Virus record (IMG/VR): IMGVR_UViG_3300046171_000267
Coordinates: 3,698-67,697 of that record
Direction: 5' to 3' (one strand)
DNA from: a virus
DNA: 64,000 bases
Each line of letters opens with the position of its first letter. Within the stretch, counting starts at the first letter, position 1. Below are positions 1-64,000 of the stretch, one piece after another. Position numbers and translations under genes: made by a program. The notes under the pieces are model-generated. The model was not told the DNA's origin and made no database searches. It saw only the letters and a list, made by a program, of their open reading frames with translations.

Positions 1-2
1 CG

Positions 3-2447
3 GTTACAAAATTAGCTATAGATACCAGCGGCAATGTAGGTATTGGTACTACGAGTCCTGACGAGGCATTTCACATTAAAGGTGATGATAAAAGAATGTT
101 CATCGGAAGTGATGATTATAATTTATTTTCCTTAGGAAGGCGAAGCAGTACAGAGCTAGACACGGCTTACCTCAGCATGATGGACGAGGGTGACCAGAAA
201 GTAGTCCTAGACACAAGTGGTGATTCATATTTTAATGGCGGCAATGTAGGTATTGGTACTACGAATCCGCAGCACAAACTTGATATTTCAACAAATGATA
301 CAACTGGGTTGAGGTTGATAAATCCTGATTCCGCAGAAGTAAATCAAAGTAATGACCCGCCAGCAATTTTATTTCAGGCAAACGGATGGGAGTTAAGAGA
401 CGATGGTGATGGATCCAGAGCATATTCAGCTAGAATCAGAGTAAGCTCCAACTACTCAGGTGAATCAGGTCGTGGGAACACACATCCCGTGATGAATTTC
501 GATCTAGAGACGAATGAAAACAATCCTGATGACAATCTAAGTACCAAGATGATGATCAATGCTGATGGCAAGGTAGGTATTGGTACTACGAGTCCTAGTG
601 CGAAGTTGGAAATAAATTCAGGCACAAATGATGCTAATTTACGGCTGGTTTCAACTGATCCGTATGTGGATATTAAAATGTCAGATAATACCACAACTGA
701 TTATGGAGTAAGAATCAGTAACAAAGGAGATGACCTATTACTTCAAAGAGCTGGTGGCCGAGTCGGTATTGGTACTACGAGTCCTAGTGCTACCTTAGAT
801 ATACAGGGAACAGCTAAATTAAATGGTGCTGATCTGGCTACCGTTGATCAATTAGGTGGCGGAGGAATCTGGGCAGAGAATACCAGCGGTGCATATTACA
901 ACGGCAATGTCGGTATTGGTACTACGAGTCCTGATCACCCTTTGGAAATACAAGCCTCTGGAAGTAAATATGGATGTCATATACTTGATGATCAAGGAGG
1001 TAGTTTAGGAGGTCTGTTTATTTCGGAACAAGGTGCTGCTACAGATGGTCTGGAGCTTTATCTTAAGCAACCAAACGGCAATACAAAGATCAGGCTTAGT
1101 TCTGTTGATAATAATCCTACATATTTTAACAGCGGCCGAGTAGGTATTGGTACTACGGATCCTGATAGACTTATGCATCTTGCTTCTAATGCTGCGATAA
1201 TTTGCATAGAAGATACCGCAGGTGCTACAGATGACAAGCGAGCGCAAATTCAGGTTGATGATGGTAAATTTGAAATCAACAGTCGAAAAGATGACAATAG
1301 CAGCAGAACTGACAATATTTTTGTAGCCGATTTAGGCACAGGCCATGTCGGTATTGGTACTACGAGTCCAATATTCACACTAGATGTAGCTAGCGATGCT
1401 ACTTTAGCTTTAGGTTCTAACAGCTCAGGAACAAGAGCAGATAATACAATCAAATCATCAAGGGTGGGAGGTGTCAGATATAATAACGCTAACCCTGTAA
1501 ACATGATGATGCATGTCTCTGATTCAACACAGAACAAGTTGTATTTTGGTTGGGGTACAAGTTCGATGGTTTGTCCTACAAGTATTGTTTTTGGTACAGC
1601 ACCAACAAACAACATATCATCAGCAAATTCCTCTAGTTACCAAAGAATGATCATTGATGGAAATGGTGATGTACTTATCAATAAAGATTTAGAAGTGGTA
1701 GGTAATGTATCAAAGGGTTCTGGAACTTTTAAGATTGATCATCCATTACCTGAGAAATCAGAAACTCATCACTTAGTTCATTCTTTTATTGAAGGCCCAC
1801 AAGCTGACAATATCTATCGAGGTAAGATTGAATTGGTAGCAGGTAAAGCTGAAGTAAATATTGATGCAGTATCTGGAATGACTGAAGGAACTTTTGTTGC
1901 ACTCAATCGTGACATCCAAGTGTTTACATCTAATGAAAATGACTGGGATGCCGTGCGCGGAAAAGTGGAAGGCAATAAATTAATTATTGAATGCCAAAAC
2001 ACTGAGTCTACAGCAACAATCTCATGGTTGGTCATAGGTGAAAGACAGGATGAGCATATTCGTGAATCCAAAATTACTGATGACAATGGTAAGCTTATTG
2101 TCGAGCCACTTAAACCTGAGCCTGAGCCTGAGTACGAGGAGGTAGAACCTGTCGTAGAAGAGGTTACAGAAGAACCAGTAGCTGAGGAAGCACCTGAGCC
2201 TCAAGCAGTCGAGGAGCCACAACCTGAGCCACAAGAGATAGCACAAGTATCCTTGGGGCAGGTAAGTTTGGGACAAGTATCTGTAGGGCAGGTAAGTTTA
2301 TCGGAGTCACCTCTTGATGAAATCAAGGAAATCCGTGCAGAGGACGGTAAGGAGTATATCAGGATAGGTGATAAGGACTACGAGGTATTAGGAGAGAATG
2401 AAGACGGATCATTGATCTTAGATGACGATGTAACCAACAACGGGTAA
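3..2447 (+). CDS. Tail fibre / receptor-binding protein with repeated GxVGIGTTSP modules and C-terminal chaperone-like domain (5' end outside window)
   Basis: Frame is open from base 3 (VTKLAIDTSGNVGIGTTSP). Seven GxVGIGTTxP repeats; C-terminal KGSGTFKIDHP...HSFIEGP...WLVIGERQD block typical of phage fibres; Glu/Pro-rich tail. Confidence 0.85.
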   Translation, partial: VTKLAIDTSGNVGIGTTSPDEAFHIKGDDKRMFIGSDDYNLFSLGRRSSTELDTAYLSMMDEGDQKVVLDTSGDSYFNGGNVGIGTTNPQHKLDISTNDTTGLRLINPDSAEVNQSNDPPAILFQANGWELRDDGDGSRAYSARIRVSSNYSGESGRGNTHPVMNFDLETNENNPDDNLSTKMMINADGKVGIGTTSPSAKLEINSGTNDANLRLVSTDPYVDIKMSDNTTTDYGVRISNKGDDLLLQRAGGRVGIGTTSPSATLDIQGTAKLNGADLATVDQLGGGGIWAENTSGAYYNGNVGIGTTSPDHPLEIQASGSKYGCHILDDQGGSLGGLFISEQGAATDGLELYLKQPNGNTKIRLSSVDNNPTYFNSGRVGIGTTDPDRLMHLASNAAIICIEDTAGATDDKRAQIQVDDGKFEINSRKDDNSSRTDNIFVADLGTGHVGIGTTSPIFTLDVASDATLALGSNSSGTRADNTIKSSRVGGVRYNNANPVNMMMHVSDSTQNKLYFGWGTSSMVCPTSIVFGTAPTNNISSANSSSYQRMIIDGNGDVLINKDLEVVGNVSKGSGTFKIDHPLPEKSETHHLVHSFIEGPQADNIYRGKIELVAGKAEVNIDAVSGMTEGTFVALNRDIQVFTSNENDWDAVRGKVEGNKLIIECQNTESTATISWLVIGERQDEHIRESKITDDNGKLIVEPLKPEPEPEYEEVEPVVEEVTEEPVAEEAPEPQAVEEPQPEPQEIAQVSLGQVSLGQVSVGQVSLSESPLDEIKEIRAEDGKEYIRIGDKDYEVLGENEDGSLILDDDVTNNG
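39..1364 (+). repeat. Seven identical 15-bp in-frame repeats GGTATTGGTACTACG
   Basis: Copies start at 39, 249, 576, 765, 912, 1143 and 1350; spacings 210/327/189/147/231/207 are all multiples of 3. Confidence 0.95.
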
Positions 2448-2448
2448 G

Positions 2449-5400
2449 ATGGCTCTTTCAGCAGAGTTTATAGAGTGGTCAAAAACAGGTACCGCCAAGG
2501 ATTTACTCGGTAAAGAGATTTACGACTGGAGTGTCTATGGTGGTAGCTATCCTAGCAAGACTCTGCATGACCAGCTAATATTCATTGCCTCTAGAATGGC
2601 AGGGGGCAGCGGAACTTTAAATTCAGGTTATGGTTTACATAATATCAACACTGATATGATTCCTAATATTAAGGAAATAGAGGAATCATATATAAATAGC
2701 ACAAGAAGATCAACTAGGATGTCTGATTACACAGGAGAGCAAAACCTCAGTGAATATGAGGGTAACCATTATGTAGGTACAATTAAGGATGGTAAATTTA
2801 CAGTTGATACGAATATGCAAAAGCAGTACGCAGATGGACGGGTATTGCCAGAAAATGCTTATTTAGCTACAGTTGTAAATGGCAAGTTTCAGCTTGATAA
2901 TAGATTGTACACAGTAGGTGAGGAGCAAATCCTGCAGACTGTTGTAGGGGATGGAGTAGAAAAACAAAAAGTTCCCTATGAATTTGTCGCTGATGACTTA
3001 GAGTTCACAGGCAAAGTCCGTTTGGGATATACAAATAAAAGTCCAATTAATTCCAATCTAGAGGTTATTGCATTAAAGGTTAAAGACGGTGATTCAACTT
3101 TCGTAGGTTATGATATGGTGATCCAGCCTGCTGACCCAATGTCCTTGATAACTACTAATGAAAGTGGTGAGACAGTAGTGGATTATACAAAGGCAGAGGA
3201 TTCAGTGCTTATAGAAAATGACGGTAAAATTTTATACGGGAAGATAAGTGATTCTGTAGGTGATCAAATACAATTATATACCCAGAAAACAGGAAAAATT
3301 TCTTTTGCAGATAATATGTTTTTATGGGATGGGGAGCCTATAGGAGAGGATTCAATAGAAGAGCTTATTTTCCACGATAAAAACGACTACATCACATTGT
3401 CATCAATTGATATTCAGGAAGACAGATACAAGGATTACAATGTAGGAGATGTAGTCCCAAAGAATGGGTGGAATGTTGAAATTACCAATGGAGACCTCGA
3501 TTACTTTTTCGAAAGTCCGAACATCTTTGAGAACCCTGAAGATTCAGCTGCTGGTGTGTGGAGGTTTAGCCTTTTACATAAATGGCATTATCTTGCAAAT
3601 GACAGAGATGGTGACGGAAACCGCCTGATATTCAAGGAGGATACTGGTTGGCTGACTGAGGTTAAAAGAGAAAGTGACGGTGCTAATTTTTTATACAGTC
3701 ATAATGATGATTCTTGGACTTACTATGATCTAACTCCAGAAGGTACTGCTAAAGTATGGGAGGCTACTGAAGACGGTAAGTGGGAGGTCAAAGAAGCGTC
3801 AACTTCTACAAATGATAATGCTAGTTCCGATGCTAGTAATGACGCTAGTTCCGATGCTAGTTCTGTTAATACAGAAGGCTGGTTCTCACAACAGGTCGCA
3901 GATGGCACATATACTGTTTATGATCCTGATGGGAATATATACAGCACAGGAAATTTGACTGAAGAGGAAGCAGAATACGAAATCAATGTGGGGGCAATGA
4001 GTGGCAACCAAGAAAAAGCGACAAAGACTGTTACTCCTGTGGGAGATGGTGATAACACTGGTGAAACTGATAACACTGATGGCACTGGTGACGCTGGTGA
4101 TCTTACTGAGACAACAGAAGAGATAACTGATATGCAGGGTGTTTTAGATCAGTATATTGAAGACCTTGCTAGTGGAATGAGTGAAAGCGAGGCGCAAATT
4201 AAGCGAGATGATGCGATTCTAGCTATATTGCAATCTGAAGGTGTCAATCCTGAAGATGGAGAACAAACTCCCTACAGACCTTGGAATCCTATTTCAAATA
4301 CAGCAGGTCAAACAATAACAGATCAGAGTGCTGCCACAGCAACAGCAGTCTCAAATGCATTGTCTTTTGCTCAAGATAATATGTCTCTTGGCATGAAGGG
4401 ATTATCTTCTGCTTGGGATGCTACTTTAGGTAAACTTGGAGTAAATAATCCATTTAAGTGGCTACAGAAAAACACAGCAGCTTATCGAGCTCTAGAGGAA
4501 AGAATAAACTCTGCTGTAAATGCAAATGTTCTCGCAAAGATACAAGCAAAGGAGACAAATCTAGGTAACACCTTGTATGAGCTTCAACTCGACGGCTACC
4601 CCATAATCAATCCAGAAGGTGACATTTATGATCAAACCTTCTATATGATTCAGAAGCCTTACTTGCAGGCTCCTGATGGTTCCTATTTGATTGGCGAAGA
4701 CGGTAAACCTTTAGTAAATCCAGACTATAGAGAAGACTTATCTATCTACTATACAAAGGTTGGCCCTGATGGAATTGGGGGAACATCAGATGATATAACA
4801 TCAGCTTTTTCTAAGTCTAACATTTTACCATTCCAGTTTAAAAGGCAGGAAGGTGAGCTAATGGATGACATAGGTTCTAAGCTTGATGCTGTCATTGAGA
4901 ACAGTGTGAAGCCTACGAAGTTTTTTGATGCACAAGGGAATGAAGTAGATGCGGGTACTGAAGGTGCTATAGGTCTTAGTCGAGATGACCAAATCTTTAA
5001 TCAACAGATGCAAGCCCTGAAGGACAAAAACCTGATTAAGGGTACAGCGGGTGCGGATGGTATTTTTGGAACAGCCGACGATACACTAGATGACGCTGGC
5101 CCAGACGGCATTCTAGGCACAGAGGATGATCCTAAGTCGATCCTTGAGCAGCTTTCTGATGACATCACAACATATGAGTATGGAGATATTAATACCGCAG
5201 GTAGTAGAGATAGGCTTCAGAGTGACTACAAAAACGAGAGAAGAAGACTTGTGGATAGAAGGAATGCTTTAGAGGAATTAGGAACTTTTGAAAATATGTC
5301 TCGTAAAGCCGATGCCTACAATGCACTCGGTCAGGCTGGGCAAAATGTGATTGATACAAGAAATAATAATTTCAAGCGTTTGGCTAAGCAAAAACTGTTT

Positions 5401-5697
5401 GGCGGTTCAATCAGTATGGATGACCTTAAAGAGTCTTCCACGCAAAGACCACAAGCTTCAGATCAGCCATTATCATTTAACTTGTTTGGTAATGATTTTC
5501 AGTTTGGATCAGGATCAAGTTTAGACCCGCTGGCAGTAGTTAACAAGCTTGGTAATTATCGTGAGGGGCAGGAGTTGGATTACGATTTAGAGGATGTTAA
5601 GCAATCAATTATGTCAAAAATTGCTGACAATAATTCTTTTTCTAAAAACTTTAATTACAAAATTGGGGAAAAAATACCCACAGGCGCAGGAGGATAA
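2449..5697 (+). CDS. Large acidic virion/ejection protein (hypothetical), three G[PA]DGIxGTxDD motifs
   Basis: 1082-aa ORF in the structural operon; acidic low-complexity linkers; GPDGIGGTSDD, GADGIFGTADD, GPDGILGTEDD. Confidence 0.6.
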   Translation: MALSAEFIEWSKTGTAKDLLGKEIYDWSVYGGSYPSKTLHDQLIFIASRMAGGSGTLNSGYGLHNINTDMIPNIKEIEESYINSTRRSTRMSDYTGEQNLSEYEGNHYVGTIKDGKFTVDTNMQKQYADGRVLPENAYLATVVNGKFQLDNRLYTVGEEQILQTVVGDGVEKQKVPYEFVADDLEFTGKVRLGYTNKSPINSNLEVIALKVKDGDSTFVGYDMVIQPADPMSLITTNESGETVVDYTKAEDSVLIENDGKILYGKISDSVGDQIQLYTQKTGKISFADNMFLWDGEPIGEDSIEELIFHDKNDYITLSSIDIQEDRYKDYNVGDVVPKNGWNVEITNGDLDYFFESPNIFENPEDSAAGVWRFSLLHKWHYLANDRDGDGNRLIFKEDTGWLTEVKRESDGANFLYSHNDDSWTYYDLTPEGTAKVWEATEDGKWEVKEASTSTNDNASSDASNDASSDASSVNTEGWFSQQVADGTYTVYDPDGNIYSTGNLTEEEAEYEINVGAMSGNQEKATKTVTPVGDGDNTGETDNTDGTGDAGDLTETTEEITDMQGVLDQYIEDLASGMSESEAQIKRDDAILAILQSEGVNPEDGEQTPYRPWNPISNTAGQTITDQSAATATAVSNALSFAQDNMSLGMKGLSSAWDATLGKLGVNNPFKWLQKNTAAYRALEERINSAVNANVLAKIQAKETNLGNTLYELQLDGYPIINPEGDIYDQTFYMIQKPYLQAPDGSYLIGEDGKPLVNPDYREDLSIYYTKVGPDGIGGTSDDITSAFSKSNILPFQFKRQEGELMDDIGSKLDAVIENSVKPTKFFDAQGNEVDAGTEGAIGLSRDDQIFNQQMQALKDKNLIKGTAGADGIFGTADDTLDDAGPDGILGTEDDPKSILEQLSDDITTYEYGDINTAGSRDRLQSDYKNERRRLVDRRNALEELGTFENMSRKADAYNALGQAGQNVIDTRNNNFKRLAKQKLFGGSISMDDLKESSTQRPQASDQPLSFNLFGNDFQFGSGSSLDPLAVVNKLGNYREGQELDYDLEDVKQSIMSKIADNNSFSKNFNYKIGEKIPTGAGG
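3810..3864 (+). repeat. 12-bp tandem coding repeat (DASS/DASN linker)
   Basis: aatgctagttcc gatgctagtaat gacgctagttcc gatgctagttct. Confidence 0.8.
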
Positions 5698-5698
5698 A

Positions 5699-7711
5699 AT
5701 GTTAGGAGGTAGCAGGAGAGCAGGAAAACTAAACACCTTCATGGATGATTATGATGGTGCTAATTACTTTAAAACTGACGATCAAAAAAATGACTATTTA
5801 GCAAGTAGGGGTTTTGATCCAAATTCAAATGCTGGAAAATTATACTCGGGCGGTTTTGATAAGGCTAAAAAAGCAAAGGAAGATTACATAACAGATTACG
5901 ATTTTTCTAAGTTTGGCGAAGACGGCTTGGGAGATGATTTTTTTACTGGCTTTAATAAAGCAGGGGAAGATGCTTTTGCTAACTTCATAAATGATCAAAA
6001 AGGTATTTATGACTTTTCTGGAAGGAATCAATACTTCCTAGCCAATAATGAAGATGGATTTACAATGTCAGCAGGTGGTGGAAAGAATTATGAAGCTTAT
6101 GTGAAAAATAATCCTGATCTGCTGCAGAGCTATAACACAGCAAAAATGGGAGGCGACACAAGAACTCTTGCTGAATTTGGAAAGGAACATTACGAAACTT
6201 TCGGCAAAGATGAGGGCAGGCAAATATCAAATAATTATGCGTTATTTCAGGATGGAGTTTATGTAGGAGAAAACGCTGATTTAAATCAACTTTACCAAGA
6301 CTTCCTACCAAACTATTCCGAGTACTTTACCAATCCATACGAAAATGAAGGGTTTGGAACAATAGCTGGGTTTTATAATGATGGCATTGCAGTGCCAGAA
6401 TCAGACACACCTGCATTAGATGAGTTAAATTCTGGTAACTACGGCAGGCAAGCTGGCCCAGACGGTATCATGAACACGGATGATGATATCATAAATGCAC
6501 CTGATCCTTTTCTGGTAAACAAGGCAATGTACGAAGAGGAAGGGAAGGACTTGGATAAACGAGTAGAGATGTCCACAAAGAATGCCCTAGAGTTCAAGGA
6601 CGCAGTTGAACTACTTGGAACAACACAAAAGTCATCACTTGATACTGCTGCGGATACACTTGCCACAGAATCAGATGCCGCTGCTACGACATTAGCAAAT
6701 GCGCAGAAGCTAAATGCTAATAATAAATATCGTGACATCACAGATGCATTGAGGGGAGACACGCTTGGTGCAATGCGAGCAGGTCGCTTTGGAACTAATA
6801 ATGCTACAGACAGACTTTTAGTTGATGCGGTAGCAAGAGCTGCTTCAGATAAAGCGGGTGTGTTAGGCGACATAGACGAAGCCCTTGCAGAAGATAAGTT
6901 TGGTAATGAAATGGCCAAAATTACGACCAAGTTTAACAACGCAAATAGTCTTACTAATCTTAAGATGGAACTTGGCGAAGGGTACAATCGTGAGATTCAG
7001 ACGCTAAAAGATATGGTAGCAGAAAAAGTCGGTTCGACTCCTGATGAGACCGATTATCTGATGGGACTAGTAGAAGACACAGCTGCTATTGCAGCGCTTA
7101 AAGGTGAGTTAGACTTAAAGAACGCACAGGATACTGTCACATTTATGAACCAAGTGCTTGATAAATTTTTGTCAGACCCGACATCAATAGCAAGTGCATC
7201 TACCCAGAATCAAACTGATCTTGATAATCTTGATACTGATTTGGTTGATTTTGTTGATCGACTAAATACAAAATACGCTAATGCCCCTGAGGTGATCGAG
7301 ATGATTGAGCTTGTTAATTCTTACGACACGCTTGACACCTCGCAAAAAAGAAAATTGTTTGAAACTATTGAACTTGTGGGGGCAACACAGGCTGGACTTG
7401 GTAGTGGTTCTGATGCAGTAACCAAGACAGTATCGCCACAACTTAAAGATGCTTCTAATGCCGCAGTAGGCTATTCGCAATCACAAGGACTTGGTGACCA
7501 GTTTGATATTTCCGTTGGTTCTATTTTCTCAGGAATTGCCGCAATCAGAGACAATAAACCAGTAGCAGATGTTGCGAATGCGTTTGGTCTTAAACAGGGA
7601 AGTGAGGGCGATCAGTTGATTCGAGGTATTTCAGACTTGCTTTCCGATGATGATACTGAGGAGGAGGCCAAAGATAAAATCTGTTCAATCGATGGGATAA
7701 ATTGTACATGA
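5699..7711 (+). CDS. Putative internal virion/DNA ejection protein with YxxNNPDL...HYxxFGxxEGR motif
   Basis: Likely ATG at 5699 immediately after the upstream stop; helical Ala-rich middle; YVKNNPDL...EHYETFGKDEGR motif. Confidence 0.55.
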   Translation: MLGGSRRAGKLNTFMDDYDGANYFKTDDQKNDYLASRGFDPNSNAGKLYSGGFDKAKKAKEDYITDYDFSKFGEDGLGDDFFTGFNKAGEDAFANFINDQKGIYDFSGRNQYFLANNEDGFTMSAGGGKNYEAYVKNNPDLLQSYNTAKMGGDTRTLAEFGKEHYETFGKDEGRQISNNYALFQDGVYVGENADLNQLYQDFLPNYSEYFTNPYENEGFGTIAGFYNDGIAVPESDTPALDELNSGNYGRQAGPDGIMNTDDDIINAPDPFLVNKAMYEEEGKDLDKRVEMSTKNALEFKDAVELLGTTQKSSLDTAADTLATESDAAATTLANAQKLNANNKYRDITDALRGDTLGAMRAGRFGTNNATDRLLVDAVARAASDKAGVLGDIDEALAEDKFGNEMAKITTKFNNANSLTNLKMELGEGYNREIQTLKDMVAEKVGSTPDETDYLMGLVEDTAAIAALKGELDLKNAQDTVTFMNQVLDKFLSDPTSIASASTQNQTDLDNLDTDLVDFVDRLNTKYANAPEVIEMIELVNSYDTLDTSQKRKLFETIELVGATQAGLGSGSDAVTKTVSPQLKDASNAAVGYSQSQGLGDQFDISVGSIFSGIAAIRDNKPVADVANAFGLKQGSEGDQLIRGISDLLSDDDTEEEAKDKICSIDGINCT

Positions 7712-9444
7712 GAGCCAGACTACAAGGATTAGCACCAAGGGGTGAGTTTAAAAGCCCTTATGATATTAAGGCGAGAGTTACCCGTAACCAAGCTCGTGGC
7801 CCTTCGAATAATGAGCAAATCAAAGCTGACACCAGTGTTCTTGACGGTATTTTAGCTGCAGAGAGAGCAGACAAGTATGCAGCCAAGGCAGATAACAGAA
7901 GAGCCGAAATTAATATGGCTCTCAAAGAGTATGATAATAATCTTCGCAAAGACCTTGAGAGATTCAAGTTTGAAAACCTTGGCGGAGAAGAACAGCTTAA
8001 GATTAAAAAATCTCAGCTTAAATCTAGTTTAGCACAGTTTGCTCTCTATGCATCAGATAGAGTCCGTGACTTGATGGATGATAAGTCAGAAACTAATAGA
8101 CTAGTCCGAGTAAGAGAAGAAGGTGAGAAGCTGGAGGAGCGAGCAGAGCAGTATTTGGCAGAGTTAAATGAATTAGTAAACGCAGAAGTACTAAGTGCAA
8201 TTACGACTTCTGTTGATCAAGATATACAGGATTATATAGGAAGAAAACTGCCTTCTGCTCAGGATGAATTATCTCCATCGCAACAAGAGGAATTGATAAG
8301 AATGTTTGGTTCAAGGTTTAGACCTAACATCGAAACTAAATATGAGGGTACTAAAAAAGAGGTCATGCGGATGCAGATTAAGGCTTCAGAGCTTAAAACT
8401 GAAGGACTTACTGAGCAGGCGGCAAGTCAACTTATTTTAGAATTAGACAGTCAGCTTAAGCCGTTAAGAAGGATGGCGAGTAATTTCTTTGATGAAGTTC
8501 AGGATGACAACATGAATAGGCAAGTTCCGAAAAGTTCACCACCGCCTGCTCCTACAACATCACCGAATACTGAACCACCGCCTCTTCCAGCGAATAATCC
8601 TTTAGGAACAAACGCTCCTACTGGTAATACTGTTGAGGAAAAAGTTAACCCACTAGACGGCATAACACCAGACGAAGGAGAAGCACCAGACGAAGGAGAA
8701 AGTAAACCCGTAGTGCAAACGGTGCCTGCTAGACCCACGACTAAAAGGCGTGGTAGACAAGGAAACCTAAAGCAAACAGGTGCAGCTAAAAGACCCCCTA
8801 ATATACTTTCCCGTATCGCAGGAAGTTTCTCAGGTAACAATAAAAACCAAGATTCTATACTTCGCGACAGAATTGCTTTGCAAAAAGAAGCAGAGAAATA
8901 TGGCATACCTTTTACAACTTCTGCAGAGGTTCGTAGAAAGTTGGCAGAGCTTGATTCAGCACCGCTTGAAGCCTCAGCGGGTGAGGATGTAGTCGAACAG
9001 CCCCCGACTCCACCTGCTATTGAGGAACCTTTGCAAGCAGCACCCACTCAGCCACCAAGAGCCGAACAGGCTCCAAGCCTTCCAGATGTTGATCTTTTAA
9101 GCAGAGTATCAGCTCGTGAAGATGGCCCAATGTTTTCAGTCTACGACAAGCCACCGCCAACAAAGATGCTACCAGTCTCTCAGTATGGAAATGCAGATCG
9201 TCAGGCTATGAGAAATTTTCAAGGGCAGAATGTGATTCCTGTGAATGCTGTGCAAACCTTGCCAGATGGGACTACTGCAGGTTTTAGGGCGTTAGCCATT
9301 GATTCTAATGGTGATGGTAACCCTGATAAAATTTTGGACATTATAGATCAACCTAGATTTACGAATCCTAAAGGACAAAGAATAGACCAACAGTATAATA
9401 GCCCTGAAATGTTAAATGCATTAAGGGGGAGTTTAGGCATATGA
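7708..9444 (+). CDS. Hypothetical virion protein (coiled-coil plus Pro-rich)
   Basis: ATGA overlap with upstream stop; coiled-coil N-half, Pro-rich C-half. Confidence 0.55.
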   Translation: MRARLQGLAPRGEFKSPYDIKARVTRNQARGPSNNEQIKADTSVLDGILAAERADKYAAKADNRRAEINMALKEYDNNLRKDLERFKFENLGGEEQLKIKKSQLKSSLAQFALYASDRVRDLMDDKSETNRLVRVREEGEKLEERAEQYLAELNELVNAEVLSAITTSVDQDIQDYIGRKLPSAQDELSPSQQEELIRMFGSRFRPNIETKYEGTKKEVMRMQIKASELKTEGLTEQAASQLILELDSQLKPLRRMASNFFDEVQDDNMNRQVPKSSPPPAPTTSPNTEPPPLPANNPLGTNAPTGNTVEEKVNPLDGITPDEGEAPDEGESKPVVQTVPARPTTKRRGRQGNLKQTGAAKRPPNILSRIAGSFSGNNKNQDSILRDRIALQKEAEKYGIPFTTSAEVRRKLAELDSAPLEASAGEDVVEQPPTPPAIEEPLQAAPTQPPRAEQAPSLPDVDLLSRVSAREDGPMFSVYDKPPPTKMLPVSQYGNADRQAMRNFQGQNVIPVNAVQTLPDGTTAGFRALAIDSNGDGNPDKILDIIDQPRFTNPKGQRIDQQYNSPEMLNALRGSLGI

Positions 9445-9445
9445 T

Positions 9446-12400
9446 ATGGAATACTCTAGTCGTTCTTTAAATAAGTTTAAGGAAAACCTGAGGCAACTGG
9501 GTGATCCTGATGTTGATACAACTGACACCTATTTAGTAAGAAGGCTTACTAGGGAGATCGAAGAGAGGGGATACACCATTGATGAAATTGGTGATCCTGA
9601 GTTTGCCTCTCATGCACGAGAAGTAGCTAACCTTAAGCCAAGAGCTTACAAGGGTGCGATTGATGAGTTTGGGCGTGGCATTTCAAGTGGGCTTGAAGGA
9701 ATGAAAGGCACTGCCAAGGCTGGTATCGGACTGGCTGCAGGTGCATTAGGATTTGATGAAGTAGAAGATGATTTGATGTCCTCAGCTCGTCTCAACTTTG
9801 AGAAAGCAATCAAGGAAGGCCCAAGAAGCGAGCGTGATATCACTAAGGTGAACCCTTTTGCAGAAGGAGGAAGTTGGTCATCACTTGGTCGATGGGCTGC
9901 AGGAATGGCTGGCGAAGTCGCTCCGCAAGCACTCGAACTAGTTGGCTCTATGGTTATCGGTGCAGGTGTTGGAGGTGTTGCGGCACAGGCAGCAAAGCAG
10001 GGAATTAAGAAAAAGATAAAAGACGAGATTAAGGAGGGTGTTGATCTAGACGAGAGACTTCGTAAGGAGATGCGTAAGAAGTTTAGCAGTGGAGCAAAGT
10101 GGGGTGCTGGAGTTTCTACTGCAGGCTCTTCTATTACTCAGAATTCAGGTGAAGTCTATGCTGACCTCTATAATAGTTCCAACGGATTCACCGAGCCTGA
10201 GTACATAATGGAGGACGGTGAGCGGGTAAAGAATCCTAATTATGTAGATGCTAAAGATGCCCGAATGATGTCAATACTCGCAGGCGGTGTATCTGGTGCT
10301 CTGGAGTCTGCTATACCGCTAACCCTAATTGGAAGACTTTCTCAAAAAATAGGAATGGGTGAAGCGAGGACTCAGGTGGGTAAGATGATAAATTCTATGC
10401 CTGCGGGAGTCGTATTTGCAGGAACTGCAGGCGTAGAGGGTGCAACAGAAGCAGGGCAGGAACTTGTTAATTGGGCAGCAGCAAAGATTGCCCGTGGTGA
10501 AGACCTTGATCTTACTCAGCAGGACATCAATCAGCTTATCAATGCAGGAGCGATGGGTGTTATGGGAGGTACTGTCCTTGGCGGAGGTGTCGAGCTTACC
10601 CGTAAAGCTTTGAGTTCCGAAGATAGTGCTCCTGATATAGACATTTCTGATATCCCAGAGCAGGAAGATGAAGGTGTTATTGAGCCAACATATGAAAGCG
10701 ATTTAAGCACGGGAGACTATGTTATTCGACCAGCTACAGGAGAAGTGGGTCGAGTCATGGAAAACCTTGGTGGTGGAAAACTGAAGGTGGTAAATGCTGA
10801 TGGTGAGGTAATTTTGACTGAGGGCGGTAGCGAGGAACAGGATGCAACTCGTTGGAACCTTGACCCTGATCTTAAGCTTGATCTGGAAAAGGATGATCTT
10901 GCTAAGCTGCCTACAGTCTCATTGAAGAGAATTGAGCAGTTTGCTACAGGTGATTACGCCAAGCGAGTTGAGGAGGTATTAAAAGAGCGTGGGGAGGAGA
11001 TTGCCAGAACTGAGCTTGTTGAAGAGGAAGTAAAAACTTTTTTAACTCTTCCATCTATACCTAAAGGTTTTGTCCGAATTATACATCAGACAAGCGAAAG
11101 TCTAATTGAGAAAATCAAATCAGAGGGATTGCAGTGGAAGTTTAACTTGGGAAATACAGCCCATGTAATATCTTCAATGGATCAGCTTGACAGTTATGTG
11201 GATGACCAAGGTAATCTAAAAGATTTTACAGGCGGTGGAAGCACGATGAATGTAGCCGTGATGGATATTCCGCAAGACGTTTATGACAGAGCAGCTCGAC
11301 CAAAAAGATACGCAAACCCTGACGGTACTTTTGAGGTTGAGGGAACTATTGATCCTAAGTATTTCGTCGCCAAGGTAAGCGGAAAAAATGTTCTTGCTAG
11401 TGAAACGAAAGAACCAGTAAAAATAAAAGAAAATCTAGTAGTTCGTAAAGAAGGCAAGGAGGAAGTACTGGAAGGTAAGTATGAGATAAAAGAGGATGAT
11501 GATGATATTAGTTATGAATTTACCCCTCAGCCCGATCTTACAGATTCTCGAAAGCTTGCGATTAAGGAAGCTATCGAAGAAAAACTAAAAGCAGTAGCGG
11601 AAAAAAAGAAAAAGTCATTCAAGGGTATTCACACTTGGATAGACAGCCTTACTGATAAACAGATGGTAAAGGAGCATGAGGCTCGCAAAGGCTCTGCTAA
11701 AATAGAATTAGCCAAGAGGCTCAAGAGTAAGGGCTACATTGTTAATGATGAGCTCATACCATCTAGAAAAGATTTTGCTGATGTAGAAACCAACAGGGAA
11801 AAGTATTATCAACTTCTCGATGAAATCGAAAATGAGGATATACCCACAAGCGGAAAAGCGTACAACAATCTTAAGAAGAACGACAAGCTGCGAGGCTTCC
11901 TTAATAAACATCATAGCAAGCATTTTGATTCAGACGGAAATCTGTTACCTAATAAAATAGATAGAGAGCTTAGCAGGGATGAATTAAAGGAAGAGCAGGA
12001 GAAAAGAAGGTTAGCAAATGAACAGTGGCTCAAGACAAACAAAGCAGAAGGAGTGTTTAAGTATGAGCGTGGGAATTGGTTAGTCACCAAAGTTTTCAGC
12101 GAGGGTACAGTTGCGATACAAAAGATCAAGGATGGGAAGCCTGTCGCAAGTGAAACAAAAGTGATTGGAGTTAGGAACTTAGGTGAACGAAATCCCGATT
12201 ATAAGGTTAATAAAATTGGGGAAGTATTTATTGATTCAACTTCTAATATTAGGAGATACATTTTCGGGAACAGAGCAGGTAAGTACGATACCCTAGATAA
12301 TGAGGGTGTTGTAATAGCTCAGACAACTAGAGATGAAAAACCAACACCAAGTCAAGTCAAGCGAGACCGAGAGGAACTTGATATTGATCTGGAAGCAGAG

Positions 12401-15400
12401 CAACAAGCTGAAGAAGAAAAAAGGCTTAAGGCAATCAGGAAAATTGTAGGTAAGGATGTCAAGATTGGCCCGATTGTTAATAATAGGTTTAATGTAGATA
12501 CAAAAATCGGAGGTCTTACAATCAGGAGAAGTTACAAGTGGGAGCCTGTCTCCGAGACGCTTCAGGGTAGCCGTCCACAGCCTGTAATTGCAGCGGGGTG
12601 GACTGGCCCAATTCCATATTTTCAAACTTCAGAAGAAGTACAAAAAGACTTTCCTTCATTAAATCCCGAAGGATTTTATATTCGTGGATTTAGAGATACA
12701 GACGGCTCTATAAGATTATTTGAAGACAGGCAGACGAAACCAATTTACACCGAGAGCAAGAAGAGCAAGACCTACACAAACAAAATTCCTTTGATTAATC
12801 CCGAAGGGGGATTTTCTTGGAAAACAGTCTACAACCAGTGGACAGGTGAGAAGAAAAGCGTAGCGAGTCCATCCAGTTCCAGTGAGCCAATACTAGATAA
12901 TTACTCCGAAGACTTTGGGGATGCTATAATTAAATATCAGCCAGCCAAGGGAGAAACAATAAAGGATGCCATTGGTGATAAATTTGATACCCAAACGAAG
13001 GATAATCGTGGGGGTAGAACACTTGGTGTTGTATTTCAGGATAAAGAATCAGGAGAAGTATTTGTAAGGACTGCCCAAGCAGTTAAGGACGGGATTAAAG
13101 TTGATGGGCTGATTTCACAAAAAGCATATAATCCTAGAGCCCAGAAGAGCAGGGCAAGAATTGTGGATTCTGAGTTTGATGAGAAGTACTCAGTTATCGG
13201 GTATTTTGAAAAAGCCTCCAGAAAAAGTAAGGCTGACACTTGGATAACAGGGGCAAAGAAAAGATTCAATTTTGAAGATCAAGCCTCTTTCAAGGCTGCA
13301 AAAAATAAGATTAGCAAATTGCCTGAGGATCACCCTTTTACTCGTTATAAAGATGGAGACACAGATGAAGAAATAGTTGATGAGAACGGTGACTACAATC
13401 CGCTATTATCCGCCTATAATTCTGATTTTCATAATGATGTTCGTGTGGCAGACATTTTAGCTGCATTTGGTTTAACTGATGAAGCTAGAGATGCAGGTAC
13501 GGGAGGAGCTCGATTTGCAGCACTTGTAAAATACCTTGAAGAAACGAAAAATATCCCTGTTAGAGATAACAGGAAAGTAAGTCTTACTCGTGAAGAACAA
13601 CAAGCGGTTATTTCTTATGAGAACGACCTTGTGCAAGAGTCAGAGTCCGATAAGTCAGAGTCCGATTCTGAAGATTCTGAAGACTCTCAGGATTCTGTAG
13701 GCGAAGGACTTGGTGACATCCTGCGTGATTCAGGCTTAAATCCTGATGAACTTGATTTAGATATTTTGAACCAAGTTAGAATTGATAAGAAGTTTGAGGA
13801 AGATGAAGGCATTCCCAAAGTATTCTTAAGTGTACTTGTAAGAACACAAACAAAGATTGAAGGACTTGTTGGGGCGATACAGCGACTTGAACCTACAGAT
13901 TTACTTAAAGACTTTATAAATTATACGCAAAAGGTCAGGCCCGAAAATTTGGATTGGAATGTAGATAATTTCATTCAAAATTTAGCTTCAGAGTTCACTA
14001 CTGATAATCCCAACTTAAGTAATTTAACCAAACTTCTTGAATTTAATTTACAATATGAACAACTAAGTCAGGCAGAAAGAACTGCTGATCTAGATTCAAG
14101 TATCGAGGGTGAGATGGGTTATACCAACGAGGAAGTGATAGGAAGTAATGATCTTAGCGACTCTCGTGTGGATGAAGATAGTAAGCGAATGCCTCCTAAG
14201 CCAAAGCCTCTTATTGAGCGATTCCCACAGGAGCAAAGAGAGGGCGTTCTACAGAGAAATGCACAGACCATTGTAGGGTTCCTGCAGGGCAGTGAGCAGA
14301 ATACAGACATCAGGGCAACGCATATGCTGGAGCGGGCCCTTGGTTTAGCAACAGGAAAGGTCAAGGATGCGTTGCGACGACTACAGGGACACCCCTTATT
14401 AGATGACATACAAGTAGTCTTTCACGATCAGCAAAGCTACATGGGCATAATGCCAGACGGTAGCCGTAAAGACACTCATGTATTCGGCTTCTTCTCAGGC
14501 GACAGAATACACATGGGGGATATTTTCACCAGTCCACGAGATTCAGATGCCGATCCTTTAGAGAAGTTACTATTTGTATTAACGGAAGAGCTTAGTCACG
14601 CAGTTCTCTACAGAAGTATAGAAGCAGCAAGGGCAGCAAGAGACGGTAAGCAGGTTCCTAAAGGCAAGCTATCTAGAGATGAGCTAAAGAAAGTTGGAGA
14701 GAACAGCAAGAGGATATACGACCATCTCGTTAAGCAGGCAGGAGGAAACTTTGTTGCAGGATTGCAGAACGAGCAAGAAATGTGGGCTCATGTATTATTT
14801 GATCGTGACTTCAGGAACTGGGTAAGAAAGCAGGAAAGCCCATCATTTTTAAGAAACATCATAAGATGGTTTAGGGACACAATTAATCGCGTCTTCACAG
14901 GTATATCCGAGCCACGCCTATTAGATGTAATGGATGAGCAGCTTCAACTGTTCATGAAGGATTCCTTTAGGCAGAGAGAAGAAGAGCAGACTGTCTTAAC
15001 CTCAGAAGACTTTTTCGGGGAAGACCCTTTTGATGACCCATATGATGAGCAAAATCAGTTGCCAAATTTTGAAGAGAAAGCCTCAATAGTTTCATCGACC
15101 TATGAGACCGTACTGGCAGGGATCAATAGGTTTGAGTCAGCATTCGCAAAAGCAATATCTAAGATTTCTCCTGAGATGCAGGATAAGGATCATGTGAAGA
15201 ATGCAATAAAGGAGCACACAAAGATTCCAAAGAATATAAAAATCAAGGGACAGAAAGATGTGGCTGTGATGCCAAGAGACCTTAAGCAAGTCGTATCAGA
15301 GAAGATGTCTTTTGTAGAGACAAGAAAAGTCGTAGGGGATCAGCCTGTGCAGACGAATATTGACAGGCGTATTGGGGATTTTGGACAGCCTGCACTTAGA

Positions 15401-18400
15401 GACCAAGCTCGTGTGTATGCTCACAATATCTTATCAGGCTATTTACAGAAAGCTCACGACGCTAAGGATGATTTAACCAAGACTATCGAAGAGAATCAAA
15501 AGATAATCGAGGACAACAAGGAGAAGCTTTCAAAGCTCACGAGCAAGACAACCATCTTTAATCAGGTTCAGGTAAAGTCAGAGCTTGCGAGAAGAGCGGG
15601 AACAATGCTGAAGGGCAGGAACATGAACGCTACATACCAGCGTCTTCTTGCAATTAATCCAGAAGCTGACCTGCCCACTGCAGACTATAAGATAGATGAA
15701 GACAAATTGTTTGATACTTTAGTGGGGCTTACCGAACTAAATTACGATGTCGAGACGAAGGACTTTAGCTACTTAGTTAATAACTTAGACATCACAGCTA
15801 GTGACATTGGATTCAACGGAAGTGATGAGTTCGCCAAGGCAATAGTAGCTAGGTTAGTTGGTTCAGATGGATACAAAGATTCCAAGGTTGCCTTCTCGTT
15901 GAGGGTAAGGGCAAGCCGTGACGCCCTCCTGACAGCACAGGAAGATGAATGGAAGAAGGTAAAGCAAGCAGCAGTCGGTGATTACACATCTGTAGATGCT
16001 GATGGGGTATTTGCTGAGGAGATAAAGACTATTAAGGAAATCCGCAAGGAGAGCGATAAGGCGACGCAAACAATTGATAAAGCTAAGGACAATACCAAGA
16101 TTGCTGATGTGCAGATCGAGACCTATGAGGAGGAGTTGTCTTCCTTGAATGAACAGCTTGGTATGCATAAGCCCGTTGAGCTGTATGAGGGTGTAGCGAT
16201 CAAAACACTAGCACTTTCTCAGGATGGGGAAATCATTGAGGAGGAGGATGTATTTCAGGTTGTTTCACCAGAATCTGCGGAAGGGAAAAAGCTTCTTCGT
16301 AAAGCAGGTGAAACCCTGAAGATCATCAGGTCAGATAAATTTAAAGATAAATACGGAAGCACCCCTTCAGCCCTGCGCTACTACAAGGAGATGGCACAGA
16401 AATTATCTGAGGCTTTCACGCCTGATATAATGAATCATGCCCACCTTGGGTTTAAGCTTTCTGCATTGCAATCATTCCAAAGAGTATTCGCAAAGGCAGG
16501 AAGATTCGGTGTGGAGATGTCAAAGGTACTGAACGGCTTCACGCGCGACAACAAGGAATATCAGAAGAGATTTTACGCACAGGGATTAAGAACTGCGAGA
16601 GCACACAGGAGGCTAGGCAAAGAGCTGGGCGGTATGGAGATGAGCAAGTATCTCACAACCTTTTACAAAAAAACAATTGGTTGGTTTGAGTCTCGTCCAG
16701 AAATTCAAAACTACGAAGATGGTGCAAGGAAACTATGGAACCAGTTGAAGGATGAGAAGTTTATGGGATTGAACTACTCATCGCCTAACGGATACAAGGC
16801 ATTCCTTAAAATGCTTATTGAGGTGGATATGTCTCGTAAGATGGTTAGAGGAGTTGCCAACCAATGGGGGTTATCAATTGAAGACGAGGGCTTAGTTACC
16901 AAAGATATGGTAACGGGTAATCTTAATTCCATATACAGAAGAGAGATCGAGAAGGGTGCATTGACTGTAGCAAGAAGTGCTGACATGGATGTGGTCGAGC
17001 AGGCAATGGACTTTGGTGAAAAGGGAGCACAGATTGGTGTATTCAGAACTATGCTGGAGAGCCTTGAGGACAAAGGTGAAGAAGCAGATGCGGAGACCTC
17101 TGCCATTGCCGTCTTATCTAAGAGTGGCATCAGTGCAAATGTTGAGAACTTCTTCCTGAACCCTGTCCTGACCTCTTTGGATGCAAGGACTACTGGACTA
17201 TTCGTCCCTCAGGGGGAAGATAAAAAAGTTTTAGTTCCACCTGAAGTCGTAAAGGATGCTTGGGAATCATCAGAGGGAGCCAACGCAGGTGCTCGCCTAG
17301 CTAATATGATTAGGATTATCAATCCCTCAGGAGACTTTGAAGCGACTGCTAAGGTTGTCCTTAAGCACTTGGCGGCCAAGGCATCAGCAGTGGAGAAATT
17401 ATATGATGCAACTGCTCAAGCAAACTCAGATAAGAATCTGCTCAAGATACAGTATGGTAAAAGTGTAGACAACTCCCTGCATAATCGTGAGCTCTCTATG
17501 GTACTGCCATCAGACTTCTTCCAGTACAACTCATACAGTGAGATCGAAATGCCTATGGAGCTAAACAAGATGGCTCATGCAAAGCATCTTGGCAGGAACG
17601 GGGAAGTTCTTGAAGCTGCAAAGGAACTGCTTCAAAAGGACTATGCGGATGTAAGGGCAAAGTACGACAACCTAATGCGTTCATTAGGCATGAAAACGGT
17701 AGGGAATGATGGATTCACTGATGGTACAATACTTAAAATTCTTAAGGGAGTAAGCCGATCTAAGATTAAGAAGGTCATGTCTATGGATGACTTTAAAGAC
17801 TTGGAGGTGAAGGTTAATTCTTATGTCGAAGCCATAAGAGCATGGAAGAAGTTTAACGAATTTATGTCAGGGCAGGAAAGTTGGATGCGAGACACAACTA
17901 CAGGGATGGATTTCCTGAAGTTTGTAGCATTTGGTAATGTAAACAATATCCGATCAGCACTGATGAACTTGGGTTCCATACCTGATATCAACAGGAAGCT
18001 CGGTCTGTCTGGAGATGTTGTATTCCGTACAACACTAGGCTCAGCCTTCGGAACTGTACAGGAGATACTTGGTGGATACCTTGAGCGATGGGGAGCAGAC
18101 TTCAGGCTTGGTAACTTCCAGCCATTTGCAATGAATGATTACCAAAGAGTAATCTCTGAAATTTTTAATGATCCCCTTGCTGATGATGCAGAGGGAGTCA
18201 CAGGAATGATGGGCTACAAGGGGGAACTGAATAAGTCGCAACGAGCCATGCGTAGTATCAGGGCTTGGATTGAGAAAAACAAAGGGGGTAGGGGAAAGAA
18301 GGCTAACCGTAAGTTTACTGCTCTTTCGACTCGTAGCTTCCTGCCTTTCTTGGGTTCACCCTTCGGTACATTATCTCAGGCTATAACTAGATCGCTCGCA

Positions 18401-19843
18401 AATAATTACGCAAAGCATCTTCATCGACGGGTACAAAATGCAGCCAAAGTATTGGATGTAATGAACATCGATCCGTTTGATACAAACATTGAGCTTACCG
18501 CTGAGCAGATGGGCTTTGCCGATACTACTCTAGATCAGTGGATTTTTGGAAAGAAACAGGGCGTAGAGTGGCTTAACACAAGGCTACTCAGTGAAGGACA
18601 ATCCCTCACAAAGCTTGCTCAAGATTACAGAAGGAGAAAGCTGGATAACGAAAAGGCTAACATACTTACTGATGAAGGTGTTAAGATGGCGGTTAACCTT
18701 GTTATGTCTGATGTGGTCTATGAGGGACTTTCAGGTAAGCCAAGGCAGACTTCTTCTGGGGTGGCAATGGCAGCGTCGCCTCTGTTAAACTGGTCACTCT
18801 CTGCCTTGTCGCACGGACAGGAAGCGATGACAGATCAGCGTGGGCAGATTGCGATGAAGCAGGCTTTTCGGTATCTACTAGTTTACGGGGGAGGCTTTGC
18901 ACTTCCAATGGGAATCCTTATTACGCTGATGACAGATTGGTTTGATGAAGAGATTCTCGGCACACCTTCTTCATTGAGGAAGGTTCCACCAATCGCAGCC
19001 ACTCCAGTAATAGGTACATTTGCTGCAATGGCTGACCCTAGGTTTGACTGGAATAACTACATTGAAAGAACCACTAGGGTCTCTGGTATGTTCGGGCTTG
19101 GTCAAGAGATACTTGGTGCGACACTTGGAACTGATGACACAAGATACAGGAGGGATATCACCAACCGTATCATGTTGGTTAATATGCTTGATAATGTCCG
19201 TAAGACTTCATCCACATTAGTTAAAACGGGTGAGCTGGATTATCAGAACATTATTCGCCCTGTGATGTATACAATGGGAATGGGTGGTGCTTTGCAGTTA
19301 AGCCAGTTGGCAACAAGTGCTGTCCCCGCTCTTGCAGACCCTGTGTATGTTGGTGACGATCCAGTGAATATAAATCCTTTTGCTGAAGAACAGCAGGTCA
19401 AGAAGATGATTGGTCTTAAGAACCTCCTTGTATCCCATGCTCAAGCAATTGATGTGGAACTAAAGCCCGTTGTGGGCGAATATTCACCAACGAATATAAG
19501 CCTTCAAATTAAAAAGATGCAGAGATCTGCCTACTCGAATGACACTGAAGGTTTCCTGAGTGCCTACAGGGCTGCTTTACTGGCATCCACCAAGCCTGAC
19601 CCTCATGCCGATGTCGTTGCTAAGTTTAAACAGAAGACCCTGCACACTGCTGTGACTAAGCTGTCTATGTCAGATCAGGATATGGAAGCAGTTCTTTCAA
19701 TAATGGATGAGGATGATCGTAAAGCGATACGGGACGCTCAGCAGGCACATGAGTATTACCTTAACTTAATTGGTGGTACGCCAGCGAAGTCCCGTAAAAC
19801 TACAACCCAATTTTCTGAAAGCCTTAGGCTTATGTCGTTGTGA
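9446..19843 (+). CDS. Giant (3465 aa) injected/internal virion polyvalent-like protein with ART-like and zincin-like motifs
   Basis: N-terminal Gly/Ala-rich GVEGATEAGQE region typical of podoviral ejection proteins; IIHQTS..IEKIKSEGL motif; LTEELSHAVL...EQEMWAH motif; C-terminal helical domain. Confidence 0.7.
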   Translation: MEYSSRSLNKFKENLRQLGDPDVDTTDTYLVRRLTREIEERGYTIDEIGDPEFASHAREVANLKPRAYKGAIDEFGRGISSGLEGMKGTAKAGIGLAAGALGFDEVEDDLMSSARLNFEKAIKEGPRSERDITKVNPFAEGGSWSSLGRWAAGMAGEVAPQALELVGSMVIGAGVGGVAAQAAKQGIKKKIKDEIKEGVDLDERLRKEMRKKFSSGAKWGAGVSTAGSSITQNSGEVYADLYNSSNGFTEPEYIMEDGERVKNPNYVDAKDARMMSILAGGVSGALESAIPLTLIGRLSQKIGMGEARTQVGKMINSMPAGVVFAGTAGVEGATEAGQELVNWAAAKIARGEDLDLTQQDINQLINAGAMGVMGGTVLGGGVELTRKALSSEDSAPDIDISDIPEQEDEGVIEPTYESDLSTGDYVIRPATGEVGRVMENLGGGKLKVVNADGEVILTEGGSEEQDATRWNLDPDLKLDLEKDDLAKLPTVSLKRIEQFATGDYAKRVEEVLKERGEEIARTELVEEEVKTFLTLPSIPKGFVRIIHQTSESLIEKIKSEGLQWKFNLGNTAHVISSMDQLDSYVDDQGNLKDFTGGGSTMNVAVMDIPQDVYDRAARPKRYANPDGTFEVEGTIDPKYFVAKVSGKNVLASETKEPVKIKENLVVRKEGKEEVLEGKYEIKEDDDDISYEFTPQPDLTDSRKLAIKEAIEEKLKAVAEKKKKSFKGIHTWIDSLTDKQMVKEHEARKGSAKIELAKRLKSKGYIVNDELIPSRKDFADVETNREKYYQLLDEIENEDIPTSGKAYNNLKKNDKLRGFLNKHHSKHFDSDGNLLPNKIDRELSRDELKEEQEKRRLANEQWLKTNKAEGVFKYERGNWLVTKVFSEGTVAIQKIKDGKPVASETKVIGVRNLGERNPDYKVNKIGEVFIDSTSNIRRYIFGNRAGKYDTLDNEGVVIAQTTRDEKPTPSQVKRDREELDIDLEAEQQAEEEKRLKAIRKIVGKDVKIGPIVNNRFNVDTKIGGLTIRRSYKWEPVSETLQGSRPQPVIAAGWTGPIPYFQTSEEVQKDFPSLNPEGFYIRGFRDTDGSIRLFEDRQTKPIYTESKKSKTYTNKIPLINPEGGFSWKTVYNQWTGEKKSVASPSSSSEPILDNYSEDFGDAIIKYQPAKGETIKDAIGDKFDTQTKDNRGGRTLGVVFQDKESGEVFVRTAQAVKDGIKVDGLISQKAYNPRAQKSRARIVDSEFDEKYSVIGYFEKASRKSKADTWITGAKKRFNFEDQASFKAAKNKISKLPEDHPFTRYKDGDTDEEIVDENGDYNPLLSAYNSDFHNDVRVADILAAFGLTDEARDAGTGGARFAALVKYLEETKNIPVRDNRKVSLTREEQQAVISYENDLVQESESDKSESDSEDSEDSQDSVGEGLGDILRDSGLNPDELDLDILNQVRIDKKFEEDEGIPKVFLSVLVRTQTKIEGLVGAIQRLEPTDLLKDFINYTQKVRPENLDWNVDNFIQNLASEFTTDNPNLSNLTKLLEFNLQYEQLSQAERTADLDSSIEGEMGYTNEEVIGSNDLSDSRVDEDSKRMPPKPKPLIERFPQEQREGVLQRNAQTIVGFLQGSEQNTDIRATHMLERALGLATGKVKDALRRLQGHPLLDDIQVVFHDQQSYMGIMPDGSRKDTHVFGFFSGDRIHMGDIFTSPRDSDADPLEKLLFVLTEELSHAVLYRSIEAARAARDGKQVPKGKLSRDELKKVGENSKRIYDHLVKQAGGNFVAGLQNEQEMWAHVLFDRDFRNWVRKQESPSFLRNIIRWFRDTINRVFTGISEPRLLDVMDEQLQLFMKDSFRQREEEQTVLTSEDFFGEDPFDDPYDEQNQLPNFEEKASIVSSTYETVLAGINRFESAFAKAISKISPEMQDKDHVKNAIKEHTKIPKNIKIKGQKDVAVMPRDLKQVVSEKMSFVETRKVVGDQPVQTNIDRRIGDFGQPALRDQARVYAHNILSGYLQKAHDAKDDLTKTIEENQKIIEDNKEKLSKLTSKTTIFNQVQVKSELARRAGTMLKGRNMNATYQRLLAINPEADLPTADYKIDEDKLFDTLVGLTELNYDVETKDFSYLVNNLDITASDIGFNGSDEFAKAIVARLVGSDGYKDSKVAFSLRVRASRDALLTAQEDEWKKVKQAAVGDYTSVDADGVFAEEIKTIKEIRKESDKATQTIDKAKDNTKIADVQIETYEEELSSLNEQLGMHKPVELYEGVAIKTLALSQDGEIIEEEDVFQVVSPESAEGKKLLRKAGETLKIIRSDKFKDKYGSTPSALRYYKEMAQKLSEAFTPDIMNHAHLGFKLSALQSFQRVFAKAGRFGVEMSKVLNGFTRDNKEYQKRFYAQGLRTARAHRRLGKELGGMEMSKYLTTFYKKTIGWFESRPEIQNYEDGARKLWNQLKDEKFMGLNYSSPNGYKAFLKMLIEVDMSRKMVRGVANQWGLSIEDEGLVTKDMVTGNLNSIYRREIEKGALTVARSADMDVVEQAMDFGEKGAQIGVFRTMLESLEDKGEEADAETSAIAVLSKSGISANVENFFLNPVLTSLDARTTGLFVPQGEDKKVLVPPEVVKDAWESSEGANAGARLANMIRIINPSGDFEATAKVVLKHLAAKASAVEKLYDATAQANSDKNLLKIQYGKSVDNSLHNRELSMVLPSDFFQYNSYSEIEMPMELNKMAHAKHLGRNGEVLEAAKELLQKDYADVRAKYDNLMRSLGMKTVGNDGFTDGTILKILKGVSRSKIKKVMSMDDFKDLEVKVNSYVEAIRAWKKFNEFMSGQESWMRDTTTGMDFLKFVAFGNVNNIRSALMNLGSIPDINRKLGLSGDVVFRTTLGSAFGTVQEILGGYLERWGADFRLGNFQPFAMNDYQRVISEIFNDPLADDAEGVTGMMGYKGELNKSQRAMRSIRAWIEKNKGGRGKKANRKFTALSTRSFLPFLGSPFGTLSQAITRSLANNYAKHLHRRVQNAAKVLDVMNIDPFDTNIELTAEQMGFADTTLDQWIFGKKQGVEWLNTRLLSEGQSLTKLAQDYRRRKLDNEKANILTDEGVKMAVNLVMSDVVYEGLSGKPRQTSSGVAMAASPLLNWSLSALSHGQEAMTDQRGQIAMKQAFRYLLVYGGGFALPMGILITLMTDWFDEEILGTPSSLRKVPPIAATPVIGTFAAMADPRFDWNNYIERTTRVSGMFGLGQEILGATLGTDDTRYRRDITNRIMLVNMLDNVRKTSSTLVKTGELDYQNIIRPVMYTMGMGGALQLSQLATSAVPALADPVYVGDDPVNINPFAEEQQVKKMIGLKNLLVSHAQAIDVELKPVVGEYSPTNISLQIKKMQRSAYSNDTEGFLSAYRAALLASTKPDPHADVVAKFKQKTLHTAVTKLSMSDQDMEAVLSIMDEDDRKAIRDAQQAHEYYLNLIGGTPAKSRKTTTQFSESLRLMSL

Positions 19844-20244
19844 ACAACAAACAAGCAGGTACGCTGTATGAGTCCATGTTTAAGACAGAAGCCCTCAAGA
19901 GGGGAATAGCGGTATCAGCTCCAGAAGGAGACTACCTGCCCTATGATGTGATTGTAGATAACGGCAAAAGGCTTCAGAGGATACAGGTCAAAGGAACAGG
20001 TAGTAAGCAATCAAGTGGCTATAAGGTAACGATTGGAAAAGGTAATTCACTTTCTCAAAAGAAAGCCAGAGACAAGGATTCGTTTGATGTGCTTGCCGTT
20101 GTGGTTGTAGCAAATGGTGAGCACTTTTGGTATCTTATACCTGAATCTGCAATAGGAAGTAATATAACTTTAAAGGTATTCCTTAACCCCGATAGCCGAG
20201 GGAAGTATGAGAAGTATAAGCACGGCTGGGATTTAATTTGCTAG
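19840..20244 (+). CDS. PD-(D/E)XK endonuclease (group I intron-associated type)
   Basis: G..YE...PYDVIVD...RIQVKGT...FDVLAV...WYLIP signature. Confidence 0.8.
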   Translation: MNNKQAGTLYESMFKTEALKRGIAVSAPEGDYLPYDVIVDNGKRLQRIQVKGTGSKQSSGYKVTIGKGNSLSQKKARDKDSFDVLAVVVVANGEHFWYLIPESAIGSNITLKVFLNPDSRGKYEKYKHGWDLIC

Positions 20245-20246
20245 TT

Positions 20247-20263
20247 GTAACCTAACAAATTAG
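20247..20263 (+). promoter_or_regulatory. Recurrent phage motif copy (GTAACCTAACAAATTAG)
   Basis: One of about 11 copies of GTAACCTA-N-TAG, intergenic, ending 10 nt before an ATG. Confidence 0.65.
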
Positions 20264-20272
20264 ATTATTAGA

Positions 20273-20509
20273 ATGAGAGCTAAAAGAGTATACAAGAAAG
20301 GAGCGAAGAACTCTGAGTATGATGCATACCACGGTAAGCCTGCCCAACGGAAACGCAGGTCTAGCCGAAATAAAGCTCGCAGAAAAGCAAAGTGTAAGAA
20401 GGGACAGGAAGCTCACCATAAAGATAAGAATCCTAACAATAATAAAAGGAGTAATATCAAGTGCATTACGAAGAAGAAGAACCGCAGGATGCAGCCAAAG
20501 AGGAAGTAA
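20273..20509 (+). CDS. Small basic HNH-like protein
   Basis: HHKDKNPNNNKRSNI....KKNR minimal HNH motif. Confidence 0.7.
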   Translation: MRAKRVYKKGAKNSEYDAYHGKPAQRKRRSSRNKARRKAKCKKGQEAHHKDKNPNNNKRSNIKCITKKKNRRMQPKRK

Positions 20510-20514
20510 AGCCG

Positions 20515-20709
20515 ATGCCATATCATGAGCAGGTTGACTCCTTCACAATTGAGCTAGACAACCTGATCGTAAGGTACAGGAACGAATTTGATCTGACTTT
20601 AGAGACTATGATTGGGTGCTTGGAGGTAGCGAAGAACACTTTATCGAACCCCATGATGATTGATCTGGGGGCAGAAATGTTAGAGGAGGACGAAAATGAA
20701 CAAGAGTAA
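20515..20709 (+). CDS. Hypothetical protein
   Basis: MPYHEQVDSF... LTLETMIGCLE; fits operon packing. Confidence 0.55.
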   Translation: MPYHEQVDSFTIELDNLIVRYRNEFDLTLETMIGCLEVAKNTLSNPMMIDLGAEMLEEDENEQE

Positions 20710-20774
20710 AGCTATGTGTTGCTGTCAGAAGGCAGCTCATAAAACCCAAATGAAACTGAACCCACATCTTAAGA

Positions 20775-20954
20775 ATGGCAAAAGGAAGAAAAAGTCCCAA
20801 AAAAAGCGCTAAGAAAGGTGCTAAAAAAGATGCCTGTTATAGCAAGGTAAAGTCTCGCTATAAGAAATGGCCTAGTGCATATGCGTCAGGAGCCTTAGTG
20901 AAATGTCGAAAAGTCGGTGCTAAAAACTGGGGGAACAAGTCCAAGAAGAAATGA
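20775..20954 (+). CDS. Small basic protein, DUF5872-like (KDACYSKVKSRY..WPSAYASGALVKCRK); not in the ORF track
   Basis: 59-aa ORF translated by hand; motif recognised from cyanophage/marine virus small basic proteins; ATGA overlap with next gene. Confidence 0.75.
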   Translation: MAKGRKSPKKSAKKGAKKDACYSKVKSRYKKWPSAYASGALVKCRKVGAKNWGNKSKKK

Positions 20955-21502
20955 AGGATAAAATGCAAGATGTGAGAGTGCAGGGTGATGTAGGAGATGG
21001 CATCCCTTACATACCTCGGACTCCAAGGAGACTTATTGATTATACTAGCTGGGATTCCACCTCGACAAGACCGATGAATTCTCCGTATGAGAGTGCTGGG
21101 AATGATAAACTAGACGATCTCTTAACCTTAAGTAGAAAGCAAGCTGATGGTGATCCACTCTGGGAAAATATACTAGAGTTTGGGGATATGACGGGAGTTG
21201 CCTCTTGGGATGATTTGTGGAGAGCCTACAGTGAATTCAAGAGGGGTGATGGGACTAAGCTTAACATTCTGCTTGAGGGTGTAGGGGCATTACCGATAGT
21301 GGGGAAGATCAAGAAGATCATGGCGCTTAATATGATGCCAAATGTTTCTCCCGTAAAAAAGAATTTAGCTAAAGCAGCTAATGCATACGGCTCTATGAAA
21401 GTTCCTTTGGATGTTATAAATAAAGGAGACGCAGTGCAGGATGCTTGGGAGGATAATATAAAGCCATCATTAACCCCACAGAAATTATTGTATGAGCAGT
21501 GA
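20951..21502 (+). CDS. Hypothetical protein with pre-toxin TG-like motif
   Basis: DMTGVASWDD...EGVGALPIVGK. Confidence 0.5.
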   Translation: MKDKMQDVRVQGDVGDGIPYIPRTPRRLIDYTSWDSTSTRPMNSPYESAGNDKLDDLLTLSRKQADGDPLWENILEFGDMTGVASWDDLWRAYSEFKRGDGTKLNILLEGVGALPIVGKIKKIMALNMMPNVSPVKKNLAKAANAYGSMKVPLDVINKGDAVQDAWEDNIKPSLTPQKLLYEQ

Positions 21503-21713
21503 GGGCTTGAAGAAATGGTTCTCCCGTAATGGGGGGAAAGGCTGGATTGACTGCAAGACAGGTAAGCCCTGTGGAAGAAAGTCAGCCAAGAAGGGTAAGA
21601 GTAAAAGACCATACCCTGCGTGTAGACCCACTAAGGCACAATGCAATTCAGCGAAGAATAAGAAAAAAGGCCCAGCTAGAATCTCATGGAAGCAAAAATC
21701 CAAGAAGAAATAA
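21492..21713 (+). CDS. Small basic Cys-containing protein, DUF5872-like (GLKKWF..WIDCKTGKPCGR..YPACRP)
   Basis: Recognisable marine-virus motif. Confidence 0.7.
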   Translation: MSSEGLKKWFSRNGGKGWIDCKTGKPCGRKSAKKGKSKRPYPACRPTKAQCNSAKNKKKGPARISWKQKSKKK

Positions 21714-22177
21714 GACAGTGGTCTAGAGAGGTTCTTGAAGTGCCAAGCAAAGAATTTAACGGTTTAGCTGCTTGTCCTTTTGCTAGGAAAGCTTGGGCAA
21801 AGGGTAAGGTAAGATTTAATATGATCCACAACCTTAACGAATGCGGTGAAATTAAAAGAAACTGCCCCGATGATGACTCGGTTGATGTTGTTGCATGGGT
21901 TGGATACCAAGAAGTTCCAGTTGATAAATTTGATAACTGGATCGACGAACAGAATGATAATCATAATGGGGTATGGACTATTGGGTTCCATCCCGACCAC
22001 CCTGTGGATGAGAGTCTTGAGGAATTTGAAGGCAACGGAGCACCAGACTACGGCTTGATATTGATACAATCACTCAAGCATTTATCAAAATCCTCTGAAT
22101 CAATTTTCAAGAAAGGTTATTACAATAACTACTCCCAACAAGATAAAGAACATATAAAAGAAAGGAACCTACGATGA
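21686..22177 (+). CDS. DUF1415-like protein
   Basis: W...VL....CPFARKA and FHPD motifs. Confidence 0.65.
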   Translation: MEAKIQEEIRQWSREVLEVPSKEFNGLAACPFARKAWAKGKVRFNMIHNLNECGEIKRNCPDDDSVDVVAWVGYQEVPVDKFDNWIDEQNDNHNGVWTIGFHPDHPVDESLEEFEGNGAPDYGLILIQSLKHLSKSSESIFKKGYYNNYSQQDKEHIKERNLR

Positions 22178-22272
22178 GAGGTAGAAAAGGAATGAAGAAG
22201 AAACCTATGGCTAAGAAGCAAAAAACCTTACCTAAGTTTCTCCAGTCTAAGATAAAAAAGAAAAAAAAGTAA
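22174..22272 (+). CDS. Tiny Lys-rich protein (32 aa); not in the ORF track
   Basis: MRGRKGMKKKPMAKKQKTLPKFLQSKIKKKKK; ATGA overlap; fills the gap exactly. Confidence 0.55.
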   Translation: MRGRKGMKKKPMAKKQKTLPKFLQSKIKKKKK

Positions 22273-22275
22273 GTC

Positions 22276-22575
22276 ATGCCTGCAAAGAAGTCCCCAAAGT
22301 CTAAAATGAAGTGTGGTCAGGTTAAGAGATCAACCCGACCAAACAAGAAGGTGATGAAACTCTATTGTAAGAACGGCAAGAAAAAGCTCGTTCATGCAGG
22401 AGCAAAGGGATATGGCAATAACTACTCTGGTAAAGCTCGGAAGTCATTCAAAGCAAGACACAAGTGTTCAACTGCGAAATCAGGAACAGCGAGACACTTG
22501 GCTTGTACTGAGCTTTGGGGTGGTAAAGGTAAAAGAAAAACCTCTTGCCCGAAGGGAAGGAAGTGCAAGAAGTAA
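22276..22575 (+). CDS. Small basic protein, DUF6321/DUF5754-like
   Basis: KKLVHAGAKG...RKSFKARHKC..AK..TARHLAC..LW motif. Confidence 0.65.
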   Translation: MPAKKSPKSKMKCGQVKRSTRPNKKVMKLYCKNGKKKLVHAGAKGYGNNYSGKARKSFKARHKCSTAKSGTARHLACTELWGGKGKRKTSCPKGRKCKK

Positions 22576-23613
22576 CTAGTGGGCGTACCCCTTAGTTGTC
22601 TCCTTGCTACTGTGACCTACAATCTTACCGATATCTTCAAGCATTACACCTGCTCGGCTAAGTCTTGTAATAAAGCTATGCCTTAAGCAGTGGAATGTCT
22701 TGTCGTATACTCCTGCCCGTTGGCAAATTCTGCCAAAGTAAACACTCATTCTTGACCTCTTGGAAGTGTCTTCGTGGATAGCTCTCTGCTCAGGGAAGCA
22801 AAAGGTTTCATCAACAACTTCTATTTCGGAAAGTACCCTGCGAAGCTTATCTCCTCCGCATAGCTCATGGTCAATTGGAATGACTACTCTTTTGTCCTTC
22901 TTCTCTGTCCACACGGTGATTGTATTGTTCGTTAATGAATCCCACTCTAGGCAACATATATCACCAAGCCTTAGTCCTGTCCAGTAGGAGAGGGCAGTAG
23001 CTTGCCTGTAGAAATAAGGTGCTGCATTAAGGACATCGAAATATTCCCTGTAAGTAAATGGCTCTCTCTGTGAGGCTTCTTTTTGTCTATGGCTCAGCAG
23101 GCTTTTGTCTATTGATACAAGTGCCATTGGGTTGCTTGAGGTAAATCCCTTTGCCATAGCATACTTGAATAGACCATTCATGGCTGTCTGCCTGAGCTTC
23201 CTGTTTGCTAGAGTCGTTTGATCTTTGCGATTGAGAAACTCGAACAGGTCTTCCTCTTTTATTCTGGTAATTGGTTTGCCTGTAGCCTTGTAGTCTTCCC
23301 CAAATTGTTTGAAGACTGCAATGTAAGTGGTGATGGTATTCCCTGATCGGCTTAGCTTCTTGAGATGGTTGGTGTACAGCTCGAATACCTCATCATATTT
23401 AGTAAGACTGCCATGTGTAAGTTTACTGTAAATTTCCTGAGAGAGAACACCAAGCTGGGCAGCAGTCTCCAGCTTTTCAATACCGAGCTCTTTGACCATT
23501 TCCTGTGCTCGCTTGAGGGTTTTAACCTTAAGGTTGGTGCTTCTGATTGAACCATCCTGTGCGTTATAGCGTACGCTGTAGGTTCCTGACTTATCGTTTT
23601 TAACTATCTTCAT
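22576..23613 (-). CDS. Tyrosine recombinase/integrase (second copy)
   Basis: YWTGLRLGD (R), FHCLRHS (HxxR), VGHS...TKGY (H,Y); SAM-like core-binding domain. Confidence 0.93.
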   Translation of the reverse strand: MKIVKNDKSGTYSVRYNAQDGSIRSTNLKVKTLKRAQEMVKELGIEKLETAAQLGVLSQEIYSKLTHGSLTKYDEVFELYTNHLKKLSRSGNTITTYIAVFKQFGEDYKATGKPITRIKEEDLFEFLNRKDQTTLANRKLRQTAMNGLFKYAMAKGFTSSNPMALVSIDKSLLSHRQKEASQREPFTYREYFDVLNAAPYFYRQATALSYWTGLRLGDICCLEWDSLTNNTITVWTEKKDKRVVIPIDHELCGGDKLRRVLSEIEVVDETFCFPEQRAIHEDTSKRSRMSVYFGRICQRAGVYDKTFHCLRHSFITRLSRAGVMLEDIGKIVGHSSKETTKGYAH

Positions 23614-23617
23614 GTAA

Positions 23618-23797
23618 CTAAAGTTTCAATGGCTCACGATCACGAGGATCAATATAGTGCATACCTTTAGGATTCTTTTTTCTATTGTTTTGCAATATAG
23701 CCAAAGTCATCAGCATGAACTTTTCATTCTTTCCACATATCACAATTGGCAATCTTTTTTGCCCATCCGCACACCACTCAAGTTTCTTCATTCCCAT
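23618..23797 (-). CDS. Small hypothetical protein (59 aa); not in the ORF track
   Basis: MGMKKLEWCADG...REPLKL*, fills the gap between helicase and recombinase. Confidence 0.4.
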   Translation of the reverse strand: MGMKKLEWCADGQKRLPIVICGKNEKFMLMTLAILQNNRKKNPKGMHYIDPRDREPLKL

Positions 23798-23814
23798 TGA
23801 TCTACATTATTAGG

Positions 23815-26208
23815 TTACATAGTCAAACTTAATTTACTTAGCCATTCTTCCTGACAGTCATACTCAGGCACAGACTTAGCATTCCAGTGTCCAGACAGGG
23901 ACTTACCTAGGTGCTCGGCAAATACTTCTGCATCTGATTCATTCACATAGCTGGTAGGCACACGCTTACCTTTGGTGCAGATCGTGGCGGCATCTTCTTT
24001 CTGAGCGAGGCGATCAAACATAAGTTCCTCGATGCTATCCTTGATGAGGATGATCGTGCATTCAACATCCCGTGGAGAGTTCAGCCTGTAGATTCTACCG
24101 AGAGCCTGATTGAATGTGCCATAACTCCACTCAAGTGAACCAATAATAAGATGCCTGCAGTTGTCAAAGCTGTGACCAACAGCACACTTGATACCCATGA
24201 GCATAACCTTAGTTTTGCCAGTCTTGAAGCTATCTGACTGCTTGGCATGATTAGAAGTGGAGCTGTCAATCCTGCTGTAGGAAACATTCATCTCAGCTAA
24301 GGCTTTAGCAATGATATCATTCTGACCCTTGAATGCAGAAATGTGAACGACCTGCTCACCTGCCTCAATGAGTTTCTTGATCTTCTGCATGGTAGCAAGC
24401 GTCTTAGGATTCCATATGGACTCAACAATGTTATTCCACTCACGCCCCTCTGGGTCAGCACAAATCCCACGAAGGCGTTGCTGCTGAACGCCAGCACGAG
24501 CAAAGGATTCATAGGGAATATTATCTAGATCAAGATTATAGGCATACAATTCCTTCTGCTGTTCACCAAATGGAACACGCACGGTATTGATCTTACAGTT
24601 AACAAGATCAGGATTACACTGTGCCTTGGAGATGTAAGCGATAATAGTCTTAAGTAACTTGAGTAAACGAGGAGCATTAGAAATCATAGCGGCATCTCTT
24701 GCTCTAGTGTTACTACCCTCGGCAAACTTAGTCATGTCAATCTCCTTAGAGAGGAATAATTCCTTGAAGTTTGAAATGTCATCACAAGTGAAAGGCCAAC
24801 GGGCATTAGACATACCACCCTGATACCAATTAGGAACAGCCAGCCAACCCATAAGAGAGAATATATTGTGACAGATATTGGGAACAGGAGTAGCAGTAAG
24901 GCAGTACTTGTACTTAGCCTGAAGCTTGAGGATGGCACGAGTGACCAATGACTTCATGTTGCACATGACATGAGCCTCATCAATGATGATCATATCAAAA
25001 ATGTTACCAACGATGGTAGCAAGATGTGGCTTGTAGATGCAGGTGATACCTTTGCGGGTGATGCCAATGCCACGATGGTAGCCTGATGGCACTCGAACTT
25101 TAGTATCATTCCGCTCGATGTAATTCTCATAATCAAACTTATCGTCAAACTTAGAACCACGCTCATCAGCAGGCCAGCTTGTGGGGAAATCCTCAAAGCC
25201 ACCGTTGAAGAAAGCAGTATGATAGGAAAAGTAAACACCATCGGGCAACTCACCATACTCGTATATGATGCGATTGTAATCCTTCATACTGAACAACTGG
25301 AACACCTGACGATCTGGAGAGAACCGCTTGAACTCTTTCATCCACTGAGCAGCGACATCTGTACTTCTTACTGTACCCTTGGGGGCAATCAGTAAAGTTT
25401 TCCTGCAGTTCTTGATAAGATCAAGATTGATGGCGAAGAATGTCTTGCCACAACCTGTCTCCGCAGTGATGCAGGCGGAATCGGTAAGCGACACGCTGGC
25501 GATATATTCCTTCTGACCCTCAAAGCATTTGAAGTTGTTCATGATCTCTGCAAACTCGATTGTCTGCAGAGCTTTCTTGTACTTCTCTGGATAGGCATCC
25601 TTGAGTGACTTGATCTTAGGTTTCTCAAAGTATACCCACAAGTACTTAAGGGAGCCACGACCATCACGATTGTCGATGAATGTCTTGAAATTCTTGTGGT
25701 CATTATGGAAGCCGATACCGAAATTAGCACCGCTAAGTTTGTAGTCATTATCGTAGACCTCGGTCTGACCAGACATTGGCAACACCCGCATCTTGGGCTT
25801 GGAGTAGTAGGAGTCAAATGTGACTGACAATCTTCTGCAATCATATGACTTACCTTTGGTGATACCAAGTTTGGTAGATGTAACCTTAGCGACAAGCTTT
25901 TGGTTATTGTCTAGGTAGCCCATCAACTCGTAGTCCGTTGGCTCAAGGATTGGATGATCAGGCTCCCGCTTCGAGTTGATAGCAGAACCGATAGCCTTGT
26001 CTGCACTGGCAGATATGACAATTCGTCCAGATACCTGCAGTGAGCTAAGTCTCTCCAGAACCATTCTGTCATAGCCGTATGACAATGTCATCGGTAGCTT
26101 GCCATCCACATACTTAAGGATGGCATTCACATCCGAATAATCAGTCTGCTTGGCAATGCCGAATGTGCCTAGTGGCGTTAGTATTAAATGTGATTTTGCT
26201 CTATGCAT
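23815..26208 (-). CDS. SNF2-family (DEAH) helicase/ATPase
   Basis: AETGCGKT Walker A, IIDEAH, LTATP, QALGRIYR motif VI. Confidence 0.9.
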   Translation of the reverse strand: MHRAKSHLILTPLGTFGIAKQTDYSDVNAILKYVDGKLPMTLSYGYDRMVLERLSSLQVSGRIVISASADKAIGSAINSKREPDHPILEPTDYELMGYLDNNQKLVAKVTSTKLGITKGKSYDCRRLSVTFDSYYSKPKMRVLPMSGQTEVYDNDYKLSGANFGIGFHNDHKNFKTFIDNRDGRGSLKYLWVYFEKPKIKSLKDAYPEKYKKALQTIEFAEIMNNFKCFEGQKEYIASVSLTDSACITAETGCGKTFFAINLDLIKNCRKTLLIAPKGTVRSTDVAAQWMKEFKRFSPDRQVFQLFSMKDYNRIIYEYGELPDGVYFSYHTAFFNGGFEDFPTSWPADERGSKFDDKFDYENYIERNDTKVRVPSGYHRGIGITRKGITCIYKPHLATIVGNIFDMIIIDEAHVMCNMKSLVTRAILKLQAKYKYCLTATPVPNICHNIFSLMGWLAVPNWYQGGMSNARWPFTCDDISNFKELFLSKEIDMTKFAEGSNTRARDAAMISNAPRLLKLLKTIIAYISKAQCNPDLVNCKINTVRVPFGEQQKELYAYNLDLDNIPYESFARAGVQQQRLRGICADPEGREWNNIVESIWNPKTLATMQKIKKLIEAGEQVVHISAFKGQNDIIAKALAEMNVSYSRIDSSTSNHAKQSDSFKTGKTKVMLMGIKCAVGHSFDNCRHLIIGSLEWSYGTFNQALGRIYRLNSPRDVECTIILIKDSIEELMFDRLAQKEDAATICTKGKRVPTSYVNESDAEVFAEHLGKSLSGHWNAKSVPEYDCQEEWLSKLSLTM

Positions 26209-26301
26209 TTTTCTTCCTTATCCTCTGTCTCTTCCTTTTGGAACAGGTTCCAGAGGCACAATTGTTTAGTATGTCCATACTCTTCCTCGAAGGGCATGGG
26301 G

Positions 26302-26511
26302 TTAGCTCTTATGGCATCTCTTGCCAAGTCTTCTATCTCTGGGCTTAGGTTCATTCCACTCCTTTGCTTTTTCTATTGTTATCTCAGTAATCTGTCCGTC
26401 CACCTCTACTTCAAAAGGAACAATAGTATCCTTTTGGTAGAGAAGTTCTTCAAGTTGCTGAGTCGTTAGTTTAATCGATAGACTCTCGTCCATTACATTA
26501 TGAATTATCAT
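26302..26511 (-). CDS. Hypothetical protein
   Basis: ORF in operon with ATGA overlap. Confidence 0.45.
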   Translation of the reverse strand: MIIHNVMDESLSIKLTTQQLEELLYQKDTIVPFEVEVDGQITEITIEKAKEWNEPKPRDRRLGKRCHKS

Positions 26512-26798
26512 TTTGATTTAAGAATTGGATATTCGTTTTCGATCCCATCAAGAATCTCACGAACCTCCCAGTCGCACTCTCGCCACTCGTTGATTCGCTT
26601 GACCGCATAGCTTATGTTTGAATGAATCCTGTCGAACTCTTTACCGATAGCTATCTGTGTGTTCTTTTTCTTAAAGCTGTAGAACATCGCTATCTGACGA
26701 GCTAAGGCTACATTCTTTAAGCGGGATCGTGAGTTTATATCGGGAACTGTAACTCCCATATACTTTGCTACTATTTCTTTTATAGCACTGATTTTCAT
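26508..26798 (-). CDS. Stand-alone DnaA domain IV (DnaA-box-binding HTH)-like protein
   Basis: IKEIVAKY.GV...DI.SRSR..NVALARQIAMF...IGKEFDRIHSNISYAVKRI closely follows the DnaA C-terminal signature. Confidence 0.85.
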   Translation of the reverse strand: MKISAIKEIVAKYMGVTVPDINSRSRLKNVALARQIAMFYSFKKKNTQIAIGKEFDRIHSNISYAVKRINEWRECDWEVREILDGIENEYPILKSK

Positions 26799-27715
26799 TA
26801 GTGGTCTCTGGATTCTCTATGGTTATGGAACTGAACGACGAGTTCCTCTTCAAATTTAGGATTGTAGTCTTTGCCCATAAAGTGAGCCCATATCTCTGGG
26901 TACTCATCGCCATGAATCTTGAATCGCTTTGGTGGTGGCACTTCATCGTTGGCTACTGCCAAATCACTGCTGTTAGTAATGCAGTCACCACATACAACCT
27001 TCTCGCTCATATTCTTGCCAATTCCCATGAGTGTGCCGTCACTAAAGCTACCAGTAGCATCACAGTCATCACAGGTAGACTCGCCTTCCTCATCTCTTTG
27101 GGGCGTTTGGACAAGAAATGAGTGTTTCCCGTATTTAGTTAAATGGGTTACAAGTGCATCATACCTAGCAATAGCCTCAGATTTATCACCAAAGCACTCA
27201 CCGAGAACATACTCATTGCTGTCATCGTTTTTTACATCAACGATCCAACACTCATTCTCATCATGCTCATGGGAATCATTTCGTATGACAACCTCATGTC
27301 CACTGATTATTCCACTGTATCGCTCAAAGCCTTCATCACTGAGTTGCATCTTGTCTCGCTCTACCTTTAGATTGTCCTCGTATACACAATCCTCTACATC
27401 ATTCTGTACGCCATACCTGAGCGAGAGATAGATATTATCATCAGTAATTTGACTGATTGAACAGGTAGCAAATCCTCCGCTCTTGAGCCTGAAGTCTCGC
27501 CTAGCATCAGCTTCGACCTTATCCATAATCTGTTTCAGCTTATCAGTCTCTTCATCACTGAGACCTGTAGGCTCAGGATGGGAAAGATACTGGTAAGTCG
27601 CATCATTCAGAAAATCATCGTGACACATATTTTGCACCATCAGTTCAGCCTCAAGAGCAGTGTCTGCAAACACTTCATGAGAAACATATACTTTTACACT
27701 TACTTTGAACTTCAT
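26798..27715 (-). CDS. Hypothetical protein with CxxC...CxxC zinc ribbon
   Basis: 305-aa ORF; CDDC...CGDC. Confidence 0.55.
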   Translation of the reverse strand: MKFKVSVKVYVSHEVFADTALEAELMVQNMCHDDFLNDATYQYLSHPEPTGLSDEETDKLKQIMDKVEADARRDFRLKSGGFATCSISQITDDNIYLSLRYGVQNDVEDCVYEDNLKVERDKMQLSDEGFERYSGIISGHEVVIRNDSHEHDENECWIVDVKNDDSNEYVLGECFGDKSEAIARYDALVTHLTKYGKHSFLVQTPQRDEEGESTCDDCDATGSFSDGTLMGIGKNMSEKVVCGDCITNSSDLAVANDEVPPPKRFKIHGDEYPEIWAHFMGKDYNPKFEEELVVQFHNHRESRDH

Positions 27716-28041
27716 TACTTATCTCCTTCTATATATTCTTTGTATTTATTTAGTTGTTTTTCGTTGTTGATCCATATCTCACCAATCTTGATCTTGGTGC
27801 TGACATTTGAATAACAGCGATAGTAGTTGAGAGCCTCGTCCACACTGCTGAATGTGCCAAAGTAGCCACGCCTGCAGTTCTTGAGGTATCTCTGTTTTTG
27901 TTGACCCGTGTATCCTTTGCGAAGGACTTCCACCCTCCATTTTTCCTTTATGCTTTCGGGTATCCTGAGCTTGCTGGTTTCATAGAAACACCGCAGGAAA
28001 GGGAACTTACGGTATAGTAGTATTTTTATTTTATTAATCAT
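27715..28041 (-). CDS. Hypothetical protein
   Basis: ORF tightly packed in operon. Confidence 0.5.
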   Translation of the reverse strand: MINKIKILLYRKFPFLRCFYETSKLRIPESIKEKWRVEVLRKGYTGQQKQRYLKNCRRGYFGTFSSVDEALNYYRCYSNVSTKIKIGEIWINNEKQLNKYKEYIEGDK

Positions 28042-28631
28042 TGTTTTAAGAACGGGAAGTGCTCTTCGACTTTCCGTTGGAATGTGATAATATTATCGAG
28101 CTTTGCCTCTATACGCTGTATCTGCTCGCCAACATCAGGGGCTTCGGTACGATTGACATTGGATGGACTGATCATGCTAATCAGTTTTACAAGCTCAGCA
28201 CCCAAGTCATGCGGTGCGGGATCAGGCGGAGTGATAGGAAGAGATGGCTCACCGAACACATCCTCATCGTTACTCTCAAGCGGAAGCTCAATACCAACTG
28301 TCTCGACCACAGTGGGCTCAACAGTAGACTTAACATCCTTGAAAGGATTTTTCCTGCCACTCTCTACAGATATCTTGCCATCCTCTAGAGCGTCCAGTGT
28401 CTCGCTAAGGATTTGATCTCTACGCTGATCCAGAGCGATCTGCATATCTGCAGGGTCTTCAGGCCAACCGCCAAGTGGGGCAGACAGGAATGATCCGTCC
28501 TGATCAGTCACCAAGTTGAGCAGAGCAGTAATCTTCGTGCCGTAGGTGTCGTTAATAAATGAGACGATCTTGCCCTTGTAGGCATCGTTATCGTTCTCGA
28601 ACTTTTTAATAGCTAATAATGTTTCGTTCAT
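28038..28631 (-). CDS. Hypothetical protein
   Basis: 197-aa ORF in operon. Confidence 0.55.
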   Translation of the reverse strand: MNETLLAIKKFENDNDAYKGKIVSFINDTYGTKITALLNLVTDQDGSFLSAPLGGWPEDPADMQIALDQRRDQILSETLDALEDGKISVESGRKNPFKDVKSTVEPTVVETVGIELPLESNDEDVFGEPSLPITPPDPAPHDLGAELVKLISMISPSNVNRTEAPDVGEQIQRIEAKLDNIITFQRKVEEHFPFLKQ

Positions 28632-28746
28632 TTCCTTTTCTTGAATGATTTTGATTTTTTAAATGGGCGATTGCCCTTGTGTGGATTTTTGCGAACCTTG
28701 ATCTTTGACATATCCATGTCTGCCAATTTTCGCTTGTTAGTCTCTT

Positions 28747-29100
28747 TCATGAGTTTTCATTAATCCTTTCCAGTTGCTCCTGTAGTTCGTTCTCTACCCA
28801 TCTCTCCCTGCCTTCCTTTAGGATTTCATCCAATCGGAAAGTGCCGCTACGCAATAGGCCGCCCAATGTGCCGTATTCATCAAAGGAGATTTCTTTGACT
28901 TCAAATACTGAAACAATTCTCATATCAGACCACAGGCCGTCTGAATCAATGCTGGTGCAACTATACTGCCAGCAGAGAAATAAGTTTTCCCAATTGTCAT
29001 CCCATTTGTCACGAGGAGTTGTTGTGGCAACAGGGATATAATCGTAATACTCAAAGTCCCCGTCCCTACACTTTTCTGTAATTAAGTAGTATTTCTTCAT
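28747..29100 (-). CDS. Hypothetical protein
   Basis: 117-aa ORF in operon. Confidence 0.55.
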   Translation of the reverse strand: MKKYYLITEKCRDGDFEYYDYIPVATTTPRDKWDDNWENLFLCWQYSCTSIDSDGLWSDMRIVSVFEVKEISFDEYGTLGGLLRSGTFRLDEILKEGRERWVENELQEQLERINENS

Positions 29101-29138
29101 ATAAATATGGAGGACTTACACCTTGCGGATGCCTCCTG

Positions 29139-30005
29139 TTAGATAGCGTAGGCGAGGTTCTCAGCTTCCTGCTCAACAGGAGGAAACTCGTCGTTGAAAC
29201 CAGAATGCTTCTCAAGCAAACTAAGGACACCCTGAGTGCGAGCGACACGGTCATCGAACTCCCACTTCTTGGCGATCTCTGTGAAGGCATTCTGAAATGC
29301 CCAGAAGTCATCACGCTCAAACTCCTCATGACAAGGCTTGCGGTACTCGTCACGCCACAGACCAACAGCAGATGAAGACTTGTGCAATGCACCCCTGTCA
29401 GTCTTGGAGTCCTTGGTGAGCTCGTACTCTTCCAAGTAATCAATCGCCTCACCGTAAATCTGGCGACGAACCTCAGGCTTGAGCTTAGTCTCCTTGAAGA
29501 ACTGGACACGATTGTGAGTACGCTCGAAGTCGTACTTCAGTTTACCCACAGCATCTGATACCCGTTTGGGTAGCTCGTCGAGGATACCCTGTGTATGTTT
29601 GTGACCAATGACATGATCATTGGAAAAGCACATATTATCACAGATAAACACCCGTGTACCAACTGACAGCAGAGCCCGTGATGCACATGAGTTGCTGTTA
29701 CGAAGCCCAATGGTTGGCGTGTACTCAGTAGCGTCCGACTTGACATCGATCACTCCAAAGAACTTGTCAATCTTGAGGGTATCACCCTTCGGGCCATTGG
29801 GGCCACCTTCGACTTGCTGTAGGGCAAACTCAGTGTCCTGCACTTTGTAGCCGTGCTTGGTAAGCTGTGAGACAGCCAGATCAATCAGATCAGAGTGACG
29901 AAATGGCTGGTGCGTTTTTGTGTGTGGATTAGCCAAGGGTAAGCCCTTCAGGAGATCGTAACTCACGATCTTGCTATCCGAGGATTCGCGGCATATTCTG
30001 CTCAT
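29139..30005 (-). CDS. DUF932/DUF945 family protein
   Basis: THQPFRH.DL..., IGLRNS......L.VGTRVFICDNMCF...HKHT motif. Confidence 0.8.
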   Translation of the reverse strand: MSRICRESSDSKIVSYDLLKGLPLANPHTKTHQPFRHSDLIDLAVSQLTKHGYKVQDTEFALQQVEGGPNGPKGDTLKIDKFFGVIDVKSDATEYTPTIGLRNSNSCASRALLSVGTRVFICDNMCFSNDHVIGHKHTQGILDELPKRVSDAVGKLKYDFERTHNRVQFFKETKLKPEVRRQIYGEAIDYLEEYELTKDSKTDRGALHKSSSAVGLWRDEYRKPCHEEFERDDFWAFQNAFTEIAKKWEFDDRVARTQGVLSLLEKHSGFNDEFPPVEQEAENLAYAI

Positions 30006-30010
30006 TTGAT

Positions 30011-30709
30011 TTAGTTATTGGTGGCAGTCATTCTTTTGATATTTGCCTCGATGTGCACCTTGTCTGCCTTAAGGCTTGCACTGAGACCTATGTTATTGAT
30101 GAATTGATCACGCTCTGCAGGGGGCAGTGTGTGAATCAGTTTGAGCCATTCAGCTCCGCCATATTTTGGCTTGCGGGGAGTCTCCGCAGTGATTGCTTCT
30201 CCTCCATCCCATCCGATATCATCAGGGATAGAGTCGGCTAAAAGTTCTAGGGTCAGCCTGTCATTCTCGTTCTCACCATTGCTTGCCCGATTGATCAGCT
30301 TGAGTAACTTCTCGGCATTCTTGGCAATGCCTGCTTGCTTGATTATTTCCCAGAACAGCTTGGGGTTGGTAGCCTGTACAGGGAAGGCATTGCCAGTATC
30401 GATACCGATATCGGACATCGTGTCCTCTTTGTCTTTACTCGGAACCTTTGGAGACGATGTATCAAACTTAACATCACCAAACTGAAACCCTGAAGGAACG
30501 ATGCGACCCTCTTCAAGCTTATCAAGCTCTTCAAAGACAGCATTCGAAGCTTCTATTCGTACCTCACTTAGGAGATAGTCAGCTTGTTGCTGTAGCATTT
30601 TAGCACGAAAGAATTTTTCCTCCGTACCCTCTGGTACATTCAGATGTGTACGCTGTTTAGAATTAGACTTTTTCTTAGTCTCTTTGACTGGTATATTTAG
30701 ATCACTCAT
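30011..30709 (-). CDS. Hypothetical protein
   Basis: 232-aa ORF directly downstream of a motif copy. Confidence 0.55.
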   Translation of the reverse strand: MSDLNIPVKETKKKSNSKQRTHLNVPEGTEEKFFRAKMLQQQADYLLSEVRIEASNAVFEELDKLEEGRIVPSGFQFGDVKFDTSSPKVPSKDKEDTMSDIGIDTGNAFPVQATNPKLFWEIIKQAGIAKNAEKLLKLINRASNGENENDRLTLELLADSIPDDIGWDGGEAITAETPRKPKYGGAEWLKLIHTLPPAERDQFINNIGLSASLKADKVHIEANIKRMTATNN

Positions 30710-30711
30710 AT

Positions 30712-30728
30712 CTAGTTTATTAGGTTAC
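30712..30728 (-). promoter_or_regulatory. Recurrent phage motif copy (GTAACCTAATAAACTAG)
   Basis: Identical to the copy upstream of the capsid gene; fills the intergenic gap. Confidence 0.7.
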
Positions 30729-31505
30729 TTAAGCAGCCCGTAAATTTTGACTGCGGTTGAAATTATCTTCATTAACAATGAAGTGCTCCTTGCCTCCCTT
30801 GGCATCACCCTTAGCCTTGAGTGCAATGATGTCACCATTACGGGTAAGGTTCATAAGATCGGAGTTATCGCCATCATAGATCGGGCGACCAAGGAACCAC
30901 TCAGGGAAGTCCATATCAAAGACAACGGACATAGGCAGGTCAGTCTTCATAGCTCGCTCAACAGATGGCTGGTATGCAGGAGCACCTGACCAAGAGAACA
31001 TGAGCCTGTAGTTGTCAGGAGTCTTGAGTAGGCGACCACTGAGCTTGGTGTAGTCGTAGAAGAATATATCAGGGAACTCCTGAGGTATCTCATACTTCTC
31101 CCATACGATGTCACTGATGACATTGAGTCGCATGACAGGCAGTACGCCTGTTGAGTTGCAAAGCTTTTGAAACTTGGATAACTCATCCCTGAGCTTGGAC
31201 AGGAAAGCATCGGGGTCATTGCGTAGCCAGTCACGCTTACCCTCACGGGCAGCCTGAACAGGCTTCATCTTGCCACGCCCTGCAGACATCAGGCAGGATC
31301 GTTGGCAGTCAGCAGACTTAGATGCAGGACAAGCCCAGTCGCTTGGAGCGAGTGAGAGACCGCCAACACGAAAGGCAGTGACATGAGATTGCATGACAGA
31401 GCCAAGCCATGTGTACAGCAGGTCATCTGTCTTGTTGTTAGTTTTGCGAAGCTTGGTGTTACCACCGTTAGCTCCGCCAGTATCGAGTAGTTTATTGATC
31501 TTCAT
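30729..31505 (-). CDS. GP88 family phage protein
   Basis: CPAS..ADC..SCLMSAGRG, RLNVISDIVWE, FYDYTK motifs. Confidence 0.8.
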   Translation of the reverse strand: MKINKLLDTGGANGGNTKLRKTNNKTDDLLYTWLGSVMQSHVTAFRVGGLSLAPSDWACPASKSADCQRSCLMSAGRGKMKPVQAAREGKRDWLRNDPDAFLSKLRDELSKFQKLCNSTGVLPVMRLNVISDIVWEKYEIPQEFPDIFFYDYTKLSGRLLKTPDNYRLMFSWSGAPAYQPSVERAMKTDLPMSVVFDMDFPEWFLGRPIYDGDNSDLMNLTRNGDIIALKAKGDAKGGKEHFIVNEDNFNRSQNLRAA

Positions 31506-31830
31506 TGTGATTATTATGTATTTTTATTAGGTCATTAGCCTGTTTGTCTGTGGCGATGACTGATATAGATTTGTTTTTTGAGTCCCATATGACCAGTGGG
31601 CCACATGGGATGGCTACCCCTGAGACTGATTCCCTAATAATGGCAATGCTTGCCCTGTGTTGCATCATGAATGCCTCGGATACCTCCATAGGCATCCTTT
31701 GCATACAGTAGTGAGCGAAAGCTTCAGCCGACAGTGACTGCTTTTCTGTTGAGAGCATGAGTGTGGTCACTATCTCCAGCATTTCATCACAGGGTGTGAT
31801 TGTTATGGGTATTTTTATTTCCATCTGCAT
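31492..31830 (-). CDS. Hypothetical protein
   Basis: ORF in operon. Confidence 0.5.
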   Translation of the reverse strand: MQMEIKIPITITPCDEMLEIVTTLMLSTEKQSLSAEAFAHYCMQRMPMEVSEAFMMQHRASIAIIRESVSGVAIPCGPLVIWDSKNKSISVIATDKQANDLIKIHNNHNEDQ

Positions 31831-32519
31831 TTAATCATTTTCATGCAGTTCCCCCTCGTGAACCGCATATCTTTGTGTTTGAGGACAAACCCCTCAAGGT
31901 CAGGCCAATCAAGATGCCTGTGCTTTTTATTCTTTGAATGATGCCTCCATATCTCCTCCATATCAGGACAGCCCGATTCGTTTGCCAGCTCAGCGTCGTC
32001 AAACTCGTTGTACATGACTTCGTTTGCACAAATAAAGTCTGAGCACAGTGGACGGGAGATATTAGGAGCTAGGGTAGGGTCTAGCATGATTGCGTAGTCC
32101 ATCCACATATGGGTTATTTTCCTTCTTTCCCCGTGTGGCGTATCTCCGCAGTACAGGGCGTTGTAGTAGACAATATCAAAAGGGTAGAATACTCCTTTAT
32201 ATAGCTCGCCATGCACGACTGACTTTGTCCACCGCCACTTGAATTGTTCCTTGATATCGGGATTCGCAATCGCATCAGCCAGTTGTGATAGGATGTTAGT
32301 CGGAGCCCCCTCATGACTTGTACCTTTTACATGAGGAGTCAGATCAGTCATCTCCTCACCGTGTCTGTTGTAGAACTTACCGTATTCCATGATACAGTAT
32401 GTCCCGTTAACCTTGGGAGAAACATAGTAGTCACCTATGTTATTCACCAAAGACCCTACAACAGCAGGAGATATAGAATGAGCAGGACGCATAGCCCCTA
32501 AGTGATGAGAAGGATTCAT
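31815..32519 (-). CDS. ATP-dependent ligase/capping-family nucleotidyltransferase domain without OB domain
   Basis: Motif I SPKVNG, III VHGEL, IIIa YPFDI, IV EGFVLK, V MIKCR; likely ATG at 32519 (ATGA overlap). Confidence 0.7.
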   Translation of the reverse strand: MNPSHHLGAMRPAHSISPAVVGSLVNNIGDYYVSPKVNGTYCIMEYGKFYNRHGEEMTDLTPHVKGTSHEGAPTNILSQLADAIANPDIKEQFKWRWTKSVVHGELYKGVFYPFDIVYYNALYCGDTPHGERRKITHMWMDYAIMLDPTLAPNISRPLCSDFICANEVMYNEFDDAELANESGCPDMEEIWRHHSKNKKHRHLDWPDLEGFVLKHKDMRFTRGNCMKMIKCRWK

Positions 32520-32782
32520 CCGATCATCTCCTTGTATGCAGGACGAATGACTGACTCTAAGAGCAAGCCACCACCGAATGATCTCGGCTGGCATTTATTC
32601 AGGAAATCCTCAAAAGTCCAGTCCTCTCCCTTATCCTTAAGAAACAGCCAAAGCTTTTTCATTTTACTCATGTCACCCAATGGAAGCCTGAGTGAGGCTT
32701 GATTTATATATAGCTCCATAGAGCCATCATCATGATTAGTTTCGGTCATCGTAGTGACCCCTAGTTTATGTATCTTGTGCAT
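32516..32782 (-). CDS. Hypothetical protein
   Basis: ORF in operon. Confidence 0.45.
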   Translation of the reverse strand: MHKIHKLGVTTMTETNHDDGSMELYINQASLRLPLGDMSKMKKLWLFLKDKGEDWTFEDFLNKCQPRSFGGGLLLESVIRPAYKEMIG

Positions 32783-32954
32783 TTTCTATTTCCTTGTATC
32801 CTGCCTCTTGAAGTAAGCCGACAAACTGCAGGTAATGTTCGAGACAAGAGAATTGAATTTCCTTATCTACCGTTTTGCTGACTTGGTAATGAATGTAGTA
32901 CAAAGGCTGCGCTACATCCTGAATTAATTTTTGAGTATAAGTTTTAGGTTTCAT
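32766..32954 (-). CDS. Hypothetical protein
   Basis: ORF in operon. Confidence 0.45.
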   Translation of the reverse strand: MKPKTYTQKLIQDVAQPLYYIHYQVSKTVDKEIQFSCLEHYLQFVGLLQEAGYKEIENAQDT

Positions 32955-33895
32955 CTGTTTGGTTTCCTTACCTTGTAGATAACCTGAGGATATCTACCTG
33001 TTTTATCAGGGATGGGCGGAATAAGTATCTGCTGTCCCTGCATATTTGTGTAGTAGTCCGACCTAAGTGTACGGACATGGCCTATTCTGCCATTCTCTAG
33101 AGAGCGTGGGATGCTGGCATTGCCTTGCTTCTTTGCATATTCCCTGACCACCCTTGGCAAATAAACAACTCTCATCAGTCCTCCCTTATCGGGTACACTG
33201 AATCCCTTGGACTTGAGCTTACGCTTGGTTCGCTCGTCCTTCTTGTTGATTTGTTGAGGGCGAAAATATGAGATAGAGCTGTAGGCGAACACAGCCAAGA
33301 GCATCTTAAGTGAGCTCATGATTGTGTTACCAACAACCATAGGATCACCTAGCTCCCTAACGATATCGGAATCTTTCCACGCATGGGCAGTCTCCATGAT
33401 ACCATCGTTCAATTGATCAAAGGAGTATTCCAATGGGATATTCCCGTAGCATTTACCCTTAGATGTCTTGATGGCATACATAAGAACCTCGCCCCCGTCG
33501 AAGATGGGTACTTCCCGCTTATGCCAGTATCTGTTTAGCCAAAAGTACATAGACTCGCAGTACTGACCATCCCACTGATCCGTGAATGCTCCTGCTTCGA
33601 GCATCTTGCGTAAGTGATCGATAATCTCATGAGTGCTACCCCTTGAGACAGAGATGTCATACACCTCGTCTGCCTCATACTGCACTCTTAGCGTCTTGGC
33701 AGGCCATTTGACCTCACCAAAGGTGCTGTCCACCTTACAGGCATTGATAGCCTGCATAGCTGACTTCTCTACAAACATAGTAGAGTGATTAGTCATCAGC
33801 CTAGCATCCAATGCCAGACTGACAGCCTCAGGCAGAATTTTTTCCATATTCCAAAGCCCCTTGGCTGATTGCATTATTTGTTCTGTTCTTGTCAT
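32951..33895 (-). CDS. Hypothetical phage protein (C-terminal RIGHVR motif)
   Basis: Likely ATG at 33895 directly after a motif copy. Confidence 0.55.
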   Translation of the reverse strand: MTRTEQIMQSAKGLWNMEKILPEAVSLALDARLMTNHSTMFVEKSAMQAINACKVDSTFGEVKWPAKTLRVQYEADEVYDISVSRGSTHEIIDHLRKMLEAGAFTDQWDGQYCESMYFWLNRYWHKREVPIFDGGEVLMYAIKTSKGKCYGNIPLEYSFDQLNDGIMETAHAWKDSDIVRELGDPMVVGNTIMSSLKMLLAVFAYSSISYFRPQQINKKDERTKRKLKSKGFSVPDKGGLMRVVYLPRVVREYAKKQGNASIPRSLENGRIGHVRTLRSDYYTNMQGQQILIPPIPDKTGRYPQVIYKVRKPNR

Positions 33896-33908
33896 ATAGT
33901 TTACTAGG

Positions 33909-34205
33909 TTACTTATCTTCCTTGTAGAGCAACAGCCCCTCAAAGTCCTCTACTGACCGCTCATGAAAGAAGTCAGGGAAGTCGCAAGCTTCCGAGGTGA
34001 ATCCGCAGTGCGGACACTCGATGTTGTCGCAATCATCCGTGCTATGGAGCATGACATGACCGCACTGACCGCAGGTCACGATGTTAATACCAGTTTTCTC
34101 GATGACCCGCTGAGCCATCTCGCACTGCTGATCCCATCGTTGTTTCACGACTAAAGCTCTCTCTCTTCGGTCATTCATAATATTGTTATCGCACATTATA
34201 TTCAT
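33909..34205 (-). CDS. Zinc-ribbon protein
   Basis: CGQCG...CPHCG. Confidence 0.6.
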   Translation of the reverse strand: MNIMCDNNIMNDRRERALVVKQRWDQQCEMAQRVIEKTGINIVTCGQCGHVMLHSTDDCDNIECPHCGFTSEACDFPDFFHERSVEDFEGLLLYKEDK

Positions 34206-34207
34206 AA

Positions 34208-34483
34208 TTATATCCCGTTGAATGAGGTTGATACCTGAGGCAAGAATCCATTCCTGCCATTCTCATGAAGGTATGCTCTCAAGTACAGAGATACATCCTC
34301 ATATGCCTCCCTGCATCCTGCCTTGGTACGCTTGTACTTCTTGTCAGTGATCATTGAGGCTTGCTTGAGAACTTCAGTCATGGTGAGGCTTGAGTGCTTC
34401 ATGCCCACAGACATCATTCTCAGGTGGCCCTTGATAAACATAGCCTTCACGGCCCTTCGCTTGGGGTTTAATATTATACTCAT
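34208..34483 (-). CDS. Hypothetical protein
   Basis: ORF in operon. Confidence 0.55.
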   Translation of the reverse strand: MSIILNPKRRAVKAMFIKGHLRMMSVGMKHSSLTMTEVLKQASMITDKKYKRTKAGCREAYEDVSLYLRAYLHENGRNGFLPQVSTSFNGI

Positions 34484-34779
34484 ATTTGATCCTCCATTAG
34501 TTTTGACCCTATGGTCTCGGATATTCTTATGATCGACTGTATACCCTTTTGAATTACCTCTCTGCCCGTAGACAGGTTCTCTTGATCATTCATGGGACGA
34601 ATGTAGTGATTACGCCCGTGAAAGCTCTCAAAGGGGAAAGCTTCCATAGCGTCCTGTAGTTTGATTGCAAAGTTAGTCCACTCATTGATGAGAGATTCCC
34701 TTGAATTGCCGTTCATGTGAACTGCAGGCATAACAGCCTGCGCCACAAACTTTTCATGTGCTGTAAGTTCCTTACTCAT
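34480..34779 (-). CDS. Hypothetical protein (PxVHMNGNS...HGRNHY motif)
   Basis: Motif seen in phage early genes. Confidence 0.55.
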   Translation of the reverse strand: MSKELTAHEKFVAQAVMPAVHMNGNSRESLINEWTNFAIKLQDAMEAFPFESFHGRNHYIRPMNDQENLSTGREVIQKGIQSIIRISETIGSKLMEDQI

Positions 34780-34890
34780 CTCTCAGCATCATGTACAGGG
34801 CGAACCCTGAGGTTAATAACACACATGACGCAAACAGCCATGTGAACCCATAAACAATTATTGTTTCCATATCCTTCCCCTTCTAGTTAT

Positions 34891-35106
34891 TTAGGTTACA
34901 TCGTACACAAAGTCGATAGCTTTGTTCGTTCTGATCAGCTCATCGAGCTTCCTAATAGCTACATCACGATTGGCTTTGGCGTAGTCGCCATCGTCAGCCT
35001 CGGCAATGTCCTGAGCCATCTCCCCAATTTTATTGAGGAGATCAATTTTATGACTAAATAGGCAATCCTTTACCATTGCCTGTCCTTCTTTTTTATCTTC
35101 TGGCAT
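34891..35106 (-). CDS. Hypothetical protein
   Basis: First ORF downstream (on the - strand) of the non-coding element. Confidence 0.5.
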   Translation of the reverse strand: MPEDKKEGQAMVKDCLFSHKIDLLNKIGEMAQDIAEADDGDYAKANRDVAIRKLDELIRTNKAIDFVYDVT

Positions 35107-35109
35107 AAT

Positions 35110-35690
35110 ATTTTATTTTGTTGTGTTAGTGTTGGTTAAATTGTCCGTCGTTGTGTCCCGTCAGCCCCCTTCCCGCTGACAAGCGTAGTACTACTCCCGT
35201 ATAACCTCAGTGTACCTGAGGTAGTACTCCCGTATATAACACAACAACAATGATGAGATAAAATCTGCCTGCTTTTTGTCGAGAAGCAGGTGAAACTCGT
35301 CTTTCTGTTTGTTTGTTTGTTTGTTACCCAAAGGGTAGGGTGGTTCCTGCGAACATAAGGAACCCAAGCAAGTACGCTATGCTCCCCTTGGGATAAAGTG
35401 ACGGCTCTTTGGGATGGCAGGCCTCACCCTCGTCACGGGATTGTTCGCACAGCCATCATTCTGCTTCTTTTAAAGACGAAGTCGCCTCCAGAGAGCCGAA
35501 CTATTTAGAGCTAGTTATACTCTAGGGATACTGCAGGTACACTCCTACCGAGTGTCGTAGAGGTATCCTTGTTTGCCTAGCCTCCATATGGAGCCACAAA
35601 GCGTACCTGCAGAAAGTGAAAATTGATCGGGGAGCGGTGCACCAAACAGTAGAGGCAGTCAGTGCTACGATATCGTGATAGGAAAGAGGT
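35110..35690 (+). ncRNA. Putative large structured non-coding RNA or structured DNA element
   Basis: ~590 bp with no ORF of 60 aa or more; more than 12 complementary helices including long-range and loop-loop pairings; wobble pairs are G-U on the + strand. Confidence 0.55.
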
Positions 35691-35697
35691 TCCATAA

Positions 35698-36036
35698 TTA
35701 GAACCTTCCTGTTTCATAGTTATAACCTTTAACTTTTCCAATTACCTTGCCCGTCAAGTTTGACTTTCTCAAAATTGATTTAGGGCATGAATCAATTACC
35801 GTTTCAAGAGAAGCCTTATAAGGATTCAACTTGATATCATTTGAGCCGATTACATCAAGAGGGCTTGCAATCGATTGAGCTTTTTTCTTGATTGGCAATC
35901 TTTTATATTTTGCCCTTGCTTGCTCAATCTTTTCCAATCGTTCAATCTCTTTTATTGTGCTTATAGAATCATTCATTTCACTTGATGTGTTTGAATGCCA
36001 AAATTTATTTTCCTTTTTTATTTCTCTTTTATTCAT
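35698..36036 (-). CDS. Basic hypothetical protein (putative leading-region gene)
   Basis: 112-aa ORF; atypical composition. Confidence 0.55.
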   Translation of the reverse strand: MNKREIKKENKFWHSNTSSEMNDSISTIKEIERLEKIEQARAKYKRLPIKKKAQSIASPLDVIGSNDIKLNPYKASLETVIDSCPKSILRKSNLTGKVIGKVKGYNYETGRF

Positions 36037-36037
36037 T

Positions 36038-36529
36038 TTAATTTTTTCCCTTATTCATTAAGGATTCATTCAAATCAACCCATATTCTTTCCGCTTGCTC
36101 TAAAGCCCGTTTGGCTTTTCTTCTTACTCTTGCCGATTGCCCGTTTACGGAAAGATCATATTTTTCATTTACCCAATCAAAGTCTATATTTACCCAACGC
36201 TTATTTGAGCCGTCAAATTTTCTTGCCCGTCTCAATCCAAACCTTACAGAATCAATAATTGAGCCGTCTTTTTTCGTTTCAATTACAAGCTCTCGTAAAG
36301 TCAATTTTGCCCTAAAGCTTTTCCTTTGAATGAAAGAGCCGTGAAATAATTTCAACGCGGGCATGTATGAAAGCCTTTGATATCTTGTTTTCCAATTACC
36401 ATTTTCCTCTTGGTAATCATGAGAAGTTTGACGGGAAAGTAAAAAGCCTTGATTTTTTCTACCGTCAATATGCGATTGAGCCCGTAAATATCTAAAGCCC
36501 GTTCGTTCAACATTCTTTTTATAATTCAC
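36038..36529 (-). CDS. Basic hypothetical protein (putative leading-region gene)
   Basis: 163-aa ORF with GTG start; atypical composition. Confidence 0.55.
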   Translation of the reverse strand: MNYKKNVERTGFRYLRAQSHIDGRKNQGFLLSRQTSHDYQEENGNWKTRYQRLSYMPALKLFHGSFIQRKSFRAKLTLRELVIETKKDGSIIDSVRFGLRRARKFDGSNKRWVNIDFDWVNEKYDLSVNGQSARVRRKAKRALEQAERIWVDLNESLMNKGKN

Positions 36530-36552
36530 TTTTTACTTTCCCGTCTTAAGTT

Positions 36553-37206
36553 TTACTTGATTGGCAAGCTCTTTTGTTTTGCTTGATTGAGCTTGTCGTT
36601 TTCTTTGTATTTTATGCCCTTTGAATCAAGAAAAGCCTTAAGTTTTGCTTGCCCTTGTAAGCCCTTTGCAATGGCTTTTTGTGCAACCTTTGATCTCTTG
36701 ACGGCTTGGTTATCAGTAAGCAAAGCCCTTGAAACAATTTGAAAGCAAGGTTTTTCCTCGTGTATTACCCCGTCAATTTTCGTTTCCAATATTTTAACGC
36801 CTTTAAGGGCAAGAGTTTTTCCTAAATCTTTGCCCATTTCCTTATCACTTGCCCGTTCGTTCAAGCCCTCTTTTCTTGCAAGGGTAATCTCATTCAATTG
36901 GTCTTTAGTCAAGGGCTTGACATTTCGACGAACGGAAAACTTGCCCTTGCTTTCCGTTAAAATTTCCCCGTCCGAAATAATCCCAACATTACCGAGCCCT
37001 TCCCGTTCTGCTATTATCAAAGCTTGAAAGGTAATCGCATTAATTTTGGGCAAGCTCTTTTCAATTCTCTTTTCAAGAGCTCTTTTATTTTTCATGAATT
37101 GAGGAAAGGTAATCTTTCCGCTTTCCATCAAGGTTTTGGTTTGACCAAGTTTGGTAAGTGAACACGCGAGCGTATCACTCAATTTGTATTGAGGTGTTAT
37201 TTTCAT
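36553..37206 (-). CDS. Basic hypothetical protein (putative first early gene)
   Basis: 217-aa Lys-rich ORF; atypical composition. Confidence 0.6.
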   Translation of the reverse strand: MKITPQYKLSDTLACSLTKLGQTKTLMESGKITFPQFMKNKRALEKRIEKSLPKINAITFQALIIAEREGLGNVGIISDGEILTESKGKFSVRRNVKPLTKDQLNEITLARKEGLNERASDKEMGKDLGKTLALKGVKILETKIDGVIHEEKPCFQIVSRALLTDNQAVKRSKVAQKAIAKGLQGQAKLKAFLDSKGIKYKENDKLNQAKQKSLPIK

Positions 37207-37495
37207 TGTATTGTTTTGTTATTATTTAGTAAGTACTTTTCAGTACATTGATTAATTGCGAGCCCTTGCTTTTTGCTAATGGCTCTTGAAAGTTTTTACT
37301 AGTCTCTAGGCTTTGCCCTTTCTTGGTTGGGATGGTTGCAATCTCTCAAATCATGAGATGCAAAAAGATCAAGAGCCGTTGGGCTTTGATCGAGTTGAAT
37401 ATATGTAAATGAAGATTTGATACATAGGATGAATTTTAATTGTTGCGTACCAATGCTTTACGAAACAAGTGTAACCTAACTAAGATTAGGTAACA

Positions 37496-37521
37496 GGGGG
37501 GCGAAGGGGGGGGAGGGGGGG
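37496..37521 (+). other. Poly-G tract G6-CGAA-G8-A-G7 (G-quadruplex-capable; candidate terminus/packaging-site region)
   Basis: Directly visible at the divergence point between the - and + gene blocks. Confidence 0.5.
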
Positions 37522-37627
37522 TCATTATTCTGTATTATATGTACCTTTTCTCAACTTTCTGGCATCCAAAACACTTCTAGAACGCCTATTCCAGCCCCAT
37601 ACACCCCCCTAAAAAGGCTTTGGGGAG

Positions 37628-37656
37628 TTGACGCAGGGGTAAACACCTAGTAAACT
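37628..37656 (+). promoter_or_regulatory. Sigma70-like promoter TTGACG-17-TAAACT overlapped by palindrome ACCTAG-TAAA-CTAGGT
   Basis: -35 at 37628-37633, -10 at 37651-37656, ATG at 37667. Confidence 0.6.
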
Positions 37657-37666
37657 AGGTAACATT

Positions 37667-40600
37667 ATGTCACGAGATCGATTTTATATTCCCGTAGTTA
37701 GCGATGTAATCCGTCTTTTTACTGGCGGTGGTGGTAGCAGCACACCTAGCACCCCAGACATACCAACAACTACTGTTAACAGGGCAGATTATTTAAATAC
37801 TTTAGACCCAATTGTCATTACTGACACAAATAGCAGTCCACTTACTACTAATTTAGTAAATGTTCCGATAGTAACGGGTGGTAACTTGGCTCCACTGGAC
37901 ACGAATCAGCAGATTATGCTGATTACTGACCCGATGAGGAATGCTCAGATAAATGCATCGATTATAGGTGAAATTAATCGAGCCAATAGTCTTGAGGATT
38001 CAGTTGCTGGAATAGATAGTCACCCACTTATTCAGCAATTGAGGGATGGCGAGATTACAGCAGAGGACATTACTGGGGAAAGTGCAGAAGCGGGGAATCA
38101 AATTGAGGCTACTCCGCTAAGTGCTAGTTTTCAGTATGAAATTAATGGCAATCCTGTCTCTAAGGAGACCTATGATGCTTATATTAATCCTGATGGGTCA
38201 TCTAAGGTTCCTGAGGGCTTTCTTGATGGAATGTTTCCGACCAATGAGGGTACTGGTATTGAATTTGGCACTGAGAATAATACTACTCAACCGACTGTAC
38301 CAGTAGTCACTGACACAAATCAGACAGTTTTTTATGATATTAATCAGACTAACCCTGATTTTGACAACAATGTAACATCTCCGTTCACTTCAAATTTAAA
38401 TCCAGCCGATTACGACTTGGATATGAGTAGGGACTCAGTGTTAGATGATTACACTGGTAGTGATTACAACTTTACGATGCCTATGCCTGATTTTACTGAC
38501 ATCAGTGTTAGGGATCAGATGATTGAGGCAATTAGGAGTTTTGAAGATGATAATTCATCGAAACCAAAGGAGCCTATTATTTCTAATAAGGTAAAGAATG
38601 CAGTCAAGGGATTGGTTCCTATAATAAGAGAAGCAGCTAGTGGTGATATTATAGGAGCGCTCAAGGAGGGGAAGAAGTTAATTAAGGGGGAGCAAGACAA
38701 GGAGAAGAAAGCCAAAGACTCGGATACTCCGACTAAGACAGCAGAGGAGATACAGGCGGAAAAGGATGAGGCTGATTATCAGAAGGCATTAGATATACTT
38801 GGCAGACCTGATCGTGCGGAAGCGCTGGCACAATCGCTGGCCAATGCAGGAATTATGGTTGATCCTCGAACAGTCCTTGAGGGTGATGTGCTTTTTTCTG
38901 AGGATGAATTTTTTACTCTTCATAAGATAATACAGGAGGAGAAGAGGAAAAACGGGGAGTTCATGCAGAGCTGGGAAGACTTTTATAAGTCATGGAGTGA
39001 GGTTGGCAAGATTGAGGAGTATGTACATACGGATGTTAGTTTTGATACCACAGGAAATCTGGAAGAGATAATTGATCCGATTAGGCAAAAGGTAATGATG
39101 GCAAAAATGATGGGCAAGAATTTGCTCGTTGTTTCGGATGAGGAGTATGATCGAATGTTGTCTGAGAATCCTGATTATGCACAAACTGCATACTTATCAG
39201 AAACTGACTTTATGCAGTATGCTGGGGCAGATCAGTATTTTGGGGAAGGAGCCACTTCAGAAGGTACGGAGCCTGAGAAAGAGGGCTACATGAGAAGTTA
39301 TGATGTCCTTAAGGCTATACGGGATGGTACATATGTTCATCCTGATCTTGAGTACGGGCCAGAATCAAAGGAAGACCCATTTTATAGTATTTCTATTCCA
39401 AATGCCGATACTAGTGGGCCAAGTGATGTAAGTAACATTTTGTTACCAGCTACTGCTGTAAATACGGCTCAAGATATAAAGCCCAGTGACCGAATTGATC
39501 AGTACTGGGAAAGTAGGGGGATGACTGAGGATGACTTTGGGAATCCTTTGTATGTAGAGGTAGACGGTCAAAAGGTAAGAAACCCTAACTTTGCTGCACC
39601 AATAAATGCCAATGATCTGGCACACCTGTATGATTTTAATGTCAATGATCCTGAGCATATCCAGACATTGTTCGATCCGCAGTCTATGAACTTTGCGGAT
39701 GAAAGTATATTTCCTCAGGGAACAAATCCTACCCCGCTAAATGTATATAAGCCTAATGAGGATGCATCTAGTGGGATGGTGGATCGCTATGGTGCAGATA
39801 TGAGGTTTAAGGACACAAATAGAGAGCGTTTTGATAGATATTATCGCTCACTACCTGTGTCATCTTACTCTTCTTACGGAGAGCCTGCGGGGGCACGGAA
39901 AGCAGGAAACTTCATGTCTCCATTAATGGATAGGCTGGGTGATCCTTTTTCAATCGTAGGGGATAGTGTGGGTTATGCTCTTGATACTGCAGCTAAGCCC
40001 TTTAATGCTTTGGGTGAGAAGCTTGGTGGGGCAGGGTTTATTCCGAATCTTATGGGAGCAGGTTTATCGGGAGCAGGTAACTTTGTTTCCAGTCTTGGGC
40101 AAAGAACAGATGATTTTATCGGAAACACAATCCCCGACTTTTTCTTTCAGGATGTACCGCAAACATTCAGAGGTGCATATCAGACGTATCAGGGTGATCC
40201 TGCAGGTAGAGTAAACCTTAGGCAAGGTGCTACGGGTATGCTTGATGGATTAGGGCAAACAGTAATGGTTCCAATAGGTGCAGGAATGGATGGAGTACGA
40301 TCAGTAGTACAGCCTTTTAGCAGACCTGAATCAGATAATCCATTGGATAATATGCGGTTCCCAACAGTGCCTCAACAAGGAGTTTCGCCACTCACTGAAA
40401 TCATGAGAGACAAGTATTTCCCGCAAGATGGAGGTTCTTCTTCTAGTAGTTCGTATATACCTACAGGTGATTGGGTAGTAGAGGACGGCATGATGCGTAA
40501 CCCTAGTGCATACAATAGTCAAGATGGTGCAAATAGTAGCTCTGGTAGAAGAGGTGCTAAATTTGGAGGAGTATCAGATCGTCTTTCAGATAAATATTCT

Positions 40601-40897
40601 AAGAACGGAATTAATCTTAATTCTCCAGACGGCAGGGCAGCCTTTGAGTCTGCTTACGGGAAGGAAGCCTTGGATGATGCTCTTAGGGAAGTTGGATTAG
40701 GGCATCTTGCAGGAACAGGAGTAGCATTAGAAGGAGAAGAGCCTGACTTATTTAAAGTTGTAGATAAAGAAAGCAACCTAAGGACACCTTATGGAGGTAA
40801 GACAATGCCATCTCCTGTAGATAAGCTTGGAGAAACCATTGCCGCAGCAGTAAAGGACGATGATGAAGAAGATGGAGCCTTTGATAAGGCACTTTAA
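37667..40897 (+). CDS. Large acidic hypothetical protein (virion/ejected-protein-like)
   Basis: 1076-aa ORF; Gly-rich amphipathic C-terminal segments. Confidence 0.6.
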   Translation: MSRDRFYIPVVSDVIRLFTGGGGSSTPSTPDIPTTTVNRADYLNTLDPIVITDTNSSPLTTNLVNVPIVTGGNLAPLDTNQQIMLITDPMRNAQINASIIGEINRANSLEDSVAGIDSHPLIQQLRDGEITAEDITGESAEAGNQIEATPLSASFQYEINGNPVSKETYDAYINPDGSSKVPEGFLDGMFPTNEGTGIEFGTENNTTQPTVPVVTDTNQTVFYDINQTNPDFDNNVTSPFTSNLNPADYDLDMSRDSVLDDYTGSDYNFTMPMPDFTDISVRDQMIEAIRSFEDDNSSKPKEPIISNKVKNAVKGLVPIIREAASGDIIGALKEGKKLIKGEQDKEKKAKDSDTPTKTAEEIQAEKDEADYQKALDILGRPDRAEALAQSLANAGIMVDPRTVLEGDVLFSEDEFFTLHKIIQEEKRKNGEFMQSWEDFYKSWSEVGKIEEYVHTDVSFDTTGNLEEIIDPIRQKVMMAKMMGKNLLVVSDEEYDRMLSENPDYAQTAYLSETDFMQYAGADQYFGEGATSEGTEPEKEGYMRSYDVLKAIRDGTYVHPDLEYGPESKEDPFYSISIPNADTSGPSDVSNILLPATAVNTAQDIKPSDRIDQYWESRGMTEDDFGNPLYVEVDGQKVRNPNFAAPINANDLAHLYDFNVNDPEHIQTLFDPQSMNFADESIFPQGTNPTPLNVYKPNEDASSGMVDRYGADMRFKDTNRERFDRYYRSLPVSSYSSYGEPAGARKAGNFMSPLMDRLGDPFSIVGDSVGYALDTAAKPFNALGEKLGGAGFIPNLMGAGLSGAGNFVSSLGQRTDDFIGNTIPDFFFQDVPQTFRGAYQTYQGDPAGRVNLRQGATGMLDGLGQTVMVPIGAGMDGVRSVVQPFSRPESDNPLDNMRFPTVPQQGVSPLTEIMRDKYFPQDGGSSSSSSYIPTGDWVVEDGMMRNPSAYNSQDGANSSSGRRGAKFGGVSDRLSDKYSKNGINLNSPDGRAAFESAYGKEALDDALREVGLGHLAGTGVALEGEEPDLFKVVDKESNLRTPYGGKTMPSPVDKLGETIAAAVKDDDEEDGAFDKAL

Positions 40898-41204
40898 AAG
40901 GTTCAGGAAAGTTCTAAAGCTAGAAGAAGTATCCCTGCTGGCTTTAGTTCGTGCTTTTTTTGTTACCGCACCGTTTTGGTTGTTGGCAAATAAGCCTGAG
41001 ATAAGAGAATGGAAAAGAAGATACAAGGTCTGCCTTAAGTGTCCGATTTTTGACAAGGAGTTAAGAAGGTGTCGCCCCTTTAACGGATCGAGCCGTGGGT
41101 GCGGATGCTATGTTCCTTTTAGTAATATATTCTACGATGAGTGCTGGAGTAGAAAAGAATACGGTGGCGATTACGGTTGGTCATCAAGTGATCAAGAATG
41201 GTGA
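40860..41204 (+). CDS. Cys-rich DUF6171-like protein
   Basis: R..VCLKCP.....RRC.....CGC......C pattern. Confidence 0.55.
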   Translation: MMKKMEPLIRHFKRFRKVLKLEEVSLLALVRAFFVTAPFWLLANKPEIREWKRRYKVCLKCPIFDKELRRCRPFNGSSRGCGCYVPFSNIFYDECWSRKEYGGDYGWSSSDQEW

Positions 41205-41497
41205 AGGGAATTGCTCCACCAGATTATAAAAAAGAGTTTATTTCCGTAAATATAGGCATAGGTTACGAAATTCGCTTTTATCATGAAGCGTTAGGAACTA
41301 GCCCAATCGGAAATCGATTAAGTAAGGGAAACTTGCCGCAGTTAGACCGCCACGCTGGCACTCAGGAAGAAGCTGATTTACTGTGTAGTAAATGGAACGA
41401 TTGGCTAAAAAACGACCCACAGTCCATATACACATCTATGACTCGCCCAAAACGCAAATCATTGCGAAAACGAGATGCGAGAGCATGGATTGGTTAA
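41198..41497 (+). CDS. Hypothetical protein
   Basis: ORF in operon. Confidence 0.5.
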   Translation: MVKGIAPPDYKKEFISVNIGIGYEIRFYHEALGTSPIGNRLSKGNLPQLDRHAGTQEEADLLCSKWNDWLKNDPQSIYTSMTRPKRKSLRKRDARAWIG

Positions 41498-41591
41498 AGT
41501 TTTTTGAATACTACGAAATAGGTGATGAATATGTCATCCAAGCAATGCCAGAAATAATCGTATTCTGGGACTTTCAATTTATTGAAGAATT

Positions 41592-41906
41592 ATGAAAAGA
41601 AACACCCCTCTTCGAAGGAAGACCCCCTTAAAGCGAGTCTCGAAAACTCGACAAAAAGCCTTGAAGACATACTCAAAACTGCGCCAGAGCTTCCTACAGG
41701 AATTGCCATTATGCGAGGTTTGTCCAACCGTAAAAATGGATCAAAGAAACCAAAGCACAGATGTACATCACAAAAAAGGAAGAGGAAAGCATTATCTAGA
41801 TGTAGATAGTTGGCTATCTGTTTGCCGACAATGCCATGATCGGATTCATGTGAATCCGTCTTGGGCGAGAGAAAAGGGCTATTTACTAGAACCAGATCGT
41901 AAATAA
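41592..41906 (+). CDS. HNH endonuclease
   Basis: CEVC...TDVHHKKGRG...WLSVCRQCHDRIH. Confidence 0.85.
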   Translation: MKRNTPLRRKTPLKRVSKTRQKALKTYSKLRQSFLQELPLCEVCPTVKMDQRNQSTDVHHKKGRGKHYLDVDSWLSVCRQCHDRIHVNPSWAREKGYLLEPDRK

Positions 41907-41949
41907 GGAAAGCCCCGCAATGATAACTATGAATACAAATATGAATTCA

Positions 41950-42138
41950 TTAGAGCTCATTGTCATTGCTTTCCTTTAGAACGCATTCTTCCTCGATATC
42001 CTTTTTCAGTCTTTCTTCGCGCTCTTTTACATTTACTGCGATTTCTTGTAATAAACCTTTGAATTTTAGTAATCTCGCAATACGATCCTGAGGAGTTTCA
42101 GGCTCCACTGTATCGTGCCACATGGTTGCTATATTCAT
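41950..42138 (-). CDS. Hypothetical protein
   Basis: Short ORF at the end of the replication operon. Confidence 0.45.
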   Translation of the reverse strand: MNIATMWHDTVEPETPQDRIARLLKFKGLLQEIAVNVKEREERLKKDIEEECVLKESNDNEL

Positions 42139-42198
42139 TGTCTAAGCTTTGATAACCAAAGTATACCTCGAAAAAAAAAATTTTTCAAGTTATTTAGG

Positions 42199-42678
42199 TT
42201 ACAACATGAACATTGATTTATTTAGGTTATCATTAGGTACGAAATAAGCAGGCGCTCCATAGTTCCCGTAATCTTTTTCCCACTCTTCTTTCTTGGCATC
42301 CTCTGAACTTATCCATCCGTTGTAAATAAAGCCATCAAGGTTACCACTCATGCTTACACAGATCATGTCATTATCATCAGGACGAACTTTGAGCTTTCCA
42401 GTATTGCTGAATCTTACCTCAATATTGTCTCCCACATCTGCCACATGAAAGGTATTCTTTGTGTGGCTGAAATATACACCCATCAATTTACAGAACGCCA
42501 TTTCTGCACATGATGACATTTGATGATTTAATAATAATTGCCCTGCGTATTTCTCTGGAAACCTTGATTTACGCTTGTTTACAACGGAATCTGCATGACG
42601 CATAAGTCCCGTTGTGCAACCCACAATTATCTCTTGCTCAGTTAAGCAGATTGTTCTTTCTTCCGTGCTAATTCCCAT
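42199..42678 (-). CDS. Hypothetical phage protein (degenerate PD-(D/E)XK-like)
   Basis: AEMAFCK...ADVG.NIEVR...GWI...A...PAYFVP. Confidence 0.5.
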   Translation of the reverse strand: MGISTEERTICLTEQEIIVGCTTGLMRHADSVVNKRKSRFPEKYAGQLLLNHQMSSCAEMAFCKLMGVYFSHTKNTFHVADVGDNIEVRFSNTGKLKVRPDDNDMICVSMSGNLDGFIYNGWISSEDAKKEEWEKDYGNYGAPAYFVPNDNLNKSMFML

Positions 42679-42929
42679 GCCGACCCTTGGTATCCGTCAC
42701 CTTGCCAGACAAACACAGGAGTATATTCTCCTGTATAAGCTGATCCTATATTGTGATCGAAGTTTTCTATAGACTCCTCTAGAGACCAATTACTTTTAAT
42801 CATCTGCTTCTCGATTATTTTTTCGATTGAATATACCGCTCGTCCCTTTCGGAAATCCTTTCCAATTATGCAATCGTCAAAACCATCAACAATAATTACA
42901 CCCTCATCAAAATCAAAGTCTTCCAACAT
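42642..42929 (-). CDS. Conserved phage hypothetical protein (DGFDDCIIG...NIGSAY.GE.TP)
   Basis: Motif common in aquatic phages. Confidence 0.65.
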   Translation of the reverse strand: MLEDFDFDEGVIIVDGFDDCIIGKDFRKGRAVYSIEKIIEKQMIKSNWSLEESIENFDHNIGSAYTGEYTPVFVWQGDGYQGSAWELARKKEQSA

Positions 42930-42962
42930 CTAATAAATTAGGTTACAAATTAATAAAAAAAA

Positions 42963-43184
42963 TTATCCTCTTATCCATAATGGTAAAAACTTCCAGTCAT
43001 TATCGTCGCACCCAAAAGGGCATGGCCCATGTGAGCCATCCTCTGGAGGGCATGACACTCCCTTGATATGCTCTTTCTGTAAATCACAAGTGGCACAACC
43101 GCTTATTACCCAGCTCATAAACATAACTAAGATAAGCATCAAAATTAGAAATCCCCAATCTAGAATACTACTGTAGTCTCTCAT
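42963..43184 (-). CDS. Small membrane/lipoprotein-like protein
   Basis: Hydrophobic N-terminus ending ISGC. Confidence 0.5.
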   Translation of the reverse strand: MRDYSSILDWGFLILMLILVMFMSWVISGCATCDLQKEHIKGVSCPPEDGSHGPCPFGCDDNDWKFLPLWIRG

Positions 43185-43708
43185 ATTACTATTTGTTTAC
43201 TTATCAATTCATCAGGAAGACCTGCCTCGCTAATATGTTGATCATTATTCCCCACACCATTTCTTATTACACGCCAGACTTCTCCTTTTAATCTTCTGAT
43301 CATTCTGCATTCATTTTCAAACCTAACATCATCTATAATGATGCGTCCCGACAATTGCTGCCGTTTCGCCTCGTCTTGATGTTCGACTATTTCAATTTCA
43401 GCAAAATTAATCCAAATATCAGAATACATGGCTCTGCCCCATTCAGTCCCCAAAGACTGCAAACATTTCCTGCCTGTCACACCTTCAGGAAATCCGATAA
43501 TCTGATCTTCCTTATCTTCATAGATGTAACGCTTCGGTATAATAACCTCTAGCATTTTCTTTATCGGGGTCGCAAAGCTGATAATCTCTCCACCAAGAGC
43601 ATTGGCGAGAGTAGACTTACCTACTCCTTTGTGACCTGTTAGTCCGATGATCGGAGGGAATTTAAATTCTTCTCCTGAAATCGCTTGGCTAATTTTATAT
43701 GTCTGCAT
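43181..43708 (-). CDS. Deoxynucleoside monophosphate kinase
   Basis: IIGLTGHKGVGKST, SFATPIK, RKCLQSLGTEWGR, IDDVRFENE, HISE. Confidence 0.88.
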   Translation of the reverse strand: MQTYKISQAISGEEFKFPPIIGLTGHKGVGKSTLANALGGEIISFATPIKKMLEVIIPKRYIYEDKEDQIIGFPEGVTGRKCLQSLGTEWGRAMYSDIWINFAEIEIVEHQDEAKRQQLSGRIIIDDVRFENECRMIRRLKGEVWRVIRNGVGNNDQHISEAGLPDELISKQIVI

Positions 43709-43971
43709 TTTTTAAAAGGTTTTTTTCCTGCCTTAAGCTTTGGCAGAACCATGTATTCATAATACTCGCACGAACATTCTCCGTAGCCATCATACTCCTC
43801 TAGGTCTACCATGTGAACGTTCATGGGGTTTCTTAGACTTTGAACCAAATAACGCTTCGCCTCCAGCCATCTTATCCCCATTCCGTTCTCTTGGTAATCC
43901 TGTTCCGATTCGTTTGCCATATTTATCAAACCCCCGAATCTGGTCTTGGCTCCAAAAGTAATCGTTCGCAA
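43639..43971 (-). CDS. SWIM zinc-finger protein
   Basis: CSC...CRHI; start uncertain. Confidence 0.6.
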   Translation of the reverse strand: MRTITFGAKTRFGGLINMANESEQDYQENGMGIRWLEAKRYLVQSLRNPMNVHMVDLEEYDGYGECSCEYYEYMVLPKLKAGKKPFKKCRHIKLAKRFQEKNLNSLRSSD

Positions 43972-44022
43972 TTTGCATTTCTTCTGGTGTTGGAAATCTT
44001 GATAACAAGAGTTTCCATTCCA

Positions 44023-44316
44023 TTATTTGGTGTTCTTGTCGTATTCCACCATTTTCTCAACAACTCGGTCAGCAAGCTTTTCAGTAAAGTCACCGCTTTG
44101 TTGTTCCAGAAGCTTGGTGCGTAAATCAAGTTTTTCGACTACACTCCCAATATTGTTAAGTACCTGACCCATTCCGTTCACAGCTTGAATTGATGCAGCT
44201 TGTTTCTCAATGTTAGCCACACGCTCTTCAATTGTAAGCTCTTGCTCAGGTTCTGCGTTCTCGTTGATGGATTCGATATTATCTTCTCCGTTAGTTTCTT
44301 CTTTTTCTTTTGCCAT
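44023..44316 (-). CDS. Hypothetical coiled-coil protein
   Basis: Likely ATG at 44316. Confidence 0.5.
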   Translation of the reverse strand: MAKEKEETNGEDNIESINENAEPEQELTIEERVANIEKQAASIQAVNGMGQVLNNIGSVVEKLDLRTKLLEQQSGDFTEKLADRVVEKMVEYDKNTK

Positions 44317-44654
44317 TATAAAGATTCCTCCTTTTTTCTGCCCCCTGCTGGCCAAGTAGCAGTGAATGGTATCAATCGATACTTTTCTTTTCTTCTTTTA
44401 TTACCTTGTTCATCTTCCCATGCGTACTGGCTAACTTCCGCTTCAAGGTAAATTCCGTCACCTTTCTTGAAGTTATTAAGCACGAAGTCTCCTGCTTTTT
44501 CCCACGCATCAATATCAAAGAATACAGCGGTATCTTTACCCTCTTTGTCCCTAATATTGTGAGCTACTGAGAACTGTGTTAAGTTCTCGACTTTTTCATG
44601 TTTAGCAGGGTCTCTAGTGAGATGACCCATTAGTGTTAGTTTTGCTATTGTCAT
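44316..44654 (-). CDS. ssb: Single-stranded DNA-binding protein
   Basis: LMGHLTRDP...FSVA...FFDIDAW...KKGDGIYLE...WEDEQGNKR. Confidence 0.88.
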   Translation of the reverse strand: MTIAKLTLMGHLTRDPAKHEKVENLTQFSVAHNIRDKEGKDTAVFFDIDAWEKAGDFVLNNFKKGDGIYLEAEVSQYAWEDEQGNKRRKEKYRLIPFTATWPAGGRKKEESL

Positions 44655-44670
44655 ATCTTTTAGTGTTAGT

Positions 44671-45978
44671 TTAGTGAAGTGTTGCTTCGGGTTTAAATCT
44701 TGATGTTGCCCCGAAGAAAGTGAGTGGAATATTTTTGCCTACTTTGCCGTTTCTTTGCTTTGCTACCTTCAGCTTCCTTTCGTCAATTTCCTCACTTTTC
44801 TTCCAGACGAATAAAACGATATCAGTATCCTGCTCGATTGCTCCTGACTCTTTAAGGTCAGAAAGCTTTGGTTCTCTGCCGATCTCATCTGCATCTCTTT
44901 TGAGTTGTGCTAAAATGACCACTGGAATCTTCAGCTCTTTAGCAAGGATTTTAAACATACGAGAAGCATAAGAAACCCGCTCATAGTTTGATTGGCGCTC
45001 CTGTCCTTTTTCCGAACTTATGATTTGAACATAATCTATAATGATCATATCCAAGCCTTTCTTTGCCAACTTTCTTGCCCTTGCTCTTATTTGAGAGACA
45101 GTCAATCCTGCCTCGTCATCAAGCCATAAAAACTCATCACGCTGTGTGCGGTTCAGCCACTCATTTGCTTCATTCCATCTGTCTCTCTCTGAAGCTGAAG
45201 CTGTTCCGTCTTCAATAGGAAAAATGGGACAGTCTGCTTTATGGCTCTGCATACGATGCATTACCTCTTCCGCTTCCATCTCCATATTGACAAAGTAGAC
45301 CTTCTTTTCTTCCTCCATCGCAGCAATTGCCATTTGCACAGCGAAAGCGGTTTTTCCTAATCCTGTTCTTGCAGCGACGCAGATAAGCTGGCTCGGTTTC
45401 CAACCGCCTTTTGTATACATATCTAAAGCACGAAGTCCTGTTCTTATTCCAAAGTCTTTTCCATCTGACTCTTGGCGTAATAAAATTCTAGCTTGTGCCG
45501 ACTTTAGAACTTCTGTCCCTGCTCTTAGGGTCTTCAAGTCTTGTTGCTGAAGTCTAGTTATATCACGATCCATTTCGGATAAAATTTCATCTGAAAAAAC
45601 ACCTTCAGTTGTTTTATCAATACAAGTCAGTAGCGAAGTGCGAATCTGTCTTATCCTGTAATTTTCAGTAAGAGTCTTATAATAACTTAAATATCCTGCA
45701 CTTGTATCAACGGACTCAAACACCTCCATTAGCTTGTCATACGGTGCATCGATATGATTATCGGTTGTCACAGCAACATCAATTAGGTCATCTGTCTGAT
45801 TCCTAACACATGATTCCCAAATCTGTTGATGTAGCTCTATTGCAAACCATTCTGCCGTTACACCTTCTGATATGGCATGAATTAGTCTTTCTGAATCCTT
45901 GGCGCAGCAAGCCAAGAAGCCCCTCTCCACATCAGAGGATTTGGTTGTTTTGTCTATACTCATCCAAGTAGTATTCAT
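44671..45978 (-). CDS. dnaB: Replicative DNA helicase
   Basis: AARTGLGKT, IIIDYVQ, LAQLKR, PKLSDLKESGAIEQDTD, AKQRNG. Confidence 0.95.
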   Translation of the reverse strand: MNTTWMSIDKTTKSSDVERGFLACCAKDSERLIHAISEGVTAEWFAIELHQQIWESCVRNQTDDLIDVAVTTDNHIDAPYDKLMEVFESVDTSAGYLSYYKTLTENYRIRQIRTSLLTCIDKTTEGVFSDEILSEMDRDITRLQQQDLKTLRAGTEVLKSAQARILLRQESDGKDFGIRTGLRALDMYTKGGWKPSQLICVAARTGLGKTAFAVQMAIAAMEEEKKVYFVNMEMEAEEVMHRMQSHKADCPIFPIEDGTASASERDRWNEANEWLNRTQRDEFLWLDDEAGLTVSQIRARARKLAKKGLDMIIIDYVQIISSEKGQERQSNYERVSYASRMFKILAKELKIPVVILAQLKRDADEIGREPKLSDLKESGAIEQDTDIVLFVWKKSEEIDERKLKVAKQRNGKVGKNIPLTFFGATSRFKPEATLH

Positions 45979-46480
45979 CTATTTCCTCCACACTTTTAGC
46001 ATTTTTATATTTCTCAAAAGCCTGCTCCCGTGCCACATGGAACCAATCCAATACATCATTCAGAACTAACTCAGGGGCATCTAGCTCCTTCGGCACAGGT
46101 CTCCATGATGGATCGTTTTTTAACCATGTTGTTAAAGCGAAACCCCACTCCTTGATCGCATTACCATTCGACTGTCTCCAATGAGACTGAGAATAGTAAT
46201 CAAAGAACTCCTTCGCTTTTGGCTCAACGGGTTCAGCAACTTTTCCTTTAAAATATTCGATAACCTCTTTGAGGTTCTTTGGGCGACTGCCCCTTCCTAA
46301 TGTATTTAACTTCTTCTTAGTAGCCTTTACTGCTTTTTTAACCTGAGGTTGTATCTCAGGCTTATAATCTGAGAGTGCTGCCAAGAGAACATTCTGAATG
46401 CTCGTTAGTCCAGTTCTCTCCCTAAGCATCTCAAGACGCTCCATTATGAAGTCGTTAGGTTTTAAAACAATCTGACTCAT
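45932..46480 (-). CDS. Putative replication initiator/helicase-loader-associated protein
   Basis: EVIEYF...AKEFFDYYS..HW...IKEW...TTW domain; directly upstream of dnaB. Confidence 0.6.
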   Translation of the reverse strand: MSQIVLKPNDFIMERLEMLRERTGLTSIQNVLLAALSDYKPEIQPQVKKAVKATKKKLNTLGRGSRPKNLKEVIEYFKGKVAEPVEPKAKEFFDYYSQSHWRQSNGNAIKEWGFALTTWLKNDPSWRPVPKELDAPELVLNDVLDWFHVAREQAFEKYKNAKSVEEIDEYYLDEYRQNNQIL

Positions 46481-46926
46481 AAATCCATAAGAGTTCTTGG
46501 TTCTAGTTCCTTGGGCTTATCAAGGGTTACCCTTATTCCAGAAACTTCGCATCTGAGCTTTTGAAAGAACAATTCAACAATCTGCCCGTCATCATTATAA
46601 AAGCCTAGCTTGCCAAGGCAGTCCTGAAACATTTTGACAAGGTTATCACAGTCAGGCTTGCGGTCATGATAAGTTCTGCCCCACGCTCTGATGGCTTTCT
46701 TCTCTGTCTTCAAAAAGGGTAGCATATAAATAACCTTTAAAGACAAAGCACCCTCTAGAGGTTTTACTGGTTGGAAGGGTAGGAGTAGTGACATGAAATC
46801 CTGCTCCTGCTGTTTACCTTTGGCAGTTTTATATGAAAAGGGCGTTCCATCCTTTTTTATCCCCACCCGTCTTGCAGACTGAGCAGTACTTCGTGGGGGA
46901 TTACATTTTACAAAAAAATCAAGCAT
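46477..46926 (-). CDS. rusA: RusA-family Holliday junction resolvase
   Basis: KPDCDNLVK...DCL....YNDDGQIV. Confidence 0.88.
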   Translation of the reverse strand: MLDFFVKCNPPRSTAQSARRVGIKKDGTPFSYKTAKGKQQEQDFMSLLLPFQPVKPLEGALSLKVIYMLPFLKTEKKAIRAWGRTYHDRKPDCDNLVKMFQDCLGKLGFYNDDGQIVELFFQKLRCEVSGIRVTLDKPKELEPRTLMDL

Positions 46927-47995
46927 CTCTAATTAGCGACATTGCTTTTGGTTTTATCCGAGTATGTGCCTCGATTCTTTGACGCAAATCCTGCTTCGCT
47001 TTTGCTACAGATTCACCCGTCGTTTTCGCCCATACCTTAACGAGTTCCGATTCCTTGAGCGAACAACAGCTAAGAAACTCATTAACCGAAAGATTAGCCC
47101 CGAACATTTTTTCAGCAACTTTCGGGACATCAAAAGAAGTAATATGACCGCTCGCACGAAGCTTAAAATTAGGTACATCAATGTTCTTTTGCAGACGCTC
47201 CTTGCAGAGCTTCTTAACTTCCTTGACGAATTGCTCCAGAGTAGAAGCCATAGACATTTTTTCACTAAGTTCCTCATTACTTACATTTTCCATATTTTCT
47301 ATTATTGCGTTTTTTGCCCATGCATGAGCTTCAGGGCAGTGAGCCAAAGCCCTACACCATTTGCAGTGAGTCCCTGCTTTTCTCTCAGCACCCTTCTCTT
47401 GAACCTCCCGTGAAAGCTGAATTAGCCGTGACCGCAATGACTGTATATTTTCCACATCAATTACTGCGGTTGTAAGCTTATCTAGCATCGGCTGTACAAG
47501 ACCTAAATTTATTGTTTTTAACTTGGGATATTCCTGTGCAAGAAGCACTGCATACACCTGTAGTTGCCTATTTTTGTCTGCGGAGGCATAGAACCCTTGG
47601 AAGAATTTATAATCTATAATTGATGCATTTTCTTCAGTTGCATCGATTTCATAAAAGTCGATCTCACCACTAAAGAATGCATTGTCGCCATCCTTACACC
47701 AAATTCTTTGCTCATGAAAAGTTTTTGTTGGCCCCGCCAACCCGAAATCTTTCCTGCAAATTTCCTGAAGCTCTCTAGCTCTAAATACGAGATAGTTTAA
47801 TTCATCAGGAACTTCATCTATCGGAGTGTTTTCGCTCATATGAAGATGAGCCTGAGTTCCAAGGTCAGCCTCTTCGGACTCCCGATCTGCAAAGCTTTGT
47901 TCTGCAAGGAACCTGCCCTTGCACTCAAAGAGTTCACCCATCGAGGAGCCCGAAGGAAGCCTTACTCCTTTATATGACCTTTTATCAGCCGTCAC
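46919..47995 (-). CDS. DUF2800/Cas4-like PD-(D/E)XK exonuclease
   Basis: GTQAH, SGEID, IIDYK, QLQVYA, CKWC.....CP. Confidence 0.8.
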   Translation of the reverse strand: MTADKRSYKGVRLPSGSSMGELFECKGRFLAEQSFADRESEEADLGTQAHLHMSENTPIDEVPDELNYLVFRARELQEICRKDFGLAGPTKTFHEQRIWCKDGDNAFFSGEIDFYEIDATEENASIIDYKFFQGFYASADKNRQLQVYAVLLAQEYPKLKTINLGLVQPMLDKLTTAVIDVENIQSLRSRLIQLSREVQEKGAERKAGTHCKWCRALAHCPEAHAWAKNAIIENMENVSNEELSEKMSMASTLEQFVKEVKKLCKERLQKNIDVPNFKLRASGHITSFDVPKVAEKMFGANLSVNEFLSCCSLKESELVKVWAKTTGESVAKAKQDLRQRIEAHTRIKPKAMSLIRDA

Positions 47996-48575
47996 TTTCC
48001 CAGTCCAAATCCGCCTGTTTTATACCATCACCCTTTTTAATACTGATTTCTGCCGCCACAGCGTTCTTCCAGTATTCTGTCGTGCAAAACTTCTGCACAA
48101 CTTTTAGCTCATCCAAATTTAATTCTTCTAAATGCCTTCCAGATAACTCACCAATCTTTGAGCTATTAGGTAACGGGTCATATTTAGATTTTTTTGGTAA
48201 GTTGTTAGGTTTTTTTTCTAATTCTTCTTGTCGTTCGATTGCTTGTTCAACTTCCTCATAGGTGGCAATCGAATCATCAACTCCAATTCCTAGAAAACCC
48301 AAGCATCGTCCGACAGCACTTGTCTCGCAATTTTCTATAAAGCTTGTGGCGTTCACTCCGCTTTTACCCTTAATTTCTTCAGCGTGACCAGTTGCTCTTA
48401 CCAGACCTTCTGAGTCTAAAACTTTTGCAACCATGACCACCCTGTCCCCACTCATGTCGATAATACTTGTTTCTATCGACATATCCTTAAAGTTAGGATG
48501 ACTCCTGAATGCCCTGACTCGCTCGTTCACGGCAACATAATCTTTAGACTTAATTTTCTGTGTCTTGAGCTTCAT
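47985..48575 (-). CDS. Single-strand annealing protein (Rad52/Sak-like)
   Basis: YVAVNERV...ATGHAEE...ENCETSAVGRCLGFLGIG; adjacent to exonuclease. Confidence 0.65.
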   Translation of the reverse strand: MKLKTQKIKSKDYVAVNERVRAFRSHPNFKDMSIETSIIDMSGDRVVMVAKVLDSEGLVRATGHAEEIKGKSGVNATSFIENCETSAVGRCLGFLGIGVDDSIATYEEVEQAIERQEELEKKPNNLPKKSKYDPLPNSSKIGELSGRHLEELNLDELKVVQKFCTTEYWKNAVAAEISIKKGDGIKQADLDWESDG

Positions 48576-48828
48576 CGTTTACCTCCGAATTCATTTGATG
48601 TCTCCACCCGACTGGTCTTTTGGGAGAAACTAAAATTGGCTCTTGCAAAGAATTAACTTCTTTGAGGGAAACCAAATGGCGTTTTCTGTGAGGGTACTTC
48701 CAAGACCTTAGTCGGTCTCTTGCAATCAGGTCATGAACGCTTTTGTTCGACGCATAACCTAGTAGCTTCCTCGCCTCTGTAATTGTAATTAAATCATCAT
48801 CCACACTCATGCAAACGATGTTTATCAT
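48550..48828 (-). CDS. HTH DNA-binding protein (excisionase/Cro-like)
   Basis: LITITEARKLLGY.S.KSV.DLI..DRL MerR/Xis-like HTH; first gene of the lytic operon. Confidence 0.65.
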   Translation of the reverse strand: MINIVCMSVDDDLITITEARKLLGYASNKSVHDLIARDRLRSWKYPHRKRHLVSLKEVNSLQEPILVSPKRPVGWRHQMNSEVNDEAQDTEN

Positions 48829-48963
48829 AAAATAATTTAAAGAAAAGAAAAAAATTAAAAAAAATTAAAATATTTTATTTATTTTACTATTTTACGTAAA
48901 TTTATATATTTTGTTGACTTTGTATATAAAACTGTAGTTCATATATTTTCTTGTCCATTAAAT
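48829..48963. promoter_or_regulatory. AT-rich divergent promoter region (lysis/lysogeny switch)
   Basis: Between divergent regulators; very AT-rich; TTGACT at 48914. Confidence 0.55.
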
Positions 48964-49191
48964 ATGAGTGTAAAAAAGTACCAAATAGTAGGAGTTAAGC
49001 TAGATACAGCTTTGCTCCAGCAGTTTCAGAAAGTCGCAGCTTTACTAGAAATGAATCAATCAGACTTAGCGTCAAAAATGATTCGCGACTGGATGGAAAT
49101 GCTTGAAGAGAAATCAACCCCGCAAATACCGAGTTTCCTTGCAATGGCTCGTTTTGCAAAAGAATACAAAGGAGAAAAACTGAAAAAATGA
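48964..49191 (+). CDS. Ribbon-helix-helix regulator (putative repressor)
   Basis: IVGVKLD..LLQQF..VA..LEMNQSDLA..MI RHH pattern. Confidence 0.6.
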   Translation: MSVKKYQIVGVKLDTALLQQFQKVAALLEMNQSDLASKMIRDWMEMLEEKSTPQIPSFLAMARFAKEYKGEKLKK

Positions 49192-49661
49192 CTAACAATA
49201 TTGTTGTCGAATTTAACGAGGAAAAACAACAGCTAGATTTTCCTTATCCAATCAAATCAATTGAGTTAGACGGGGAAAAGTTATCTGATGTCCACGACTT
49301 GACTTCAAAGGTTATCAGCATGACTAAGACGATAAGAGTCTTAGCATACACAGCTACAGTATTAGCAATAATGGCAGTTGGAACTGTATTCTTTATTGCA
49401 CAATGGCTAGTCAGCCACGAAGCAAGTATTGAGCAGTTACTCCTGACAGGCAATGAAGATTATAATCAAATGCGGGTAGATTCACTTGCATGGAATGCCC
49501 ACAAAAGAGAGCGAGCATATGTTCACCTCAAAGAGTTCCACGGACTGCATTGGGATGAGAAAGTGCAGGATTGGGTTAAGCCCCCTCCGCCACCACCACC
49601 ATTGAAACCCAATCCGATAGGAGGTGCCAATCACTTTGATCTGAAGTGGGCTGGTCGCTGA
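49188..49661 (+). CDS. Single-pass membrane protein (possible lysogenic/superinfection-exclusion function)
   Basis: TM helix VLAYTATVLAIMAVGTVFFIAQW; poly-Pro tract; ATGA-coupled to the RHH gene. Confidence 0.5.
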   Translation: MTNNIVVEFNEEKQQLDFPYPIKSIELDGEKLSDVHDLTSKVISMTKTIRVLAYTATVLAIMAVGTVFFIAQWLVSHEASIEQLLLTGNEDYNQMRVDSLAWNAHKRERAYVHLKEFHGLHWDEKVQDWVKPPPPPPPLKPNPIGGANHFDLKWAGR

Positions 49662-49765
49662 GGGTTAACCATGCGACAAAGAATCGTAATCGATAATAAC
49701 ATATATATTATTATATTATTCCGTAAGGAATAATGTTGCGCGCGCGTAAGGGAGTAAACCCACAG

Positions 49766-50722
49766 TTATACTGGAGTTATACTAAAGTATTCCTTAGCTT
49801 CTGACTCACTAACATTGGATTCACAGTAATTATGATGAAAAGTTCTATGGTTAGTGTGACCTGTAAATCGCATACATTTTTCCTGCCCCAAAACCCAAAA
49901 GCCGTAGGAACAAAAACTGTGCCTCATGGCATCATGCCCCAAGGCTCCACAATGTCTGTCTCTAGCAAGTCTAAATGAATTGTAGGTGCATGGTTTTACC
50001 TTGAAATTCTGAAGCCAGACTTTGAGATTGCAAGGTAATCCACTCAAGGTTCTTGTTCTTCTTCCTTTAGCAGAAGAGCCTGAAATAATTATTTTATCAT
50101 CGCTAAAGGTTAATTCACGACACGCCTCGTAAGGGCGAAGTCCCGCAAAAAGCTGTAGGCAGACTCGTAATTTGTGTTGGGATGGGATGCGGTTTAAAAT
50201 TTCTTGAGTTTTTTCAACGGAAAGAATTGGTATTTCTTTTTCATCCACAAATATTTTTCCAAGCTTAATTCCGTGAAATTTATCCTGTGGACACCATCCT
50301 TTTTCCCCGCACCAGTTGAGAAAGCTGGCAACATCATTTCGATACCCCGATCTCGTGTGAGTATTGTTTTCTTTTTCAGCAAACGATTTAACATCATGGC
50401 GCTCAATTTTCTCAACAAGCGTGTTTCCAATAAATTGATTGAACTGATTTAGACGCTGTCCATATGTTTTAATCGTCGCACGACGCATATTTCTTTTTTC
50501 GCAGTCTTGTAAATATTCTTCTATAGCTGGGGTTATACCGCAGTGATTACCTGAATATTTTGGGGTGAGCAATCCATTGGAAAAAGTATTTAGCTCTTCA
50601 TCAATATGCTCCTGAGCTTTTTTCTTTGTTGTAAAGAATTTGCGATAAATTCTGGTGTTTTGTGAGCGCAAAGTGACGCAAAATCTTCTTTTTGTCTTAT
50701 CGTGGGTAATTTTATGTTTCAT
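49766..50722 (-). CDS. int: Phage integrase (tyrosine recombinase)
   Basis: FAGLRPYE, AKGRR, HDAMRHSF, TGHT...HHNY; adjacent to attP. Confidence 0.92.
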   Translation of the reverse strand: MKHKITHDKTKRRFCVTLRSQNTRIYRKFFTTKKKAQEHIDEELNTFSNGLLTPKYSGNHCGITPAIEEYLQDCEKRNMRRATIKTYGQRLNQFNQFIGNTLVEKIERHDVKSFAEKENNTHTRSGYRNDVASFLNWCGEKGWCPQDKFHGIKLGKIFVDEKEIPILSVEKTQEILNRIPSQHKLRVCLQLFAGLRPYEACRELTFSDDKIIISGSSAKGRRTRTLSGLPCNLKVWLQNFKVKPCTYNSFRLARDRHCGALGHDAMRHSFCSYGFWVLGQEKCMRFTGHTNHRTFHHNYCESNVSESEAKEYFSITPV

Positions 50723-50834
50723 CAGCGGTGGCGTTTATGGTGGCGTTTTTGGGGCGTTTTTATGATTATGAACGCCACTTTTGATGTAAAGCCATTTATT
50801 AAAAAGTATAATATTTACTTTATTTATAATGACT

Positions 50835-50857
50835 AAGCCCCTGATTGGTAGGGCTTT
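50835..50857 (-). terminator. Hairpin downstream of the tRNA fragment
   Basis: AAGCCC-N10-GGGCTT inverted repeat. Confidence 0.45.
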
Positions 50858-50872
50858 ATGTTGCTAAAAAAA

Positions 50873-50922
50873 TGGTGGGAGATACTGGATTCGAACCAGT
50901 GGCCTCATGCGTGTCATGCATG
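50873..50922 (-). tRNA. 3' half of tRNA-Val(GAC) (attP core, not a full tRNA)
   Basis: Minus strand CATGC-ATGACAC-GCATG anticodon arm, GGTTCGAATCC T-arm, ...TCTCCCACCA end; no D-arm or 5' acceptor strand. Confidence 0.88.
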
Positions 50923-51023
50923 TAATTAATAGCTTAAACATTGGGATTGAGTGATACTGGTGGCGTTTGGTGGCTTTTTTCTTGCATAACCAAAGTGTTG
51001 GTTTCATAGTCAAAGAGGTGGAA

Positions 51024-51254
51024 ATGACAGGGGAACAAATACAAAAATACATTAAGCCATACTTGGAGGAAATGTTTGAGGGATACATTGTTGTTGGATT
51101 TAAGGCAGGTAAATCTACGCCAGTTATGATTGGACACGCTCCGCATAAACTGAAGAAACCAATTGAGTGTGCCAAGATCAAGTCAATAGCCAAGATGGCT
51201 ATGAAAATATTAGAGACTAATGAGGAAGATACGCAAAGGTTGGGAGATATTTGA
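51024..51254 (+). CDS. Hypothetical protein
   Basis: ATG preceded by GAGGTG. Confidence 0.55.
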   Translation: MTGEQIQKYIKPYLEEMFEGYIVVGFKAGKSTPVMIGHAPHKLKKPIECAKIKSIAKMAMKILETNEEDTQRLGDI

Positions 51255-51603
51255 TTTCTTTCCTCCAATATTTGTAAGGATTCTTGCAAGGGAGAAAGTT
51301 GGTAAATCAGCAGTGCGGGTTCTTACTGATGAGGAAATCTCAATTAGGGGCGAGCTAGGTCTGGATTTAGTTAAAGAGGTGTCTGTCTTGCACAACTGGG
51401 ATAATGTAACACTTGGTGTTGCAAGAAAGTTTTGTAAGGGATGTAACTTGGATGTTTTTGATTGGCGTGTCAGAAATTCGGCATATGCGTTAGCGAGCGG
51501 TGGAAGTTTTGCTTATTTAAAATGTAGTCCAGATTGGAAGACAAAGTATCTTCCTCTACTTAGAGAATATATCGATGCCGAGAAGAAGAAAATACACAAC
51601 TGA
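51220..51603 (+). CDS. Hypothetical protein
   Basis: ORF in packaging operon. Confidence 0.55.
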   Translation: MRKIRKGWEIFDFFPPIFVRILAREKVGKSAVRVLTDEEISIRGELGLDLVKEVSVLHNWDNVTLGVARKFCKGCNLDVFDWRVRNSAYALASGGSFAYLKCSPDWKTKYLPLLREYIDAEKKKIHN

Positions 51604-52237
51604 TGAAGTATCTGCTTTGCTCACGGAGCACGATGGTAACTACGCAAAGGTAGCCAAGGTTCTTGGCGAGACAGTCGATAAAATACGCAGGCGTGTTTAT
51701 AGAGACCCAAAGTTAAAATCTATTTGGGTGGCAGCAGGTGAGCAGGGGCATCAGCCAAACGAGGCTGAGCTGTTAACTCGAAGCAGTCCTATTGAAGCTA
51801 CAGACGGAGAAATGCTTTCTGCCTTACAAAAGAACGGTAAGGAAGCATTCATGAATGATATTGCGGAAATGCTCAATGACCCAAAAAATATTGGCAAACT
51901 CGATATATTTCGGGACTTTGATGATTCTGTTGGTCAGTTGATGGGTGAAGCTTTGAAGCTGACGCAAAAAATAGCTATTAGGCAAAATATGTCTTTATTT
52001 GAAGTTGCAGAAAAACTTCGGGATGACATTCAGGGAGGTAGTTTAGATGCAGAGGAGGAGATTTTACGCACAAGATTATTCATGCAGGCTACTGAGCAGC
52101 AGGGTAAGTTCTTTGACAGAATACTGCATGGCTTGGATTTGATGCTGAAAATGACTGAGCGTGAAAAGGGGGAGAAAAAGAAAAAAGCAGGCTTTCGCCC
52201 ATTAAAAGAAAAAGATGCCGAAGATACGAAAGATTGA
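51575..52237 (+). CDS. Putative terminase small subunit
   Basis: N-terminal HTH; directly upstream of terL. Confidence 0.5.
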   Translation: MPRRRKYTTDEVSALLTEHDGNYAKVAKVLGETVDKIRRRVYRDPKLKSIWVAAGEQGHQPNEAELLTRSSPIEATDGEMLSALQKNGKEAFMNDIAEMLNDPKNIGKLDIFRDFDDSVGQLMGEALKLTQKIAIRQNMSLFEVAEKLRDDIQGGSLDAEEEILRTRLFMQATEQQGKFFDRILHGLDLMLKMTEREKGEKKKKAGFRPLKEKDAEDTKD

Positions 52238-53750
52238 TGCAGATTCTATTCTCGAAAAGCTGGACGATACAAAACAGCAAAATGAGAAGGAATTAGAAAC
52301 ATGGCATCCTAGCTTATCAGGCAGTCAGCTAGAAATTTTTGACTCTACTGCAAAATACATACTTGCTTACGGGGAGAGAGCGTCTGGAAAAACATTTGTG
52401 CTTGGTGGGCATAAGTTAGTTCGTCATGCGTATGAGAATTTTAATGCTCTATGTTTAATTGTAGTAGGTGTTAAAGCTCAAGCTACACAAGGGGGAGTTT
52501 GGCATAAGTTGCAGACCGAAATACTTCCTGAGTGGGAAGATGGCATCGGAATTAAGTACACAGACGAAAAGCTTGATCTACAAAAACAACCTTACTTGGA
52601 TATAGAGAATAGATTTGGTGGTTGGTCTCGTGTTTCTCTTTTGTCAGCTCCATATGGAAATATTTTAGTAGATCGAATAAAAGGCTATGAGCCTAGTTAT
52701 GTCTTCGTAGACGAATTGACAAATCTTGACACATCAAGTTACTTCGATGCCCTTGTTCAACAATTAGGCAGAAGGCAAGGGATTGATGGAATTCAGCAGT
52801 ACGCTGCTGCCTGTAATCCCGCAGGCCCAAGTCACTGGGTGTACAAGAGATTTTTTCAAATGCCACTAAAAAATGGTGATTGGAATCCTGATTATCATGT
52901 GGTTCATGTGAAAATACAGGAAAACGAAAAGAATCTTCCTAAAGGATATTATGATCGTGTAATGGAAGGTGTAGCTGGCGATCCCATCGAAGCTAAGCGG
53001 ATGTTAGAAGGAGAATGGATTGACCGCCCTGCAGGAGACGCAATATTCGCACCGTACTACAATAAAAGTTTACATGAGATACCCATAGATACGCGGATTG
53101 TTCCAACAAACGAATTCCCAGTAGTGATTGGATACGATTTAGGTTCGGTAAATAATGCCTGTATTTTCATGCAATGTTTAGTAGGAGCTGAGAAAAGTGT
53201 GTGGACTGTTTTCGATGAGCTAGTTTTTATCGATAAAAAAATACCGTATACAAGTATTATTCCCATGCTATATCAAAAAATGAAAAAGTGGGAAGATAAA
53301 GTTGGTGGATTAAAATGGTATCACATTTCAGATAATTCAGCATTTAACCAATATAGAGCCAAAACTGGTTCTTACGATGTACGAGATTTTGAGGAGATAT
53401 CGAAAGCGAAGTGTGAAATGTTTGATTTGGAGCCGATCCGACTAAAAGCAGCTCCAAAGTTTTCTGGAAGTGTGCAGAGTAGGGTAAGGTTATTGATGGC
53501 AAAGCTTATGCAGGAGGAAATTGTATTTAGTGCAAGAAATGCGACAGATTCACTTAAAGCAGTTAGAAATCTAGTTTCTCAGAAAGGAAAAGATGGAAAA
53601 TACGATCCCTCATTAGAGCTTAAACCTCAGCGATCTGTTTATCTTCATGCCTTTGATGCAATGACTTATGCTTTGATTTATTTTGATTCCAGATTAGGTA
53701 CGCCAACCCCAACAACACAAAAGGCTACTATTTTGGAAATTAATGCTTGA
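52215..53750 (+). CDS. terL: Terminase large subunit
   Basis: GERASGKT Walker A, VFVDE Walker B, ACNP coupling motif, GYDLG and HAFDAMTY nuclease residues. Confidence 0.92.
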   Translation: MPKIRKIDADSILEKLDDTKQQNEKELETWHPSLSGSQLEIFDSTAKYILAYGERASGKTFVLGGHKLVRHAYENFNALCLIVVGVKAQATQGGVWHKLQTEILPEWEDGIGIKYTDEKLDLQKQPYLDIENRFGGWSRVSLLSAPYGNILVDRIKGYEPSYVFVDELTNLDTSSYFDALVQQLGRRQGIDGIQQYAAACNPAGPSHWVYKRFFQMPLKNGDWNPDYHVVHVKIQENEKNLPKGYYDRVMEGVAGDPIEAKRMLEGEWIDRPAGDAIFAPYYNKSLHEIPIDTRIVPTNEFPVVIGYDLGSVNNACIFMQCLVGAEKSVWTVFDELVFIDKKIPYTSIIPMLYQKMKKWEDKVGGLKWYHISDNSAFNQYRAKTGSYDVRDFEEISKAKCEMFDLEPIRLKAAPKFSGSVQSRVRLLMAKLMQEEIVFSARNATDSLKAVRNLVSQKGKDGKYDPSLELKPQRSVYLHAFDAMTYALIYFDSRLGTPTPTTQKATILEINA

Positions 53751-53781
53751 TTTTTGATTCCCAAAAAACTAGGTTACAATC

Positions 53782-54042
53782 ATGCAAGATTTACTACAGC
53801 TTGGTATGGATGAAGACTTAAGGGATGTATTGGATGGTCTTTCAGCAGGTTCTAAAGTGAAAATGATGATTGAGGTCACAGTTTCAGAAATAGATGAAGA
53901 TCGTTTCGCGGGAACAGTAGATCGAATCCACGAAGATGTTGAAGTCATGGCGGAAGGGGAGGAGTACGAACCTGAAGAAGAAGTCGAAGAAGATTCAGAA
54001 GAAGAGCCCGAAGAAGAGTACGAAGAGGAAGACGAGGAGTAG
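53782..54042 (+). CDS. Small highly acidic protein
   Basis: 86 aa with Glu-rich tail; preceded by a motif copy. Confidence 0.6.
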   Translation: MQDLLQLGMDEDLRDVLDGLSAGSKVKMMIEVTVSEIDEDRFAGTVDRIHEDVEVMAEGEEYEPEEEVEEDSEEEPEEEYEEEDEE

Positions 54043-54370
54043 TGCGACTTCAGCAAGTACATTAATTGATCTTCATTACGGGAGAATCAATCTTGTTAAG
54101 AGGTGGAACAGGGAAAGAATAGAGCGATTACTGGGTTTTTTAAGACTTTCTCAGGCGGAGTTGGCAAGCTTAGTTGCGGTTCCTCACAATACCTTTGGGA
54201 CGCAAGTTACTCGTGGCAAATTCTCCCCCCCTGTATGCCTTCTCCTTACAATTCTGGAGGGAAGGTTTTTAAGGGGAATAGCCCCAGATGTAATAACAAA
54301 CGTTTTTGATTTTTATGGTCGATCTGAAAGTACTGGAAGAAAAAGGCACGACGCAAAAGAGGCTTCGTGA
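53936..54370 (+). CDS. HTH-containing protein (true start probably near 54040)
   Basis: LRLSQAELASLVAV XRE-like HTH. Confidence 0.5.
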   Translation: MLKSWRKGRSTNLKKKSKKIQKKSPKKSTKRKTRSSATSASTLIDLHYGRINLVKRWNRERIERLLGFLRLSQAELASLVAVPHNTFGTQVTRGKFSPPVCLLLTILEGRFLRGIAPDVITNVFDFYGRSESTGRKRHDAKEAS

Positions 54371-56597
54371 AGTCTTTACTGCAAAGTCTGGAGATGACTT
54401 AGTGATTAGAGAAAGACTGCAGGATTTAATACAATCAAGGATTCATGAGGGTATTTATCATTCTTGCAGCAATCATTCACTTTATCTTGCTGTTGATTTA
54501 GCTTGGGATTCACTGCCCATAAATAAATTTACTATACCGTTATTACAGTACGCACAGGGTAAAATCGATATTAAGTCCTGTGCTTCTAAAATGGAAAACA
54601 TAGACCCACAACTTAAAGAGAAGTTTGTGGAGTATGATGACGAAGATAATGTTAAGGACATTTCGCTAACTCGTCTCTATGAAGTGAGTGTTAGTTTAAT
54701 CCGCTCCTACATAACTCGTCGGGTTGCAGCACAGGTAAGTAGGTTCTCGAACTTATTTCCATATTTTAAATATAGTCCAAGAGGGACTGATATGTCTTCT
54801 AAGATTCGCTCGGAGGTTTTAAGCCAACGAGTAGAAATAATGACTGAGCAATTTAATTACAGGCATATTTTCTCTCAGTCGATTCGTAGTATGTTTATGT
54901 ACGGATTCACTGTTCTTTTCCCTAAGGAAGCATGGACTAGAGAAGTACATTGGCGAAAGGGTGAGGATGGCGAGATGGAGTCATTTGTAGAAAAAGAAGG
55001 TGTTTCTTTTGTGGAGCCACATCCTACACGAGTTATTTATGATAACTCTAAGCCTTTGTCTGGAATAAATTCAAATCTTGGGCCTTCATGGGTCGGATAT
55101 TGGGATATTGTCAGATATTCATCCGTTAAGAACAATCCAGAGTTTTGGAATGTAAACGAAGTCACTTACACCAATTCTCTACAGGGAATAGTAAATGCAT
55201 ATCGTGATTTCTTTGACTTCTACTATGATCCAAAGATTTTAGCGTTCCCGTCTAAAAAGGATGATTGGCCTTTTCAAAATGAAAGAGTAGCTCATACAGG
55301 GATTTATGCAGGCGAAGATGAAGATAAGGGAATGTTTCTCTCTAACATCTTTTTAAAGCTTAATCCGAAAGCAGAAGGGCTTGGGGATTATCCATTCGAT
55401 TGCTGGCTTAAAGTGGTGGTGGCTTCTGACGAAACTGTTTTGTATGCAGAGTGGCTCCCTTCTTTACCTGCTATTTACGGTGGAATTAACCAAAATGATG
55501 ACCGTATGGCTAATTGCTCTATGGCACATGATTTAATGCCATATCAGGATCAAATGAATAATATTATTTATGCGATGCTTCATCACATGAAGATCAGTAT
55601 GTTTAAGATTATTTCTGTAGATCAAGATGCATTAGATGATGATGTAAAGGAGTATTTAATGGACGCCTTGGCAGAAGATACTTTTTACGAAAAGCCTAAA
55701 GCTTTATTTTACTCAGGTGCAAAAATAGCAGACTTAGGAATAGATGCTAAAAATATCCTGACTGTAGTAGATGTTAGCAAGGAATTATCGCAGGGAATAA
55801 ATCAATCTCTACAAAGTTTATTTCAGTTACTTAATTTGGTTGAGCGGCTCATGATTCTTTCTCCGCAGGAATTAGGTCAAGCAGCCCAGAGAGAGATTTC
55901 AGCTACTGAGGTTACAGAAATAGCTAACTCTACGAATACAATTTACTCATTTATTTCTGAGGGTATTGATGAGATGAGGGCAGCGGTTAAAAAAGTACTT
56001 TATGAGCATCTAATTTCTTGCTCCACAACTGAGTTTAATGTGCCTGTGAAGCAAAGATTTACTGCTAAATCCATTCGTGGGGCAGGCTTAGATATAGACG
56101 ATACTGGAGATCAGGATGAGATGCCTTCAGGCAGAAACATTATTGGTAACCCAGAAAACCTTGTGCATGAGTTTATATTCTCAAGCAGAGATGGAGCTGA
56201 GAGGCAGAGAGATACACAGGCTGCTCAGACGCTGGGGCAATTATTTCAGCAAGTAATGTCTATTCCTGATATGGCAGGAGCTTTAGGCAAAGAGAGAATA
56301 TTCAATATTCTTAATGAGCTATTTAGATTATCAGGAGTGGGTCACGATCTTGGCTTAGAGGTAGACGAGGCAGACACACAGACAGAAATGGAAATGGGCC
56401 AGCAGGCATTTATTGATGACATGAGGAAGAAATTTCCGCAGATCGAAAAAGTGCTACAGCAGCTTATGATGCAATCACAAGCACAAATGCAACAACCCCC
56501 GCAAGGCGGAGGTGCTCGCCCACCAATGGCCCCTACACCTCGTATGCCTCAGCCACCCCCTTCAATGCAAACTCCGCCCCCAGCACCCCCAGCATAG
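54315..56597 (+). CDS. Portal protein
   Basis: ~760 aa after terL; REISATEV motif typical of podoviral portals; Gln/Pro-rich C-terminus. Confidence 0.8.
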   Translation: MVDLKVLEEKGTTQKRLREVFTAKSGDDLVIRERLQDLIQSRIHEGIYHSCSNHSLYLAVDLAWDSLPINKFTIPLLQYAQGKIDIKSCASKMENIDPQLKEKFVEYDDEDNVKDISLTRLYEVSVSLIRSYITRRVAAQVSRFSNLFPYFKYSPRGTDMSSKIRSEVLSQRVEIMTEQFNYRHIFSQSIRSMFMYGFTVLFPKEAWTREVHWRKGEDGEMESFVEKEGVSFVEPHPTRVIYDNSKPLSGINSNLGPSWVGYWDIVRYSSVKNNPEFWNVNEVTYTNSLQGIVNAYRDFFDFYYDPKILAFPSKKDDWPFQNERVAHTGIYAGEDEDKGMFLSNIFLKLNPKAEGLGDYPFDCWLKVVVASDETVLYAEWLPSLPAIYGGINQNDDRMANCSMAHDLMPYQDQMNNIIYAMLHHMKISMFKIISVDQDALDDDVKEYLMDALAEDTFYEKPKALFYSGAKIADLGIDAKNILTVVDVSKELSQGINQSLQSLFQLLNLVERLMILSPQELGQAAQREISATEVTEIANSTNTIYSFISEGIDEMRAAVKKVLYEHLISCSTTEFNVPVKQRFTAKSIRGAGLDIDDTGDQDEMPSGRNIIGNPENLVHEFIFSSRDGAERQRDTQAAQTLGQLFQQVMSIPDMAGALGKERIFNILNELFRLSGVGHDLGLEVDEADTQTEMEMGQQAFIDDMRKKFPQIEKVLQQLMMQSQAQMQQPPQGGGARPPMAPTPRMPQPPPSMQTPPPAPPA

Positions 56598-56600
56598 ATT

Positions 56601-57911
56601 ATGGAAGAAGAAAAAACTGAAAACACTGAAGTTACTAACGAGCAGGAGCAACAACCTCAAGAGGGAGAATCCAATAAAATATTTGATGCTCTTTACAGTG
56701 CTGTAGAGGGAGAGCCTGAGGAGGAGGAGGAGGAGCGTCAGGAGTATAAGCCACCTGCCTCAATCCAGAGTGCTTTACACGAAATCGAGCAAGAGTCAGA
56801 GGAGCCTGTTGCAACTGAAGAGACTGAGGAAACAGAGCAAGCAGAAGCCCCAAAAGAAAAACCCAAACCTAAGCAGAAAGTAAAGCGAAAGGTAGTCGAT
56901 CCAAAGTTTGATGTTGCACCTCGGCCCACAGTACGGCCTCGTCCTACTCAGGTTAAATCAGAAGACCCATTTGTCTCAGATTTGCTTCCAGAGGAAAAAG
57001 AGAGATATGAACTAGCTAAATGGGCATCTCAGAATATGCCTGATCAAAAAGGCTTGGATAAGCAGTATTTAGACTACTTTAAAAAGCAAAAAGCGTTCAT
57101 TGATAAAAATCAGGATTACGGTGATGATTTTGCGCAATCATCAGAGTGGAAGCAATTTCAGGAAAAGAATCGCCCCAAGGTCAATGTGCGTGAAATAGAA
57201 CGAAAAAAGATCGTCAACGAAGCCACTGAAGAAGCAAAGAAGGCATATCAACCTAAGATTGCGGAGCAAGAGCGTGAACTTTTTAAGATTCGTCAAGAGC
57301 CTGTAGTTCAGCAAAAAATACAAGAGGCAAAAAAAGTCTTTAACCAAGTCGTACCTGAAGAAGTAAAAAATAACTTTGATGAGTACGCCAAAAATAACCC
57401 TATGGAGTCTGGTATAATAGGGGGGACAGTTAAAAATGCTTTCACGATGGTGGAGGAGTTTTTGAATGTTATGAATGGCTTAAAGCAGGTTGATAATAAT
57501 GATCCTGTGCAAAAAGCCGTAAATGATTTCATTAAAGCTGAGCAAGATAGGTTTATAAATAGTGGTAAGACTAGACGGAACGGAAAGACATTTGTAAGAA
57601 TGGAGCGTTTTCGTAATGTCCCTGCTGCACAAAAAGAAAAATACTACACTTTTACAGAAGAGGATGTTGTCAATTTGCTTAGTCTTAGAGCGAAGGAACA
57701 GATTGATAAAAAGATCAAGCAATCGCACGATAATCTGCGTAAAGCGGGATATGTGCGGCAAGGAGAGCAACCTGTACAGGAGCCTGTACAACCTATTCCA
57801 TCTGCGCCACCTTCTGTTCCTACACCTGCACCACGAGCTGGAACTAGCGTCCCTGCGGGTCAATCACAGTCTGATCAAAAAAATACAATACTTTCACTGC
57901 TTGACCTTTGA
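56601..57911 (+). CDS. Capsid scaffolding protein (putative)
   Basis: Acidic N-terminus, coiled-coil, lies between portal and capsid. Confidence 0.65.
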   Translation: MEEEKTENTEVTNEQEQQPQEGESNKIFDALYSAVEGEPEEEEEERQEYKPPASIQSALHEIEQESEEPVATEETEETEQAEAPKEKPKPKQKVKRKVVDPKFDVAPRPTVRPRPTQVKSEDPFVSDLLPEEKERYELAKWASQNMPDQKGLDKQYLDYFKKQKAFIDKNQDYGDDFAQSSEWKQFQEKNRPKVNVREIERKKIVNEATEEAKKAYQPKIAEQERELFKIRQEPVVQQKIQEAKKVFNQVVPEEVKNNFDEYAKNNPMESGIIGGTVKNAFTMVEEFLNVMNGLKQVDNNDPVQKAVNDFIKAEQDRFINSGKTRRNGKTFVRMERFRNVPAAQKEKYYTFTEEDVVNLLSLRAKEQIDKKIKQSHDNLRKAGYVRQGEQPVQEPVQPIPSAPPSVPTPAPRAGTSVPAGQSQSDQKNTILSLLDL

Positions 57912-58027
57912 TAGTCAAAAGTAGCTTTTGGCTATACATTAAGAAGGCATAAATTCCGATACTTGCCCTATATTAATTTTTTTTGAGGTTGTTTTGAATA
58001 TTTGAGGTTTAAAACGGTATTATGGTT

Positions 58028-58044
58028 GTAACCTAATAAACTAG
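58028..58044 (+). promoter_or_regulatory. Recurrent phage motif copy upstream of capsid gene (GTAACCTAATAAACTAG)
   Basis: Ends 21 nt before the capsid ATG. Confidence 0.7.
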
Positions 58045-58065
58045 GAAACCTTAATTCAAATAATC

Positions 58066-59961
58066 ATGGCAAACGAAATATCAAATTCAGGACAATTTAA
58101 TACAACTGGGTATCAGAACACCGCAATGGCTCAGCCAACTGCATCTTCTGCCAGTTCATTAGTAACGGGATCAGGCGGTAGCGGATACGAAGCATTACCT
58201 CGCTTGGTAAAAGTAGACAGTTCAAATGGCTGTACTCTTACAAAAGCTCACATCAAGGGAATGACCCCTGCTGAGTTTGAAGCGCTTGGAAATAAAGAAA
58301 CTGATTTAGCAAGAGTTATTGCATCTGCTGCAGAAGCAAAAGCTTTAGGGGTTGAAGAGCGTGGACTTACCACACTCCTTACAAGCTCGGTGCAAAACAT
58401 TAAGCCATTGATTAATAAGCAAAACATTGCCGAACAATCAATTATCCTGCCTTACATTCAGCGTAGACAGCGTTCTGTTATCAACGCTAATTACTTTGCG
58501 ATTGAAGCAGGGGTTGCAGCAGATTCGACTAATCTGAATACTTATCCATATGATCCTTCCTATTTGCCACCTGTAAATTCTGCTACATCGGGCGATTGGA
58601 TGATTACAATTAACCTTGGTGGTTCTGATTGGGCATCCCCAGTCGAGAATATCGAGCGTTACTTCCTCCCGGTGGTTATGTAATTATCAATCACTGGAAT
58701 GCTACTGGAACAGCTACTCGTGAAGTACAGTACATTATTTGTGGAGCAGGAAATGCCGACGCAGGTTCAGTATCTAAGGCTAAAGTTGTTCTTCGTCCTG
58801 TAGGATCAATCGTTCCTGCTGACGGAAACTTCAACAGCTTACCAAGTGCTGAAAAAGAAAAGTATCAAGTAACAACTGGTATTCTTCAAACCATTGCCAA
58901 TAACATCAATGACTATGAGCACTGGTGCAGAAATCAGCCAACTGACCTTAGCGTTCGTTTGCTTGTTAACTGGTTGCAAACAACTCGTGAGTCTCGTGAG
59001 GTTAATGATAACTACAAGAAAACTCTTGAGTCGATCATGTCTGGTAAAGTTAATCCTTACCTCTCCTCAATGGTTTATCAGCCACTTGCAGAGCAGAATA
59101 AGCTCGCAGCAAAAGTGTCTCAAGACCAATGGAATCGTGCGGTATGGTACAACCAGCCTCTTAGCGCTGCTCAGAAGCCTGAGACTTATATGCAACTTCC
59201 TGCAGTTACTGACCCAGAGGACACCAACTGCACATTGGAGTACAAATGTAACGCTCTTGGTATTAAAGGCTCTTCTTCGTGAGGGTAATCGTGTTAAGGA
59301 TAATTCTGGAGGAGCATTGAATCTTGATGACTTGTTCTCCGACTTGTATTTCCTTAAGAGAAACCGTGAGCAAGATGGCGACACAATTTCTGTTATTGAT
59401 GTCATGACTGACCGTTTAACTTCCGTAAAGATTTTTGAAGCTTTCAATAGCTACTACAAACTTCGCTACGGTTGGGAAACTCAGCGTAACGCTAACATTA
59501 ACCAAACCATCGAGCACAACGGAATCGTTCTCTTCAACTACAATGTCTATGACATTCCTGATGTAGGCGTTCAGTTGGCAGTATTCCATGACCCAATGTT
59601 TGACGATTTGTTGAATGTTGGTAGCGGAAATAAATACCTTCTTGATGGAAGTCGTTCTGGAGATGCAGTGTTCGATGGCAATGATGCCACTTACTATGCT
59701 AACTCACAGCGTATGCTCTGGCTCGTTGACTGGTCTGATGTGAAGATCGGTGTTGCTGGAACAAACAGCGTGACAAGAACGCAACCACATCCAGAGGTTG
59801 ACAGACTTTACTCATGCAGAATGGATTCTGTAAAGAGAACTTTCAATCTTCGTTCCACCAAGTGGACAACGATGATGGATCGTCCTCACAGGCATCTAAT
59901 TATTGAGAATATCAGTGATGCAGTTGAGTTCACCTTAGGGGGAACTAAGCACACATTCTGA
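58066..59961 (+). CDS. Major capsid protein (~631 aa), interrupted by -1 (~58670) and +1 (~59266) frameshifts
   Basis: Three overlapping ORFs join into one protein (...YFLP|GGYV... and ...LGIK|ALLRE...); position after scaffold and before a strong terminator; C-terminal HK97-like LWLVDWSDVKI. Confidence 0.7.
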
Positions 59962-59997
59962 TTTAAGTAACAAGCCTTCCACATCCACTCATATGCT

Positions 59998-60037
59998 AAC
60001 GGGAGGCACTGCGTATGCGGAGCCTCCCGTTTCTTTT
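59998..60037 (+). terminator. Rho-independent terminator after capsid gene
   Basis: AACGGGAGGC...GCCTCCCGTT followed by TCTTTT. Confidence 0.8.
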
Positions 60038-60041
60038 AATC

Positions 60042-60428
60042 ATGAAATTATTATTTGATAACATAAATGTTCCCTACAATGGTTTTGACTCTTATCAGCC
60101 TGTTTTAGTTGGCTCATCTTGGGTTGGTATTGCAAGTGTAGAGGATAAATTTGCTAAAACTCTTCTTAAGGAAAATGGAGTAACAGAACTAAGCGAAGAG
60201 GATTTTGACTGGTACAAAAAAAAAGTACTGGAGGAGGCGGTGACATTTCGCAAGTTCAGTACTCTAAAACAACAAGCGGATCGAAGTCCTCTTGCGGATT
60301 ATGTGGAGGAGGAAAAAAGCGGTTCTTCAAAGTCTCCTTCGCCTAAAGGTAAGGCCAAGGCAAAGGCAAATCCAAAAGACATGATTAGAACTGAAGCTGT
60401 TGATGCAGAAACAGTGGAGGAAAAATGA
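60042..60428 (+). CDS. Hypothetical protein
   Basis: Likely ATG at 60042. Confidence 0.55.
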   Translation: MKLLFDNINVPYNGFDSYQPVLVGSSWVGIASVEDKFAKTLLKENGVTELSEEDFDWYKKKVLEEAVTFRKFSTLKQQADRSPLADYVEEEKSGSSKSPSPKGKAKAKANPKDMIRTEAVDAETVEEK

Positions 60429-60568
60429 TGGATACAAACGGTTCAATTGGACTACTTGGTATTTTATCAGCTTGGGGTCTTGCAGATTATCACTTAGCAG
60501 CAGCTAGTGTTGCTGCAACTCTAACAGCGATATACATGGCAATTGCCATCGTTAAGAGAGTAAAATGA
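60425..60568 (+). CDS. Small hydrophobic holin-like protein (47 aa); not in the ORF track
   Basis: MMDTNGSIGLLGILSAWGLADYHLAAASVAATLTAIYMAIAIVKRVK; ATGA overlaps on both sides. Confidence 0.55.
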   Translation: MMDTNGSIGLLGILSAWGLADYHLAAASVAATLTAIYMAIAIVKRVK

Positions 60569-61527
60569 AGACAATATTGCAGACTGGATTAACTCAGAAA
60601 AGCATCAGCTCTACTGAGCTAAACCCACTTGTGGCAGTAGCTGATAATCACTTATTGGTAAATACTCGTCCATCTCGATTTGGTGTCTTTCGGCAAACAA
60701 ATTCAGGCGAATTGCCTTCTATAACAGCAAAGCAGTTTCGTATTACAAATGCAGGTGCTACACCTGTAGTGGTAACTCAGAAGACCCCTTTGTTGATAAG
60801 AACATTCGACCACAGCATAGATGTTAATGTTGATTCTAATACCATAAGGTTACAGGCGGTAGATTCTTACACACCGAATGGTCAAAGCTCAGTTTTAAGA
60901 ATCACCCATGCTGGAGATTCTGCGGCTTACGATTCTGTTGAAACTACTGAGTCTTTTTTTGGGGTGCAATCTTACTTCAGGATTAACTCAATAGGATGGA
61001 CAAATGCAGAAGAGCCTGATTTCGCTGTAAAACCTTTTGGTATTTACACGAGCAAGCAAGCAATTGACACTAATCTTCCTGCATTAGCTCTAGGTGTAGG
61101 ATTGGATTCATCAAATGTGCCAGAGTTTCGGTTGTTCAAAGGTAATGTAGCTGACGAAACTTTGCCTGACGCTATATTAGATAGATGGTACAGAGTTAAC
61201 CTTGAGGCTACAGCCAGCAACTCGGAGTTTACCATTAACTTATTTAAGGAAGAGCCTGCCTTTTCTGGAGAATGGACTCAAGTTTACACTAACACAATTA
61301 CATCTACTGGAGTTGGTATGCTCGATGAAATATTTGCACAAAATTCATTTGTTGTGGGTATGGGTTCTGACGGTGTTAGTTCTCAGGATATAGAGAGCTT
61401 ATTTGTATATCGTGATGTAAGTGGGGAGGAAGAATTGCTACCTTCTTCAACCAAAGAATATTACTGCATACATAACCTCGACGAGTACAGAGTTTCAGGT
61501 GCAGTGACTGGCTACTATACCTCATGA
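60565..61527 (+). CDS. Putative virion protein (beta-rich)
   Basis: 320-aa Ser/Thr-rich ORF in the late operon. Confidence 0.5.
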   Translation: MKTILQTGLTQKSISSTELNPLVAVADNHLLVNTRPSRFGVFRQTNSGELPSITAKQFRITNAGATPVVVTQKTPLLIRTFDHSIDVNVDSNTIRLQAVDSYTPNGQSSVLRITHAGDSAAYDSVETTESFFGVQSYFRINSIGWTNAEEPDFAVKPFGIYTSKQAIDTNLPALALGVGLDSSNVPEFRLFKGNVADETLPDAILDRWYRVNLEATASNSEFTINLFKEEPAFSGEWTQVYTNTITSTGVGMLDEIFAQNSFVVGMGSDGVSSQDIESLFVYRDVSGEEELLPSSTKEYYCIHNLDEYRVSGAVTGYYTS

Positions 61528-61955
61528 GATGGATACTGGTGGCTTTATTTATTCTTTTATCGGGTTGCAATAAGGCGACCCTTTATCCCTCCATTGGTGC
61601 GGGATTGGGAGCAGGGGCAGGCAGTGTAGGCGGTGTAGGTGGTAGTATTGCTGGCGGAATGGTGGGCAGTGCTGCTGGTGAGTTGTTTAAGAATGATGAG
61701 ATAAAACGATCCAACTTTGATGAGGAAGAGCTTACCGAGATTGTTAGCCTAATAAAACAGAGCGAGGGTAATCAGAAAACATGGATAGATACATTAGTTT
61801 CTGGAATCTATGACATCATAATTATGATTGCAGTAGGTGGATTGGTATTCTTGGTCGCTCCATTCTTGTATACCAAATTTAAGGTTAAAAAACTAATAGA
61901 CGATATATTTGATAAAGATGAAAACTTGGCAAGCATTCAACGACGCAGTAAATGA
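61524..61955 (+). CDS. Lipoprotein with glycine zipper and C-terminal TM helix (unimolecular spanin candidate)
   Basis: Lipobox LSGC at residues 12-15; GAGLGAGAGSVGGVGGSIAGGMVG; TM IIIMIAVGGLVFLVAPFLY. Confidence 0.55.
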   Translation: MRWILVALFILLSGCNKATLYPSIGAGLGAGAGSVGGVGGSIAGGMVGSAAGELFKNDEIKRSNFDEEELTEIVSLIKQSEGNQKTWIDTLVSGIYDIIIMIAVGGLVFLVAPFLYTKFKVKKLIDDIFDKDENLASIQRRSK

Positions 61956-62664
61956 TCTTTTGCTTGTCGATGGTTCTCGAAAGGGACGAGGCATAGAAAA
62001 GTTTAGGGACAGACAGATAGTTAATGGTGTAAGAGACTTACAGAGGTACATACCTTTATTGCGCGAGCATACAGGTTCTGTTTCATTTACCGAAAGTGAC
62101 CTTGAGGATCATAGTGAAGGTAAGGCTGAGATTGGTGATTTTAATTATAGTAATTCTAGGATTAAAGATATTGTAGTTCGCAGGCTTCCAGATGCAGATC
62201 GAGGTGAGGAAACATCTACTTATTTTCGCCCTAAAGTTTACACAGAGTTGGCGAAGTTTAGTCTAATTGACGGTGGCAACTCTCCGAGAACTGCAGGATA
62301 TCCTGGGAAAATGGTTTTTGAGAATGGAAAGTTTTATAGTGCTCCATTGCTCAGGGATGATGAAACATTAACAATCTATTTTAGTCAGGAGAAAATATTC
62401 AAGCCTTTGTTTGAGTGTACAGGTTCTGAGCGAGAGGAGCAGACTAAGCTTGGGGATGATGAAGCTCTAGCTGTTTACCATTATGTCAAGTATCATTTCC
62501 AAAGAGATGTAAATGATGATGCAAGTTCAGCACAGAATAACTTTCAAATTTACCAGCAATTAAGAAGATCAATTTTTGCAAACATCCGTGAGCAAGTTGG
62601 TTTTAATAATATTGCATCAACAGAAACACTCGGGGAGGAGGGATTCTTACTAGGCGATGGATAG
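61918..62664 (+). CDS. Putative head-tail adaptor protein
   Basis: Helical N- and C-termini around a beta core; position after capsid genes. Confidence 0.45.
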   Translation: MKTWQAFNDAVNDLLLVDGSRKGRGIEKFRDRQIVNGVRDLQRYIPLLREHTGSVSFTESDLEDHSEGKAEIGDFNYSNSRIKDIVVRRLPDADRGEETSTYFRPKVYTELAKFSLIDGGNSPRTAGYPGKMVFENGKFYSAPLLRDDETLTIYFSQEKIFKPLFECTGSEREEQTKLGDDEALAVYHYVKYHFQRDVNDDASSAQNNFQIYQQLRRSIFANIREQVGFNNIASTETLGEEGFLLGDG

Positions 62665-63988
62665 TCGAAATCAATTAAAAACAAGATTCAGCAAGGGTCA
62701 GCGTATAGGTGAAGCCGACTTTCACAGTTTAATCGAAAGTCTTGCACATATTAATGAGGACGTTTCGAGCGGAGAATTAGCTACTGGTGTAAGCGTAACA
62801 AATCTTTCATCACGGATTGATGATTTAAAAGCATTCGCTGAAGACCATAAAAGCGATTACGATACATACAAGGGTCAGCACCCTACGCTGAGCGAAGTTA
62901 AGGACTTAGATGCGCAACTATCTCAGGCATTTGCTAGTGATATCCAATCTGTTAGCGATCAAATAGAAACACTTAAGAATAAAGATACTGCTATCGAATC
63001 TGATGTATCTGATGTAGTTAGTGACTTAGCCTCACAGATCACATCGAACTCTCAGGAGCATGATATTATAAATGCATCCATAGCAGATCGAGCTACTGTG
63101 TCCGCACTCCAGTTAGCAGTAACTGCACTAGAAGCTTTAATAGCAGCAAAAGCAGATGCAAGTCATGTACATTCAGACTACATTACAAGAGCGGAATCTA
63201 GTAATTTCGCAACCCAAGGAGACTTGGCAAATAAGGCTGACGCATCGCATCAGCATCAGGCATCCGAGATAAGCGGTTTAGACGAAATATTTACAACACC
63301 AAATGAAGTTATTGGTTTAATAAATGACAATAAGATCAAGTTAGATGAACGAGCATTGCTTGATGACTTTTATGATAAACCAGATGTAGATGAACTACTA
63401 AGGATTGGAATAGCATTAGCAAAAGACCAAATCCTAGAGATAGTAGATGCAAAGATCGATCAGCTGCAGGAGTCCATTAATAACCTGACTCCACCAAATC
63501 CATATACATTGTATGATGTTGATCCAGTAGAAGCAGAGGCTTTGAGTGGAGTAGAGGCATCTACAGTTTCTATATTTGCAACTTCACCAATTGCGGGTCT
63601 TACATTAACGGGAATATTTGAAGGTGGTGTGTTGCCAGAGGTGAGCATTGCTAATTCTACTAATTATAACAAGGAGCTATTTATTGGTACTACAAGCGAG
63701 GATCAGGTAATTGCTTTTAATGAAGTAGAAAACCAATGGGAGTGGATACAAACTGGATCAGGAGGACAGAAGCTAATAGCAGTATATGAAACTACTGACT
63801 ATTCAGTTGTTCCTGAGTATTGGTTATTGAATCCAGATGGTGACTTCACAGGTTCACCGCAAGATAATTTCAATATACAAGTTGTACAAACATCAGATTC
63901 AGACCTAGTACAAATCTTCAGTGAAGCTAGATTTTTCTCAACAGGTTATGTTTCGCAAGGCATGGGTTATGTTAGAAGGGTTCCCTGA
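62657..63988 (+). CDS. Tail/tail-fibre protein with HxH repeats
   Basis: Coiled-coil; KADASHVH and KADASHQHQASEISGL tail repeats. Confidence 0.6.
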   Translation: MDSRNQLKTRFSKGQRIGEADFHSLIESLAHINEDVSSGELATGVSVTNLSSRIDDLKAFAEDHKSDYDTYKGQHPTLSEVKDLDAQLSQAFASDIQSVSDQIETLKNKDTAIESDVSDVVSDLASQITSNSQEHDIINASIADRATVSALQLAVTALEALIAAKADASHVHSDYITRAESSNFATQGDLANKADASHQHQASEISGLDEIFTTPNEVIGLINDNKIKLDERALLDDFYDKPDVDELLRIGIALAKDQILEIVDAKIDQLQESINNLTPPNPYTLYDVDPVEAEALSGVEASTVSIFATSPIAGLTLTGIFEGGVLPEVSIANSTNYNKELFIGTTSEDQVIAFNEVENQWEWIQTGSGGQKLIAVYETTDYSVVPEYWLLNPDGDFTGSPQDNFNIQVVQTSDSDLVQIFSEARFFSTGYVSQGMGYVRRVP

Positions 63989-64000
63989 TGGCAAAGAAGT

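Follow-up and report, generated by a model that had tools for sequence, protein, structure and literature searches.

A long, hairpin-rich non-coding gap between leftward genes of an uncultured phage

The gap and its neighbourhood

The window analysed here is a stretch of 64,000 nucleotides of an uncultured marine phage (IMG/VR record IMGVR_UViG_3300046171_000267), and the subject of this study is its gene-free gap at 35107-35697. At 591 nt this is the biggest spacer between open reading frames (ORFs) of at least 70 aa in the 64-kb window, the runner-up among the eight gaps of at least 250 nt measuring 460 nt, which bears out the original prediction, made by a model from the sequence, that this is the longest ORF-free gap. 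The gap is also non-coding, as had been claimed: the five ORFs of 36-58 aa within it have codon-usage log-odds of -0.147 to +0.019, matching those of 142 spurious ORFs (mean -0.099, sd 0.092), none of which reaches the values of the flanking genes (0.299 and 0.164). A 57-aa ORF at 35522-35695 was rejected as a gene on its codon score of -0.147, although a Shine-Dalgarno-like motif is present; by-eye codon reading of the two strain substitutions in it gave one synonymous change and one that is not. A decayed gene was likewise rejected, since the best tblastx match had an E-value of 0.048 over 19 residues. The GC content of the gap is 0.47, higher than in the upstream genes (0.34-0.41).

Three small leftward genes that begin at a divergent region (37207-37666) lie upstream of the gap. 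The 112-aa protein of the last of them has a single distant homolog among 5.8 billion proteins (P0004, 46% identity), and its predicted structure model is uninformative (pLDDT 0.43), while the 71-aa protein encoded downstream exists in variants of 91-97% identity, among them P0006 (94%, preceded by a different upstream sequence) and P0007 (91%). No family was found in Pfam, PHROGs or NCBIfam for six genes around the gap, and nothing in its vicinity could be recognised as a protein repressor. With its two tyrosine recombinases, the phage appears to be temperate; its large and small terminase genes are ordinary, and its replication genes are found at 42-48 kb, 7-13 kb from the gap, with the genes for a DnaB-like helicase and a nuclease at 44.7-48.0 kb. 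The source contig has no end repeats, is linear and has an estimated completeness of 72%. The features of the locus are as follows, from right to left, with a strand where one is assigned.

35698-36036, minus strand: upstream flanking gene (112 aa), the final one of three small leftward genes, without a family
35107-35697: whole gene-free gap, between two minus-strand genes
35686-35707: hairpin spanning the stop of the 112-aa gene, resembling a terminator on either strand, its T tracts weak
35381-35635: core domain, closed by the 7-bp helix GCTCCCC/GGGGAGC
35531-35540/35603-35612: 10-bp helix within the core domain
35402-35418/35452-35498: 11+6-bp helix within the core domain
35404-35602: portion matched by contigs from two metatranscriptome runs
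35342-35364: 7-bp hairpin GGTTCCT/AGGAACC with a 9-nt loop
35306-35325: (TGTT)5 microsatellite
35252-35301: composite hairpin, a proposed terminator, read interpretively from the sequence and pair counts
35188-35203 and 35221-35236: two 16-nt direct repeats, 15/16 identical and 33 bp apart, flanking a 7-bp hairpin (35204-35222)
35160-35180: 6-bp hairpin in the left part of the gap
35118-35128/35237-35247: perfect 11-bp inverted repeat with arms 108 bp apart, bracketing the left part
35110-35139, minus strand: weak sigma-70-like promoter match (TTAACC, 18 nt, TAAAAT; 9/12 matches)
34891-35106, minus strand: downstream flanking gene (71 aa), without a family or a Shine-Dalgarno motif

The tetranucleotide linker of the original prediction was confirmed, in the form (TGTT)5; a (GTTT)4 tract also lies inside the corresponding gap of one relative, L091. 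On the minus strand the composite hairpin consists of a 7-bp stem (35291-35267, 4 G-C), a 9-nt loop and the tail CAGAUUUUAU, whereas on the plus strand it is stronger, with 11 bp, three of them G-U, inside a 6-bp outer helix that is followed by a U-rich tract. It is not among the matches of the terminator scan, which allowed loops of 3-8 nt, because its loop has 9 nt on the minus strand and its stem is interrupted on the plus strand. The 16-nt direct repeats are possible protein-binding sites; where 0.24 matches to the repeat would be expected, the window has three, one of which lies elsewhere and has 3 mismatches. A helix of 11 bp, like the one that brackets these repeats, was present in 1 of 60 shuffles. 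The minus-strand promoter match stops 3 nt short of the start codon (ATG) of the 71-aa gene and would give a leaderless or near-leaderless mRNA, and another promoter-like match lies on the plus strand at 35236-35264; such matches are weak because they are as frequent in shuffles. An AT-rich stretch occupies 35107-35145. As for Bacteroidota-type promoters, the window has six intergenic TANNTTTG matches, none of them in the gap and none with TTTG upstream. The palindrome GTAGTACTAC was discarded as a repeated operator, having two copies only, both in the gap, against 0.9 expected.

Helices, fold energy and the question of strand

All 13 of the helix-arm pairs listed in the original prediction are present at the coordinates it gave, and the gap is richer in helices than chance. 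Perfect Watson-Crick inverted repeats are about 3-18 times commoner in it than in dinucleotide shuffles, none of 60 of which reached the observed count at any length: there are 21 repeats of at least 7 nt (7.6 +/- 2.6 in shuffles), 7 of at least 8 nt (1.6 +/- 1.1) and 3 of at least 10 nt (0.17). Among 423 genome windows of 591 nt, three repeats of at least 10 nt are found only in the gap's own window; at the 8-nt threshold 16 of the 423 windows equal the count of the gap, and the neighbouring genes at 35851-36901 exceed it. The predicted kissing loop or pseudoknot, a complementarity of 7-8 nt, is not by itself beyond chance, since shuffles too yield 1.6 repeats of at least 8 nt and 7.6 of at least 7 nt.

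The structure signal of the gap is only moderate. The z-scores of the minimum free energy (MFE) are -3.68 (plus) and -2.74 (minus) for the whole gap, -3.95 and -3.85 for its left part, and -2.43 (plus) and -2.48 (minus) for 35256-35697; the core at 35375-35640 folds slightly better on the minus strand (-3.20, against -2.45 on the plus strand). When 638 windows of 300 nt were scanned with a correction for GC, those of the gap ranked 13-38 on the plus strand, with one at 217, and 41-225 on the minus strand, and several coding windows of the same genome fold better than they do. The fold is thus weaker than the original prediction claimed. That prediction had named a folding energy no better than that of shuffled controls as a refuting result; the z-scores are negative on both strands, but moderate.

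The original prediction had favoured a plus-strand RNA because of G-U pairs. Four of the 13 listed helices do have plus-strand G-U pairs that would be A-C on the minus strand, but the fold energies show no strand preference. The helix list was compiled on the plus strand, which is the richer in G+U (0.521, against 0.479 on the minus strand), and this by itself favours G-U pairs; the minus-strand MFE structure has 18 G-U pairs of its own.

Families, related phages and RNA contigs

The failure of the original prediction to place the gap in a known RNA class was borne out. Rfam 15, which includes GOLLD and ROOL models, gave no match to the whole window at gathering thresholds and none to eight loci of relatives; at E-values up to 10, the region 34900-35900 gave only sub-threshold matches to IMPDH RNA (17.1 bits against 95.4) and sR1 (13 against 45). 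ARAGORN found no tRNA or tmRNA gene in the window. No homolog of the gap was found by BLAST in 22 related records, by tblastx, by nhmmer in some 2.3 Mb of contigs from related phages, or by a covariance model, R1, built on the core domain and run against 1.12 Mb plus 0.13 Mb. The collection of homologs for a covariation test, another of the suggested checks, therefore came to nothing in the related phage contigs and yielded no covariation, an outcome that the original prediction had itself counted as refuting; the new class of large structured RNA that it inferred is at most a candidate. Nothing was found in GenBank phages by blastn with 34400-36400 or by tblastn with the 112-aa, 330-aa, 217-aa and TerL proteins, and no GenBank phage record matched the large terminase at E-values up to 1e-10. 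Nor did a search of viral contigs with the 112-aa, 71-aa and 1076-aa proteins, or with an alignment, A1, return related loci. A Bacteroidales match, L004, from genome contigs searched with P0004, was set aside as weak, unrelated and without similarity to the window, as were five viral contigs that share a 16-mer of the core and have no further similarity. In a limited literature search, with sources available in part, we met no description of such an element, which may still be in print.

Related phages have analogous gaps. In five related lineages an ORF-poor gap of 0.6-1.3 kb follows one to three leftward genes beside the same divergent region: 728 nt in L091 and 1171 nt in L094, 720 nt in L096 (=G006), 1261 nt in G002 (=G010), at least 997 nt in G001 and G012, and 587 nt in G004. 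Beyond a 19-nt microsatellite match, these gaps share neither k-mers nor similarity with that of the window, so they are analogous by position only; the whole region of 26.5-40.9 kb is replaced in relatives. The small ORFs on the opposite strand of the relatives' gaps look like junk. The gene-sense strand has the more negative fold z-score in all five: -9.9 against -5.6 on the opposite strand in L091, -3.6 against -1.6 in L096, -4.6 against -2.2 in G001, -7.9 against -3.6 in G004 and -4.0 against -2.8 in G002. The G002 gap ends in a GC-rich sense-strand terminator of 13-15 bp, as do those of G001 and G012 by alignment, and a hairpin of about 30 bp in L091 and L094, more stable on the sense strand by 10-19 kcal/mol, keeps its stem even though its apex has been swapped for unrelated sequence. 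Inside the L094 gap is an insertion of 415 nt that has a 17-nt direct repeat on either side. By contrast, L096 has a terminator-like site on the plus strand at the right end of its gap, and G003 has no such gap near the divergent region, its two long gaps being unstructured (z +0.9 to -1.0). The relatives' gaps show no covariation either, and pairwise substitutions do not favour predicted pairs: of 17 between G001 and G012, 5 keep predicted pairs, 7 break them and 5 are unpaired, and of 9 between L091 and L094, 4 keep and 3 break them.

Contigs of two metatranscriptome runs, from two marine studies, match the gap at 35452-35602 and 35404-35577. Apart from one poor 40-nt match they are the sole good matches within 33500-37500, nearly all of which is covered by DNA runs. 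The two RNA runs were picked because they contain words of the gap sequence itself, and RNA coverage of 33500-37500 outside 35404-35602 is absent in them, which does not prove silence. The contigs hint that this part of the gap is present as RNA, possibly abundant; they carry neither strand nor level and would suit either strand.

Copies of the gap at 99% identity have two to four differing sites, and the gap is nearly invariant among strains, which diverge by 4-10% in the genes on its right. The boundary between strain sequence of less than 1% and of 4-10% divergence falls within the gap, at about 35570-35600. Two variants fall in predicted pairs. With 35241 A>G the plus strand would have U-G and the minus strand A-C, so that the pair survives only on the plus strand, and 35609 G>A breaks a plus-strand pair and is compatible with pairing only on the minus strand.

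What the gap may be

The gap is hairpin-rich and seems to be made into RNA. The reading that we favour, while giving it somewhat less than an even chance, is that it comprises a structured untranslated RNA, peculiar to its lineage and read from the minus strand, and beyond this a region controlling the unit that comes next; we infer the strand and ends of the RNA, its termination and any trans-acting role. Transcription would start at the divergent region (37207-37666), cross the three small orphan genes and go on into about 440 nt of folded RNA, from 35697 down to about 35256, to stop at the hairpin 35291-35267 and its U tract. The folded tail would withstand degradation and accumulate, and such stability would explain why this tail alone appears in metatranscriptomes. 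The leftover 150 nt (35107-35255), with an AT-rich stretch, two 16-nt repeats round a hairpin and a promoter-like match, would control the following transcription unit, whose first gene is the 71-aa one. In favour of this reading are the non-coding, helix-rich sequence, the RNA contigs at 35404-35602, the relatives' gaps at the equivalent place with their better sense-strand folds, the sense-strand terminator of G002 (and, by alignment, of G001 and G012), the kept stem of L091 and L094, the slightly better minus-strand fold of the core, variant 35609 G>A and the GC content of the gap. Against it, neither a homolog nor covariation was found in the related phage contigs, substitutions between relatives do not favour predicted pairs, the strands are equal over 35256-35697, the plus strand gives the better fold for the whole gap, variant 35241 A>G fits that strand only, the composite hairpin is stronger there too, L096 has its plus-strand site, and G003 lacks such a gap near its divergent region.

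The plus-strand RNA antisense to the flanking genes, as originally predicted, would be an independent non-coding RNA, either a single large one or an RNA of about 190 nt made from the left part and terminating at the 35252-35301 hairpin with a U-rich (GUUU)n tail. The whole-gap z-score (-3.68 against -2.74) and variant 35241 A>G speak for it, as do the G-U pairs in 4 of 13 listed helices, among them the 11-bp hairpin with three G-U and then its outer helix and U-rich tract. The promoter-like match at 35236-35264, the terminator-like hairpin at 35686-35707 and the plus-strand terminator of L096 would suit it too, and the contigs at 35404-35602 are compatible with either strand. We nevertheless regard it as unlikely: sub-regions of the gap give the plus strand no advantage, its richness in G+U alone favours G-U pairs, shuffles have promoter matches just as often, and covariation is absent. 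With a strand-neutral fold, the two variants split 1:1 (35609 G>A breaks a plus-strand pair) and the analogous gaps folding better on the sense strand in five of five relatives, the antisense assignment is not supported.

The enrichment in perfect Watson-Crick inverted repeats is strand-symmetric, and the repeats could act as double-stranded or extruded DNA, in a replication origin, a regulator-binding array or a recombination joint of exchangeable modules. The two 16-nt direct repeats 33 bp apart round a palindrome, beside an AT-rich stretch, fit a DNA-level element, as do the perfect 11-bp inverted repeat with arms 108 bp apart, the strain-divergence boundary inside the gap, the replacement of 26.5-40.9 kb in relatives and the 415-nt insertion of L094 with its 17-nt flanking direct repeat. 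However, the better fold of one strand in five of five relatives' gaps points to RNA over DNA, and the RNA-library contigs hint at a transcript, so that a DNA element is in our view improbable; a recombination joint and an RNA are compatible in one element. For the origin or injection-stop alternative of the original prediction there is little in favour: there are two repeat copies where an origin has at least three iterons, none of the four DnaA-box matches of the window lies in the gap, and the replication genes are 7-13 kb off, although an AT-rich stretch is present. The gap resembles T5 injection-stop regions and phage origins in being non-coding, in having inverted and direct repeats and in lying at a boundary between gene blocks, but differs from them in lacking terminal repeats (on a contig estimated to be 72% complete) and DnaA boxes and in having two repeat copies only. 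More doubtful still is a mostly functionless spacer, that is, leftover DNA of a fast-changing accessory region with ordinary terminator or promoter hairpins only. This would agree with the lack of a homolog anywhere searched, with moderate fold z-scores that coding windows of the genome equal, with the still more numerous short inverted repeats of the neighbouring genes and with the lack of covariation in relatives' gaps. Yet a densely packed phage retains 591 nt here, and relatives retain 0.6-1.3 kb at the equivalent place; three perfect inverted repeats of at least 10 nt occur in no other of 423 windows, tblastx shows no trace of a decayed gene, strains hardly differ in the gap but do differ in the genes on its right, and the RNA contigs are restricted to it.

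The favoured minus-strand segment can be compared with known systems. Long structured 3' UTRs and stable RNAs derived from them close bacterial and phage operons, and the gap is like these in following the last gene of a short operon, in being untranslated and folded before a terminator-like hairpin, and in that a fragment of it apparently accumulates as RNA; about 440 nt is unusually long for a phage, however, and the putative terminator, absent from the matches of the scan, is weak. The CI RNA of P4 and the C4 RNA of P1 and P7 are small immunity RNAs of about 70-80 nt, processed from an untranslated part of the early operon that they control, and they base-pair at specific sites of the transcript that they come from. 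By analogy, the phage looks temperate and a stable RNA would be embedded in an early-type operon, but the gap has no sequence or Rfam relation to them and only generic 8-nt complementarities, no more than chance. The packaging RNA of phi29, an early-transcribed RNA of about 170 nt, is conserved among relatives in structure and not in sequence. Here, too, the equivalent genome position holds folded segments in related phages, and their sequences are unrelated; unlike in phi29, the terminase genes are ordinary, the gaps are 0.6-1.3 kb long, and the likeness is one of position, not of common secondary structure. GOLLD and ROOL are large ornate RNAs of phages and prophages (bioRxiv 10.1101/2024.12.08.627333; PMC5737381), and the gap is like them in being phage-borne, several hundred nt long and rich in helices. 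It differs in having no match to any Rfam 15 model that reaches its threshold, even at E-values up to 10, and no nearby tRNA genes; the two classes rest on strong covariation, whereas the gap has none.

A wider proposal, which we consider speculative and unlikely, is that an uncultured clade of marine phages, whose genomes measure about 65-80 kb, reserves one place of the leftward early operon, a slot, for a strongly folded sense-strand RNA of 0.6-1.3 kb, whose sequence is swapped between lineages and which would accumulate in infected or lysogenic cells and act in trans, for example in immunity or anti-defence; the gap of the window would then be a comparatively weakly folded allele. If the gap is just a long structured operon tail with a control region, it would represent ordinary phage gene-expression architecture, of value mainly for annotating an uncultured clade. 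If instead the slot holds functional RNAs, abundant ocean phages would have large non-coding RNAs that are conserved in position yet hypervariable in sequence, and the pattern would point to an arms-race role in immunity, anti-defence or host takeover.

A gene-free stretch in a hypervariable part of the genome

The source contig (67.7 kb, linear, viral, estimated 72% complete; the window is its bases 3698-67697) encodes, within the window, a large terminase, a DnaB-like helicase, a PD-(D/E)XK nuclease, a SNF2 helicase, two tyrosine recombinases and a GP88-family protein, together with a 3465-aa protein that matched no Pfam family. Distant relatives of the GP88 protein (30 records, none reaching 60% identity) come from roseophage CRP-235, Puniceispirillum phage HMO-2011 and pelagiphages, and the terminase had no relative among GenBank phages at E-values up to 1e-10. 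At least half of the sampled words of the stretch were contained in each of 18 seawater or viral-metagenome DNA runs, which, together with the gene content and relatives, points to a marine phage, uncultured and widespread, with an apparently temperate lifestyle. The 14-kb block at 26500-40900 is largely replaced in relatives with a 56-75% identical terminase, which share only GP88, parts of one 305-aa gene and one 330-aa gene within it; this block of orphan genes forms a hypervariable accessory region.

A Shine-Dalgarno-like motif lies upstream of only 17 of the 67 called genes and A/T-rich sequence precedes many starts; Bacteroidota-type promoter motifs with TTTG upstream were not found in the intergenic DNA of the window. 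It was also observed that a 22-nt quasi-palindromic motif, core CTAGTTTAYTAGGTTAC (plus-strand reading), is repeated immediately in front of several start codons, including those at 30709, 42929 and 37667 (copies at 23800-23821, 30710-30731, 33894-33915, 34881-34902, 42184-42212 and 42928-42949; related copies at 37476-37494 and 37645-37663). This candidate promoter or operator of the phage has no copy inside the gap described here.

The gap and its neighbors (window positions)
34891-35106, minus strand: gene for a 71-aa protein
35107-35697: the gap
35375-35640: core of the gap
35698-36036, minus strand: gene for a 112-aa protein

As a non-coding stretch, the gap is both real and unusual. With ORFs of at least 70 aa called and gaps counted from 250 nt, it is the largest of eight in the window, as the original prediction had it. 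Small ORFs inside it have codon-usage scores resembling those of spurious ORFs: a 57-aa ORF with a ribosome-binding-like motif scored -0.147, compared with a mean of -0.099 for 142 spurious ORFs and 0.299 and 0.164 for the genes flanking the gap. A decayed gene was also considered, and tblastx against 2.3 Mb of relatives revealed no trace of one. The 112-aa protein has a single distant homolog (P0004, 46% identity). Conserved between the two are 25 residues at the C-terminus and the motif LNPYKA(S/T)LE, whereas the N-terminal half is not; relatives of the 71-aa protein are variants at 91-97% only.

Helices, folding energy and strand

All 13 helix pairs of the original prediction were located where it had placed them, and the linker it had read as (GTTT)4 is present as (TGTT)5. 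Perfect inverted repeats in the gap numbered 21 at 7 nt or longer, 7 at 8 nt or longer and 3 at 10 nt or longer, compared with 7.6, 1.6 and 0.17 in dinucleotide shuffles, and none of 60 shuffles reached the observed count at any length. Since, in addition, none of the other 423 genome windows contained as many as three repeats of at least 10 nt, the helices of the gap exceed chance. Its fold energies stand out less: z against shuffled controls was -2.4 to -3.9, varying by piece, and windows of the element ranked 13-38 of 638 in a GC-corrected fold scan, with coding windows ranking higher. The proposed kissing loop or pseudoknot consists of 7-8 matching nt, and shuffles yield matches of this type too.

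Low-complexity neighbor genes hold more short inverted repeats than the gap. The highest counts of the window were observed at 35851-36901, across the three small orphan genes on the right-hand side of the gap (up to 35 perfect inverted repeats of at least 7 nt, plus one of 17 nt), in agreement with the narrow sequence vocabulary noted there earlier.

The original prediction had argued from G-U pairs for a plus-strand RNA, antisense to the operon. This holds for four of the 13 listed helices, but the list had been compiled from the plus strand, whose G+U content is the higher of the two. Minimum free energy folds of the gap contain G-U pairs at 28 of 193 on plus and 18 of 175 on minus, and neither strand was consistently better across four regions.

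Folding z-scores by strand
Whole gap: plus -3.68, minus -2.74
Core, 35375-35640: plus -2.45, minus -3.20
Left part, 35107-35330: plus -3.95, minus -3.85
35256-35697: plus -2.43, minus -2.48

Contigs of two DNA runs and the metagenome contig L002 (99.4% identity over 3195 nt, two differences inside the gap) diverge from the window by less than 1% from 33500 to about 35563, whereas copies from these same sources diverge by 4-10% from about 35579 rightwards; a strain mosaic boundary therefore lies within the gap, at about 35563-35600. Another metagenome contig, L003 (89.5% identity), ends at 35773 and so lies outside the gap. In two DNA runs, the 112-aa gene skips 63 nt in frame (35967-36031). 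The strain differences in the gap, which also include two small deletions, give one vote per strand.

Strain variants in the gap
35241 A>G: in an 11-bp helix; U-G on plus, A-C on minus
35398 G>T: at a helix end
35609 G>A: in a 10-bp helix; C-A on plus, G-U on minus
35628 C>T: unpaired

Homolog searches and analogous gaps in relatives

As the failure to match known RNAs had suggested, no Rfam 15 family reached gathering scores in the window, nor in 8 loci of relatives; Rfam matches at E-values up to 10 were junk only, and no tRNA or tmRNA was found. The terminase retrieved 53 related viral contigs (56-75% identity), and a 104-aa protein (41592-41906) retrieved 80 more, six of them at 81%. The element was absent from the related viral contigs examined: BLAST in 22 whole related records gave best matches of 14-19 nt (E of 0.05 or worse), nhmmer in 165 loci (2.3 Mb in total) gave no match at E up to 10, and R1, a covariance model of the core, matched the window alone in 1.12 Mb and nothing in an additional 0.13 Mb. 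To claim a new class of large structured RNA, one would need homologs, covariation, evidence for the strand and an exceptionally stable fold, and the gap lacks these.

Relatives show an interesting positional parallel. In five lineages (a tally that leaves out G005), an ORF-poor gap comes after one to three leftward genes, on the left side of the conserved divergent region and a large rightward gene.

ORF-poor gaps in related contigs, with folding z-scores (sense strand; other strand)
L091 (L091:1672-2399) and L094 (L094:2472-3642): 728 nt and 1171 nt (L091: -9.9; -5.6)
L096, the same as G006: 720 nt (-3.6; -1.6)
G002, the same as G010: 1261 nt (-4.0; -2.8)
G001 and G012: at least 997 nt (G001: -4.6; -2.2)
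G004: 587 nt (-7.9; -3.6)

These gaps are structured, with the sense strand (minus in the window) folding better in all five compared, and small opposite-strand ORFs within them give translations that look like junk. G003 has no such gap at that place, and its two long gaps are unstructured. Except for a (GTTT)n tract common to L091 and the window, neither similarity nor k-mers link these gaps to that of the window or to each other across lineages. A strong sense-strand terminator closes the gap in G002 and, as the alignment shows, in G001 and G012; this 13-15 bp GC-rich intrinsic terminator (L070:4063-4097, G002 44063-44097), at the end of a 1-1.3 kb gap, is conserved among the three, while the gap interior is not. 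A hairpin of about 30 bp is common to L091 and L094, its apex of unrelated sequence in the two yet still paired, and in L094 a 415-nt insertion lies between the copies of a 17-nt direct repeat. Two observations count against a sense-strand structure: pairwise substitutions (G001 vs G012; L091 vs L094) did not favor the predicted pairs, and L096 carries a plus-strand terminator-like site.

Possible roles of the gap

A small share of the element's words was present in two metatranscriptome runs, from two studies, whose only good contigs within 33500-37500 were one of 151 nt at 35452-35602, with 4 differences, and one of 173 nt at 35404-35577, with a single difference and a single gap. Of the 30 bins of this region, one DNA run covers 29 and another all 30. 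Expression of the gap, with its core as a comparatively abundant RNA, is only a hint, since the RNA runs were picked by the element's own words and their contigs give neither strand nor level.

An RNA read from the plus strand, to which the G-U pairs and the whole-gap z-score would point and the z-score of the core would not, appears unlikely. We consider a DNA-level element similarly improbable, as the gap contains no DnaA box and two repeats only, and the replication genes are distant. A mostly functionless spacer, set against helices beyond chance, seems more doubtful still. The most economical model, which we favor tentatively, is that a long segment, folded and untranslated, is retained throughout the clade behind the first genes of the leftward operon, and that the gap of the window would be one lineage-specific version of it. 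The RNA would then lie on the minus strand, beginning at the stop codon of the 112-aa gene and ending at a hairpin with a U tract (35291-35267), and the last 150 nt of the gap may form the control region of the next transcription unit. In this candidate region, a hairpin is bracketed by two 16-nt repeats; there are also an AT-rich stretch and a promoter-like match, the end of which lies 3 nt short of the ATG of the 71-aa gene, a gene with no Shine-Dalgarno motif.

By analogy, such an RNA might stabilize the transcript, be cut by RNase III at its long hairpins, or act in trans as the immunity RNAs of P4 and P1 do. On this reading, the gap would belong with an already known kind of element, the structured untranslated RNA segments of phage operons.
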